A stretch of DNA of 63,507 nt, counting the filler, from Pelomyxa schiedti (lineage: Eukaryota > Protista > Evosea), in NCBI GenBank assembly GCA_020536535.1. It is 13 parts of 13 records of this genome, joined end to end, with 100 filler letters (N's around TTAATTAATTAA, not from the genome) between each part and the next. Parts side by side here need not be neighbours in the genome. Positions count along the whole stretch, not along the records: positions 23,282 to 31,898 come from JAHLWZ010000314.1; 12 more parts are not named here. One strand, given 5' to 3'. The position numbers were made by a program, and so were the translations under genes. The notes beneath the pieces were generated by a model. That model saw only the letters and a list, made by a program, of their open reading frames with translations, was not told the origin of the DNA and made no database searches. This document shows positions 1 through 63,507 of the stretch, piece after piece; position 1 is the first letter of the stretch, and the number at the start of each line of letters is the position of its first letter.

Positions 1-529
1 GCAGGCTGTCTGCCTTACCTTGTCTCCTCAGACACAATCTGTGTGTGAACCACCCGTATGCAAGGTATTTCTTACCACCAAGCCACCCCAGGCACCTGTC
101 TGACACCACCACAACTTTCAGCCAAGAGCCAGATGCTGCAACTTCTGTGTATCCCAAACTCAACTGGTTCAAGGGAACATTGGAACTCCCCATCGCCTCC
201 ATTGGCTCATCAGTATCACTTCCACGGCCATAGCTGTTGCTACCTTGCCATGCTGCCTCTCTGGGTGTTGGTGGAGTGCGTGGGAAAAGTGTGGGTGATG
301 AGGCCCGAGAGGAGGATACTGATCACAATGAGAGGAGGAGAGGAAAACTCCAAGAAGGAGGAGTGTGTTTTCTTCAGTGTGAGCTGGACACTTGGCGTTG
401 TTGAGGGTCCCGTTGGAGTGGTGGTGTCAGACAGGTGCCTGGGGTGGCTTGGTGGTAAGAAATACCTTGCATACGGGTGGTTCACACACAGATTGTGTCT
501 GAGGAGACAAGGTAAGGCAGACAGCCTGC
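1..529. repeat. Fold-back inverted repeat (1-112 is the reverse complement of 418-529)
   Basis: GCAGGCTGTCTGCC...TGACACCACCAC at 1-112 reappears inverted at 418-529. ORFs 45..233(+) and 240..485(-) start with the same peptide. Confidence 0.9.
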
Positions 530-2059
530 TTTGGTGGGAACAAGAAGTTCACAAAGGATGCTGCAACCAGAGGTGGGTTGCTGTTGCAGGCGCTGACAAG
601 GATACCAAGGAATGCAGCCTATTTGTGTCAAGGGTCACAAATGAAGAACCTACCATTTTTCACAAGGTGCGAGAGTTTCCACCAGCCAACGATTTGCTGT
701 CACTTGGATTCTTTGGTTTCACTGAGTATGAATTTGAGTCTGATGTTTTGGAGGCAATATTCCTTGAGGAAAGAGATGGGTCAGAGTTAGTTTGCATTGA
801 GCACATCCACTTGCACACAGAAAACAAAAACAGTAAGGCAGAGCTCATCAATTGCACATCTGAAGTGGTTTGTGAGTGCTGTCTGTTGGAAAATGAAATA
901 CAATCAATTGGAAAACCACTTGTGAACAGAGCTGATGGGACTTATTACCTGGTGAGAAGAGATCATGTCAAAGTTCTTAACACAGGGGAAAAGGTCAGCA
1001 CTGGCTGTGCAGTGGAGGTCGTTGATGACAGGCACCTCAGCGCAGTTAGTGGAGGAGATTGGCCCACAACTGTGTCAATTTATTCCCTCAGAAGCAGAGC
1101 CATTGCGTGTGTGGGGGGAACTGAGAGTTCACAGCGGTTGCTGCAACCAGAGGTGGTCTGTTGTTGCGGCCACTGTCATAGAAACCAAGGAATATGGCCT
1201 CTTTGTGTCAAGGGTCACAAATGCGGAACCTGGTTCTCATTTTTATAACCTGCGACCTTTTCCACCATGCAAAGATTTGTTGTCACTTGGATTCTTTGGC
1301 TTCACTGAGTATGACTTTGAGTCTGATGTATTGGAGGCAGTATTCCTTGAGAAGAAATATGGCTTCAAGTTTCTTTGCATTGAGCACATCCACTTGAACA
1401 CAGACAACAAAAGCAGTGAGCCTTATTGCACATCACAGTTGGTCTGTGAGTGCTGTCTGTCGGAAAATGAAATACAATCAATCAGAAAACCACTTTTGAA
1501 CAGAGCTGATGGGACTTATTACTTGGTGATATCTTCCAGAACAGAAGTTAAGATACTGGTTTTGGGCACTGCAGAACAAACACCCCCCAGTTGGGCACCA
1601 GATTTTGATGTGGAGGTTGTTGATAACACACATCTGTGTACCGTGAAAGAACAGCAAGATTCAATGATTGTATCAGTCTATTCCCTTCCAGAGCTTCTCT
1701 CCACTGCCTCCTCTTCCATTCCTGAGTCATCCAGGAGGGCATCACGATTTGACCAAGTGGTTCCTCTCCGCATCCACGTGTTTGGACTTGGCACCACAGT
1801 CTCTGTTGGTTGTGGCCTGATACTATCCAGCTCAATACTCAGAATGAACCCCAGACACCCACCAGAACCAAAGAGACCCAGGCTCATCAGCCATGCTATC
1901 TCACCACTGTCACGACCACAGACTTACGAATTTTCACCTGCCGGGACGAGGCATCAGTTCATTGACGCTGTGACAGGCACGGTGCTGTTCTCCATGGAAC
2001 ACAAGTGGATCCCTGTCCGGTTTGAAATACAGGCTGTTCCCTTCCCCAGCCCCCTGTAA
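240..2059 (+). pseudogene. HPRCG-family-type gene(s): two paralogous units fused out of frame
   Basis: Family-like 'FSVSWTLGVV' and 'CNQRW' motifs and a C-terminal 'FIDAVTGTVLF'. The block CCNQRW...NRADGTYYLV occurs twice (about 560-950 and 1138-1530) in different frames. Confidence 0.6.
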
Positions 2060-2705
2060 TTCATCAGTGCATGCATGTCAACAATTGTTGTTGGTTGGAT
2101 TCCCTCCCTGAACATCAATTCAAGTTACTGTTGCCTTACCTTTCCTTTCAGTTCACTCTGCCACGTATTGGCACCTGACATGATGCCGTACAACGAGACC
2201 GCACAACCATCCTCAAGTTGTTGTTGTGTCTTCACTGTGCCAGTCAGGTGAATACTACACCCCACAACGAGACCGGAAGTCGCTGTTGCTACGTTGGTGC
2301 GTGGTAGGGTGCTTCGGGCCCGATGGGTGATGCAGTCGGAGAGGAGATGGGAAGAAATGCTGCAATCAGGTGGAACAGCAACGACGATCATGAATGGCAC
2401 GAATTGAGAACTCTTCTTTTCTCAGCACCAGGGCTGCAGTCTCTGAGCTGATCTCTGTGCACTTCGGGTTGATTTCTCGCTCCAATGATTGGCGACAGTG
2501 CCGCGGCCGGCGACACTGCGCTCGCCGAACTCGGCCCCGACGACTACGACGACCTCGACGACGACGCGAGGGACGCCATGATGCTGCGCGCCGAGCTCGG
2601 CCTCCNNNNNNNNNNNNNNNNNNNNNNNNNNNNNNNNNNNNNNNNNNNNNNNNNNNNNNNNNNNNNNNNNNNNNNNNNNNNNNNNNNNNNNNNNNNNNNN
2701 NNNNN

Positions 2706-4828
2706 ATGATTGGCGACAGTGCCGCGGCCGGCGACACTGCGCTCGCCGAACTCGGCCCCGACGACTACGACGACCTCGACGACGACGCGAGGGACGCCAT
2801 GATGCTGCGCGCCGAGCTCGGCCTCCTCGACGCGCCCGCCTCCCCGGGGAGCACCGCGGCCGCTACGCCCGCGACTCCCGACGGCGCAGTTGCATCGACC
2901 CTCTGTGACGTCACCGCCGCTTTCGAAAGCAACACCAGAACATCGACGGTTGTATACGACGGTGGAAGCATAACAACAACGACCACATCCCCTACCGGGA
3001 AAACAACCACCACAATAAGCAGGACCGGGAGCCCAAACTTGTTCAGGAACAACGGGCACAGCCCGTACCAGAGGCCCAGGTACTGGGACGTGGGGAAACC
3101 GAATGACCACAGCCGCCGCGGGCGAAGGACGCCGTCGCCGTCGTTGCCGGCGTCGCCTTATCGCGGTAATGGTGGAGCGAGCAGGTCACCATCGCCGCCA
3201 TTGTGGGATAGTTCAAACAGAACTCCATCCCCGAGAAATATGGACGTTTCGGGTACTCCTTCTGAGCCACTTTCCCCTCAAGCAACGGCCGCAAAACCAC
3301 CAGCAGCTACATCACCGAAACTTAAACAACAAAAAGAAGAAACAGAAGAACCACATAAAACATCACCTGAGCCAAAACCAAAGCCAAAGCCAACACCAGA
3401 ACGAGCAAATGCGCAACCAACACCACAAGTGAAAGCAGCACCAGAAGCACCTACAGCAAAGCTATCACCAGAACCAGTGAAAGCGAAGAGGACTGCGGAA
3501 AAACCAACTTCAGACACACCACCAAAAGCCACATCACCAGAACCAGTGAAAACGAAAAAGATAACCGAAAAACCAACTTCAGACACGCCAAAAACAAGAA
3601 AGAATTCTGCAGCACCAGAACCCGTGAAAGTGAACAAGACAGCCGAAAAATCAACATTAGACATACCGAAACCAAATACAGCAAAGAATACCACAACACC
3701 AACCAAACCCATGGTTACCTCAACACCAACCAAAGAGCCTACACCTGTCCATGAAACTGGAGACTTAACTACTTCCAATAAAGACAAAGGCACCGAATAT
3801 AAAAGGTTAATAATAATAAGGATGGAAGCGCGGTGTCTAAGGTAAGAGCTAATATACAACCCAGATGGAACATAGATGATGAAACAGAGGAATCAGATAG
3901 TGACACAACAGCAAAGAAGAGCCGAAAACGACCCCCTGGAAAGTATGTAATCACTCAAGGCAAACAAAATCAAATAAAAGTCACACCAAACGCACTCGCA
4001 CCACCGCACCCACAATTTCCCTTCAGCACCCTCACCCTTTCCACAAATAGAATCGACCTTTCCGAGTTCATGGACAAGGGAGAAGGGGACCCTCTGACGG
4101 ACCTCGAGAGCTTCATCAGCACCAAGCTCGGGGGCTCGCAGCCCAGCAAGCGGGCCCGCGTGGAGCCGCTGCTCCTGCACCCAGAGTGGGAGCCCCCCAC
4201 GCGCAGCTGCAGCAACTGCGGCGCCGCGGGCCACTACGCCCCCGAGTGCGCCAGCGCCCGCGGGACGCTGGCCCAGGTGGACGGCCGCATGTGGCACAAC
4301 CGCCGCGGCAACAGGCACCCGCGCCCGCGGCGGCAGCGGCCCGGCGACGAGGCCCAGCACGCCAGGACCGACGCGATACGAGACCCCGCGCAGGTCGCGG
4401 ACTACCTGGCCCGCCTCAAGGGGATCTACGGCGCCGCCGTCATCATACTGCGCAGGAACAGCGGCTCCGGGGACAACGGATCCAGGACGTGGGGCGTTGG
4501 GTCGGCCAGCCCGCCGCCCGCAGTGATCACCGCTGTACCTGATGACAAAGAGGAGGAGGAGGAGGAGGCGGAGGAGGAAGGGGAAGAGAGAGAGGATGAT
4601 GGTGGAGATGAGCAAGAGGAAGAGGTGGTGGAAGAGAAGAAGGCAAATGTGGAAAAGCCGCCGGCAACAGTATCGCCCAGGGCGAAGGTGAAAACCCAAC
4701 CCAAGGGAACATCACCAGCCAAACCCAAGGCCAAGGCAAAATCTGAAGAAGAACCCACCAAACCTGAGAAACTAAAACGCCCACGCCACCAGCACCTAAA
4801 AAAGAGAGAATACCGCAGCCGTGATTGA
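2706..4828 (+). CDS. Low-complexity Pro/Thr/Lys/Glu-rich protein with CCHC zinc knuckle
   Basis: ATG at 2706 (2485-2605 is a duplicate across the gap). Probable introns at about 3806-3864 and 3942-4050. CSNCGAAGHYAPEC at about 4208-4249. Three [S/A]PEPVK...EKPTSDTP-type repeats. Confidence 0.65.
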
Positions 4829-4982
4829 GCCAATTCTCACGTTTCCCCTTCCAACCGGAATAAAGCTGCCCTAACAAAAAATACACCTTTCCCGTACAGT
4901 AGCTCTGCGTTCGCGTATCAAGGGAATCGCTACTCTCATCAATCAGTTCATTTTACAATTTCGCCTGATTGGAACCAACACA

Positions 4983-7900
4983 ATGATAGGTGGCGGAAGT
5001 GAGCGGTTCGGTGTCGACAGCAGCGACGCGGCGGGTTGTACGGACGACGCTGCGAGCGACAACAACGACGACGTAGTGACTCTGGGCAGCGTTCTCCGCG
5101 GCGTCGTGGTCGTCGTGGCGGCCAAGGCGGCTCCGCAGTCCCTCCGGGCCCCACCACCACCACCACCCTCCTCTTCGTCTCCACTGCAATCGCCCTCGTC
5201 GTCGTCGTCGTCTCCGCCATCAAACAACGAGTGCGAGAATATCGCCACGGCGGCCTCGGCGGCAGGGGGGGAGAGCGAGAACAGGGGGGCGGGGGCGGGG
5301 GCGGCGGCGGGGGCGGGGGAGGACGTCGTGTTGTGCTGCCGGTGCTGCCGGGTAGGGGCGGGGTGCGGGTGCGGGAGCGAGAGCCGGGCGGGGGCGCTGT
5401 ACGACCCGGTCGGGGACCTGTGCCAGCTCACGTTCACTCTATCCAACACTTCTGTAATGTGCGTAGCTATTCTGTGTTGTTGTGTGTGGTTGTGTGTGGT
5501 TGTTTTGTGCGTGTCATGGGTTATTGCAAGTGGTGTGGTGTGTTCTTTCCCCTTGGGTTTTTTTTTTTTTTGTTTTGTTTTGGGTCTGACTCTTGGCTAT
5601 TATTTAGAGTTTTGATCAAATTGGTGGAAAGGGGGGATGCTGTGCAACACGCAAAGGGGGTCAGAACCCTGATGTTCTATGTTCCTTCTTGTGGTGGAGG
5701 GGTTCTTCCAGAGTCCAACTTGGCTCTCCAGCACCAGTCTCGATCGGAAATTGTGTGTATCAACCCTCCGTATTCTGTTTCAATTATACTTTCCTTGAAT
5801 TCAACTTGACAAATGTTTTTTCCAGATTGCTCGGGGTCTTCTTCAATTAAATATTCTACTTTGTGGAATTGGCGCCTTTTCTTTGCAGGCTCCACCTGCA
5901 AGCACTATCACCTATCATTACTCAATTACTGTAAATTTATGCCCCTCCAATAACAATTCAAACACAAACAATACGGCATGGTTTGTAGTGGCATGTGCAA
6001 GGCGGGTAGCAGAAACTGTAAATTCTGTGTGTACATTTTACAAGCAAGTATCACTTCTGACATCCTTTGAAGTTACACCCTACAATGATGAAATTACTTT
6101 GGAGTGATGAGCCACTTGAAACTATACTGTTACCACTTTCGATGAAGCACGCATCACAACAGCAGCACCCCACTTCATCTTTATCAACTCGGACCTCAGA
6201 GTTGGGAGATCTCTGCATTACCCAACGTTCAATTCAACACTCCAGAGCAGACAAATCTCCAGTTCCTACAGACCAGTCTCTACATCACTCGCCCCAAAGA
6301 ATTCCAGAACAACCACTTTCTGTTGGAAAGGCACATCACAAATTCCGGACTCCTGCCACCAAAAAGCCTTATATTGCTTTATCAACCGCTGCAGAGATGC
6401 CTTCTGCAGCATCAAGTGTACCTCCGACTTCAATAGTTGGAAAGCGGGTTTCTTCTGGTGGTCCTACCTGGATATGGGGGACACAAGGATGTGGAAGCGT
6501 TGGAACTGTTACCCATGTAGATAGGCCGGGCTGGGTTTCAGTGAGATGGAACACAGGTCTTTTTTTTTTTTTTATACATAACCCTCGATATTCATGCAAC
6601 AATCACAGGTGATATGAATTTGTATCGATGGGGAAATGGGTATAACGACTTGCTCCTTCTTGATGATACCCCCAGTTTGTACATTTACGTCACTCTGCCC
6701 ATTATGTGACATGAACTCAGGTAGCACTGCTGATGGACCTTCTTGTTACCCTCTCGAGTACCTAAGGGCACCACCACTGGCACTAATTGGAAAACAAGTT
6801 ACCCCAGGCCCAGACTGGAAATGGGGTAAGTTTTCCTCGACACAATAGCCAACATGTAATTCTAAACTTCTCAAGGAGAACGACCTCCCTGTGGTTCTGT
6901 CGTATCCCTAGCAAAAACTGAGGGTTGGATCAAAGTCATATGGTCAAACAATACGAAATCACAGTACTTTTTTTTTTCGTAAAAATACTACCTTATATCA
7001 ACGGAAATGAAGGTACCGCTGGGGAGCATGTGGTGCCTATGACGTTGTCCCAATTTCTTCTGGTATTCCTTGAAAAGCCAAAACCTATCTCATTATTTCG
7101 TCAGGAGGGGAACCCATTGTAACAAGACTTGAATCCCCACCCACAGCGGCCTCCATTTTGGCAAAAAGGGTGAGAGGAAATGGGCCAAGTTGGAAGTGGG
7201 GTCTGTCCAAGTCCTCCTTTTTTTTGTTTACTCATTCCTGTCTCAGGTGAACAGGGCAGCCGAGGAGCTGGTTATGTAGTGAAATTAGAGGATCCTGGGT
7301 GGGTGAGGATTCTTTGGGATGAGTATGTAACAGCATTTGAGTTTTGTTTCGGGATTCCTTCTCAAAATATGCAGTGGTACCTCAAATGTCTATCGGTGGG
7401 GAATTAGACATTTTGACCTTATTGTTTGTGAAGGTACCGTACTCTTACTTCTTTTTCACTTACAACAAACAGACGAAAAAAAAATTGCGCTCGAATCGGC
7501 CCTTGCTTTCCTTTGTGCCTTACATCCTCGGCTTGGTGTGACTGCATACTTTTCTCAGATAACAGCCTTAATTGCTCTTAAATTAGGCGTTAATAGTCCA
7601 GCCCGTTACATTTCCCATCACCTGGGGTCATTGGTTATAACTCGAATGATGCCAAAAGCTTATGAGAATGAAATTCCACCCGCATTTGGTGTGACGAAAG
7701 GAAAGCACACTACCCTTACTCATGTTAAACAGAAAAGTGGCAGCATCATGTAAGTTGCAGTGTTTGTGGTGCTCTACAAGCACCACAACCAGACGGAAAG
7801 ACAACCACTATCACTGGAAGTAGATTCAGGTACCCTCATCAAAGATCCCTTATCTTACAATGCTGATATAGCACAGGTGTTGTGTTTGCGAGTCATTTGA

Positions 7901-9048
7901 TATATGTTCTTCATGTGTAAATAAGCAAAAAGAACTGCTGGAAATCGGTCTCCACAAAACGCAACACCCCCTTGTCGAAGTTGCACCAAAACCGCCTCTA
8001 GGTAAATTGAACAGTCGTGTGGTCCAACTAATAAATGTTCAGGATCACTTCGGACTCACTATGATCTTCTACTCACTCTTATGATGCCTTCGGGAACACA
8101 GAGTGGGTCTCTTGCTGAGTTTTGTAAACTTGTTCCCCGAATTATTGCAACACACCCCCGTGTTATAACCCACATGGACTCTTTAGGAAAAACATTGTAT
8201 GACTATTCTTTAGCCTTAGGTTTGTATCCCGTGTATCTATTTGTGTTTCACATAAAAAGGATCACGAATTCCGGATAAGACCAAGGCAAAACTGCGGCCC
8301 TCAACTCCTTTACGGTCGTTACTCCATGATTCTGTATTATCTGGTGATATAAATTCTGTTAAGGTGGGAACTAGCGATCTTACAAACTCCCAAATTTGAC
8401 TTGCACTTTTTCAGGTAGCACTTACACAGATACAAGACATAAATGCCAGAGATGGTAACGGCTACACAGCACTTCACTACGCAATTGTCACCCACGATTC
8501 CAAGATATATTCATATCTCGTAGAAAACAATGCCGACTGTAGTATAATAAAACCAAACAGGTAGGATAGTTCAATAATTTTTTTTACATTTTATATTCAT
8601 TTTGTTTACAGGCATCCCGATTATGAAGACTGGATCCGGAAATCATCAATGCGGTGCAATGCCGCATCACAAGCGCAACTGCAGACTCCCGAAAACCCAC
8701 TAGCAAATCCGTACATATCCAACTCCATACACATCACCCCTAGCACATTTGCGCATGCACAGCTCATCCTCAATCCCATCGAAACTCTGGTTGGCAAGAG
8801 AGTCACAAGAGGCCCTGACTGGGTTTGGGGTGTGTATTACTTAGACTCTTGTAGTACTACCACTAATTGATTTACCAACCTATTCTCTAACCAAACCAAA
8901 CAGGAGCCCAAGGAGCGGACACAGACGGCACAGTCCTGGAAGTATCAGAAGAGAAAGGCTGTGTCAAGGTGATGTGGGACAATGGTGAGTGCAACCTATA
9001 CAGATACAACTCCAGAAGGTTGGATGTGCAGGTCCACAACCAACATTA
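4983..9048 (+). CDS. Multi-exon protein with four MIB/HERC2 domains, ZZ zinc finger and ankyrin repeat (Mind bomb-like domain set)
   Basis: VGKRV..G.PTWIWG..GTV...GWVSVRW.TG..NLYRWG motifs at about 6435, 6785, 7160 and 8790. CSVC...RCCVCESFDICSSC..H..QH at about 7755-7970. INARDGNGYTALHYA..LVENNAD at about 8440-8540. The 5' start is uncertain. Confidence 0.75.
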
Positions 9049-9092
9049 NNNNNNNNNNNNNNNNNNNNNNNNNNNNNNNNNNNNNNNNNNNN

Positions 9093-9104
9093 TTAATTAA
9101 TTAA
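9093..9104. other. Artificial contig linker TTAATTAATTAA flanked by Ns (also at 18943, 21561, 23226, 31943, 34342, 37201, 45578, 47546, 50907, 52892, 54200)
   Basis: The identical 12-mer with stops in all six frames sits in the middle of about 100-nt N blocks, 12 times. Confidence 0.97.
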
Positions 9105-9148
9105 NNNNNNNNNNNNNNNNNNNNNNNNNNNNNNNNNNNNNNNNNNNN

Positions 9149-9268
9149 AACACAACACAACACAACACAACACAACACAACACAACACAACACAACACAA
9201 CACAACACAACACAACACAACACAACACAACACAACACAACACAACACAACACAACACAACACAACAC
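9149..9268. repeat. (CACAA)n pentanucleotide microsatellite, about 24 units
   Basis: Perfect AACAC tandem run at the contig edge. Confidence 0.95.
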
Positions 9269-9306
9269 ATCCACCGGCACACACCAACCAACGGCCAATG
9301 TTTTTT

Positions 9307-9645
9307 TTAATTGCGCACAATGAAACCCTGCGCGTCGGCGTCCGCAGCACGCCGCGCCGCCGCAGCCTCGTCAGCTGCCCCGTCCGTGGACGTCGACGTC
9401 GAGGTCGTGGACGTGGTCGTGGTCGTGGCGGTGGTGGTCGCGGCCGTGGCGGTCTGAGTATCGACCGACCGTGTGTCGGCGGAGCCCCAGGCCGTCTGCA
9501 GCGCGGCGTCGCGCACGTTGCGGCGCGGGGGCATGGCGCACTGCACATCCACGTCTCTCGTGGGCACGTGGCCGTGCGCCGAGGACCTGTCTCCCCACGT
9601 CGACCCCAGGTCAACCGCAACCAGCTCCGCGTTGTCTCTCCACAT
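9307..9645 (-). CDS. First exon of a possible dynein-2 intermediate chain (WDR34/DYNC2I2-like) N-terminus
   Basis: MWRD..V.V..GSTW followed by the QT motifs AALQT and VDTQT (LC8-binding type). Probable donor site before the microsatellite. No WD40 part in the window. Confidence 0.35.
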   Translation of the reverse strand: MWRDNAELVAVDLGSTWGDRSSAHGHVPTRDVDVQCAMPPRRNVRDAALQTAWGSADTRSVDTQTATAATTTATTTTTSTTSTSTSTDGAADEAAAARRAADADAQGFIVRN

Positions 9646-9999
9646 CCCAAAGATGCAACAAAATAATGAAGGTCGGTTGAGGTCTGGGTGCAGAGGGAGG
9701 AACCTTCCTACAAGTACGGCTTACAAGAGAATCCGTTGTGTCTCAGAGAACAGCGTACCCCAAAAATGTGAACCCTGGAATTTCCTGCACTCCTAAGTGT
9801 CGCCCAAATTTTGAACCGAGACTCCTCTGGTGTATTGGAAATTGAGGGACGTACTGTGCAGAAGCTCAATTTTCAAGGTAACAACACTTTTTTCCAAGAC
9901 AGAAACTCAACACGAGGTGGGTGAGACCACAACTTTTTAATCTTTGGTGTTTGTTGAATTTGCTCATTGTGTCTTTGGCTTAGGAAGTACACAAGTGTT

Positions 10000-12900
10000 C
10001 TAGGAGGACGATTGGCGTTGCCTGTCAAGGAGTGCAGCAAGAACTTTCTCTTTGCAACCCTGACAGAAATACCTGTCTCTTACTTTTGCGAAAGATGGTT
10101 CCTCTAGTTCTGTCTGGGTGATAATGAGTGTGGGTATTGAAGAGAGTGAAGAGAACAACCTTGCACAGAGCACAAATGAAGCATGATTTGTGCCAGTTCT
10201 TTTGGTCAGCGTTTTTACAAAGTCCACTGCCTATTTGTTCACCACAAGCCACACATGTGGGAGAAGGCTTTCTCTGATCCACAAAGCAAGTTTTACAGCA
10301 AAATTTGTTGGAAACCTTATGTGGAGTCAATCCAAGGCTCCAGGGAGTACTTCCTGAATACAGTTGCAAACGGCCCAGATATGAGTGTTCCACATATATT
10401 ACAGGTGTGGCAGTGTGGGTGCACCTTTCTATTCAAGAGCTTTTTTAGTTTTTTGATTACTTTTAGTTGGCAGGAGGGAAACATGAGAAGGGTACAAGTT
10501 TAAATGGTGAGTTATCGGGGAAACCATTTCCACAAACAGGACATTGATCAGCTTCCACGTATTTCCAATCTGAAGGAATGAATGTTTGCTTTTCGGCACG
10601 AAAATACGCACTTGGCGGTGATATGGCAGGGTTGATGGCTCCAGGTGACAGTTCTGACTTCATGTTCATTGTAATTGAAGAAATTGGAGTAGTAGGTGAT
10701 GAAAGTGCCGCTCCGCTTGTTGGATAAGGTCCTGGCGTTGAAATTTTCTGACCCGGGATGATTGAGAGTGAAGGGTTCAGCAGTAACGCTGTCTTGGCTA
10801 ACAGTTCGTCATTCATAGGATCTTTGAGAAGATTACTCAGTGCCTCAGAATAGAGTTGACTATTTACAGCTGGTTCGGGAGATTTTCCCTTCACTTGTTG
10901 ACTACTAATTCCTGGTTTCATAGTAAGTGCACTGGAAAGGGGACCAAAAGTCTTTTGGGGTGCAGCCCGGCTTGGTGAAGGTGGTGTCAATTCCGAGCGC
11001 TTAGTTGGGGGTGGCTCCAAGAGTGGAATGGAAGCTGTAGAAGGATAAATTATCTTTGATGGGATGGGTCTCGCAGGGGGATGTGCAGGAGTAACGAGAA
11101 CGGGGGTGGGCATAGTGGGAATGCAAAGAGGAAGAGGCTGCGGGAGCACTTGGAATGCAAGAGGAGGCTCAGGGGATATCTCTGGTAGAATTGGATATGT
11201 TAACATGGGGACACTTGGGGAAGGAGGAGGCGTTGTTAACTGCGTTTCACTGATGCACTGGGGCACAAATGGATGGAGAAGAGGTAGGTGAGTGAATGAA
11301 GAAAGTGTGGATGGTGGCAATGGAGAGCTGGTAAGAAGAGGACAGGATGGTACCGTTGGAGTGGGCTTGTTGAGACTCGCCAGAGCGGCAGAGATTTGTT
11401 TTTCCAGTTCCATTGCTCGCAGGTTTTGTGTTTCAATATCCAATTCCCGTTTTTCCCCCTCCACTCTGAATGTACCAAGCTGCTCCAACTGCAATCTTAG
11501 TTCCCATCCTGGCGAAGATGGTACAAGTGACCTGAAGCTATCAGCAGCCACAAATTGTGGTGGCGAAGGGGTCAGAGAAGAGCTGAGAAGAACAGGTGCC
11601 CTAACAAGTGGCTTGATGTGCATGTAATCTCTTGAAGGTGCTATGACCTCAAAAATCGGAAGACGTGGAGTACGTAAGGGAAGTGTTGATGATGCACTTC
11701 GGGGTGGACGATAAATAAAGCGCGCTACCGTTGGAATAGCGGGAGGGCGGGGAATTACTCTTGATTGAAGTGTTTCTCGGAAACAGGAAAATTGACCTGT
11801 AAATGAATTAAAGGACTGGGAATATATTGGAAATAATACTTTTAGGGGTGATAAAGTCCAATGATTGAGACAGAGGTGGAAAATGTGAAGTGCAGAATAA
11901 GGCCATGTCAGTGTGAGAAAATCTAACCTGTATCCATACATGTTAAATGCTGTTTTTTTTTTAAAAAAAGGCTCATACTGGGCTAGGCACCCAAGTTTTG
12001 GTGTTTCCCTCTATGCACTCAACACAAGCAAAGCATTGTGTATGCCAGTAGAGAGTAGTGCCAAGTGAAACTACTTCACGCTTTACGAAATCTTGATCTA
12101 AAATTAATTGATCACACATCAGGCAACAGTGGGCATCATCAATGTTAGGAACCTTTTATGTATTAAAGGAAGGAAATAAAATAGTTGTGACTTTACACAA
12201 TTCAAGAATTTAGCCTCAAATTCCTCCAAAGAGTCAGACTACTGAAAAGTGGGGTAATAATGTACCTGGCATGTGGGGCAAACTGGTAAATCCTTGTATG
12301 TGCGTGAGGGGTCCATGTGAGCCCCACAGTGAACACAAGAGAAACAAGAGTAGTGCCTTAATAATTGGTTAAGGCATACTTGATGGAAGGAGGAAAACCA
12401 GTAAATAGAATTAAGCTGTGCTTCTGATTGACCTGTAAATATTTCCTGGAAGCAAGCTCGACACACTTTCTTGGGTGTTGGTTCTTGCGTAGGATTCAAA
12501 TCTTCTTCTATGGCTATAGTTCTGAGAATAAAGTTCCTTCCAAGTGAATTTGATACCAGGTATGATAGGATGAGTTCTACAGAGCACCCTGTATGCTGGG
12601 GAGGTCAGAAAAGCTGGCATTGCATCTGAAATCAGAGGTAAATATGGATGGAAACCAGTTACATTCTAACCAGATTCCATCATTTTTTTTGCCTCTTTTT
12701 GAGCTTTGTCAAACGTGGTGAGCGTGAAATTACCTAATTCTGTGAGACATAACCTTGTACAAGGAGAATTCACCTGATTCCATAAGAGTGTGAAGTTCAG
12801 AAAATATTTCCCCAGGCAGGTTGACCTGTGTCAGACTCTCTTCACTGACATAAGTATTGTATATGTCAATGCCCATTTGTTTCCAGTTTACAGGAGGTTG

Positions 12901-13309
12901 TGCCATAGAGTCGGCAGGTGTAGTTGATGCCGATACCGCGGCCTGGAAATCATTTACAGCAGAGTATAAGCCCAGGTTTTCAAGACATTGCCTTTTCTTC
13001 AAATGCTCAGTGAAAGCTGCCCTATAATCCGGTTCGTCTAGTACCTTAGAAGTTTAAAAAGTGGCAATAAAAATTAAAATCATAAAAGCTGTCCCTTGAG
13101 ACAAGATATCCGAGAAATTAATTATTATCTACCTGGAGGAGTGTGAGACGTTGTTCAGGCATTCCCAGAGAGTCTTCCAACGAAGTCCCACTCACACGCA
13201 ACGCCGACGGGACTGTACTTATGGGTTCGGAGCCATTTGCAGGTGCAGCTGCGGATCTGCTCGTGCTCTGGTTTGTTTTGGCCGTAGGTCTCCACCACCG
13301 CTTCACCAT
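10000..13309 (-). CDS. RGS-domain protein with four LIM domains and a proline-rich linker
   Basis: RGS: FTEHLKKRQCLENLGLY..IYNTYV..QVNLP..FDKAQ..DAMPAFLTS. LIM: CRAC..HYSCFSCVHC..CPTC; CLMC..HTQCFACVEC; CPVC..HPHCHTCNIC..CKTC; CVAC..HKSCFICALC..CQGC. Confidence 0.85.
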
Positions 13310-13462
13310 TTTTTGATTTCGAAAGATCTTTGCCAAAACCGATTTTCCAAGAATGCGAATTCCTCCATTCCGGGGGCCTCTTGCAGTTTCCGAGAGGAGG
13401 GAAAAAAAACCAAAGGCAGTGTGCTTCTTTGAGTCATGTATCACATACACTATCACCAATGG

Positions 13463-14354
13463 TACCTGCGGCCTGCTGCATCATCCCGTTCTGGGGTTGG
13501 GTAGCTGTCTGGGATCAACGGAACTGCAGCACCACTACTGTACTAAAGTAATGTGAGTTGCACAATCAGAAGAAGGCGTGGCAATGCATACATTTAAAAC
13601 GCATTAGACATACAATCTATGCCCAATTTTCCTGGCTAAATCCCTGTCCGATTCTTTCGCAACCTGTAGAACCAGGTGAACTCGTAACCTCTTCATAGTT
13701 AGAAAGGCATACCCAATAGTGCACGGCCGCTATAGTCACAGAGCTTGGATGTAGAACCAAACTACTCTTTGATCTGGGTTGTAGTTGTAGAGCTTACAAT
13801 GTTTGACTTCACTCCTCACTGTGTCATCATGGCCTATGGTCATCACACAGGTAGCAAATGGTGGGAGAGCAGGCAGAAAGTAATTTTCAACCGAATAATG
13901 AACCATCAATGTACAGTCCCTGGGATCTTGACCCCAAAGTTGTGGGTGAATGCTTTTTTTGGTGTCTGGTAGAGCTGTAAATTGTTCATGAGGATGTTGA
14001 AGACTGCTTGATCAGAAACGGTACTCATACTCTGTGGAATCTCAATGGAAATAGTGGCACTGGCATCCCAAAGCGTATGTAACGTGACTGCTCCGCCCGT
14101 GTGTGAATTCCCATAATTCGGTCGCACTCGGCCTGGGAGAAGGCCTCGGCACAGAGCCAGGTGCCGAGCCAAAAGAAGAATTTCTGAGGAAGAGGCGGAG
14201 TTGGTTGCCGCGTCGTTTTCACGTGCGTGTTGGCATGTTCTTCTTCTACCCACTCACACACTGTTTTCGGCATGCCGTCCGTGACCACGAAATGAAACTG
14301 GGGACCAACTTGTGGTTCTGGGGTAACACGCGAGGTCCCGGTGCCACAAACCAA
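13463..14354 (-). CDS. Hypothetical multi-exon protein
   Basis: Consecutive minus-strand open segments (14025-14354, 13906-14010, about 13650-13880) joined by plausible short introns. No recognisable domain. Confidence 0.3.
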
Positions 14355-14528
14355 AAGCTAGCTGTGATGGATTTCAAGGAATGTCGGTACGAAAACCCCC
14401 TTTCATCGTTTCCCTGGGGTTTCGATTTCCTTTGGCTGAATGAGACAGGAAGCTCTTATCTTCTCACCCAGTGAGAAAGTTGTTGGTTCCTAGTCTCCCC
14501 AGTCCCTGAGAGATCTGGAAGAAACCGA

Positions 14529-16355
14529 ATGTCGGGGTCCACTGTAGACTTGGAGGTGCAGGAGTGGGCAGTGTCATCTGGTGTTGTGTGTGACTGCATG
14601 ACTCCTTGCATTTTTGACAATGGCGTGAGAGGGTTTGTGGTTTCGTTTTTTTTTTCTTGCATTTTTGTCCCTCTTTTTCCTTATAATCGAGAACAGGATG
14701 ATTGCCACGAAGAATATTGCAGTTTGTAGCGTCGCTGTGGCCCGTGTTCATTTTCACTAAACCGAGCAAATTTGAAAAGGCAAAATCTGTTTTGGTGCGA
14801 GTTCCAGAGGCACTTCTTCTCTCTGCGACATCTGTGCTCACTTGCTCCGATCTGAGCGAGCTTTGGCATTCTTGTGCTTCGACACTCAATGTATTTCAAC
14901 TGCTAGTGGAAAAATACCTAACAGAGAAAAAAAAAGATCAACCAGCTTCTTAGTGCGTTCCTTATCTATCAAAAGCATTTGGGTGCCAGGTCACAATGGA
15001 ACATCTACTTGAGTAATTGATATATTTGTGCCTCGTTGTTCGTTAAGCGTATTAGGAAGTCTGCCACAGTCATTTAATACTAGGATTGACTTTTCTGAAG
15101 CTGACCAATCTCTATTTCCCACTCAATTTCAGTGTATGTCCTGAGTGTTTGTTTGTTTGTTTGTTTATTTTTTTGTTGCTTAGTTATTTGTTGTTTAACC
15201 ACTAATTTGGATCAGGTCAATTATCTGAATTCCGTGAAACGATGATGAAAGACTACACACAACTCTCCAAGATTTTGGAAGTAATTTATTGTAATTTTTT
15301 TCAATGTTTAACTATCAATCCAGGGGCATGCCACCACCTTCACGGTGTCATTGGAAGAATATAAATGGGCTCTAAATGTGGTACAAACAAGATCATGCCA
15401 CTTTAGGTCGGTGATAAAATCAAAATCCGATGATTGTTGCATTGTTCCGTTTGCCGATTTCCTCAACCATTCCGATTCTGTACAGGTTTGCTGGTTATCT
15501 TTCATTGCATTGTACACCTCACTTTTGGGAAGACAGAAGGTGGTTTTAATGAAAAGACTGGATATTACGAGATTACGACAGTGACCTCATTCAAAGCTGG
15601 AGAACAAGCAAGTACACTTCTCTGACAGGAATCATCTTATGGCAATTACATTATCCAAGGTTTTTATCAGCTATGGGGGACATGATAACCGAACACTTAT
15701 ATCCCTCTACGGTTTTTTACTTCCAAAGAATGCACATGACAAGGTTTGTTAGAACAGTTGTGACCACAACAAACTCAGATGTATGCAGGTATGCTTGGAT
15801 GATGGAATATCCCAAAATACCCTAAGATTCTATGCTGAACCACGAAAAAGGAGAATTCTCAGGGATTTTTTTGGAATCAAAGAATGTAAGGTTATTTTTT
15901 TGTAATTTGCTTTTACTCCAGCAATAATATAGTAATTCTTCTTGGTGCTTTCCTAGGACTAACCACGGACAGTGCGTGGATTTTTTGTTTATGCAGGTGG
16001 CTCCATTCCATGGCTCGTACACTCGTATCTTCACGTAATACATATGAGCAAAGCAGAGCTGGACAGAAACGCGCACCTTTCTCTCCTAGAGAAGGACTTC
16101 GACACTCCCACAGAAACCACTCATCAGTCAGAAGAACAGTCCTATAGCATCAACGCCAGCAAATCACTCAGGGCTGTACTGCTTACTACCCTGAGGCAGC
16201 TCAACACATTCAAAGAAAACGCCCAAAGAGCACTTTGCACTACCTCCACAACCACAGGCGGCAACGGGGTGCACAGCTGGGCAGCTGACCTTGCATTCAC
16301 TTTAGCAAATGAAGAGTGTGCAATTGTGGAGGCTGCCTTGGGTACCTTACATTGA
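14529..16355 (+). CDS. SET-domain protein methyltransferase (SETD4/Rubisco-LSMT-like)
   Basis: GVRG|MIATKNI, VRVPEALLL, YKWALNVVQTRS, IVPFADFLNHS, GEQ|VFISYG..N..L..LYGF over about 10 exons. Confidence 0.85.
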
Positions 16356-16632
16356 CAACAACCTCAACAACAAAGGGGAAAAAAAAACAACGCCTTTTTC
16401 AGCTCTTCTTTTGGTGCCAAAACAAAACAGAACGGCGGGCCAGATCTCCGAGGGAAGAGTCTCCGCATGAACCATGATGGTGCGTGCAGGAACTACTACC
16501 AACGCAGATCTATTCCTCGCTCTACGACACTCGGTTACTAGTGGGAATATCTTTGTATTCACAGCAGTAGAAACTTCATTATGGTTTCCGCCACTGAATT
16601 TGGAAAGGGGAGTCGGTTCCACCAGTAGGAAA

Positions 16633-18460
16633 TCATGCAATGTAAGTAACTGTGGACATCAAAGCCAAACGCACTAAGGCTTCTGCTTGTGCATCCAATG
16701 AGCCATCAATGGGGTGCGAATCAGCCTCTCTCTGGTATCCAGACAAGAAACCTTTGACCAGTGTATCTCTGATGTGTGTTAGTGTGACAGAATTCTATAA
16801 AATGGGAACTTACCGGAGGCACCATTTCAAAGTTTGGAAGTCGCCAGCAAGAGTGGTGTGATGAATAAGGCCTGTGTTTATCAGTGGATCTCCGGCTAAG
16901 CCTAGGGCCATGGCATTGGTCTCTATTAACAGGGTCTCCTGGAAATGTTGCATCCCTGATTCTCGTTATTGTGTTAGTGAATAGAAAACTGGTCACCTTT
17001 TAGCCAACTTTTCCCTGTGAAAGCCATGTCAAAGTCTAGGGGACCAAGAAACATTCCACACGGCTCACGCTGTAAGGTAATTAACAGAAAGGCTTTGATG
17101 AAAGTAAGAAGACATTATACAAAGCAGCAAGGTTATTTGGATGGGCATTGCAGTGGAAACCCAGCAGGTCGGAATAAGTACCCCAACTGATTTCATTATC
17201 ATGTAATGCACGAAGTATGTGACCTACTTCTCGCCCAAGCCTGGTTATAGCAAAATGAGAGAGGAAAAAAAGAGAAGTTTGTATACCTCCAATACAGGTA
17301 TGTGAGGGCCGTTGTTGGCCCGGTAGGGAGCTTGGCATTGCACTCTGCCCACAAGGTTTGCCATTTAGTATTTACTGTTATCTGAGTTACTAATCGTTTG
17401 AGGTTTGGAGACTACATGTCGCCGGGAAAGGAACAGCATGAAGTGATAGTGGCTTTGTGGTGAAGTCACGCAACTGATCCTGGGCAGCAAGAGTCGGCGT
17501 TTCTGTGGGTTCCACTTCACCACCATTAATTCTCTCAGGTGGGAACATTTCTTTGAATGGAGCTATGTCCAAATTCTCAATCTATTGAGCGGATAAGCAC
17601 TATTCTAGAACAGAGTGGAAAATCAGAGAGCATCAATCAAACCAAATTAGGAATGATATTTTCAAGCCCATTTAGTATGTGATCAGAGAGGCGCTTCTCG
17701 CCCTTTGTCACATACAATGCACACATTTTCTTTATCTTAGGGAACTGGAACCCACTAGAATCGTATTCAAACCATCCTAACAAGTACCACAACAAGTCAG
17801 GTATGGGGATAAACAACCAAAAACAAAAAAAAAAGAAGGCACACCAATTGGATAATTCACAGAGGAGAAGCCAGTCCTTGCACCAACAGAAGCCACCAAA
17901 GAGGTCAAATACTGCTCCCTCATGCAAGTCTGCTCAAAAGTACAACCCCTGACCTGCACATAAGCAGTGTTGTCCACCCCAATTACAGGGAACCCCAGGT
18001 ACAAGTCCCCACAACCCTTTAGCCTAAACCACTCCATTTTCCCACCACCACCACCACCACTCCCCTGCGCCGCCACGTCATCAGCCAATCGGAAATTTGC
18101 AATTGCAGACCGGCGCCCCGACTGCCTGGCGGCGACGTCGCCGTCCTCGGCCTTGAGCAGGGGCGCGGCCAGCGTGGGGCACATCGCCACGGGGCCGCCG
18201 GGGGACACGGCCAGCGGGCGGGTGGGCAGCGCCGGGGCTATCACGGACTCGTACCCGGGCCCCAGGTGCTTCAGCGGCCCGTCGTTGTAGGAGGCGCCGG
18301 GCGTGGCTGATGACGACGAAGAAGTGGTGGTTGTGGTTGTTGTTGTATCGTCGCCAAAGTCCTCTCGAATGGTAACCCCTGGCTTGTACTCGAAGGAGTG
18401 CCCTGGTACCCTCTTCATACGCACCTCGCACGAGCCGAAGTACAACTCCTCGAGAGACAT
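16633..18460 (-). CDS. Atypical kinase-fold protein, SelO-like pseudokinase
   Basis: SGRRSA, WFRLKGCG, VRGC, GHILRALHDNEISW, HCNAHPNN and PLDFD motifs in kinase-like order. Multi-exon. Confidence 0.65.
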
Positions 18461-18998
18461 TTTTTCTTTTTCAGGGAAGGATCAAATTCCAACTCAAGGA
18501 AGCTCTAACGGTGTACAGGTCGGTGTTATAATCTCTCTCCAACTGGCAAAACTTAGTAAGGAACCTCAACACCCCAGGCACCCCCTCAATCCATAACCAA
18601 GCCCTCTTGGTTGTAACCAACATGAAACCCCTGAACAATTGCATGGCCCATGTATGCAATACAGGAAGAAACTAGGCCCAATTCCAATGCTGACCCCTGA
18701 TGATGTAGAGGCAGCGATCCTTTCATGTAAATCCAAATCAACAAAAATAGAGGAAGCACCTCTCCCCCCCCCCCCACCCCACCAAAAGGGGATCGATGTG
18801 GGTCATTCTGTGGCTCGTGCTCTGTCAATGTGCGTCGATGTCGATTTGGTGAGGCCGTCGCTCCTTGTCGATGTCGATTTGGTGAGGCCGTCGCTCCTNN
18901 NNNNNNNNNNNNNNNNNNNNNNNNNNNNNNNNNNNNNNNNNNTTAATTAATTAANNNNNNNNNNNNNNNNNNNNNNNNNNNNNNNNNNNNNNNNNNNN

Positions 18999-19373
18999 CA
19001 ACAAACCCTTTTCGAACAAGCTATCGCATACGTTTTGTTTAATCAAGTGAGGGTGCCTTTGCAGATAGTCTCGGCACTCCTCGTAGCCATCACAATCAAC
19101 AAATCCGGCAACCTGAGGCGGTGTTGTCACGTCAATTGAATGCGAAGAGCGCGTTCCACACACTAATCGCGTAATATGTAGTGTAGTGTTTTTTATTTTC
19201 TAGAGAGAGTGTCGAAAAAAAGACGATGCGTAGCCATTCACACACAACACCAACAGGAATGACCAATTTGACCACGCAGCAACGATCTAAGAATCGTCTA
19301 CCTCGTCCACCGTCCTCTCGTCCAACGAATCTGACGCTAACGTCGATCCTCCCGTCGGCATCGTCGCTGCCAT
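18999..19373 (-). CDS. 5' fragment of a Cdc37 middle-domain-like protein
   Basis: MAATMPTGG...ERTVDE, intron at about 19114-19301, then VAGFVDCDGYEECRDYLQRHPHLIKQNVCDSLFEKGL, which resembles the Cdc37 Hsp90-binding helices. Truncated by the contig end. Confidence 0.4.
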
Positions 19374-19581
19374 CGAAGTACTTTGTTGGTGTTTTTTCTT
19401 TTGCCGAATGCCGGGCTGATCAAAGCCCTACCCAGTGGAACCTTCTTGCTCAAACCAACAACATTGAGTATTCGGTATTGTGGGTGTGTTGAGGTGGTGC
19501 TGTTCTTCCTTAGTCAGCAGAGTTTACTGACACTGTGAATAGGGCGGATTTGTCTAAGTTGTTGGATTTTGTTGTTGTAGC

Positions 19582-21516
19582 CTATGCCAAGTAGTCATAC
19601 ATATTGGGGTTACTTGGGTCTCTTTCTAGCTGTTGTTGTGTGCCCATGTGAGTATGCTTGTTTGTTTATTTCGCATGTGCGTGGGATTATCGCGGTAATT
19701 TGTAGTAGTGTTAGTGTGGTTGTGGTACATACATAATCCCGTTCAATGAGTGACTCGATTCGCTTTTTGAGGTCTCCCGTCTGGTGTACAGGTTAGATGG
19801 AAATTGGAATTCTGAAGAAAGATACATCAACGGGGAAGCTCAGTTGCTTGTAGAGTTCACTGATTAGCTGTGTGTGTGATAGTTGCTTTCTGGTCTTCAT
19901 GATGCGGACTATGGCCGCATCTATTTGGTACTGCCGGTCATGAAAAACACTCTCCTTTGTTTTAGAATTCTCCTCCACCTTCGAGCGACTCCTTTTCCAG
20001 ATCAGTAAAGCCACTTCTTCCCGTGGGCGAAAAGAAATACATGTCACAGATGAGGCCACTGGTGCACACGTCATCACCCTCGAGCTGTTTCGTTCTCTTG
20101 ACAGTATCACATCCCACTTTTCTTTCTCTCTCCTCTCCGACTCCTCAACACTTTAGAAAAACAGAATTTTTTAGTGAGCAAGGCAGGGTGAAGCGGCCCG
20201 ATTTTGCCGGGATTTGTTGATGTTTTGTGCCGCGGGGCGGTTGCCGCGGCGCTGCGGCGGCAGCGCGGCTCGTGTGTGTTCGTTGAATCGGGTCTCGCCG
20301 CGGTTGTGCGGCCTTGAGATAAATGGGTTTTGGCGATTGTTCAGTGGTTTGTGTCTTTTCATTATCACAAAAGAAATCGACGAGGGGAGGCCATGCCGCC
20401 CTGGGGTGAGGAGGAGCAAGCGGTACTCTCCCATTTGCTTTTTGTTGTCTTCTTCGCCACAACTGTTCTNNNNNNNNNNNNNNNNNNNNNNNNNNNNNNN
20501 NNNNNNNNNNNNNNNNNNNNNNNNNNNNNNNNNNNNNNNNNNNNNNNNNNNNNNNNNNNNNNNNNNNNNTCTGAATTGAATTGATTTTCACTCGCACCAT
20601 TTTCGATTTGAAGTCTGCGTTGTATGTGTATATTTCCTCTTTTCCCAGTACTTTACTCTATTTGGAACAGTGAGCTAGTGTTGACGAGTTAGGGAACTGA
20701 CTTACGTTGCAAAAAAGGAGTTTGGCTGACACAAGTGACTGCATTGTCTTCTTAAGTTCTTCTTCCTCTTTGTTATGAAAAGAAGGGCCTTAGACACAAG
20801 AAAGGGAGCCAGAAGAATACCAAGTGAAGTTGAGGAAGATATTTCCGGGTATGACAACTTATCGGCTGTATTGAATAGTAACAGAACCACTGACTGGAAC
20901 ATAGAAACAATCAAATCTCTCCGGGCCTGCTGAGCTTAGACAAGGGGAAAAGGGTATAAATGTACCTTGTAATTGGCTTTCAGTAAAGCAGAACCCATGC
21001 TGTTACAAAATTGCAGTTTTCTGCTGCTGAACTTATTCAAATAAAAGGCCTTGAAATGCTCTTGCAATTCGGATATCTGAAAAAACGTCGGTATCAATCC
21101 AACTGTGGTTGTTTTACAAGGGTCGTACCGCACTTGGTAAAGTGATCTCATACGATGGGGTTGCAGGCCAGAAAGCCTGGGTGAGAACAAATACGTTAAG
21201 GTCCACCCCAGGACATATCCACTACAGGTGTTAGAATATTGAATTGAAGCTTGGTTGTTCACAACCTTAGCATGTTCATCACTACAAGTCTTTTTATATT
21301 GCCCAAGGAGGTCATTTGACAGGTCAATGTCTTTGAACATGCCTTCCAATTTACAAGTAAAACTGCTACCGCACTCTAGTTGCAGTTAAACGAAGCAAAC
21401 AAAAGGAGGAAGTAGTAGTCTACCCGCTTTCAACTTGGAAATGACCATCTTCTCACAATCCATATCAGCAGACTTGGAGATTAATAACCGTTTTGCAAGA
21501 TGTGTCTTGTAGAACG
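19582..21516 (-). CDS. CUL4: Cullin-4, C-terminal part (cullin homology and neddylation domains), interrupted by a gap and foreign sequence
   Basis: [85 protein letters not shown]. Confidence 0.9.
19990..20156 (+). repeat. 3' fragment of an HPRCG-family gene inside the CUL4 locus
   Basis: Near-identical to 39071-39238 ([32 protein letters not shown]...). Confidence 0.85.
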
Positions 21517-21616
21517 NNNNNNNNNNNNNNNNNNNNNNNNNNNNNNNNNNNNNNNNNNNNTTAATTAATTAANNNNNNNNNNNNNNNNNNNNNNNNNNNN
21601 NNNNNNNNNNNNNNNN

Positions 21617-22565
21617 GCCCCCCTCGTCTTCCTCCTCGACACGAACTGTGGTGCATGTTTTCTCGCAATAGTTCTGATCCTTTCCTGTTCTTCATACTCA
21701 GCATTATAGTCCATTACACCATCCTTTGGTACAATGCGCGGTCCATCCACTCTGGTCACCATGGAAGGCGTGATTCCAGATGGAATTGGCTCCTTTTGCG
21801 CTGTTTCAGCAGCTGCAATCTCTTTGGCTCCACTTCCTGGAGAGAGATGTGAGTTGTGTAATCACAGATACAGTGCCGGCAACCTTCAGAACCAGACAAA
21901 CCAGGCGCGGCAGCAGAGGAGCTCTTATCATCCTCAACAACAACCGGGAGGATGCGGTCAACAACGATACTATTATCCCGCAATGGCTCTGGTTGTATCT
22001 GCTGTGGCGTCACAACATCACCGCCGCCAGCTGTGGCAGCAGTAGTAGTACTATCAGTATCACCACCACTCGCACGACGGGGGCTCGGGCTCGGGCTCGG
22101 CTCTGGGCTCTCCTCCCCAGGAAGTGGTATGCGGCGCACGCTGGTACGACCCAACAGGCGGGGGCTGGGCGTAGGGCTGGATGAGACGCCCGGGCCAAGT
22201 GGGCCCACAGCGGGAGCAGGAGGGGGAGGCGCAGGGATCAGGCTGGGAGGGGGAGGGGGAGGCGGAGGCGGAGGGGTAAATTCCAACGACGTGGGAGGAT
22301 GGGCGAGGACGCGGAGGCCGCCGCGGGCCCGGCGGAGGTGCGCCAGGCGGCCCCGCAGCGCCTGCATGTCGTCGAACGCGAACGAGCCGGGCTCCTGCTC
22401 CTGGTCCTGCTCCGTGGCGGCTGCGGACGACGACGCAGTGGGGGGGCTGCGGGGAGTGGTGTCGGCTGCGACGTACGAGGCGATGGCGACGATGACGCTG
22501 TCGGGGAGGTCCACGAGCCCCGGCCCCGGGCCTGGCCGGCAGACGTCACCACATTCGTTGTCCAT
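21617..22565 (-). CDS. F-box-like protein, 5' part
   Basis: N-terminal LVDLPDSVIVAIASYV followed by a Pro-rich region. Runs into the contig end. Confidence 0.55.
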
Positions 22566-22642
22566 TAGAATTGTTTCTTGGAATTCAAAAGTGGCACGTC
22601 GACAGCACAAGCGCTTGTTTGGCGAGAAGCTGGTAACGTGGC

Positions 22643-23181
22643 TCAAAAGTCGTACTTATTGCAAGACAATACCCACTTGTTCCTGTTCCACCTGTGCGTT
22701 TTTGGGTGTACAATGGAAAACAAGTCACAACGAGAGAGAAAGAAACAACACACTTGGAATCCAGAACTTTCACCAAAGGGTGTGTCATGTCATGCTCGTT
22801 TCGCTGTGAATCATGGGGTAAGTGACCAAGAATTTTCTCTTGAGAATTTACACACAGCTCCCCAGAGACTACGGCAACAGAATTCACGGCTCCTCTCACA
22901 AGCCTCACACAAGTCATAGTTACTGCACACCTTTTTGCGTTTGTTACTTTCACGATCAAAGTGGAGTGCACACACACCAAGCACTTCCAGTTGATTCCAG
23001 TGCACTCCCCAAGGCATTTGGAACCTTTCCCATCACATGAGGCACTCCGGGGATTGTTTCCGCGTTGTTCTGCATCATACAGTTCATTGTCAGGAACAAC
23101 AACCTCCCAGAATTTGGAGTGTTCGTGTTCCACCGATCCCGCTTCGTGACAGCCGGGACATATTTTGTAATTGTCGCATTC
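22643..23181 (-). CDS. Tandem ZZ-type zinc finger protein, 3' part
   Basis: ECDNYKICPGC..HEH, then SCDG..C...WKCL|VCSNYDLCEAC...HDMTHPLVKV. Confidence 0.7.
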
Positions 23182-23522
23182 NNNNNNNNNNNNNNNNNNN
23201 NNNNNNNNNNNNNNNNNNNNNNNNNTTAATTAATTAANNNNNNNNNNNNNNNNNNNNNNNNNNNNNNNNNNNNNNNNNNNNACTGTTTTGACCGCAGATT
23301 GTGCTATCTATTATTGTGGATTGTATTGTACACCAAAGAATGATGGATTGCAGACATCATTTTCCAGATTTTGTGAATGCTTTGTTTAAAGGAAATAAAA
23401 AACCCGTATTATTTTCCTTTGTGTGCAAAAGGAGGAAAAGATGTAGTGAGTGCGTTACAAACACCTGGGTAGCGACACTTTGAAAGAGGAAACAAAAACT
23501 GTGCCAGTAGTGTCCCGACTGC

Positions 23523-25519
23523 TCAGCTGGTGTGAAGGTCACTATCAATGGCACTCATTATGTGCTCAAAGAGCATGGCTCGACCCATTCTGGAGAATAT
23601 TTCTTCTGGTTCAGCATCGGAACTTTCTGGACTTTTGGAATTTTCACAAGTGGTGTCCACACCTGTGGGGAGTTCAAGTACTGCAACAGGTTCACGTTCG
23701 TTTGTGCTGAGAGTTTGGGAAGTGGATGGGGAAGTGGGTGAATCCGTTTTTGCTGCCGAACTTTTTGAACTTGTTGTTGTGGTAGGTGTAGTTGGGGCCG
23801 TGATATTGAAATCACTTGTTGTAAGGGAAGTTGTCCTTCTTCTTTTGGTGTGCTTTCCAGGGAAGAGGTCTTTTTTCTTGTTGGATCCACATGATTTATG
23901 GTGTTTGAGTGGAAGGATTCTTTGGTTTGGCGGAGTGGTTTTGGCTGTTATTATTTTTGAATTTTGTTGTGGTGTGGTATGCATTGAACTATCAGTTGGT
24001 GAATTTGATTTTGTTGGTACTAGGCATTTGGCAGATTTCAATGGTGTTACACATGGTGTTGGTTTTGACAAAACACGAAAATTGCCACCACATCTCTCAA
24101 TTATTGCATTGAGACAAGCTCCATCAAACTGGGTTATTGGTACGATGGTAGTAACAGTCTGAGTTGCATTGCATCCAGATAGTTGAGATAGGAAAGATTC
24201 TAATTCAGGAACAGAACAGTGTATGCAATACAACACATGCCATACTCTACCAACTTTGCAAGGCTTGGTGACATATCTGGTAAAGATCAGTGACTATGTT
24301 TTTGAAGGTAAATGTTTGTTTGATTGGATGCTCACTGTTGTGGGCGAATTGAACCACAAAAATGAAACCATTGTGTTGATGCCTTGACAAACAGTGGCCC
24401 TTTACCAGGTGCGGTAGAAACAGCGTTTTGGTCCTCAAGGGATATTCTTTCATCCACCTCCCCTTTCTTACAAATGTGGATCCATGTCTCTGTTTCATTC
24501 TTGGTCAAAATGGCACACAGATCAAGTGTGTCAGATTGTTCAGTGTCAGATTGTTCAGCATCACCAGATTGGTCAGGCGTGTGAGATGACAAAGCGGCAA
24601 ATTGATCATATTTTTTTGCAGAGACATGAATTTTGCAGTGGAACTGGTCGTGCAATGCAAAAAGAAGCTCTTCTATACCAAGAATATCACACTCGAGGTA
24701 TGCATTTGCATAAGTTTCTTTCTAGAATTGGTTTTAAGGTTGTTTTAGAGTGGATTATTGCTACTTCAAGTAGTGCTATTATTTGTGTGATGGCCATTTG
24801 CTTCGGGGGAATGGTCACTGCTTCCCACGATTGTATACAAAATGTTGTATCAAGGAAAATCGTAGTGAAAGGTACTCTACTGACGAGTTCGCTGCACATA
24901 CCACTGGCAAGTCTTGAATGACATATTAGAAAAGATATGTATGGTAATGGTTAATACAAACCGAAAGTCCCCAGTATGAAGAACACGGCCAAAAGGAGCA
25001 CCTTCCAGGAATAACATGCAACTTCCAGGACAGTGGTTTGCTGGGATCAGACATGTTGTGATGTTCACAGTAGTCTCTGTGGGAGATCGAGGCCATGATT
25101 TGGCGGATATTACGCGCTCCTCACCCATTGCAAGGGCCTCGACAATACCTGTATTTTAATTCAACCCAAAAGTGAGTAAAGGAGCCAATAGGGAAATATA
25201 AGCACCAGACAAGTGTGGGAATTTGTGAAGGAGTAGTTTTCGAGTAACTTCAGAGCAATATATTATGCCCCTGCTAAAGGAATCCGAAAGGCCCTTTTCT
25301 ATTTAGAAATAAACATTCAAGCACTTACCACCAATACCACATAGTGATCATAGTGAAAATGGCTCAGAAAAAATACTTCCGCAGTACCTATTCTTGCTGT
25401 TACGCCAAAAAAAAAAAAAAAAAAGACACACCAGGGACAAGAGGGCACACGAAATCGTCTATCCACACAGCAACACCCTCCAACGTTGGGCACCTCCCCC
25501 TCCCTCCTTGGTGTTGCAT
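23523..25519 (-). CDS. SNM1/DCLRE1-family DNA cross-link repair nuclease (metallo-beta-lactamase/beta-CASP)
   Basis: WIDDF, FFLSHFHYDHY, GL, IYCSEVTRKLL, ANHCPGSCM, LHTGDFR, FLDTTF and C-terminal HCS..EL..FL motifs. Confidence 0.88.
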
Positions 25520-25684
25520 TTGTGCGTAACCCGTACCGCCGGAGACCTTGTGAGGAACTCGTGATTATTTTTCCTGAATTTCTTGTTGTGGTTTTAGGAT
25601 TTGTTTTTTTTTTGTGTCGTTCCAATCGTTACATTTGTTTGTTTTTGGTTGGCTTCAGATTTGTTTGGCTGCTAAATGGAGAGA

Positions 25685-27174
25685 CTACACAAGGTCCTTG
25701 ATGGTGAGGCGAACTTTGACTTGCTCCCATTGTGTGAAGTCGAGTGTGTTTGTTGCTGATATTGTCCATTCGGCCGCATTGTGATTGTTGCGTGCGGCGA
25801 GGAAGTGCTTGAGCGTGAACTCACCGGTGGTTTTGATGTCAGTTTCCACGTCGTTTTTCAGAACACAGAACTCCACTTGCTTGGCACTGGCATAAAGCCG
25901 CATTTTGATCACAGTGAGGGCCACGACTATCTTTTTGGGTGACAGAAGCCCATAGACTGCTATTTGGTAGTCCGCTGTCCTTTTGTGTGCTTCATCTGAT
26001 TGGCAAGTTACCCGGAAGCTGTTGCTACCGGGATTGGCAAAAGTGGCAGCCACGTTGTCTATGATAATAGTGAAGCGAGCGGGAGATACGACTAGTTTCC
26101 AGGTTAAACTGGAAGAAAAATGAGGGAGTAAGGGTATTTTACGGTTATGTGTAGTGCTCTTGAATCGTGTGCAAACACGCCGAAAACTCATTAAACTGGT
26201 ATCATTTAAGTTATCAGCAATCATTAGAATAATATGTGGAGGGAGGTCCAAAATATGTACACCTGGGATTGAGTCAAAGTTGCATCACAATGAATATGAG
26301 AACTCACCATGATATACATAAAGTGATTCCAGAGCTCTATCAACGTAACTGTGGAAAGCCTTTCTATTGATGACAAACTTCTAACATAAATTCTTCTGAT
26401 TAAATCAATATGGAACTTACTTGTTGTTTTGGAGTGCAGTCAAGAAGCCGTAGACCTTTGAGGGAATCAACAGAAGCCTGTTTTTGTTGCTCAGGTTAAT
26501 GGGTGAGGCCTCAAATGAGCACTTACTTTGGAATTGTTGTAGGAAGCTTGAATAAGGGCGATCTTTTTTTCTTCCAATTTAAGTGCCAATTCTTTCGTTA
26601 TTGCCACAAATTCCTCGTTAATCTCGGCCTCCACTCTTTCTTCATTCTACTTCACACAGGATAAAACTCAGACAGGAACCACACAAACATGATTTTGACA
26701 AGTACAAACGAGAGAGAAAGAAAGCAAGAAAAACCCACTGAATGATAAAGAAAGGGGAAACAAAACCAAGCAAAGCAAAAAAAAAGAAGGAACGGCACAT
26801 ACTGTAGACACATCCCTAAGCATCCTTTCCGAGAAAGACATGATGTCCTTCAGCACACCAAAGTCTACGCGTCGTCGCTTGGCTCCAGGCTCGACGGGCT
26901 TCTCATTGGGATTAGGGGAAGAGCCAGAAGCAACTGCGGCTGCCGACGACGACGTGGTCGTGGATGACGTCAGCGTCGACGACGACGACGTGGTCGACGC
27001 AGAGGAGCCCATGTAAGGAGGCGGGGAGGAGGAGCGGGACAGAGGCGGGGACGACGACGGGTCGGCGCGGCGCTGCTGCAGTTGCACTGCGGAGTGTGTG
27101 TAAGAGGGGTGCAACTGCAAGTTTGACCCTGGTGGAACACCGCCGCTGCCGTTGTTGTGCCGCTGCACAGACAT
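25685..27174 (-). CDS. F-box protein with Ser/Pro-rich N-terminus and basic NLS-like motif
   Basis: ILDLPPHIILMIADNLNDTSLMSFRRVCTRF is a classic F-box. First exon has AKRRR. Several small exons lie between. Confidence 0.7.
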
Positions 27175-28498
27175 GAATTTTCCTTTTTTTTTTGTTATTG
27201 GTTTGGGGTGCTGTAGATGATGAAGGTCTGGGCGACCCTGTCTTGTGAAACTGGAGAATGCAATTGGGAGTTTCTCTAGGATGGTTACCTTGATTTCATC
27301 ACGCTGGCAGGCGAGTTCCACAGAATCAAAAAAAAAAAAAAAAACGAACTCTTTGCCGTTTTTCGGTGGAGGACCCGCAGAGTTTGTGTGCCAATGTGTA
27401 ATTGTTTTTGATTGGAGTCAATTGGTTTCTTTCCCCTTGTTAAGAATCCAACGCCTGTCTCACATAATCAACCAAATGGCAACTGCAACAGGCACTACGA
27501 TGCTCATCGACAGCGGTGAGTGCATCAAGTCTCAGTGTTCCCACCAAAGTTCCTTTTTAGGCCCGGCACTTATAATGCAGGCTGTTGATGACAGGCTTGT
27601 TCCATTCGAACAAAACATAAGAGTACCTGTTCAAATCCCACGCAGAAAGCGGGGTTGCATTGGGCACGCCGGTGCCTCACCTGGAGTCACCCTCACCACA
27701 TCAACACCACCAAGCCGCACAACACAGCTGGCCGCCTTTGACAAAGTGACCACAACTCCCTCTACCTCGCCAATTTGGAATCCTATCACTCCATGATCAA
27801 GTACATGCCGTGGAATGTCAAGGTGTTCGTTGGTTCTGCTTCGAATTGACGGGTGCTTCCACGAGCAAAAGCTTACAATTCGTTGGTGTTGGAATTGATC
27901 TGCACACACTCTTGCACGATAGAGAATATTCCATCGGAGCTGTTGGATTTTGTTGTGCCATCCATGATTTTGAAAATCCGCAGAACAGATCGTATAGGAA
28001 CACACTAATCTCGTAAAACCAAAAAAATAACGGCTTGAAATACCACCCAGCAGGCACTAGTGCTGTGGTGGATCCACAAATCGCACGTTCTGCCCTAGTG
28101 TGCTCCTTTTTCTATGATACAATTAACAATAACAAAATCGTCAGTGATCTCCCAGCTGGTAACTGCCTGATGGGACCAGGTCTACTTGCAAAGTATGCTG
28201 CTTCATCCTTTTCCTCTTCCTTGTACTCTCCACCGACATCCCACATTGGATCACGGGTCCGCTTATTACTCGAGTGGAGAAGCTCTTCCAACCTGAGTTG
28301 AGCCCCCACAATCCCTGAGAATTCCCACGAACCGATTCCTGTTGACTTTAATGCGAAACTGTTTCGAGTATGACCCACAAAAGGTGCCTCTCACAGGTTT
28401 TCTAATTTAATTTCTCGTTATAGAGGCCCGACTCTATATCCTACATGAGCCCATGCCAGAGGACAGGAACCCTCAAATGTGCTGGAAGAACTACTTGT

Positions 28499-29348
28499 GC
28501 TTTCCTCTGTGTCATCGCATCGTGTTGTGCGTGCACGACCAGAGGTGGGGGATGATATCGTGCACGGTGGCTGTTGGGTGGCACTGGGCAATCATTACGT
28601 TACGGCTGTGCGTTTTGTACTGTTTAACTTGAAATGACAAAGCCTCACATCTGAGAATACGATTGAGAAGAAAACGATCCGACGCAGATCCACCTTTTCT
28701 TCGTTCATCAACAATTATTGGAGCGATCGCTCACACTCCAACCCAACTCCAACCCATATTGCTCAACTCCAGCTGTTAGAAACCAGCTTCGGAATGCCGG
28801 AACAGACATCAACTCCGCACTCGATGAAGAACATGCCAAGGGACTCTCAGGGGCTTCGGCTGGTATGCCTTGCCTTCTTTTAAGATATATTCTGTTCCCG
28901 TTGCTTGTTAAGAACATAATCACACGAAACCTCGAGGTTTTTTCCTTTTTTTTATTCTCAATTGGCTGAGACTAGATGAAAACATCCTTTCCGCCAAACG
29001 ACGAGTTAACTTTTTCCGTTGATTATTTTATTATTAACAACCAATAGCTTAGAAGAGAATAATAAACTCGTTTGAAGACAAGGCGGTTTTGTGATTAGTG
29101 AGGTGACAGGGTGCGACAGCACCACAATCCACTTAAGAACAGCCTCGTTAAAGAAGAGTTTAGAAAGGCGGATAGAAGGAGTGCGGTGTGTGAGTTCTAA
29201 TCCTATTCCCTGTTTCCCCTGCGCCACACAAGGTACAACAAATTCCCAAGTTGGCCAACCCCAACTTCATCCAACAACAACAAAAGGAATTCCGCCACAA
29301 GCAACAAACACACAACACTATGAGTGGCGCCAACAACACAAACACACC
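28499..29348. repeat. Duplicated block, second copy at 31224-31898, including the upstream region and 5' end of the toxin-like gene
   Basis: 28499-28945 matches 31224-31665 with a few substitutions and indels. 29229-29348 matches 29449-29568 and 31778-31898. Confidence 0.9.
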
Positions 29349-29540
29349 NNNNNNNNNNNNNNNNNNNNNNNNNNNNNNNNNNNNNNNNNNNNNNNNNNNN
29401 NNNNNNNNNNNNNNNNNNNNNNNNNNNNNNNNNNNNNNNNNNNNNNNNACAAGGTACAACAAATTCCCAAGTTGGCCAACCCCAACTTCATCCAACAACA
29501 ACAAAAGGAATTCCGCCACAAGCAACAAACACACAACACT

Positions 29541-31123
29541 ATGAGTGGCGCCAACAACACAAACACACCACCCAAGTACAAGATACTCGAGGGCGTCCAC
29601 GTGGACAAGCCCGGAGGACCGCCTCTGAACCTCAAGGAGCAGATGTCCCTGCGGTACTGGAGGCAGGACCCCAACGCCGGCTACACCTACAAAGTGATAG
29701 CCTCCAGCAACCCCACCCCCGGCCTCAAATCCATCGAAAACCCCCACGTCGCCAGCGGCCTCCAGGACATCCACGCCGGCACCTGGAACAAAGTGCACGT
29801 GTCCGTCACCGAGGGCGTAGGCGTGCACGCCTACCACCACCCCGGCACCGGCACCGTCGTCTCGTACAAGCTGACCTCGGCCGCCCAGCAGGCAGCAAAG
29901 GGCTCGGCACCCGGCGGCGGCCTAGGCGGCGGCGGCGTGGGCGGCGGCGGCGTGGGCGGCGGCGGTGTGGGCTGGCGGGCATACAGCGCGCTGACTGGCG
30001 CCGTCCGCGTCTACGAACTCGCGGACCTGGCGGTGTCCGCGTACACGTTTGGGGCGGCCGCTGCCGCGGGGGACTACAGGACCTGCGCGCGCGAGGCCGG
30101 GGCCGTGGCAGGGGGCTGGGCCGGCGCCGAAGCCGGGGGCTGGGCTGGGGCCGCCATCGGCGGGGCCATCGGCGGACCCCCGGGTGCCCTAGTGGGCGGG
30201 CTGGTCGGGGGCGTACTCGGCGGCTTTGGCGGCGGCTACCTCGGGGGCGAGGCGGGCGGCGCCACCTTCGACGCGTGCATGGACGGCGCGGGGCTGGGCC
30301 CCGGCGGCCCCGACGGCGACGGCGGCGGCGACATTGGCGGCGTGGCGGTGCGCGGGGTCAGGGCGATACCGGGCCTTGGGGACAGCGCCGAGTTCCTGAC
30401 GTCGCGGCAGCACCACGTGGGGGTGCCCGTGAGGTCGCCCACGAGGATCCCTCTGCTGGGCACCGTGGGCCTCGTCGGGGGAGCCCAGACGCTGGCGAGC
30501 AGGATTTTCGGCGAGATATACTGGGGCACCGTGGTGGAGCACGCCGAGCTGATGTTTTCGCTGCACTTCAACAACGAGAAGACGCTGTACCCTGTGCTGC
30601 ACCCGTACTATAGGACCACGCTTGTTGGGAGGGTGCTGGGCCTGCTGGATTACTTCTTGAAGGGCTTCATTAATGGGGGCGTGTACCCGCCGGAGTTTTT
30701 ACTGTCTTGGCACAAGCTTCGGAATTGCGACCGAGAGTATTTGAAGGCTCACGTTGTCGATATACGGCACCACCTTCGATCGAACCGGCTTCACTTGGAC
30801 TATCATTCCCTTGATGAGCTGTTGGACGATCAGGCTGAGGACCAGACAGGGACTCCCAAGGAGCAAGAGTACTTTTCGGCATTCCGCATTCTTGGAGTAA
30901 TGGACAACTTGAATGTTGATGGAGATTGCCTTGTACCTCACCCCACATTTGATGTGGAACACGACTTGAATCCATCGGCATCTACCAAGGCTAAATTATC
31001 ACAATCTATCAATGCTGATGCTCATACTGCTCATAAGAAACGCAGTGATACATACCAGTGCATGCATGAGCTCATCAAGGAGTTAATGCCGCAAGTTCCT
31101 ATGTTCACAGAGTACTTTGATGC
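29541..31123 (+). CDS. Putative toxin: polymorphic-toxin-like N-terminal domain, glycine zipper and conserved 'IGGV...SLHF...TLVGRVLGLLDYFLKG' domain (3' end truncated by gap)
   Basis: Intronless open frame of more than 520 codons. NLKEQ..DPNAG..W.KV..GVGVHAY..TG.V.SYK motif. GAVAGGWAGAEAGGWAGAAIGGAIGGPPGALVGGLVGGVLGG zipper. Confidence 0.7.
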
Positions 31124-31998
31124 NNNNNNNNNNNNNNNNNNNNNNNNNNNNNNNNNNNNNNNNNNNNNNNNNNNNNNNNNNNNNNNNNNNNNNNNNNNNN
31201 NNNNNNNNNNNNNNNNNNNNNNNTGCTTTCCTCTGTGTCATCGCATCGTGTTGTGCGTGCACGACCAGAGGTGGGGGATGATATCGTGCACGGTGGCTGT
31301 TGGGTGGCACTGGGCAATCATTACGTTACGGCTGTGCGTTTTGTTCTGTTCAACTTGAAATGACAAAGCCTCACATCTGAGAATACGATTGAGAAGAAAA
31401 CGATCCGACGCAGATCCACCTTTTCTTCGTTCATCAACAATTATTGGAGCTCACACTCCAACCCAACTCCAACCCAGATTGCTCAACTCCAGCTGTTAGA
31501 AACCAGCTTCGGAATGCCGGAACAGACATCAACTCCGCACTCGATGAAGAATATGCCAAGGGACTCTCAGGGGCTTCGGCTGGTATGCCTTGCCTTCTTT
31601 TAAGATATATTCTGTTCCCGTTGCTTGTTAAGAACATAATCACACGAAACCTCGAGGTTTTTTCCTTTAAAAGTTAACTCGTCGTTTGGCGGAAAGGATG
31701 TTTTCATCTTAGTCTCAGCCAATTGAGAATAAAAAAAATTCCGGTCCGTTGATTATTTTATTCAGCCAATTTGTAAGACAAGGTACAACAAATTCCCAAG
31801 TTGGCCAACCCCAACTTCATCCAACAACAACAAAAGGAATTCCGCCACAAGCAACAAACACACAACACTATGAGTGGCGCCAACAACACAAACACACCNN
31901 NNNNNNNNNNNNNNNNNNNNNNNNNNNNNNNNNNNNNNNNNNTTAATTAATTAANNNNNNNNNNNNNNNNNNNNNNNNNNNNNNNNNNNNNNNNNNNN

Positions 31999-32200
31999 TG
32001 TCCTCACCAGTTGGCAAGTTTCTGAGAGTTGCCACTTGGTCTGGCTGTATCCTCCTTGTTATGTCCGGGGGGGAGCCGATGCACCCAACCAGCATCGACG
32101 AATCCGAGAAGCCTCCAAACGTCTCAAACATCACAGACCTCACAACGGCCACAGTCGGCGACAAGCAGAGCCACAAGTGCACCTCGTGCTCCAAAGGTTG
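31999..32200 (-). CDS. Fragment of a lineage-specific family protein
   Basis: VHLWLCLSPTVAVV resembles the family 'F.VS.TLGVV' motif. Truncated by the contig end. Confidence 0.3.
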
Positions 32201-32336
32201 CCGAAAACGTGCGTCGGTTCCGGCACACCTGATGGTCTGCGAAAATGATGGTCGCCGAAAAATTTGGGTGTTGGAACGAAGGTTTCACAACATACGGAAT
32301 TCAGATCATTTGATTCTCAAGCCGCCTTAACTTATG

Positions 32337-33364
32337 TGCGGCGCCGCTGCCCGCTGCTGAGGCTCACTACGACGGCGAGCGGTACCGGCTCGATTGTGGG
32401 ACGCGGCGGTGTTGGTGGCTGTGGCGAGGCTGGGAACCAGGTCGTGAGGCTGCTGTGGGCGGGGTCGCGAGAACCTCGAGGTGGTGGATGAACCCGGGTG
32501 CCGAGATTGTGGGAGCCAGTCAGGACCACCTCGTGGTCCGGCGGAATGGCAGGGGTACTACCTGCAAGACAGGGCCACTGGCAAGAGGACGGCCGTGCTG
32601 ACACCACAAAACGAGGATTTGGGGGGATTTCGATTTGCAACGAACGGGAAGTGGCTGGTGTTTTGTGGCAGGAAACGGGAACGGGATAGGATAGTTGTTT
32701 TTGAGATACCGAGGAAGAACAGTGGTGAGGAAGAAGCAACAGCAACAGCAGACAACATCAACATCAGGAAGCCAACCGTTGTGGTGCTTGGTGACAGGTG
32801 GAAAGATAGCAGGCCTCAGTTTGTGTGTGGCAACGAAGACCAATTATTCCTTCACTGCTGTGATTCTGGCAGCAGACCCGCATCATTTTTTGAGCTTGTT
32901 CTCGTGGATGTTGCACAGACATTCTCATCAAAGAGACTGGCAGTGTTGAGTTCAACTGTTCCAAGATTGAATGACTTGCCACCACACCTTTGCAGATATG
33001 AGTTCTTTTTTGGCAACAGCTCCTGTTTTGCATTCCTCAAACAGAATGAGAGTGGCGCATCCCGCTGTTTTGTCATGAAAAGGAGTCCACACTCCATTTT
33101 CTCTTTCCCTCTCCCTTTGTGGACTTCATCAGAATGGATGAGGGAACAGGAAAACTGCAACCAATGTTTCAGGCCCCTGCAGCAACCAATCATTATCCTC
33201 TGTCACAGTGGAACCAATCACAGTTCTGTGTTTTTGGTGCCAAACAAGATGCCTATGAAGTGTGGGATGTGAATGAAACAAACAACCCAGCTGCTCTTTT
33301 CTCTGGTGTGGATGATGATGTTGCGTCCGTCGCACTGTGGTGCTTTGTGGGCCGACGCTGGTAA
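32337..33364 (+). pseudogene. Degenerate HPRCG-family gene
   Basis: YLQDRATGKR, FATNGKWLV, FELVLVDVAQTFSSKRLAVLSSTVPRL, then a frameshift near 33110 into DEGTGKL..NQSQFCV..VWDVN. N-terminal deletion and missing C-terminus relative to the 37571 copy. Confidence 0.75.
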
Positions 33365-33540
33365 CATGTGACAGCGTTCTGGGAGCTAGATGCCACAGAA
33401 GGACTCGGACCCGGTCAGAGTGGCCAGCCCACAGAATAGACGAGACACAGATCACGACAACTGGTCGGATCCTCTTGGATCTGTTGAGAGAAACTCTTTT
33501 TTTCCCTTCATTTCTCCGAATCACCAACTTCTTGAAAACC

Positions 33541-33838
33541 ATGACGACAACGACTTTGTCAAAGCCACGCGTGGGATCCAGGGAGTGGTTCAAGGCCGCA
33601 CATGATGGCGACAGTGACGCACTGCGGCGCCTGCTGGCCGGCGACCGCGACCTACTAAACTCTGTAGACAACGAACTACAACGAGTGGTGTGAATTGCGT
33701 AGCAACTCTTTTTTTTTTTTTCACACCGATAATAATTCCTTTGGGCACACACAGACAGCGTTGCATACAGCCACGTGGGCAGGGAAACCGCAGTGCGTTG
33801 AGTTCCTATTGTCAATGAATGTCGATGTCAATTCTCAG
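33541..33838 (+). CDS. Ankyrin-repeat protein, 5' exons
   Basis: WFKAAHDGDSDALRRLL..LLNSVD | TALHTATWAGKPQCVEFLLSMNVDVNSQ. Confidence 0.75.
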
Positions 33839-33989
33839 GTAAGGGCCCTTATTTTGAGGTACTCACTGACTCACCCACAAACTTGTATCTCTCACTTCAC
33901 AGATTGTATGTAATACTATCCTGATTATGTTTTCAATCCCTCTCCTCTAAAAACGTAAATCCAGGGGTCACCTGTACGTACAGCCATAA

Positions 33990-34297
33990 CTTTTCAATCC
34001 CTTTATTGCGTTTATTCACTTGCTTCAATTTCTCTCTCTTTGTTTTGCTCTGTGGCATGTTCAGGATGTGTGTAACTGCCCCCCAACCCTTTTTATCATG
34101 TTTATTCATCAATTTTCTGACTTGCTTCAATTTCTCTCTCTTTGCTTCTCTCTATGATAAACTCAGGGAGTGTGTAACTGCTCCCAACCCCTTTTATCGT
34201 GTTTATTCATCAGTTTTCTGACTTGCTTCAATTTCTCTCTCTTCACTTTGCTCTGTGGCATGTTCAGCTTGTGTGTAACTGCTCCCAACCCCTTTTA
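33990..34297. repeat. Tandem repeat of about 100 bp, about 3 copies
   Basis: ACTTGCTTCAATTTCTCTCTC...GTGTGTAACTGCYCCCAACCC recurs at about 34018, 34120 and 34221. Confidence 0.85.
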
Positions 34298-34397
34298 NNN
34301 NNNNNNNNNNNNNNNNNNNNNNNNNNNNNNNNNNNNNNNNNTTAATTAATTAANNNNNNNNNNNNNNNNNNNNNNNNNNNNNNNNNNNNNNNNNNNN

Positions 34398-35521
34398 GCT
34401 ATTGCTGCTGTCTCCCAGTCATTGTCTCCCATTTCCGCGGTCAGTAGTGCACACACTGCGTCGTCCACCTCGCGGCTGATCGCCACTGCAGCTCGCTTTC
34501 CAATCCTCTGTAGTATAGGTGTCGCTGAGGTGTCGTCTGGTGTTGTGAATATCCCGGTTTTGGCTAGTGCCACCAGCTGTCCTCTCTTTATCACCACGTC
34601 TGTGGTTCCGCTATTTGCTATGGTCAGCCTTCCCACCCGCTGCTGGTCCAGTGTTGTGGTCCCTTCCTTGACGTGGACCATTCCCCTGGGGAGCACCGCC
34701 GATCGTACGCTTAGCGTCCTTCCAGCGTCGTCTGGGTTGTTTGATTCGATTGCCACCGCGCCTTCGTCACCTGGCTTTACGTAGCAGTCCGCTGTAGCCA
34801 TCAAGGCGGACTTGATTCCGCAACCTGCCGGACCTGCGAAATTCTTCATCCAGTCTCCACACTGTATGCGTCCCTCGGCGATGTTCAGCTCGGCCTTTAG
34901 CTTGCCCAGTAAATCCATCCCAACCAGCACTTGAACAGGGCATCCTTGCATGGTAACGAACTCGTGTTGCAATCGCTGCCCACACGCGTGCAAGGGTACT
35001 ATGGTGCGGCCCGTGGCTGCTGCTCGTCCCCCGATTCCTGCAACTCTGCCACACCATGGTGATCTGGTGATGTCGTCCCTTGTGGTCTGTAACCACCTGA
35101 ATGTCGTCTCGTCCAGGATGGATAGTGTTGCTCCGGTATCCAGTGTGAGTGCCACCTTCTTGCCTGCGATCCTTCCTTTGATCCTGGGGAGGGTTGCTCT
35201 GACTTTCCCTTCCTCAAACAGACATACTTTGCCCATTATGACCATCTTCTCCCCTTCCTCGGCCTCCGGTTCTGTGTGGTTACTGTGCTCGTTGGTTGGG
35301 TCCTTCTCTGTGGTATCCTCTGGTGTAAACACCTTGCTGTGTTGTGTAGGTGCGTTGCTATGCTCTGCTGAGAGCTGTGTGGGGTTTGCTCTGCTCCTAC
35401 TCGCTCCCTCGGATGAGCGGTGTTGTTCCCTTGTATGGTGTGTGGAACTGCCTGTAATGAATTGTTTTCCATCGAAAATTGGGTGCTGCCTGTGGGGGCA
35501 AGTGTCAGGGCTTCCAATGCC
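34398..35521 (-). CDS. pol: Pol N-terminus: retropepsin protease and downstream dUTPase-like beta spacer (3' truncated)
   Basis: GKKVALTLDTGATLSIL..GIGG..VLVGMDLL, then VKPG...IANSGTTDVVIKRGQLVA. Confidence 0.8.
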
Positions 35522-35866
35522 CTAGTGTTGAGTGGTTTAGGCAGGGAGTCACCCAATAGACAATCTCCTGCGCGATTTAGATTAGGCGGAGAGTCACCCA
35601 GAAGACATTCCTCCGTACGTTTAATCCTGATGGGGGCTCCACCCATCGGTATATTATTGGGGTAGAAGTAGTATGTATTAGGCTGTGCCACCCAGGCACT
35701 AGATATGGGTCTGGTCGGTTGTGAGCAACAACTTCCCAGTGTGCGGAGTACTCCCTCATTGGGTAAATGTGTGTTCATTGCAGTGTTTGTGGTACCCTTG
35801 TGCTCTACTCCTACACTCATGTGAAGAATGCAATAGGTGTTTAATTTTCTTATTATCCATTAGCAT

Positions 35867-37156
35867 TTAGCTTTTGTTGGGACTACTTGGTGTTGAGAGC
35901 CTCAGCAGATCGGCCCGATCCCTGTCCAACCGCTCGAGTTGAGCTCGCACCTCTGCTGGGTGTTCCGCTATCCACTTGGGGCAGTGGTTCCTGGAGTGGG
36001 GTATTGGGTGTTGACAAATTGGGCATGGGTTTTGGCAGTCTTTCCGCAAGTGCCCAGTCTGATTGCAGAGATAGCACCGTTGAGGGCCCCCTCTGGGGTA
36101 GTGCCTCTGGTAGGGGTATCCACCTTGGTTTGGGATTGAAGGGAAAGGACTGATGAAGCTTGGCACTTGGTACGTGGGTGGTGGTGTTGGTGGGATGGCT
36201 AGCAAGCTTTGTGTTGGTGGGCTTGCCATTGGTGGTGCATATGTTGGGGGCACTGTAATCATTGGGCCTGGTGCTCCGTTCTGTTGAGGCATGCTTGGCG
36301 GGGTGCCGTACAGCATACCGTGTGGCTGTTGGCTTGTTGTTGTGGCGTGTGGGGTTGATGCTGGTTTGTTCCCTTGTGGGTGGTCTCCCCCGTTGCTTGG
36401 ACTGCTGGATAGGAGTGCTCTGTGGTTCTCCATCTCCTCCCGCAACCTGCCCATGGTCCTCAGTAGGTCTCTCCTCTCCTCAACACCTTGTCCCCCTTCC
36501 CCTTCGGTTGTCTTGGCCTTCTTCGGTGGTTTCGGTTTCCGTTGCGTGCTCTGGCTGCTATGGTGTCTCTTCCGTGTCGGCTTGTCCTCATCTGTGCTGC
36601 CATCGCTCCCATCGCTATCAGTTGCTGGGCTGTTCGTCTGGATCAGTAGCGCCTCGTCACGAGTGTCCCGTCGAGCCTGTCTCGCCTCCTCCGCCACCCT
36701 CCTTGCTTCTTCCTCGCATTGGGCCTGTGCAGTGAGCATTTCCACACTATCCACAGCCTTGGCGCGTACCACACCCTCTTGTATGTCTGGTAGTAACCCC
36801 TTCCTTATCCGTTTTACCAGTTTCTTTGCTGACATGCGTGGGTTAATTTGTAGCCATCGTTCCTCTTGTTCCCTGATGTAGTCTGTCACCAGCTCTGAAG
36901 GCTCCTGCTTCCTTGCTGCCACCTCCTTCTTGTAGAGACTTGCGCGGTCCTTGTCAACCCATTTCCTCCGGAATGCTGTTATCACTTCACTGATGGGCAT
37001 TTCGTCAGGTATGTCCCTCAGCCACCTGCCTGGGGCACCTGTCATTGCCCCCCGGAATTCTGCAAGTGCCCTCTTGTTTTCTATTCTCTTGTTTTCAATG
37101 AGGCTCTCCAGGTCTGCCAGCCACTGTAGAATTTTGCCTGTGTCTGCTCGGCGGAT
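35867..37156 (-). CDS. gag: Gag protein (5' truncated)
   Basis: Capsid-like region and CYLCNQTGHLRKDC knuckle followed by CPICQHPIPHSRNHC. Confidence 0.85.
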   Translation of the reverse strand: MRRADTGKILQWLADLESLIENKRIENKRALAEFRGAMTGAPGRWLRDIPDEMPISEVITAFRRKWVDKDRASLYKKEVAARKQEPSELVTDYIREQEERWLQINPRMSAKKLVKRIRKGLLPDIQEGVVRAKAVDSVEMLTAQAQCEEEARRVAEEARQARRDTRDEALLIQTNSPATDSDGSDGSTDEDKPTRKRHHSSQSTQRKPKPPKKAKTTEGEGGQGVEERRDLLRTMGRLREEMENHRALLSSSPSNGGDHPQGNKPASTPHATTTSQQPHGMLYGTPPSMPQQNGAPGPMITVPPTYAPPMASPPTQSLLAIPPTPPPTYQVPSFISPFPSIPNQGGYPYQRHYPRGGPQRCYLCNQTGHLRKDCQNPCPICQHPIPHSRNHCPKWIAEHPAEVRAQLERLDRDRADLLRLSTPSSPNKS

Positions 37157-37257
37157 NNNNNNNNNNNNNNNNNNNNNNNNNNNNNNNNNNNNNNNNNNNN
37201 TTAATTAATTAANNNNNNNNNNNNNNNNNNNNNNNNNNNNNNNNNNNNNNNNNNNNC

Positions 37258-37404
37258 GTGGCGCTGGCCGTCGCGCCAGTCGCCGTCGTAGGTGTGCTGC
37301 CCGTCGGGCTCCTGCCACGCGAGCTTGCCCCTGCCGTCTCGCTTGTTGTTGACCAGCCGCCCCGTGTACACACCACCGCCATCAACGGACTCCACACCAG
37401 CCAT
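37258..37404 (-). CDS. MORN-repeat protein, 5' fragment
   Basis: YTGRLVNNKRDGRGKL..YDGDWRDGQRH. Confidence 0.8.
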
Positions 37405-37570
37405 TTTTACTCAAAAAGTGATTGCAGAACAGCTCCGATCTTCAAACCTCACGTGGGAATGTACAGGGGTCTCTGTTGGTTAATGCAACTGGGAACTGTC
37501 CAATGACTGTACTGCCCCACTCATACCACTGTACTTTTTTCTTTTTTTTTGGCCGAAGTCGAGAAAAACA

Positions 37571-39238
37571 ATGCCATCATCGACGTCGCGACCACACAAA
37601 AGGAGACCGTCCACCCTGTTCACCACCATCACAACCACCACCACCAACAACAACGCCCTCCCAAATGACCGACACCAGCAACAACAGCAGCAGGAGTTAC
37701 ATCAACAACAGCCGCAGCGTCATCGTCAACAACAGCAGCAGCATCATCAAATCGGGGGGCTTGTCGCCGTCGCCCCGGCCACACGCACCACCCACACGAC
37801 CACATCCGCCGCCGGCCCCCACGCGCTCACGACCGTCACAACAAAGGTTACCACCACAACGAGGAAGGAGACCGCGAGGGACCAGGTCGCCGCCCTGTGC
37901 GCGGGGCTGCACCCCCGCTGCGGCGCCGCGTGCCCGCTGCGCAGGGTAATGGGGGCAGCTGCAGCAACGGCGGCGACATCGACGGCAACGGCGATCCCGG
38001 TGCGCTGCGTTGGTGATGCGCCCGCGCTGGCTGTGAGGCTGGTGTGGGAGTGGATTGCCGCCAACTCGAGGTTCTACTGTGTCATCTGGGACAGTGACTG
38101 TGGCGACGAGGACGCGCCCTACGTTCCGCCTCTGATGGTCACGTTTGGCGTGTCGATGTTGCTGATGACTCTGACGCACGACGTGAGGTGGTGGGCACAG
38201 AGGTATGGCATGGAACTGCTTGGATCCAGCTTGCACTACCTGATTGTGGAAAAAGGAAGGGGTGTTTTCTTGCTGCAGGACAGGCAAACGGGCAAGAGGA
38301 TACAGCTGGTGAAATTTCCAGATAGTAATGACTATATGTCAGGTACTGTAAGATGTGCAACAAACGGGAGATGGATTGTGTGGTGTGACGGGCATTCCAT
38401 GAAGATGGTTGTGGCTGAGATACCCATGAGGAAAAACGGTGCAACAACCACCGTTAAGAGGCCAACTGTTGTGAAAATTGACCCAAGGTGGAAAATCTGT
38501 ACTCCTCAGTTCGTGGGAGTCATCAACGAAAACCACCTTCTGCTGTGCTGCCGTGATTCATTGTATTGTATCCCCACATTCTTTGAGTTAGTCTTGGTTG
38601 ACCTTGTGGAAACTTTCTCGTCCAAGAGACTTGCTGTGCTGAGTTCAACTGTGCCAAGATTGAGTGACCTTCCTCCATCCTTGGGTCACTTTCAGAGCTT
38701 TGAGAGCTTTGTAAGCAAGAAATATCATGTGTTCAGAAAACAACACCGTGAGGGTGGTGGTGGTTCCCCCAATCACTTGTTGTTTGTCATGGGGCAAAGT
38801 GAAGGCGTCTCTCGTGGTTACTACCACCTCATCACCATTGAGGAGGGAACTGGCAAACTGGGAAGAGCATTCCCAGAGAGCAAGAGAGCAGCCCGTTGGC
38901 GTGTGTCACAGGTGAACCAGTCTCAGTTCTGTGTTATGGATGACGATTCCCACTTCCCTGTGGAAGGCTACTCAGTGTGGGATGTGAATAACCCAGGCAG
39001 CACGCCAGTCAGGAAACAGCAGTGCCTGAGTGGGTGCACCGCGAGTCAGGCATTTGTTGAGGGTGGCCTTCTTTTCCAGATCAGTAAAGCCACTTCTTCC
39101 CGTGGGCGAAAAGAAATACATGTAACAGATGAGGCCACTGGTGCACACGTCATCACCCTCGAGCTGTTTCGTTCTCTTGACAGTATCACATCCCACTTCT
39201 CTTTCTCTCTCCTCTCCGACTCCTCCTCAACACTTTAG
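37571..39238 (+). CDS. HPRCG-family protein (lineage-specific, intronless, 555 aa)
   Basis: Q/T-rich N-terminus, ARDQVAALCAGLHPRCGAACPL, then a beta-rich body (ATNGRWIV, NQSQFCV, VWDVN, VTDEATG). Confidence 0.85.
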   Translation: MPSSTSRPHKRRPSTLFTTITTTTTNNNALPNDRHQQQQQQELHQQQPQRHRQQQQQHHQIGGLVAVAPATRTTHTTTSAAGPHALTTVTTKVTTTTRKETARDQVAALCAGLHPRCGAACPLRRVMGAAAATAATSTATAIPVRCVGDAPALAVRLVWEWIAANSRFYCVIWDSDCGDEDAPYVPPLMVTFGVSMLLMTLTHDVRWWAQRYGMELLGSSLHYLIVEKGRGVFLLQDRQTGKRIQLVKFPDSNDYMSGTVRCATNGRWIVWCDGHSMKMVVAEIPMRKNGATTTVKRPTVVKIDPRWKICTPQFVGVINENHLLLCCRDSLYCIPTFFELVLVDLVETFSSKRLAVLSSTVPRLSDLPPSLGHFQSFESFVSKKYHVFRKQHREGGGGSPNHLLFVMGQSEGVSRGYYHLITIEEGTGKLGRAFPESKRAARWRVSQVNQSQFCVMDDDSHFPVEGYSVWDVNNPGSTPVRKQQCLSGCTASQAFVEGGLLFQISKATSSRGRKEIHVTDEATGAHVITLELFRSLDSITSHFSFSLLSDSSSTL

Positions 39239-39385
39239 TAAGCCTCCAAGAAGATAAAAAGTACGTCCATTTGTTCTGGAACACCGTTGTTTTGTGTTTG
39301 TAGAACAATAACCACCTGGTTTCTTTTTGTTCCCAACTCAACCCCACAACTCAAATTTGCCATGTGTTGCTTTTACAGTGTGGTT

Positions 39386-40078
39386 TTAAAAGATAGCACA
39401 GTGTGGTGGCTCTTGAGAAGTTGTAGCACCATGTGTGGGCATCACACACCTGGCTGCGGCATCAAACACCTCTTTGATGCCCTTTTGTGTGAGTGCTGAG
39501 CACTCCATGTACGTCACAGCGTCTATCTCCTTGGCCTTGGCAACGCCTTGCTCGTACGAGATGACACCATCAGGTGGTGCTGCTGTGGGGACTCTGGCCG
39601 CTGGGTCGTCACGACGCTCAGTCTGCGTGCCAACGAGTATGTACGGAGCCCCTGGGCAGAACTTCTTGATGTCAGGGTGCCACACGTTGCTCACACTCTC
39701 GAAAGATTTTGGGCACGCGACAGAGAACAAGATGAGCAGGACCGCCGTGTCCACGTAATTCTGTTCCTTCTGATGAAATCGAATTGCGTGGTGAACTTCA
39801 ACAAGAAGAACTACAACAAAAAAAAACCAAAAAAGAGCGCACGCGCACACCAATCGGGGGTACTCTTCTGTACCAGATGTGTCCCTCAACATGAGTCTGA
39901 CAGGGGTGCCATCGACGTCAACCGTTGCGTCGCGGTCGGTAAAGACTGTTTCACTGGCTGCTCCTGTGCCTGTCTTGTTTACGTAGGCGAGCAACACGTC
40001 GGTCTTGTTGGCCTCACCGTCGCCGATAACCAGAAGTTTGTGGAGGGGCAGACGACCCAACTCTTTCGGTTTCAGCAT
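39386..40078 (-). CDS. Atypical Rho/Rac-family GTPase with CAAX box
   Basis: Aligns with Rac: KLLVIGDG, TVF, VDGTPV.L.L.DTSG.EEY.RL, YMECSALTQKG, C-terminal CAIF. One 81-nt intron at 39770-39850. Confidence 0.88.
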   Translation of the reverse strand: MLKPKELGRLPLHKLLVIGDGEANKTDVLLAYVNKTGTGAASETVFTDRDATVDVDGTPVRLMLRDTSGTEEYPRLVCACALFWFFFVVVLLVEVHHAIRFHQKEQNYVDTAVLLILFSVACPKSFESVSNVWHPDIKKFCPGAPYILVGTQTERRDDPAARVPTAAPPDGVISYEQGVAKAKEIDAVTYMECSALTQKGIKEVFDAAARCVMPTHGATTSQEPPHCAIF

Positions 40079-40324
40079 CGCTGTTACTTGTTACTTTTTG
40101 AGGGATTTTTGTGTTAACGCCTTCTTCATCACCCCGAAATTCTCAACTTGCAGGAGATCTTGATTATTCCAACCGAACGGGTTACTTCACTCATTCACTG
40201 GTCACAGTCCCTCCAATCCATCCGGTGACTGATTCCAGACGAAGAGGTGCTGCTTTTTTCGACTGTGATCGATTCTTTGTTAAACTGATACCCTTCCCGA
40301 AATACCATCTAGGTAACTCGCAGA

Positions 40325-41881
40325 ATGCAACAACCCACCCTGTTCCAACACATCGACATCCTCCCAAACGACAAACAGCGACGGCCACAACAACAACGTC
40401 GACAACAAGTGGGAGGACTGGTTACGGTGGCCCCCGTGTCGCGCACCACGACCACCACCAAAACGGTGGCACCACTCCCCGGCGCCGACTCCCTCACCAC
40501 CGTGACCACCGAGGTCACCACCAAAGTGACCACCACAACGAGGAAGGCGACCGCGAGGGACCAAGTCGCCGCCCTGTGCGCGGGGCTGCACCCCCGCTGC
40601 GGCGCCGCGTGCCCGCTGGTGACGAGGGTAATGGGGGCAGCTGCAGCAACGGCGACGAATTGTGGGACGGCAGTCGCAGTCGCAGTCGACGCCACGCTGG
40701 CTTTGAGGCTGGTGTGGGAGTGGATCCGCGAAAACTCGCGGTTCTACTGTTTCGCTTTGAAGTGTTATGACGAGCCACACTGCTTCCCACCGCTGATGGT
40801 GACGTTTGGCGTCTCGATGTTGCTGATGACGCTGACGCACGACATGAGGTGGTGGGCAGAGAGGAGCGACGAGATCCTGCTTGCCGCGGGCCTGTACCAT
40901 CTGGTGGTGTACGATGGAAGTGCTTTATTGTTGCAGGACAGGGAAACAGGCAAGAGAATACGGCTGCTCAAATACTCTGGCAAGAGCGTATGGCTGCTCA
41001 AATACTCTCACACTAATTTTCCTGACAATTTTGCAACAAACGGGAGATGGATTGTGTGTTGCGACCTAATGAGAATGGTTGTGGCTGCGTTACCAATGAG
41101 GAAAAACGCAAATGGTGGTGGTTGTGACACCACCATTAAGAGGCCAACTGTTGTGAAACTTGACCCAAGGTGGAAAATCTGTATTCCTCAGTTCGTGGGA
41201 ATCATCAATGAGAACCACGTTTTGCTGTGCTGCCATGATGCCTCTGATTACTTTTTTTTTACGTTCTTTGAGTTCGTCCTTGTTGACCTTGTGGAAACTT
41301 GTTCGTCCAAGAGACTTGCTGTGCTGAGTTCAACTGTTCCAAGATTGAGTGACATTGCTCCACCCTTGCATTGCTTTGCAGGAAAGACGTATCATGTGTT
41401 CAGAAGAAAGAATGGTGGCGGCAGTGGCTCCAATCACGTGTTTGTGATGAGGGAATGTACATCTGTCTCTCGTGGTTACTGTAACTTTGCAGTTGAGGAG
41501 GGAACTGGCAAAGTTGGAAGAGCATTCCCAGAGAGCAGGAGATCCACCAAGCGTGTGTCACAGGTGAACCAGTCTCAGTTCTGTGTCATGGATGATTACA
41601 GTGACAGTGACAGTTCTGACGACTTCCACTATTCAGTGTGGGATGTGAATAACACAGATGGCATGGCCAAACCAGCCAGGAAACGGCAGTGCCTGAGTGG
41701 GTGCCCAACGAGGCAGGCTTTTGTTGAGGGTGGCCTGCTGTTCCAGATTAGTGAAGCTGCACGTTATGTGCGAAAAGAAATACATGTCACAGATGAGTCC
41801 ACTGGTGCACACGTCATCACCCTCAAGCTGTTTGGTTCCCTTCACAGAATCACATCCCACTTCTCTTTCTCTCTCCTCTAA
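40325..41881 (+). CDS. HPRCG-family protein (518 aa)
   Basis: Paralog of the 37571 gene with the same motifs. Confidence 0.85.
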   Translation: MQQPTLFQHIDILPNDKQRRPQQQRRQQVGGLVTVAPVSRTTTTTKTVAPLPGADSLTTVTTEVTTKVTTTTRKATARDQVAALCAGLHPRCGAACPLVTRVMGAAAATATNCGTAVAVAVDATLALRLVWEWIRENSRFYCFALKCYDEPHCFPPLMVTFGVSMLLMTLTHDMRWWAERSDEILLAAGLYHLVVYDGSALLLQDRETGKRIRLLKYSGKSVWLLKYSHTNFPDNFATNGRWIVCCDLMRMVVAALPMRKNANGGGCDTTIKRPTVVKLDPRWKICIPQFVGIINENHVLLCCHDASDYFFFTFFEFVLVDLVETCSSKRLAVLSSTVPRLSDIAPPLHCFAGKTYHVFRRKNGGGSGSNHVFVMRECTSVSRGYCNFAVEEGTGKVGRAFPESRRSTKRVSQVNQSQFCVMDDYSDSDSSDDFHYSVWDVNNTDGMAKPARKRQCLSGCPTRQAFVEGGLLFQISEAARYVRKEIHVTDESTGAHVITLKLFGSLHRITSHFSFSLL

Positions 41882-42398
41882 AACCCAAGAGAATGTTTGC
41901 AATCAGTTATCTTGGCTTTGAGAAAAAAATTGTCCCAGAATCATCAATCAAAGCTTGTTTATGATTAGTATTTGAATGGTTGTGCACCATACAACCCTCC
42001 TCCGTGATCAAAACCAACTTTTTCTCAGTCAGAGTTGTGTGTTTTTTTGTAAAAAAAAAACAAAAAAGTTCAATTTCCAATGTGGAAATCCCTCATATCC
42101 ATCGACATCTTCACTTGCATACCTTCATGCAGCTTAATAACAGAAACACATTAAAATGGTTACCAAACCTCATTGTATCCACGTTTGGTTGTTGGCAAAA
42201 ATGAGGGATTTTTGAATTAACGCCTTCTTCATCACTCCGAAATTTCTCAAATTGCAGGAGATCTTGATTATTCCAACCAAACGGGTTACCTCACTCCTTC
42301 ACTAGTAACAGTCCCTCCAATCCATCCAGTGACTGATTCCAGCCGAAAAAGCAGGAGGTGCTGCTTTTTTCGACTGTGAGCGATTCTTTGAGAGACTG

Positions 42399-43862
42399 AT
42401 GCACAAGCGACGGCCACAACAACAACGTCGACAACAAGTGGGAGGACTGGTTACGGTGGCCCCCGTGTCGCGCACCACGACCACCACCAAAACGGTGGCA
42501 CCACTCCCCGGCGCCGACGCCCTCACCACCGTGACCACCGAGGTCACCACCAAAGTGACCACCACAACGAGGAAGGAGACCGCGAGGGACCAGGTCGCCG
42601 CCCTGTGCGCGGGGCTGCACCCCCGCTGCGGCGCCGCGTGCCCGCTGGTGACGAGGGTAATGGCGACGAATTGTGGGATGGCGGCGGCCGACGCCACGCT
42701 GGCTGTGAGGCTGGTGTGGGAGTGGATCCGCGAAAACTCGCGGTTCTACTGTGTCACCTTGGAGTGTTATGACGAGCCACACTGCTTTCCACCGCTGATG
42801 GTGACGTTTGGCGTCTCGATGTTGCTGATGACGCTGACGCACGACATGAGGTGGTGGGCAGAGAGGAGCGACGAGATCCTGCTTGGCGCCAGCCTTCACC
42901 ACCTGGTGGTGTACGACGGAAGTGCTTTATTGTTGCAGGACAGGGAAACAGGCAAGAGAATACGGCTGCTCAAATACCCTGGCAATGATTTTCCTGACAA
43001 TTTTGCAACAAACGGGAGATGGATTGTGTGTTGCAACACTGACCTCATGAGAATGGTCGTGGCTGAGTTGCCAATGAGGAAAAACGCAAATGGTTGTGGT
43101 GCAACCACCACCACAACCATTAAGAGGCCAACTGTTGTGAAACTTGACCCAAGGTGGAAGGTCTGTATTCCTCAGTTCGTGGGAATCATCAACGAGAACC
43201 ACGTTTTGCTGTGCTGCCAGGATGCCTCTGGTTACGATCTTTTTACATTCTTTGAGTTCACCCTTGTTGACCTTGCGGAAACTTGTTTGTCCAAGAGACT
43301 TGCCGTGCTGAGTTCAACTGTTCCAAGACTGAGCGACATTCATCCACCCTTGCATCTCTATGGCTTTGTGGGAAAGACGTATCATGTGTTCAGAAGAAAG
43401 AATGGTGGTGGCTCCAATCACGTGTTTGTCATGAGGGAATGTACATCTGTCTCCGTTGGTTATTGCAACTTTGCAGTTGAGGAGGGAACTGGCAAAGTTG
43501 GAAGAGCATTCCCAGAGAGCAGGAGATCCACCAAGCGTGTGTCACAAGTGAACCAGTCACAGTTCTGTGTCATGGATGATTACAGTGATAGTGACAGTGG
43601 CTGTTCCGACGAGTTCTGCTATTCAGTGTGGGATGTGAATAACACGGGCAAACCAGTCAGGAAACGGCAGTGCCTGAGTGGGTGCCCAACGAGTCAGGCT
43701 TTTGTTGAGGGTGGCCTCCTTTTCCAGATCAGTCAAGCTGCACGTTACGTGCGAAAAGAAATACACGTGACAGATGAGTCCACTGGTGCACACGTCATCA
43801 CCCTCGAGCTGTTTGGTTCCCTTCACAGAATCTCTTCCCACTTCTCTTTCTCTCTCCTCTAA
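42399..43862 (+). CDS. HPRCG-family protein (487 aa)
   Basis: Close tandem paralog of the 40325 gene. Upstream 42205-42390 repeats 40100-40280. Confidence 0.85.
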   Translation: MHKRRPQQQRRQQVGGLVTVAPVSRTTTTTKTVAPLPGADALTTVTTEVTTKVTTTTRKETARDQVAALCAGLHPRCGAACPLVTRVMATNCGMAAADATLAVRLVWEWIRENSRFYCVTLECYDEPHCFPPLMVTFGVSMLLMTLTHDMRWWAERSDEILLGASLHHLVVYDGSALLLQDRETGKRIRLLKYPGNDFPDNFATNGRWIVCCNTDLMRMVVAELPMRKNANGCGATTTTTIKRPTVVKLDPRWKVCIPQFVGIINENHVLLCCQDASGYDLFTFFEFTLVDLAETCLSKRLAVLSSTVPRLSDIHPPLHLYGFVGKTYHVFRRKNGGGSNHVFVMRECTSVSVGYCNFAVEEGTGKVGRAFPESRRSTKRVSQVNQSQFCVMDDYSDSDSGCSDEFCYSVWDVNNTGKPVRKRQCLSGCPTSQAFVEGGLLFQISQAARYVRKEIHVTDESTGAHVITLELFGSLHRISSHFSFSLL

Positions 43863-44281
43863 AGCCCAAGAGAATCTTTCGACCCGAATTCACATCAGCT
43901 GATACGAATCAACGCCGTTTTGGTCGTTATCTTGCCCTTCCGTCGCGCTAGTTGTGGACGAGACGCCCCCGTGTACACACTACCAATGTGGGGTTGCGTT
44001 GTGTCAACAATCGACACGTACTACAGACATCCAAGATGCGTATCATACGAGCCGACAGACAGTTTGGTGGCCTCTCTTGGAGTAAAAAACCCAGTACTTC
44101 CATCAACAAAAGCACTGTGACACACGACCTTCAAGAACCTCCCGAAGTGTTTTTGATGGGTTTTCATCATTTTGTTTTTTCTTTCAAGCAGAGTGAGGGT
44201 GGTTCGACGGCGGTTACTTGGGTGGTAGCTTTTCAAAAAGGTTTCCATTGTATTGAGTTTTCCTCTTGCATGCTTGAGTGA

Positions 44282-44731
44282 TCACATCAGAGGAACAACT
44301 GTTGCTTCCGCAGGATTGGAGCACGACAGAACGGGCACTTCCTCACACTTGATGCACACTGTATTTTGTGTTGTGTTAGATGACAAACATGTTACATGTG
44401 ATCTCTCTACCTCATAACAGACACTGTGTTCACAAGGATGGAACCTGATGCTACATGGCCTCTCATCACATTCCGTGCACACAATGCACTCAAAGTTGCT
44501 GCTGGTTCCTGCTGTTGAGAAAGGAGGAGGAGCCCCCTGCTGTTGTGACCATGTCCCTTTGGAACCGTACTTCAGGAATGTGAAGTTCACCAGCAAGTGT
44601 TGAGCACGAGGGATCAACTGGGAGAGCTGAGACCACACGTAAGGGTGTGACATGAACTGCTCGTCACCCTCAAGCCCTCGCATCACCATGTACTTGCGTT
44701 TGTATGCCTCTTTGAGATCCCTGCATTTTGC
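44282..44731 (-). CDS. RING-finger-like protein, 3' fragment
   Basis: CTECDERPCSIRFHPCEHSVC...CIKC. Confidence 0.55.
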   Translation of the reverse strand, partial: AKCRDLKEAYKRKYMVMRGLEGDEQFMSHPYVWSQLSQLIPRAQHLLVNFTFLKYGSKGTWSQQQGAPPPFSTAGTSSNFECIVCTECDERPCSIRFHPCEHSVCYEVERSHVTCLSSNTTQNTVCIKCEEVPVLSCSNPAEATVVPLM

Positions 44732-44831
44732 NNNNNNNNNNNNNNNNNNNNNNNNNNNNNNNNNNNNNNNNNNNNNNNNNNNNNNNNNNNNNNNNNNNNN
44801 NNNNNNNNNNNNNNNNNNNNNNNNNNNNNNN

Positions 44832-45066
44832 CGCACACCAATCGGGGGTACTCTTCTGTACCAGATGTGTCCCTCAACATGAGTCTGACAGGGGTGCCAT
44901 CGACGTCAACCGTTGCGTCGCGGTCGGTAAAGACTGTTTCACTGGCTGCTCCGGTGCCTGTCTTGTTTACGTAGGCGAGCAACACGTCGGTCTTGTTGGC
45001 CTCACCGTCACCGATAACCAGAAGTTTGTGGAGGGGCAGACGAGCCAACTCTTTCGGTTTCAGCAT
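44832..45066 (-). CDS. Second copy of the atypical Rho GTPase, exon 1
   Basis: Near-identical to 39843-40078 (ELARLP versus ELGRLP). Confidence 0.85.
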
Positions 45067-45307
45067 CGCTGTTACTTGTTACTTTTTGAGGGATTTTTGT
45101 GTTAACGCCTTCTTCATCACCCCCGAAATTTCTCAAGTTGCAGGAGATCTTGATTATTCCAACCGAACGTTCGGGTTACTTCACTCATTCACTGGTCACA
45201 GTACCTCCAATCCATCCAGTGACTGATTCAGCCGAAGAGGTGCTGCTTTTTTCGACTGTGATCAGAATCTATACACATCCCGAAATACCATCTACGTAAC
45301 TCGAAGA

Positions 45308-45533
45308 ATGCAACAACCCACCCTGTTCCAACACATCGACATCCTCCAAAATGACAAACAGCGACGGCCACAACAACAACGTCGACAACAGGTCGGAGGA
45401 CTGGTCACGGTCGCCCCCGTGTCGCGCACCACGACCACCACCAAAACGGTGGCACCACTCCCCGGCGCCGACGCCCTCACCACCGTGACCACCGAGGTCA
45501 CCACCAAAGTGACCACCACAACGAGGAAGGAGA
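45308..45533 (+). CDS. HPRCG-family gene, 5' fragment
   Basis: Near-identical to the start of the 40325 gene. Cut by the contig end. Confidence 0.8.
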
Positions 45534-45634
45534 NNNNNNNNNNNNNNNNNNNNNNNNNNNNNNNNNNNNNNNNNNNNTTAATTAATTAANNNNNNNNNNN
45601 NNNNNNNNNNNNNNNNNNNNNNNNNNNNNNNNNC

Positions 45635-46594
45635 CGCTGAGCTGTTGGTGGTGGTGATGGAGGAGGAGGAGGACGATGTAGTCGTCTGTGGCGGAGCAGG
45701 AGCAGGTGGCTCTGCTGCTGCCACAGCGGGAGCACAGTGGGGATGCGAGGCGGTGCTGGGATTGATGGTGCTGCCGGCTCCTGGACTGCTGTTGCCTGTA
45801 TTGCTGCCACTGTTGCTTTTGATGGGGCGGGGGCCAGTTATCACTGAGGCGGCGTCATCATCTGCTGCTGGGGACCATGGGGATGCTGCTGGTGGGGGCG
45901 TGGGGGAGCCTGCTGAGAATCGGGCGGCTGCAGCGACGCGAGCCGCGCGAGATCTGCCTCGGTCGGCAGATACAGGCCGAGTGGCGTAGGAAACTTCCCC
46001 CAGGGATCTGGGATCATCGGCGAGAAGGTGATGCCAGAGATGCCTCTGTACGCATCATCGGTCCGACATTTCTCCAGAGTTCGCCAAAGGGCGTCCAGCG
46101 TACGGAATTTAGCAAAGAAATACCTCTGGCCTCCATCCTTATCAGTCGTTGTGCCTCCATGATTATCCACGGATCTGCCAGTGGTGTGTTTGAAAAAAAA
46201 AGAACTACACCCTAACACATACACAGCGTCACGATAGGGAAGAAGCTTTTGATCTCTCCCTTGGTCTTGTGTTGCCCAATCGGAAAGCGAACGGCATAGA
46301 GGTACCGCGGCGGCTCCATGCTGTGGTATTTTTCCGCTGCTGTAATCCAAATGCAAATCCAATATCCAGCAGCTCTCTTTTTTCTCTGCAAGTCGATATC
46401 AGAATACCAGAGAGAAAACAGAAAAACCTTGGGTGGTCCCAGACAAGGGAGCTTGCTTTGATTGGTGAGGTGTGGTTCTGTGCACAAGCCACACCTCACC
46501 ATCTCATCAGGTTGTCGTGTGCACCGAACAACCGTTACACTGTTTGTGTATTGGCGATTCTCCCCATAGACAAACACTCAAGATCCGATGTACT
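45635..46594 (-). CDS. Hypothetical protein (multi-exon, Q/P-rich tail)
   Basis: Open frame 45841-46362 with adjoining segments. No known domain. Confidence 0.35.
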
Positions 46595-49500
46595 ATGAAT
46601 ACGTTACTCGGAGTTGCAACCAATGTGGTACTACATACACAACAACAAAAAACAGAGTTAAAGAGCGAGAGCGTTATGTTTCACAACTTAATAGTTACTG
46701 ACCAACCTGATACAATGATGATGACCTGATACTTTGTAAAACATGCAACAAACTGTAAAGAGCCAGGATAACCATGAAGAAAAGATGTGGGCTGCAGTTG
46801 CGTTGCGGTGGCACTTCATCAGCACCTCCCAACAAACAAAAAAAATGATTTAGGCCAAAATCCCTCATTACTCAAAACTTTTTGCTTGGTGGAAAAAAAA
46901 AATTTTTTCCCCTGTAGAAAGGTGTCCATACCAGTCAGGGAAAATCACTGTTCTCTAATGGTGAAGAGAAGCTGCAACATGGTTCAGACCACAGGAATCA
47001 ACTAGCAGAAGAAGCCGTGAATGTCAACAAGAGTTCTCCCCCAGTGCCCAAGAAGCAAAGGAAGGAACCAACTTCAGCCTGACACCAGTGGGGTGTTCCA
47101 CTTGTTCCACATATCGATCCAAGAGTGCTTGGAATTGAAGGGAACAATTCTTCTTTGCTGCAAGTTGCCAGTTCCAATTTGGACTCACATTATTGACCAT
47201 AAAGCAGCCTCAAAGGTGCTTGTTCTCTGTTCCCTTAATCCTTCGCCCATCACAGACATGTTCCAGGGTTATTTGCTCCAAATCCAAATCCAAATCCACA
47301 AAAGACCAACTTTGTGAGTGCAACTCAATTGGGCTGAACCGGATGCCCAAGGCACGACACACAACCAACCAACCAACCAGTGATTGTAAGGAACAACAAC
47401 AACAAAAAAAAAAAAAACAATTTGTCATACCCTCGGAGGGTGTCGGACCCACTCATTGTGCTTGGTATCATTTTTGCCTTGATTCCACTTTGGTGCATCA
47501 GNNNNNNNNNNNNNNNNNNNNNNNNNNNNNNNNNNNNNNNNNNNNTTAATTAATTAANNNNNNNNNNNNNNNNNNNNNNNNNNNNNNNNNNNNNNNNNNN
47601 NACTGATTGAAAGCCAAAGATGTGGTCTTACATCATTTCAATGCAATGTTCGTTGCAACCTTTTTTGGGGGGTGTTCCCAGCAACTCTCCTGTCTCGGCA
47701 TCAAAAGTACTGCATTTTTTTTGTGGCAGGTACTTATGGGCTGCAGTGTGTTCTTGACAGGGAGGAGAACATCCCCTGCCTACCCGCACTTCACCATTCT
47801 CCTCCTGCCGACAGTTTGTGTCGCACTGGGTGCCTCTCTGTCCAGTGAACTCGATCCACCAATTAAGAGAAAGAAAGTGCCTGGTAGAGACACCGTTGTG
47901 GGTCAGGTTCCGGACCAACACCTCGTCGGCCTCTGCGTACTAACGGTGGCGGCAACGAACCTGCCTACGATGACAACGAACTAATTAGTAGGCAACGAGG
48001 TGACTGGGCTGTGGGGTCCCAGAGCACCACCATTGCGTTGAACATGGGGGGGTGCTGTTTACACGCCGGTAAGGAAACCAACAACTAGCAACAACCACTG
48101 GTGGGTGTAATGAATTTTCTGTGTTTGCTTGGGGGTGATGCAAATAAAACAGGTGGGGTTGCTTTCTTATGTTGCAACGACTCATATATCCTTGCTCTAA
48201 AAACCCAAAACGCAAAGGCCTTCTCTGTTTATTAAATGAGCCGGCAAACAACAACCTAAGAAGGACATTCCCTTCACTTCCGGTTATTCATTTCCCTTCA
48301 ATACTATACCCTACATTCAATTCTTTCCTAGAATAAACTAACACCAGTCAAATTGCAAACTAATTGTAAGGCATGTGGAATTGACGTGTGTGGTGTTGTA
48401 AAAAATACAAGTGCTGGAAATCAAACCCACATGAACGTATATGCACATACCAAAATCGAACTTACCCTGAAACTTCAGTGGCAATTAATAATAATTATTA
48501 ATTGGTATCAAAATTAATTACCACCTTAATTCACAGCCAATGCATCTTGCGTTATCACTGATGGCAGAATATACAATGTGTGAGCATGGATACTTACCAA
48601 CCCCAGTCACTACTATCTCTGGAAAGCCAGAGGTTTAATTCTGGCCCTTCAATAAACATTTCACACATTCCCCTGCCAATGTCAAACAAACCTTTGTTAT
48701 AGTTTTAATTTGTTATAGTTTTAAATAAAGACAACAATTTCGTAGTGTACATACTAGAAGAGAGGAATATTGTTTGTTTATCAGCGCTTCTGGTGTCTGT
48801 CCCTAAAATTACTTTTTGTGAGTTTTCCGCTGGGAAGGTACATTTTGTCAGATAGCGCCAGTGAACAGCTGTCTGATGGAAAGATTAACAAACTTGAAAA
48901 ACGAAGTTATCAGCAATACAACAGTTTTATGTTTTAATAATTCAATCCATAGAACTATTAGTAACAAAGCTTGTGCAAGGTGTAGAGATACTATGTCGGG
49001 TCAATTGTAATTTCCCGCGGTACATCAACTCAGAGATTGTAGGATCATTCCAATCTTGGTGATTTCGCCATGACTTTGACTCTCTGTATCAAAGACTTGG
49101 GAAATATTAGTAGTAGAATTGTAACAAGGAACTCTAGGTATGCCGGAAATTCAAAAGTTGATTGTAGTTTTAGAAAGATACAAATCTAATGTCACCACTT
49201 ACTTGATTTGAGTTGTCATTTATTCAGTACAAAGTCTAAGACTTGAGAACTCTGGGTTTTACAGTCTCAGACTCGAACAATTAATATAATTATTAGTTGT
49301 TTTTGACTGTTTACATACATTTGAGGGTCCTTTGCAAAGGAAACACTGAATACAGGAAGCTACAGCAATCTACACTGGAGGTTCAAGCCGACAAAACACC
49401 AGGGATGAAAAACAGTGGATACCAATCCTTTTCTAATTCATAATGCCGCAACATGGGCAAATGGAAGGTCCTATAGGGTGTTGGAATCCAATGCCAGTGG

Positions 49501-50559
49501 AAAGAAGTACATTCTAGTTGTGTGTTGGAGTCCTGCAATACAAACATGCAGCAATGTGGAAAGTCCTCTCTCTGTTTTGCGGAGTTCTTGTACTCAACCG
49601 GATATTCCCAGCACTGAAGCGCACATTTTTGGCACTGGCAGCATGCATCTTGCAACATAAATGACGTTTCCATTTTATAAGCAGTTAATGCTCATAGAGG
49701 TTGAAGAATTACTCTGAGAAAGAAATTTTCAATTTAATATTCATTGAAAACATCATTTTTAAGTGAGGAATACATACTAGTGTTTTGGTTGCACTGTCTG
49801 TTCACACTGATTAAACGCAAATCTGTGTATCAATTTTCAGAATTGTCAAAGAACCGGCGAATCAGTTTATCAAGCCTAAATGATTTTATATTGGTAAATT
49901 CGATTTCCCTGCAGGCACATTGCAGAACCCTTTTGGATGAGATTGTTAGTAACGGAATTCTATTGTAGAAAGCTCTGAATATACCAAGATTTGCCAACAC
50001 TAACACTTGTTCTACGACCGCCCTGAGTGGAAAGACTCAAAGGCTAGATGAGGCAAAAATTTCCAACCATAAGTGCAACCTATGGACACTGTGTTGCACA
50101 AGCCAGATCAATATATGGCAATTCCACACCTAGCAAGAAAGAAGCATCCAAAAGGGAAAAAAAAAAGAACATACCCACTACTCACTCACAGAACAACGAA
50201 CAACCATTGTGCATTCCAGACAGGAATATGCCGCATCAATGACCCCAGTGAGTGAGCACCAAACAGAACATATGCACTCCGCTGTGTTTGTCAATCACCC
50301 TCATTACATATCAGCTTGCGATCCTCACAGCATAATCTATTGTTGCCGCGCTCCGAAAATTCCCTGCTAAGACGCGTTGAAAATATGAGAAAAAGAAAGA
50401 GCAATAACAAGCTACTACTATTAGTATTATGACTTGATAAGTTGAGCGCGTGGCCCCCAACAGCCAGGGTGAAAATAAGTTGATCGTTCTCTTCTGCCCT
50501 AGTTCTTGCCGTCGTAAGGAAAATGGTGGAGCCCTCATCACCAACAGGGAGAGTATGTA

Positions 50560-50862
50560 CTACAACACCAACAGCACGCGCTGGGCAGGATGCGCGTGCA
50601 CATATGGTACTGGATGTGTCACGTCTCGTGTGGGACATGGTCGTGTCCCGCGGTTGGCTCGACAGCACAACACCCGCCGCCGACTACGATAACGGCCGAG
50701 AATGCTCTTGCACATTGTCCGATGACGACGCGCACTCATCGTCATCGTCATCGTCATCGTCGTCGTCGGGGGGTGGCGACGTGACACTGTTCAGGGTGGC
50801 CGAGGCAATGTTCCCGCTCGTGGCACTCGTGTCGAAGAGGGTGCTCAAAAACATCGCAACCA
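50560..50862 (+). pseudogene. HPRCG-family-like fragment
   Basis: ARAGQDARAH..VSRLVWDMVV resembles the HPRCG...RLVWEW segment. Truncated. Confidence 0.45.
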
Positions 50863-51948
50863 NNNNNNNNNNNNNNNNNNNNNNNNNNNNNNNNNNNNNN
50901 NNNNNNTTAATTAATTAANNNNNNNNNNNNNNNNNNNNNNNNNNNNNNNNNNNNNNNNNNNNTGCCGTCTGAGGACTGACACATAAGAACCAAGCAAAGC
51001 CTAAGTGGCATCTAGAGATTCTTATAAAATGCTACACCTTCATTCCCCAGCAAAAAACACAATCTGTGTGCCATCCACACATAGGTCCACCCAACAAACA
51101 ACAGTCACTTATTAATCAATACCGTTTTCATTCTTTTTGGGTGACTCAGGAACAACAACAAAGTTTTACCAAAAAAGACCTGTTGTGAATGGAGGAGAGC
51201 ACAGCACTTGTGTTCTGTTGCAGCCTTTTGGAGTCCTGGTTTGTTTTTTTGTACCCTAATGCTAATCGTTTGTGCTACAAAATCACTAATCAGGGTCCCG
51301 GTTGTAGGTCCAACACCCAACTAGGACCCCTAAACACCTGATTTGGAGAAGACGAAAGATAGGGTACACCTGCAATACCTTGTCAGTATACACCCAGAAA
51401 GAGTGCCACAGCAAGTTGAAAGGTACTAAACTCAGTGGCACCCACAAAGGGAACTTGGCGACCCTCTACTAGGATAATGAGAGCGGTGATCAACAAGGAG
51501 AAGAACCAGGGCCGTTTGGGGTGCGTGTTGAGATCCCTGCAGGGGTGTCGTGGTATACAGCAGCAGCTGTTCCAAGCTCAGAGTGCTGGTGGTGATGATG
51601 GCGGTCTTGTTCAGGATGCGATGTTTGTTGGGGTCAATCACACCTGTTGGGAGCAGGCCAAATATGTTGAAGTTGTGAAATGGAGATCGCGTTTTCTCCG
51701 CTCTTCTTCTTAGTAATTCTTAGTAGTCTCTACTAAGAGCGTCTCTGCGTTATAAAAAGTTCACATTACGTACAACGACGCTGACTATACACCGCCCCCG
51801 CACACACAACAACCTTCGTAGGCTTTGTAACTTTGTGAATTAACGCCAAAAAAAGATCTGTTTGTTTCAACTTGGTTTCAGTTGATGCTGATTCGTGCCT
51901 TTGGCTATTTTTACGGTACGGTAAGAAGGTGGTAGCAGAGCCTCACTT

Positions 51949-52037
51949 GGCTGAATAAAAAAAACACCAGACCGCCGATCCTGAGCGATGATAACGAAAA
52001 GTACAGTGTTCCGGTCTGTTGATTTTTTTATTCAGCC
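51949..52037. mobile_element. 89-bp MITE-like element with 26-bp terminal inverted repeats and ACTT target-site duplication
   Basis: GGCTGAATAAAAAAAACACCAGACCG and CGGTCTGTTGATTTTTTTATTCAGCC (2 mismatches). ACTT at 51945-51948 and 52038-52041. Confidence 0.7.
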
Positions 52038-52049
52038 ACTTGAATATGT

Positions 52050-52135
52050 GGCTGGGATAAAAATTCCAGACCGCCTATCCTGAGCGACGATAACGAAAAT
52101 GACAGCGTTCCGGTCCGTTGATTATTTTATGGCTC
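52050..52135. mobile_element. Second, diverged copy of the MITE-like element
   Basis: GGCTGGGATAAAAATTCCAGACCG..CCTGAGCGA.GATAACGAAAA..TTCCGGTCCGTTGATTATTTTAT. Confidence 0.6.
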
Positions 52136-52567
52136 ATTGTAGCTTTTTCTGCTGGGAGTTTGGTTGTATTCCTCCTAACTGAAATTTGCGTTCCACCTAG
52201 ATAAACAGTCGACACACTTGTATGGAATAAGAGGTATATTATTGTTGCGAGATATCTTTCATACTCACCCCGGTTTGCCTATCCAATACTATACAACATC
52301 TCAAACTCTCACTAGGCAGCAGAGTTTCCACAAGGAATGGCTCTCCTGCAAATCGAGAACATTTAATCTGCTAAATTGAGCCAGCAAAAATGCAACATCC
52401 ATGCTTGTCAGCAACACTTTGTGCACCTCTGGCAATAATACCTCTTCTTTTTCTTCCCTATTGATTGAACTCTTCCAACTTGTCGCGCTTTGTGTGGCGT
52501 AGACAACGCCTGGACGAATTTCAGTGCGCCAAACGTCAGCAGCGTAACCAGGAAAGAAAATCAAGTC

Positions 52568-52847
52568 ATGAGTCAACCAGGGCCGCAACTAGAGCCGCTT
52601 GTAGTGCGCGTGGCGCAGCCGCAGCCGGATCACGTCGTGTGGGCTCGCGACCAGTTCCAGTTCGTTGCGTTGGCCGCGTGCGTCTCGGTGCCTCGCTGCG
52701 GCGCGCTGAGCCCAGCCGCCGCCCTGCCTCTGCACATAGTGGCCGACGAGATCGGGGCGAGCTTTGTCATGCAAGTGGATAGGAGCGTCGTCGCGACCGG
52801 CTACGGCGCGTTCTGGGGGGGGCGCTTGTTCGTTGGGGTGTCGCACA
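52568..52847 (+). CDS. HPRCG-family gene (different subfamily), 5' fragment
   Basis: WARDQFQFVALAACVSVPRCGALSPAAALPLHIVADEIG..LFVGVSH. Confidence 0.7.
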
Positions 52848-52947
52848 NNNNNNNNNNNNNNNNNNNNNNNNNNNNNNNNNNNNNNNNNNNNTTAATTAAT
52901 TAANNNNNNNNNNNNNNNNNNNNNNNNNNNNNNNNNNNNNNNNNNNN

Positions 52948-53211
52948 ATGCTTCCTCCCACCAACAAGTTCATTGGAAAGTTCAAACAAGACATGTGCAC
53001 CTTCTCCACTGAGTTGCTCCCTCCACTCCCTCCTCAGCAATGGAACAACAACAACACCACCACGGCCGCCATCACGGCAACAGCAACGGCAGCAAGACCC
53101 ACTGCCAGAGTGAACGGCACCATTGCGCAGGTTCTTGTTGGGATGATGTCACGTGATCGCCCCACCAGGCTGTCTGCTTCTGATGCTCTCAACTCATTGC
53201 ACTCAATTTAA
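52948..53211 (+). CDS. Protein kinase C-terminal fragment
   Basis: LPPLP...VLVGMMSRDRPTRLSASDALNSL resembles kinase subdomain XI. Confidence 0.5.
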   Translation: MLPPTNKFIGKFKQDMCTFSTELLPPLPPQQWNNNNTTTAAITATATAARPTARVNGTIAQVLVGMMSRDRPTRLSASDALNSLHSI

Positions 53212-54471
53212 ATTGGAGAACACCACCGCACATTCATTAGACGCTGAACTCACTTTGTTTCCAAACTCCTCTAGGAACGGTAAATACCTCAATAACAGTG
53301 GAGGAAACGTCATCAGGGATCAACCAAAACCAAGTGATTATTATCGATAAAACGCAAGAGCACTGCAAGCAAGAGCAGTGCCAGAGAGGGGCCCAACAAG
53401 CCTAACTCAACAATACTAAGTGTAAGAGGGCAGACCCTGAGCTTGATCAGGTGGCGCTTCCACTTCTTATCACAATGACACTGTAACAAGTGCACAGCAC
53501 ATACTCACGAAAGAACCTTAGGAGTCGCTGCCCCCTCCTCCTTTATTCTCATCATTATTTTGTTGCTCATCCACATCACAATTTTTTTCGTTGATTTGAT
53601 TTGTGTGCCTTTTCTTGCCAGTCGTGAGCCAACACAACCACAGGCCTTGCACCACAACCAACACGGCAGTGTTTTCTCCAAGAAGCACTTGGGTCGACAA
53701 AAAACCTGAAAGTCTTTTCGTTTTTGTCTCCCACAATTCCCTACCGGAGAAATTATTGGTGAGCAAAAAAGAAATAATCATCAAAAGCGACCACAGCCGG
53801 ACCCAATCCACAAAAGAAGAGAACACCTTCCCGGGGATTGCTCCCCAACAAAGTTAGTAACTCGGACCAGCACGCCTGGAACTTGGCCCCTGCCTCCCCC
53901 GGACGCGAAAATCTCCCAATATTCTGGTGGGCTTGGGGTAAACTCAGGGTGGAAGGACCTTGAAGTGTGAGGGCTTTTTTTTTTTGTTCGTTTGTTCTTG
54001 GTTTTGTTTTTGTTTTTGGTTTTGGTTTTTCGTGTCGATTTTGATTGGTTGGTTGATTGTAGCGTAGGAGGCAAATCCCAATCAACACACCATTTTAATA
54101 TTAATGTTGGTTGTGGACCTGCACATCCAACCTTCTGGAGTTGTATCTGTATAGGNNNNNNNNNNNNNNNNNNNNNNNNNNNNNNNNNNNNNNNNNNNNT
54201 TAATTAATTAANNNNNNNNNNNNNNNNNNNNNNNNNNNNNNNNNNNNNNNNNNNNTCTGGCCTAAAAAGTACGTTGACCGCGAAAAACCAAGCCAATCAT
54301 TCATATTGGGTGCTATTGGCACAATGCCATGGCACTGCACGGTAACGGCGTGACCACAACCCACAACCGACACCAACGTCGAGCATAATTAATAATGTGT
54401 CCGTAGAATAGAAAAAGGGAAAAATGGCTGCGTGTGGAACCGATTTACCAGAACCCGATGATTGCAAGTTG

Positions 54472-54556
54472 GGTTAAAAATTCCGAGTCGGGTTTAAAAT
54501 TCCGAGTCGGGTTTAAGTTTTGCGAGTCGGATTTTTGCTTTTGTGAGTCGGTTTTT
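54472..54556. repeat. 19-21 bp tandem repeat (core GAGTCGG), about 4 copies
   Basis: TTAAAATTCCGAGTCGGGT twice, then TTTTGCGAGTCGGA and TTTTGTGAGTCGGT. Confidence 0.75.
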
Positions 54557-54660
54557 AAGGGCCTACTCGATTACCATAATCCTACGATTCCCCGAAGGAA
54601 CGGAAATCTTTCTCTTTGAAATAAATAAGGCAGTTCTAATTCCATTCTATTGTCCAAACA

Positions 54661-56921
54661 ATGAGTCACGACGGCGGTGAGGCACATCCCATAACTACCA
54701 CTACGACCACTCAAAGTGGCGATCGTGAAGACCTGCTCGTCAGTGTACTTCAACAGAGTGTGTGGTCTCACTCCATTATGGGATAACACAGTCAATGGGT
54801 CTTGGATTAGCCAACAAATTATAATTGCCACCACATTTCATACAGTTGGTATTAATACTATTTGCTAAAATACATAGGACTATCACCCCAGAGTGGAGCT
54901 AATTCAACCTCCCCTGGTCCTCAACCTACGAGGTACAATACGCCCAATGATTTCAAGTTCATTTTCGACGCCCTGCAGGCCCTTGTATTGTACCAGTCTC
55001 GGAAATACCCTCAGGCACTACCACTTGGTGTGTATTATGTTCCATTGTTATGTGAGAAATGACCTTTGTTTTAGCCCCTTCTGGAGATTCACCACTTGGC
55101 AAATCTGTTGTTGATGAGTTCCTTAAATGGTTCTCATCAAAGGGTGGTGTATTGAACAATGCAACTATTGGGCTATCTTTTCCTGAAGGCAATGGCCTTC
55201 TGGCTACTGCTCCAATTCCAGTTCGACTGAGTCTATGTTACGTTAAATGTATTAATTTTATGAAGGAAGGAACTCTTGTAGTCCAAGTCCCCTCGAACGC
55301 AATGATAACAGAGACCACGGCACTTGATTCACCAATTTCTTCCCTGATTGGAACGGGCATCTCGCGCAGTTCTCCATCTGTATTACTGGCTCTCTATTTG
55401 TTGTATGTGTAACCCATTGATAGCTCTTGTTATTGTAATGACGATTCTGTACTTTTACAGGCACGAGAAGAGTAAACCCTCTTCCCAATGGGCACCTTAT
55501 CTCAGCATGCTTCCCAAGTCCTATGGAACGCCTTTATATTTTACTTGGCAAGAGCTTTCAGCTTTAGAAGGATCTCCTGCATTTTGTATTCTCCCCATCT
55601 ACCGAACTTATTCCCACTGATTTTTTCCTTCTCTTCTCTAGCTGAATGCTGCTTGTGCATACGGAGTACAGCAATGCAGTACTGTCACCTGTTGGGTCTT
55701 TTTAAGAACAATCAAGAAGTTATCGCCCCTCAGTTTCTCACTTTCTCTGAGTATGCCTGGGCTATGTCCGTTGTTCTCACAAGACAAAATCGAATTCCTC
55801 GACCCTCGTCGCCCATGGGTATTGAGTTAAATTCCAACTAGCATCAATTAATGGCTCAAAGAAATTGCGCCTGACCCTAGTATGATAGCTCTGATTCCAA
55901 TGTGGGATATGTGCAATCATTGCCAAGGAAAAGTAGTTTTCAATTCAAAAAAATTCATTCTGCCTTACTAAGTTCGGTAGGTAACAACGTTTTTAAACTT
56001 CGAGACAAGAGCCCTAGAAATGTTTTCTCTCCGAGAATTTCCTTGTGGTTCTCAAGTATTGTTAATTCTGCAACTCAAGCAGACCAGTGACTCCTTCAGA
56101 TTTATATGAACTATGGCATAAGGACGAATGCCCAACTTCTTGTAAACAGCGGATTTGTCTACAATGACAACACAGATGACACACTACTTGTTCCAGAAAG
56201 TGAAATTCCAAGTCAACAAGGATTGTATGGTGAGAGTAGTGCAGCAATTCAAAGAGTGAAGCTTCTGCAACAATGTGGTCTCCAAGTGTATGACCCACTC
56301 CTGTCCGATTTCGTTTAATTTTACACAGAAAACCTGGATCAATACAGTCGTTGTCCTTCAATAAGAAAGGACTTCCCAACACAGACCTTCAAGTGTATTT
56401 AAATGTTGTCTCTCTTGGGGACGAAACGGTACTTTCAGGAAAAATTACCGCCAGGTATGCAATAGCATTATTAGTGAAAAACATTCTTATTTTCTAGGGA
56501 AATTATGGCTTCTCCCATGCACGCAAAACTTGTTCCCGTACTGTGTTCTAAGCTTCTCGCTCGCTATCCAACTTCCATCAAGGTTTAAACTTTTCCTCTT
56601 ATCCAATCAGAGCCATAATGCACTCTAAAGGATGACGTTTCCAACTTGAAGACAATTCCACCAAATCAACCAAACATGCGGAACATTGTCACTCTCCTTC
56701 TCTCGGAAAAGAAAATACTCCTCACAGCAATGCAAGCTGCCCAAGAAATCTGCCGAGACCTTGTTCCCTCTCCCACAATCCCACCACAACAGCCACCCTC
56801 CTCTACAACTGCAACCGCATCCGCGCCCTCCACACAACCAACTCCCAACCCCACATCAACAACGCCCAAGCCAAACAAAAAACGCAACAAAAAAAAGAAG
56901 TCAGCACACAGCAAGTCTTAA
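54661..56921 (+). CDS. SETD3: SETD3-like (actin-histidine) methyltransferase
   Basis: FLKWF, EGNGLLAT, WAPYLSMLPKSYGTPLYF, YAWAMSVVLTRQNRIP, ALIPMWDMCNH, IYMNYGIRTNAQLLVNSGFVYNDNTDD. Confidence 0.85.
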
Positions 56922-56987
56922 GAACAAAAACAAAATTCAACAACTAAACTCAAACGCAACAAACTCAAAGGAGAAAATTAAGTTGTA

Positions 56988-58458
56988 TTATGACTTGTTT
57001 GCAGGTGGTGTGTCTTTCTTGCTGGAAGAGGAAGGTGCTGATTCTTTTGTGGTAGTTGCTGGAGTGGTTGTGGTTGAGGATTCTGCATCAGCCTTGCGTT
57101 CGGCGTCTTTGTATTCAAGCTTGTTCAACACCAGTTCGTGGAGGGCTACAACTGAACGAATGAGACTGCTCATGTATATGGCTAACAGCATGTCGTTCGA
57201 CTTGACAGCGAACGACTTGCTGTACTGTGTAGTGTTGAGATTGGGCACGAGGTTGAATATCTCTTGAATTTGCTGCACAATCTTGTGGTTTACAGGTAAT
57301 CTTCCACTTTGTACGTTAAGTAGGTATTGTCGCATTTCCTTTTTTATGATTATAAAGATGTTTTGGAAAGATGTTGCGTTAATTTAGAAAGAAGCGGAGA
57401 TAGGGAGCCTACATCGACTTTGGATTCAAGTGACCTCAGAGCAACCATTTTGTGATTGACCTGCTGGGCCACTGTGCCAACAGTCGTATCTTGAATATCA
57501 CGAAGAAGGTGCTCCACACCAACTGCATTCTAGTCAATCGTTTTCAAAAAATATTGATTGAAACCTTCTTCAGCATCAAAACTTCCAACATCAGAAGTGA
57601 TGTGTTGGAACGTCTTCGTTGTAACCGGTGTAATGACTCCTCCTTCCCCAACAACCTTAAGTACAACTAATGAGTACATTTCAACACCCAAGAAAACAAA
57701 CTTCGGCAACTTCCTCAGCACCAATGTATGCCTGAATAGGCAAACTCAGCTCATCCTTTGGTTGAACATCAATGATAACTAAGACAGGGTGCGGTGTGTA
57801 TCGTCGCATGACTTCACCAATTTCAATATCACATGGCCTTATCTTTGGGCCGGTGCTATACCAACCTACAATGTTCTCACGAGCTTTGAAATATAGTTAG
57901 ATCAAAGCAAGACAGAGAGTTTTGTAAGAAGTACCATTGACTTTTCGGTACATGGCGTACATATTCTCAACGTAGTTGTGATCAAAGAACCATACTCTAG
58001 GATCATTCCTGTCATCATCCGCGGGAACTAGTGTTTTGTGTTATTCGAATGGCATGGACAATAATAGAAGGCAGGCACACACACACACACATACACACCG
58101 ACCACCAAAACCAAAAACCAAATCTCGCGCAAAACAAAAAAAAAGAAAAGAACACACAATCATAACAACAATAAGGCAGATACACACCGGCGAAGCTGTT
58201 GGTGACGTCGACGACGCCCCTGTGTACGCCACCAAGCAAGACACCAACCACGCGGCCCTGGCGTTCCGTGGCGCCCTCGCGGGTGTAGTGGTCCACGGTG
58301 CTCAGGAGAACCAAGGGGTGGACAACGACCCGCGAGAACGGCACACCTTTGCTCGGTGCCGTCGTGCCTTCCGTGCCTGTGGGCTTACTTGTTGTGGTAG
58401 ACTTGTTGTTGGTCCCCGGCTTCTTGGGTGGTGGCGCTCCGTCGTTCGTCTTGCCCAT
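56988..58458 (-). CDS. PSMD7: 26S proteasome lid subunit Rpn8
   Basis: [85 protein letters not shown]. Confidence 0.95.
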
Positions 58459-58690
58459 TGCTTCTTTGTTTTATTTATTTTTTTTTTTTTGTTTTTCCGT
58501 ATCAATCAAACTCATTTCGTCGAACGAAGGCACTGACAGCTTGGGATAATCTTCAGGATTCCTTGTATCATGTTACGTAAGGGTACCCCCAATACTAAGG
58601 CATCAGAAACTCGGAGTACCGAGCGAATGAGTCCTGTTTTCCTTCCGAGAACTACTGCTGTTGTTTGAAAATTAGGTCTTTCTTTCGAGA

Positions 58691-60869
58691 ATGACGGACA
58701 ACGGCAACGAGCTTTCAGCGCCCCAGCCGGTGCAGGAGGTGACTCCCGTAATTGCACCCGCAAATGTGGACACAACCGCCACGGCGGCTGCCCCTGATCT
58801 CCCAACAACTGCCCCCCCACCGCCCCCACCTCCTCCTCCGCCCTCAAATTCGTCAGCTTCTTCGTGCAGCCACGCAAGTGAGCACGAGCCGTCGTCGTCG
58901 GCGTCTGCTGCGTTCGTCAACATGGACGACCGGCCCATTGAGCCGCTGGTTGCCAGCCTGCTTGCTTCCACCACCAAGTCCGAAGTCGCTGAGAGGGCGG
59001 CGGCGATACGTGAGCGCGTGAATCACCTGCTGGCTCCTCTGAGGGTGGCTGCCCGCGAGCGCCGCCCTCAGTGCTCTCACATGTGGCTGCCTTGCCGCGT
59101 GCCGAAATGGTGGGCAATCATCACTGCTGTGCGTAGGCATTCCTGGTTTTATTAGATGTTGGGGTAATGGAATTATGGGATAGTGGATGGGGTAGAATGG
59201 AGACAGACTAAATATGCTATGAAAGTGAGGAGGAAGTGGGATGGGCACGTGAAATGCTGTAGTTTTCTGCCTTGAAAACCAGGAGCTCTCTTAACATTGT
59301 GACCATAAGGTACTTTCTCAACCTCTGGATACCCCTATGAAAGTGGATGCTGCTCTGGCATCACTGCAGATGGCTATTGAGAGGGATGTACCTAACTTCT
59401 TTTTCACTGGCCTCATTGAAGAGGACGAGAGTCCTTCCCCAATTGACACTAAAGTATCCATCTCTCCTTTTGAGGACTTCTCATCTCCATAAGGAATTTA
59501 TGACTGTCACTCTCCCTTTTATACAAAAACTAGTGCTTAAAATGTCTGAGCTCTTCCCAGATGACATCCCCTTCTTATTCACCAAGTCACACATAACATT
59601 TACCCGCGAGCAGGTAAACACTGAAAAACAATCACTTTTACCTGACAAAATCATCAGGTCGCATGTTTGATAATCAGTAATTTTTTCAACATCCTCCTGG
59701 AGCCGAAGTCATACACCAACAAACATTTCCAATCCATCTCATTTTCTTCCCTTTTCCACCAGTGTTCCAATCCTGCATTCCCCTATTGCCTCATCAATTA
59801 TTTTATGAGAATAGCTCGGTGTATGCCCCAAGGAAGTGTATGTAGCCAAGACAAATAAACTCAACTAGTAACGTCTTTCTATCACAGCTCACCATTCGCC
59901 GTAAAGTCCTCGAAGATGCTGAGGTTCCATCCTGGGACACACTGGCAACACCACTTTGTCCCGTTGTTGTTCATGAAGAAGGACTTATTGAAGAAAGTGA
60001 GGCCGTCCTTCATGCTGACTTTGCAAATGAGTATATTGGTGGAGGCGTTCTTCACGGTGGTTGTGTGCAGGAAGAAATTCTATTTGTTTTGAGGCCAGAA
60101 TGTTTACTATCCATGTTTCTGTGCCCCAGAATGGAGTTGAAGGAGACAATTACCATTATCGGAGCTGAGAGGTTTTCCAACTACACAGGGTACTGTCTTT
60201 GTAAACTTCTTTCAAAACTAAACGCGTATTGAGATATGGGCGCCGATTTGCATATGCAGGAAATTATAATGAGCCAACCAATAGGCACAACGGATCTGGT
60301 GGAATTATCACACAGGTTGTGGCAATGGATGCGCTTATGGCAATGTGGTTGCACAGGGGGGACCAATTCAAAAAGCCATGTAGGGTTTTTCCTTCCTCCT
60401 GAAAATGAACTCAATGCACTCTAGGGTCTGAAAGGGATTTGAATAAAGCATATTGTGCTTTCATGCGCATCCCAGAAGATGGAGATGGTGCATTGGGACC
60501 TGTGGCAACAGGCAATTGGTAGCCAAGTTATTCAACAATAAATCCATCTACTTATTGGAAACAGGGGATGCGGCGCGTTTGGCGGCAACCATCAGTTGAA
60601 ATTCTTCCAACAATGGATTGCAGCTTCACAATCTGGTATTTATTCCTTTGCGCTAGTTTCATCAAACAATAACCTGACATAAAGGCCGCTCTATGGAGTA
60701 CTTTACGTTCCGAGAGAGGTTTGGAAATGCGGAAGAAATTGTTGAGCTTAGGAACAATCCCCACTTCAATATTGGAACATTGTGGACAGCACTGCACACT
60801 GCTGACACTTCTCAGGCCCGAGTAGACCTATTTGAACACATCAAGAAGGTCTTCAACACTGGTGAATAA
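58691..60869 (+). CDS. PARG: Poly(ADP-ribose) glycohydrolase
   Basis: ADFANEYIGGGVLHGGCVQEEI, GAERFSNYTGY, RDLNKAY, VATGNWGCGAFGG, QWIAAS. Confidence 0.93.
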
Positions 60870-60950
60870 AAAAAAAAACAGCAGGGGGCCTGTTGAAAAC
60901 AGAAAAAAAAAAGCTGTCTTTTGGAAGAACCAAGTTGTTGGGTTTATGGT

Positions 60951-61809
60951 TTATTCTTTATGCTTGTGGGTATTGAAGTGTTCATCCAAGTCGCACATAA
61001 TTCCAGTGACAAGAGAGAAGATCAACACAATATCATCAGCAAGGGATAGAGGGAACAATCCAAGTCCACTATGTGGGCTCACAATACAGTAGAAAATAGA
61101 CGAAATAAATGGAACCAGCACAGTTCTGTGAAAGGGGAAAAAAAGAGAAACGTAAGTCCGAGAGCTTATTTCTGAGGGTTGTAGATACGGGCTATGAAAG
61201 TATTGCTTCAAAGAGGCATCTCTGTCACCTCTCAAAACTCTGGCTATGTTGAGCACAAGGGATGTAGCACAGCCACCAAGGGTGCCCATTATGACACTGC
61301 CTGCAAAGGCACCACCGAGCATAACTTTCATTGCATTTATTGTTGATATTATACCAAGTGCGCGGTAAGTGTAATGCACCGCGCCAGTTGGAAGCTTTTG
61401 TATGTTTGGTGGGTGTAAGTAGTTGGTGGGGACAATGTGAAACGCATACCCACAGATACATTTTGGAAAAAAATTTGTAGAAAAGGTCCTCAGGGCATAG
61501 ATAAAAGAGTGCCCTAGGGTAGTAAGTATAATAACTTCTCAATAAACTATATAGGGCACAATACCATATTATAGTGTAAACAAGACACTGGTAATTGTCA
61601 GACAAAATTGCAGGAACTTTGGCCAGCAGCATGCTGGATAAAAAACCCCCGGCTGTGCACGACAAAAATGCGAGGACCAAGGACAAGCCCACGGCGGACT
61701 GGCTTTTCGAGATCATGGGACGGGTCCAGTGGATCATGTACAGGCCATGGCACACAGGCAGCCCGTACCGCCACAGAGGCCCTTCAGTGTTGATCAGTTC
61801 CCACAACAT
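60951..61809 (-). CDS. Trimeric intracellular cation (TRIC/TMEM38) channel
   Basis: Multi-TM protein with LSCTAGGFLSSMLLAKVP, W..LFYLCPEDLFYK and IMGTLGGC motifs. Confidence 0.75.
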
Positions 61810-61985
61810 GAGCCTTTTTTTTTCGTTGTAATCTCCTTCTCAGAGAGGCGAGCTTCTGAGGGAAACCCGCAACCTAAGACTATCTTGCCCAAGTGGGTGC
61901 GTATGCGGCCCAGGGCGCCCAGTCGGAGAACGATTCTGGAAAAAGGGTGTACTCCAAATTAGTTTCAAAAGGGTTGCTGCACCCG

Positions 61986-63179
61986 ATGGCGGCGGCAGTG
62001 TCATGTGACAGAAGCTGCTTGTCAACACGGAGAACGAGGGTCTGGGCCTTGGTATTTGTGGGCTGTGTCGCTGCGTTGGCGACAGCCGACGAAACCGTGC
62101 CCTTTGCAGTCGTGGGATACGTCCCCGAGTGGCGCTACTCGGGCATCAACTGGAACCAGCTTGCCCAGCGCACCACCCACCTCATCCTCTTCTCCATAGA
62201 GGCCTCCTTCCCCTCCTCATACCCCTCCGAGACCCCCCAGGAGCTCCAGGGCCTCGCCGCCCTCGACCGCCTGCCCCCGGCCTCCTCCCTCGGCGAGGCC
62301 CGCGCCGCCGCGGACGAGTGGGGCACCAAGCTGCTCGTCTGCATCGGGGGCAACGCGCGGAGCGCCGCCCTGGGCCCCGCGACCGCGACGGCGGCGGCCC
62401 GCGGGGTCCTCGCCCGCTCGCTCGCGGCTCTGTGCGCGGCCCACGGGCTGGACGGCGTGGACCTCAACTGGGAATACCCCAGGGACGGCGCACAGTGGCG
62501 GGCCCTTTTTGCTCTCGTTGGGGACCTCAGGGCCTCGCTCCCGAGTGGGTCTGTGGTGACTATGGCTCTGTATCCAGGCCAGGAGAGGCTCATTACTAGC
62601 CACGTGGCTTCTCAGGTGGACTTGTTCCACATGATGGCTTATGATAGTGTGTACTAACTAAATTCACCCCCACATGCCACTCTATCGGAATACTATAATG
62701 GAGCACAACTTTGAAAAAAAAAGGTATTTTGCAACAACTCATGTACATAAATTCGCAAAGATGTGAATTGCAACAATCCTCCATGCCACCATTCTTCCTA
62801 CGATTTTGCAGCCCAAGTTGTGCATTCTGTCTCTCACCTCCCACAAGTGCCTTCATTCAAATTCACCCTGGGGCTACCATTCTACAGCCGGCACCACCAC
62901 ACTGGCAACTGGGTTGCTTACTATGACATCGACCCACAAGTGCGATCTGACCCTGAGCTTGATCACAGTGGTGAGCAGTGCTTCAATGGAGCTAATACAC
63001 TCATCAACAAAGTCAACCTTGCAAAGCAATCAGGCCTTGGTGGAATAATGATATGGGAAGTGGGGCAGGACATATTCCCCCAATCCCACAATTCTCTCCT
63101 TGACATTGTCTGGTGTGCAACACAACAGCAACATAGCCAACAATGCAAATCACCCACACAAGTACACCCAGAACTCTGA
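61986..63179 (+). CDS. GH18 chitinase-like protein, secreted
   Basis: Signal-like hydrophobic N-terminus, VVGYVPEW, THLILF, KLLVCIGG, LDGVDLNWEYP, MMAYD, LGLPFYSR, GLGGIMIWEVGQD. Confidence 0.9.
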
Positions 63180-63507
63180 ATAACTCCTTTTTATCTTTTT
63201 TGATTTAACCAACCCCAGCAAAACGAACAAAATATGACATCCCCTAAAAAAAGCTTTGTAAAAAGGAGTTTCATTATCGTACACACCATAGGTATGAGAT
63301 TTAGGATTAAGATTCACAATAACAGGTTATCATAGTTTTTTTTGTGCATCTGTTGTGGTGTTTTGAATTCTACAAAATGAAAAACAAACAAACAAAGGTA
63401 ACCACACAAAAACGAACGTTTTTGTGTGGACCAGGACACACAACCATTCTGAGGGGAGGAAATAATGGACATATATAATAATATATCATTGGTGCTTTGT
63501 TGGATAG

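Follow-up and report, generated by a model that had tools for sequence, protein, structure and literature searches.

A head, a glycine zipper and a conserved body in an open reading frame of the amoeba Pelomyxa schiedti: a possible modular conflict effector

Effectors of the Crinkler/CR type are eukaryotic proteins in which a constant trafficking module is joined to diverse toxin domains of bacterial ancestry. In the world of phages, the zipper segments of tape-measure and tail-lysin proteins are held to enter the host membrane, and among immunity proteins a kind built from ankyrin repeats (Imm-Ank) is known. The toxin domain Ntox8 is found on RHS toxins that have Imm16 as their immunity protein and occurs also in dictyostelids, according to Zhang et al. 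2012 (PMC3482391). The GxxxG zipper of Tde1, from Agrobacterium, is required both for membrane permeabilization and for delivery of the DNase, as PMC10240207 reports. The protein we present here, from Pelomyxa schiedti, belongs to a family of which we found no description in the literature; the supplementary material to the Zhang et al. paper may list how the Ntox8 proteins of dictyostelids are built.

The window, by which we mean the whole stretch of 63,507 nucleotides that was analyzed, contains an open frame that runs from its first in-frame ATG at 29541 to 31123, 527 codons with zero stops (positions are those of the window; genes and modules lie on the plus strand unless noted). The ORF is genuine and is organized as three modules: a head, a glycine zipper and a body. 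An earlier note on this DNA, made from the sequence itself, had described an intronless ORF of more than 520 codons and had quoted strings of peptide from its translation; the length holds and the strings are all there. The Pelomyxa schiedti genome has 7.43 introns per gene (PMC8887013), and the uninterrupted ORF is hence unusual within it. Its 3′ end is open. Because a scaffolding gap of 100 N (31124–31223) interrupts that end, the partial coding sequence at 29541–31123 is a 3′-truncated fragment, and the frame does not stop where the note's coordinates do: the relatives described below extend about 300 residues beyond the point matching 31123, from which about 300 codons are expected to lie hidden in the gap. 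This hidden part would be expected to hold the motifs WF.LLK..F.AHY.QTL and PFP.AMPPIP, both conserved, as well as a coiled coil. Contigs from the same sample continue past 31123, one of them by about 990 nt.

Two word-indexed searches of about 5.8 billion protein clusters returned four relatives. Together with the window's protein they make a family of five members, every one a singleton cluster; it is extremely rare and patchy. Common to the family are the glycine zipper and the body, and in the relatives the C-terminal region is long and conserved and carries a coiled-coil tail. Heads are present in four of the five members (P0004 is headless), and each of these four has its variable module at the N-terminus and its constant region on the C-terminal side. 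When the heads were compared with one another, all six pairs were non-significant (E 0.07–2.2; E 0.29), the window's head against that of P0005 giving an E of 2.0 by BLASTP. The head of P0005 is Pfam Ntox8 (E 2.1e-6; 28.3 bits against a cut-off of 25; model positions 4–70 of 70), and the other three are without a Pfam family assignment. That the N-terminal domain would be swapped while the zipper and the C-terminal domain are kept had been foreseen in the earlier note; the heads are unrelated and one of them is Ntox8, and the predicted head-swapping architecture is therefore supported. The diversity of heads is seen between organisms, a single head type being known within Pelomyxa, and "eukaryotic family" is shown to hold for one member only.

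As to the relatives' heads themselves, one of the four is an identified toxin domain, and the Ntox8 match stands only 3 bits above its threshold. In the head of P0003 the residues D..ExK..Q follow one another in the order described for a number of Tox-REase families. This head had no match to the Tox-REase Pfam models at E≤1 and none among PDB sequences, and its similarity to the C-terminal end of phrog_34091 is weak (E 0.003). For the head of L001, matches to PDB sequences were mostly linker artefacts. L001 is arranged like a prokaryotic operon, with an ankyrin-repeat gene whose start overlaps the stop codon as ATGA. Scans of L001 for sigma-70 promoters (3 against 1.8 ± 1.4) and for terminators (7 against 7.7 ± 3.6) were both at chance level, and exact look-ups of the neighbour proteins gave no names. 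Introns were considered as the cause of the frame changes in L001 and rejected; these are single-base indels.

The window's own head (residues 1–118; 29541–29894) is an orphan globular domain with a histidine cluster (H96, H99 and H100). It matched zero Pfam families at E≤5, with no match to Ntox8 (PF15545) at that threshold, and nothing in NCBIfam or PADLOC, the latter giving 0 matches across four proteins. In a collection of proteins of 211–2000 residues it found itself only; among PDB sequences it found a single match, at E 1.4, and in the ESM Atlas no usable one. The whole protein had eight PDB matches at E≤1, all to query residues 92–190 and mostly to linker-containing constructs and antibody fragments. 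An AlphaFold2 model of the head alone, with a mean pLDDT of 36.4, is unusable. The earlier note had seen in this domain a Rhs/CdiA-CT or BECR-type RNase, an identification that sequence searches of Pfam (E≤5), NCBIfam, PADLOC and PDB did not bear out. Because the head occupies the slot held by Ntox8 in a relative, a toxin-like payload is predicted, on the strength of position and nothing else. Examined with a crude hydropathy test, four of four members lack a hydrophobic N-terminal signal, and export is therefore unexplained.

Between the head and the constant region lies a glycine-rich linker, (GGGGV)n (29913–29972), encoded by a 15-nt tandem repeat for which TRF reports 4.4 copies at 29912–29978; a variant of it has a 30-nt deletion at 29925 that keeps the frame. 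The constant region starts with a pre-zipper segment (29973–30092) in which alignments place an invariant G177-D178 anchor. Then comes the glycine zipper (residues ~185–240; 30093–30260), two GxxxG-rich segments around a GGP.G turn, of which G212-P213 are invariant and which is kept in all four members that cover it. The zipper has 19 GxxxG pairs against 9.5 ± 1.9 in shuffled sequences, and none of 5000 shuffles reached 19; the linker and the zipper had both been picked out in the note, and both are real. With consecutive GxxxG motifs in two segments, the protein has what defines a glycine zipper. It gave no match at E≤1 to the Pfam models Gly-zipper_Omp, YMGG and 2TM, and relatives fell below the thresholds of the Pfam Gly-zipper models (20.7 against 25 bits; 19.3 against 28.9 bits). 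The relatives' zippers match segments of phage tail-lysin and tape-measure proteins (phrog_1047, E 3.6e-8 and 1.4e-6), and the window's own zipper reaches E ~0.04 against phage models.

Of the body the window holds the N-terminal 264 residues only (30330–31123), from DIGGVAV at residue 264 to FTEYFD. They are 49, 46, 44 and 41% identical to P0003, P0004, P0005 and P0006, respectively. Alignment columns invariant in at least four rows number 94, and the invariant polar residues include H342, E473-H474-D475 and H509. Profile searches of the body against Pfam, NCBIfam and PDB gave no enzyme family or other relative, with no NCBIfam score coming close to a cut-off; a family profile gave two PDB matches at E≤10, neither of them significant, and the body of P0003 had no usable match in the ESM Atlas. 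An AlphaFold2 model of the body (five-sequence alignment, P0004 as target) has a pLDDT of 44.2 and is unusable. Prokaryotic, plasmid, phage or viral relatives of the body were not found. Searches by tblastn of plasmids and phages returned none, and 0 of 25 matches were confirmed in a motif scan of 185,579 prokaryotic species genomes, a scan that sees close relatives only. Those results, with the lack of a Pfam match, leave unsupported the note's picture of a bacterial-type, Chlamydiae/Legionellales or DUF1598-like domain. Horizontal acquisition, which the note had also proposed, is compatible with the data, yet no donor was found. Judged by its sequence, the body appears to be a novel domain.

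The setting of the gene needs some unpicking. Twelve linkers of the form N44-TTAATTAATTAA-N44 join 13 separate, unrelated scaffolds in the window. The ORF's own scaffold is 23282–31898 (8,617 bp, which agrees with the longest contig given for the identical NCBI protein), set between artificial six-frame-stop linkers at 23182–23281 and 31899–31998, and therefore the only things truly linked to the ORF are an F-box gene and some unassigned split ORFs. The F-box ORF (25685–26284, minus strand; Pfam F-box, 31.7 bits against a cut-off of 20.5) is the sole recognizable neighbour gene on that scaffold. A scan of 11 scaffold ORFs yielded this F-box, one sub-threshold ATG27 match and nothing else; no immunity family was among them, though split genes would escape the scan and the gap conceals what lies downstream of the gene. 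The earlier note had put the ORF on a single contig with intron-rich host genes. The single contig falls apart into the 13 scaffolds; that the ORF lies on amoeba-like DNA is supported.

Upstream of the ORF piece, region U (28498–29348) ends in a 121-nt overlap (29228–29348) that holds the 5′ leader, an ATG (29321) and nine codons. The 100 N that follow (29349–29448) are a false gap: the contigs on its two sides share 121 identical bases and were left unmerged. The open frame has no further ATG upstream of its start. Beyond the other gap lies U′ (31224–31898), a variant copy that is 95–99% identical to U and ends with the same 121 nt, ATG included; 31224–31898 is a second upstream variant and does not continue the gene. 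The assembly was made with SPAdes, at a maximum k of 121, and P_RNA_scaffolder (PMC8887013), a tool that inserts 100 Ns by default (PMC5834899). Independent contigs bridge the head to the zipper and the zipper to the body. The stretch is present in four sequencing runs, all of one sample and study, and among the runs listed no RNA run contains it. No ORF variant has a stop codon, and 10 of the 23 differences among variants are synonymous, against 25% expected (p 0.04). With its open variants and synonymous excess, the gene is coding.

The product is 100% identical to residues 1–524 of KAH3764070.1 (NCBI, Pelomyxa schiedti), and the public annotation of that record can now be corrected in two respects. 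The last exon of the NCBI model (31498–31674) falls within U′; this exon and the C-terminus of the model are artefactual. The name of the record, "AnkX," is unsupported: at E≤1 there is no Fic or ankyrin Pfam domain, a Fic-type motif is absent in six of six sequences checked, and the PDB sequence matches listed include no chain of that name. Nothing was found that Legionella AnkX shares with the family protein.

Our preferred reading, to which we give a probability of roughly 40%, is that of a modular conflict effector, in which interchangeable heads sit on a zipper-plus-body chassis, the head being a predicted toxin-like payload and the zipper a predicted membrane inserter. The head would be the effector, by virtue of the slot it shares with the Ntox8 of a relative. 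The two-segment GxxxG hairpin would be the membrane-active part, by analogy with the zipper of Tde1 and the tape-measure segments of phages, and it may insert the head into a target membrane or carry it across. The constant body, along with the coiled-coil tail seen in relatives, could mediate oligomerization or localization. Recombination that exchanges heads would be favoured by the tandem repeat of Gly codons separating the head from the chassis. The likely targets would be prokaryotes in or around the amoeba, that is, prey or endosymbionts.

There are other ways to read the same protein. The one we take most seriously, while thinking it unlikely, has no conflict in it: a membrane or coiled-coil protein, an organelle tether or scaffold for instance, with a lineage-specific N-terminus and with a match to Ntox8 that is incidental or that marks a domesticated, inactive domain. 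Three heads of the four lack a family, the Ntox8 score is near its threshold, neither an immunity gene nor a secretion signal turned up, and it is the zipper and body that are conserved and the heads that are not, all of which would suit such a protein. A single chassis bearing four globular heads that are unrelated to one another is, however, atypical of housekeeping proteins; the family's extreme rarity and patchiness (five singleton clusters) also tells against it, as do an Ntox8 match that covers the whole model and an intronless gene in an intron-rich genome. Quite unlikely, in our estimate, is a cell-autonomous defence or suicide effector in which the constant body and the coiled coil act as sensors of infection (with giant viruses or bacteria living inside the cell, say) and, once activated, the nuclease-like N-terminal head and the membrane-disrupting zipper kill or arrest the amoeba cell that made them, in the manner of immune proteins with N-terminal effectors. 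N-terminal heads without a signal peptide fit cytosolic action, the head of P0005 is a toxin domain, and the conserved C-terminal region and coiled-coil tail of the relatives could sense or oligomerize. But no member has an NTPase, a repeat sensor or a known immune module by Pfam and PADLOC, and conservation lies in the C-terminal region, whereas in N-terminal-effector immune systems it is usually the sensor that varies.

Very unlikely is the idea that the body is itself an enzyme or toxin, with variable heads that target or regulate it. The invariant H342, E473-H474-D475 and H509 are polar residues of the active-site type, and no part of the protein is better conserved than the body; set against this are the lack of similarity to any enzyme family in the Pfam, NCBIfam and PDB profile searches, a predicted fold that is unusable (pLDDT 44.2), and a head identified as a toxin domain rather than a targeting module. 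Finally, the ORF might come from a contaminating bacterium or have been mis-scaffolded onto amoeba DNA, which strikes us as hardly credible even though gaps bound the ORF piece on both sides, its GC of 60–80% contrasts with 44% in the flank, there is no intron and the relative L001 has an operon-like layout. The contig with the F-box gene holds the leader, the ATG and the first nine codons, 121 nt identical to the start of the ORF piece, and a second upstream variant runs into the same 121 nt. High GC was rejected as a mark of foreign DNA, other ORFs of the window showing high, declining GC3 too; searches for relatives in prokaryotes, plasmids, phages and viruses came back empty; and the assembly was decontaminated (PMC8887013).

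A bolder version of the conflict effector, which as a whole we hold to be rather unlikely, is a host-encoded eukaryotic counterpart of the polymorphic toxins with inverted polarity. It would combine cassette-like toxin heads at the N-terminus, a recombination-prone Gly-codon repeat, a membrane-translocating zipper and a new oligomerizing body; with it an anaerobic amoeba would kill its prey or keep in check the prokaryotic endosymbionts crowding its cytoplasm, and the window's head would be a new toxin fold. If our preferred reading holds, the modular logic of bacterial polymorphic toxins would have been rebuilt in or around amoebae, with its polarity reversed and a new constant domain. The catalogue would gain an uncharacterized membrane-delivery chassis and at least three uncharacterized candidate effector domains, and there would be a concrete candidate for how an amoeba could act on its dense prokaryotic endosymbionts.

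How, then, does the family compare with what is known? Crinkler/CR-type effectors have their constant header at the N-terminus and their toxins at the C-terminus, they are not known to have a glycine zipper, and their constant domain differs from that of this family. The phage tail tape-measure and tail-associated lysin proteins (phrog_1047, phrog_167) resemble the relatives' zippers at the level of sequence, but the similarity is confined to the low-complexity zipper and the rest of the proteins is unrelated. Tde1, a T6SS DNase of the Ntox15 type, is likened to the family by architecture alone: in both, a nuclease-type toxin domain adjoins a run of GxxxG, but in Tde1 the order is reversed, with the zipper N-terminal and the toxin C-terminal, and that protein is small, lacks a large constant body and needs the T6SS together with an adaptor. 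The bacterial polymorphic toxins (Rhs, CdiA, MafB and the like; PMC3482391) are set apart by a variable tip that is C-terminal, behind a constant trafficking or repeat region, where this family has it at the N-terminus; their cognate immunity gene follows directly downstream. The family is without RHS or filamentous-haemagglutinin repeats, a secretion-system domain or a signal peptide (no Pfam domain for a Sec signal or for T5, T6 or T7SS modules was found in the members searched), its chassis appears to be a novel domain, the window's copy lies in an amoeba genome, with neither toxin cassettes nor an immunity gene seen beside it, and a recognized end-module toxin domain is carried by P0005 and not by the window's head. 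What the two have in common is a chassis that stays constant while its end modules are exchangeable and unrelated to one another; the bacterial repertoire of such modules includes Ntox8, which P0005 carries here, and the possible ankyrin partner downstream in L001 recalls Imm-Ank.

What unites the open reading frame (ORF) at 29541-31123 (+) with its few relatives is a constant chassis, a glycine zipper followed by a body, and what sets them apart is the head in front of it. The constant region starts at an invariant Gly-Asp anchor (G177-D178 in the ORF) and continues via the zipper into the body; 94 columns of the family alignment are invariant in at least four rows. N-terminal to the anchor, family members are wholly unlike one another, and all six head-versus-head comparisons were non-significant (E 0.07-2.2), which supports the earlier note's proposal of N-terminal swapping with the zipper and C-terminal domain kept. 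The ORF's head has 118 residues and that of P0003, a relative from our protein-cluster searches, about 85 that are unlike it. The member on metagenome locus L001 has a fourth type of about 95 residues that leads into a (GGGGS)n linker, and P0004 merely 37 residues ahead of the anchor. It is the head of P0005 that has a name: it scores 28.3 bits (E 2.1e-6; cut-off 25) with Pfam Ntox8, 'Bacterial toxin 8', and aligns to positions 4-70 of the 70 in the model. According to Zhang et al. 2012 (PMC3482391), Ntox8 is a toxin domain of alpha+beta type in polymorphic toxins of the RHS kind, has Imm16 as its immunity protein and is also present in dictyostelids.

The other heads gave less away. The P0003 head (residues 11-78 of the protein) has its D, ExK and Q arranged as listed for several Tox-REase families (PD-(D/E)xK nuclease toxins), and there is a weak match to the C-terminal end of the phage family phrog_34091 (E 0.003). 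Since no Tox-REase Pfam model matched P0003 at E<=1, its likeness to such a nuclease is only a hint. The ORF's own head found nothing in Pfam at E<=5 and no match in NCBIfam, PADLOC, the PDB or the ESM Atlas. Scoring 208 candidates from proteins 211-2000 residues long recovered the protein itself and no other, and motif matches were confirmed neither in prokaryotic genomes (0/362) nor in viral contigs (0/42). Its AlphaFold model is unusable (mean pLDDT 36.4). The match to RNase-like toxins claimed previously did not reappear in the Pfam, NCBIfam, PADLOC, PDB, protein-collection or motif searches. That this head is a toxin is predicted entirely from its place in the architecture, because these searches gave no toxin link.

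Between head and chassis lies a linker built from a 15-nt unit repeated 4.4 times in tandem. The zipper beyond it contains 19 GxxxG pairs, where shuffled sequences average 9.5 +/- 1.9 and none of 5000 reaches 19; its two halves are separated by a GGP.G turn kept in all four members that cover it. The relatives' zippers fall slightly under Pfam glycine-zipper cut-offs. Among phage families they match (E 3.6e-8 and 1.4e-6) the zipper segments of tail-associated lysins and tape-measure proteins; the ORF's own reaches just E ~0.04 against phage zipper families. A very similar segment sits near the C-terminus of P0007, an unrelated dynamin-like GTPase of 641 aa, and the zipper is therefore a mobile module occurring on other chassis. 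In the T6SS DNase Tde1, membrane permeabilisation and toxin delivery are reported to need a GxxxG zipper (PMC10240207).

Neither Pfam nor NCBIfam has a family for the 527-residue product, and its PDB matches, for the most part constructs with linkers and antibody fragments, all fall between query residues 92 and 190. Searching the body (aa 263-527) against about 5.8 billion protein clusters returned a self match, 'Phosphocholine transferase AnkX [Pelomyxa schiedti]', and two relatives that share 49% and 46% of their residues with it; two further ones, one of them on L001, came from a profile search. All four relatives are singleton clusters without names, and the literature searched describes neither the family nor the protein. 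The relatives extend some 300 residues past the point where the ORF is cut, P0003 and P0006 ending in long coiled-coil-like tails. Nothing was found to support the name AnkX for this self match (KAH3764070.1): it has no Fic or ankyrin domain, no AnkX-named chain among its PDB matches, and no Fic-type motif.

The window is 13 separate scaffolds, not the single contig of host genes that had been supposed. They are joined by 12 six-frame stop linkers (N44-TTAATTAATTAA-N44, including 9049-9148, 18899-18998, 21517-21616, 23182-23281 and 31899-31998), and adjacency across these is biologically meaningless. The scaffold carrying the ORF spans 23282-31898; at 8,617 bp it has precisely the length that NCBI gives for the contig of the identical protein. 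Its sole other recognisable gene is an F-box ORF at 25685-26284 (-) (31.7 bits, cut-off 20.5). LIM, Cullin, Ras and GH18 sequences on other scaffolds are ordinary eukaryotic gene fragments. Elsewhere in the window, three tandem uninterrupted ORFs (37484-39235, 40313-41878 and 42333-43859, all (+); 509-584 codons, 62-86% mutual identity) have Thr/Gln-rich N-termini and no Pfam family, and are unrelated to the head-swapping family. Neighbouring long ORFs at 49-1245 and 956-2056 (+), in different frames and also without a Pfam family, share 55% identity across about 220 residues. Next to the scaffold of the 29541-31123 ORF, another scaffold has a unit of about 101 nt in three tandem copies at 33980-34283 (64-100% identity).

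From its first in-frame ATG at 29541, the ORF runs for 527 stop-free codons, and every peptide string cited earlier is located in its translation. The long ORF is thus real, but 31123 is not its end: a 100-N block (31124-31223) interrupts a frame that is still open. The genome was reportedly assembled with SPAdes, k up to 121, and scaffolded with P_RNA_scaffolder (PMC8887013), whose default places 100 Ns between contigs linked by RNA-seq read pairs (PMC5834899). The gap at 29349-29448 has the same 121 bases on either side, so this first gap is false. RNA read pairs are the likely basis of the 100-N joins, in which case the ORF locus would be transcribed. Beyond the second gap, the piece at 31224-31898 repeats upstream 28498-28948 with 95-99% identity and closes with these 121 nt as well, which makes it a second variant of the upstream region (allele or paralog), not genuine downstream sequence. 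The last 59 residues of KAH3764070.1 come from this piece (31498-31674), which has a near-identical copy upstream of the ORF at 28775-28948, so that C-terminus is a scaffolding artefact and the true 3' part is absent.

The ORF is covered by contigs from four sequencing runs, all on a single sample. They connect the head with the zipper (29563-30216) and the zipper with the body (29990-31123) and extend beyond 31123, one by about 990 nt, its first 23 letters unlike. Among them are variant copies with 23 single-base differences, a differing 5' sequence that joins at 29563, and an in-frame 30-nt deletion that maps to the tandem-repeat linker. None of the 23 differences makes a stop codon, and 10 are synonymous, a share that chance would put at 25% (p 0.04).

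Where did such a gene come from? The F-box-bearing contig already includes its leader, ATG and 9 codons, contiguous with F-box DNA, and the same 121 nt are also entered by the second upstream variant; we regard contamination or mis-scaffolding as a very remote explanation of the ORF. Its GC3 falls from 0.86-0.91 in the first 400 codons to 0.32 over codons 451-500 and 0.47 in the final 300-nt window. As weaker declines of the same kind occur in other long ORFs across the window (GH18 reaches 0.96), the steep 5'-to-3' gradient seems to be a property of the Pelomyxa schiedti genome. That genome is reported to average 7.43 introns per gene (PMC8887013), which makes an uninterrupted 1.58-kb ORF unusual. 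The horizontal acquisition proposed before is compatible with this, but no donor was found. Nor was evidence found that the chassis, with its supposed bacterial-type C-terminal domain, is bacterial, in scans that detect fairly close relatives only: motif matches to the chassis were confirmed in 0 of 25 cases across 185,579 prokaryotic species genomes and 0 of 59 in viral contigs, tblastn against 72,556 plasmids and 50,697 phage records gave no match, and neither did a profile against the PDB. L001 itself has three tightly packed ORFs on one strand, an operon-like layout. The first ATG of a giant ankyrin-repeat ORF (3930-8354 (+), over 1,439 codons and cut off by the contig end) overlaps the stop codon of the toxin-like gene as ATGA; upstream of the toxin-like gene there is no Shine-Dalgarno sequence, and there is a polypyrimidine tract followed by AG. 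The ankyrin ORF may encode a partner or an immunity protein, or may point to a prokaryotic L001; it is a lead because polymorphic toxin systems include ankyrin immunity proteins. The L001 copy has several single-base indels or frame changes clustered at about 2200-2400, in the body's most conserved part, with head and zipper upstream and some 550 codons downstream all open; the cluster could be decay or assembly error.

We put the probability that the ORF product is a modular conflict effector at roughly 0.4. Its payload would be the head, with the zipper inserting into a membrane or permeabilising it; the body and coiled coil might oligomerise or localise the protein, and the Gly-codon repeat could ease exchange of heads. 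A membrane protein outside any conflict, its N-termini lineage-specific, we think unlikely though worth keeping in mind. An effector of cell-autonomous suicide or defence strikes us as a little less likely still, and a body that is the true enzyme as improbable. Five members and one identified toxin head, all from sequence, are thin evidence. Set beside bacterial polymorphic toxins, the family has its polarity reversed, its chassis is new, and an amoeba encodes at least one of its members.
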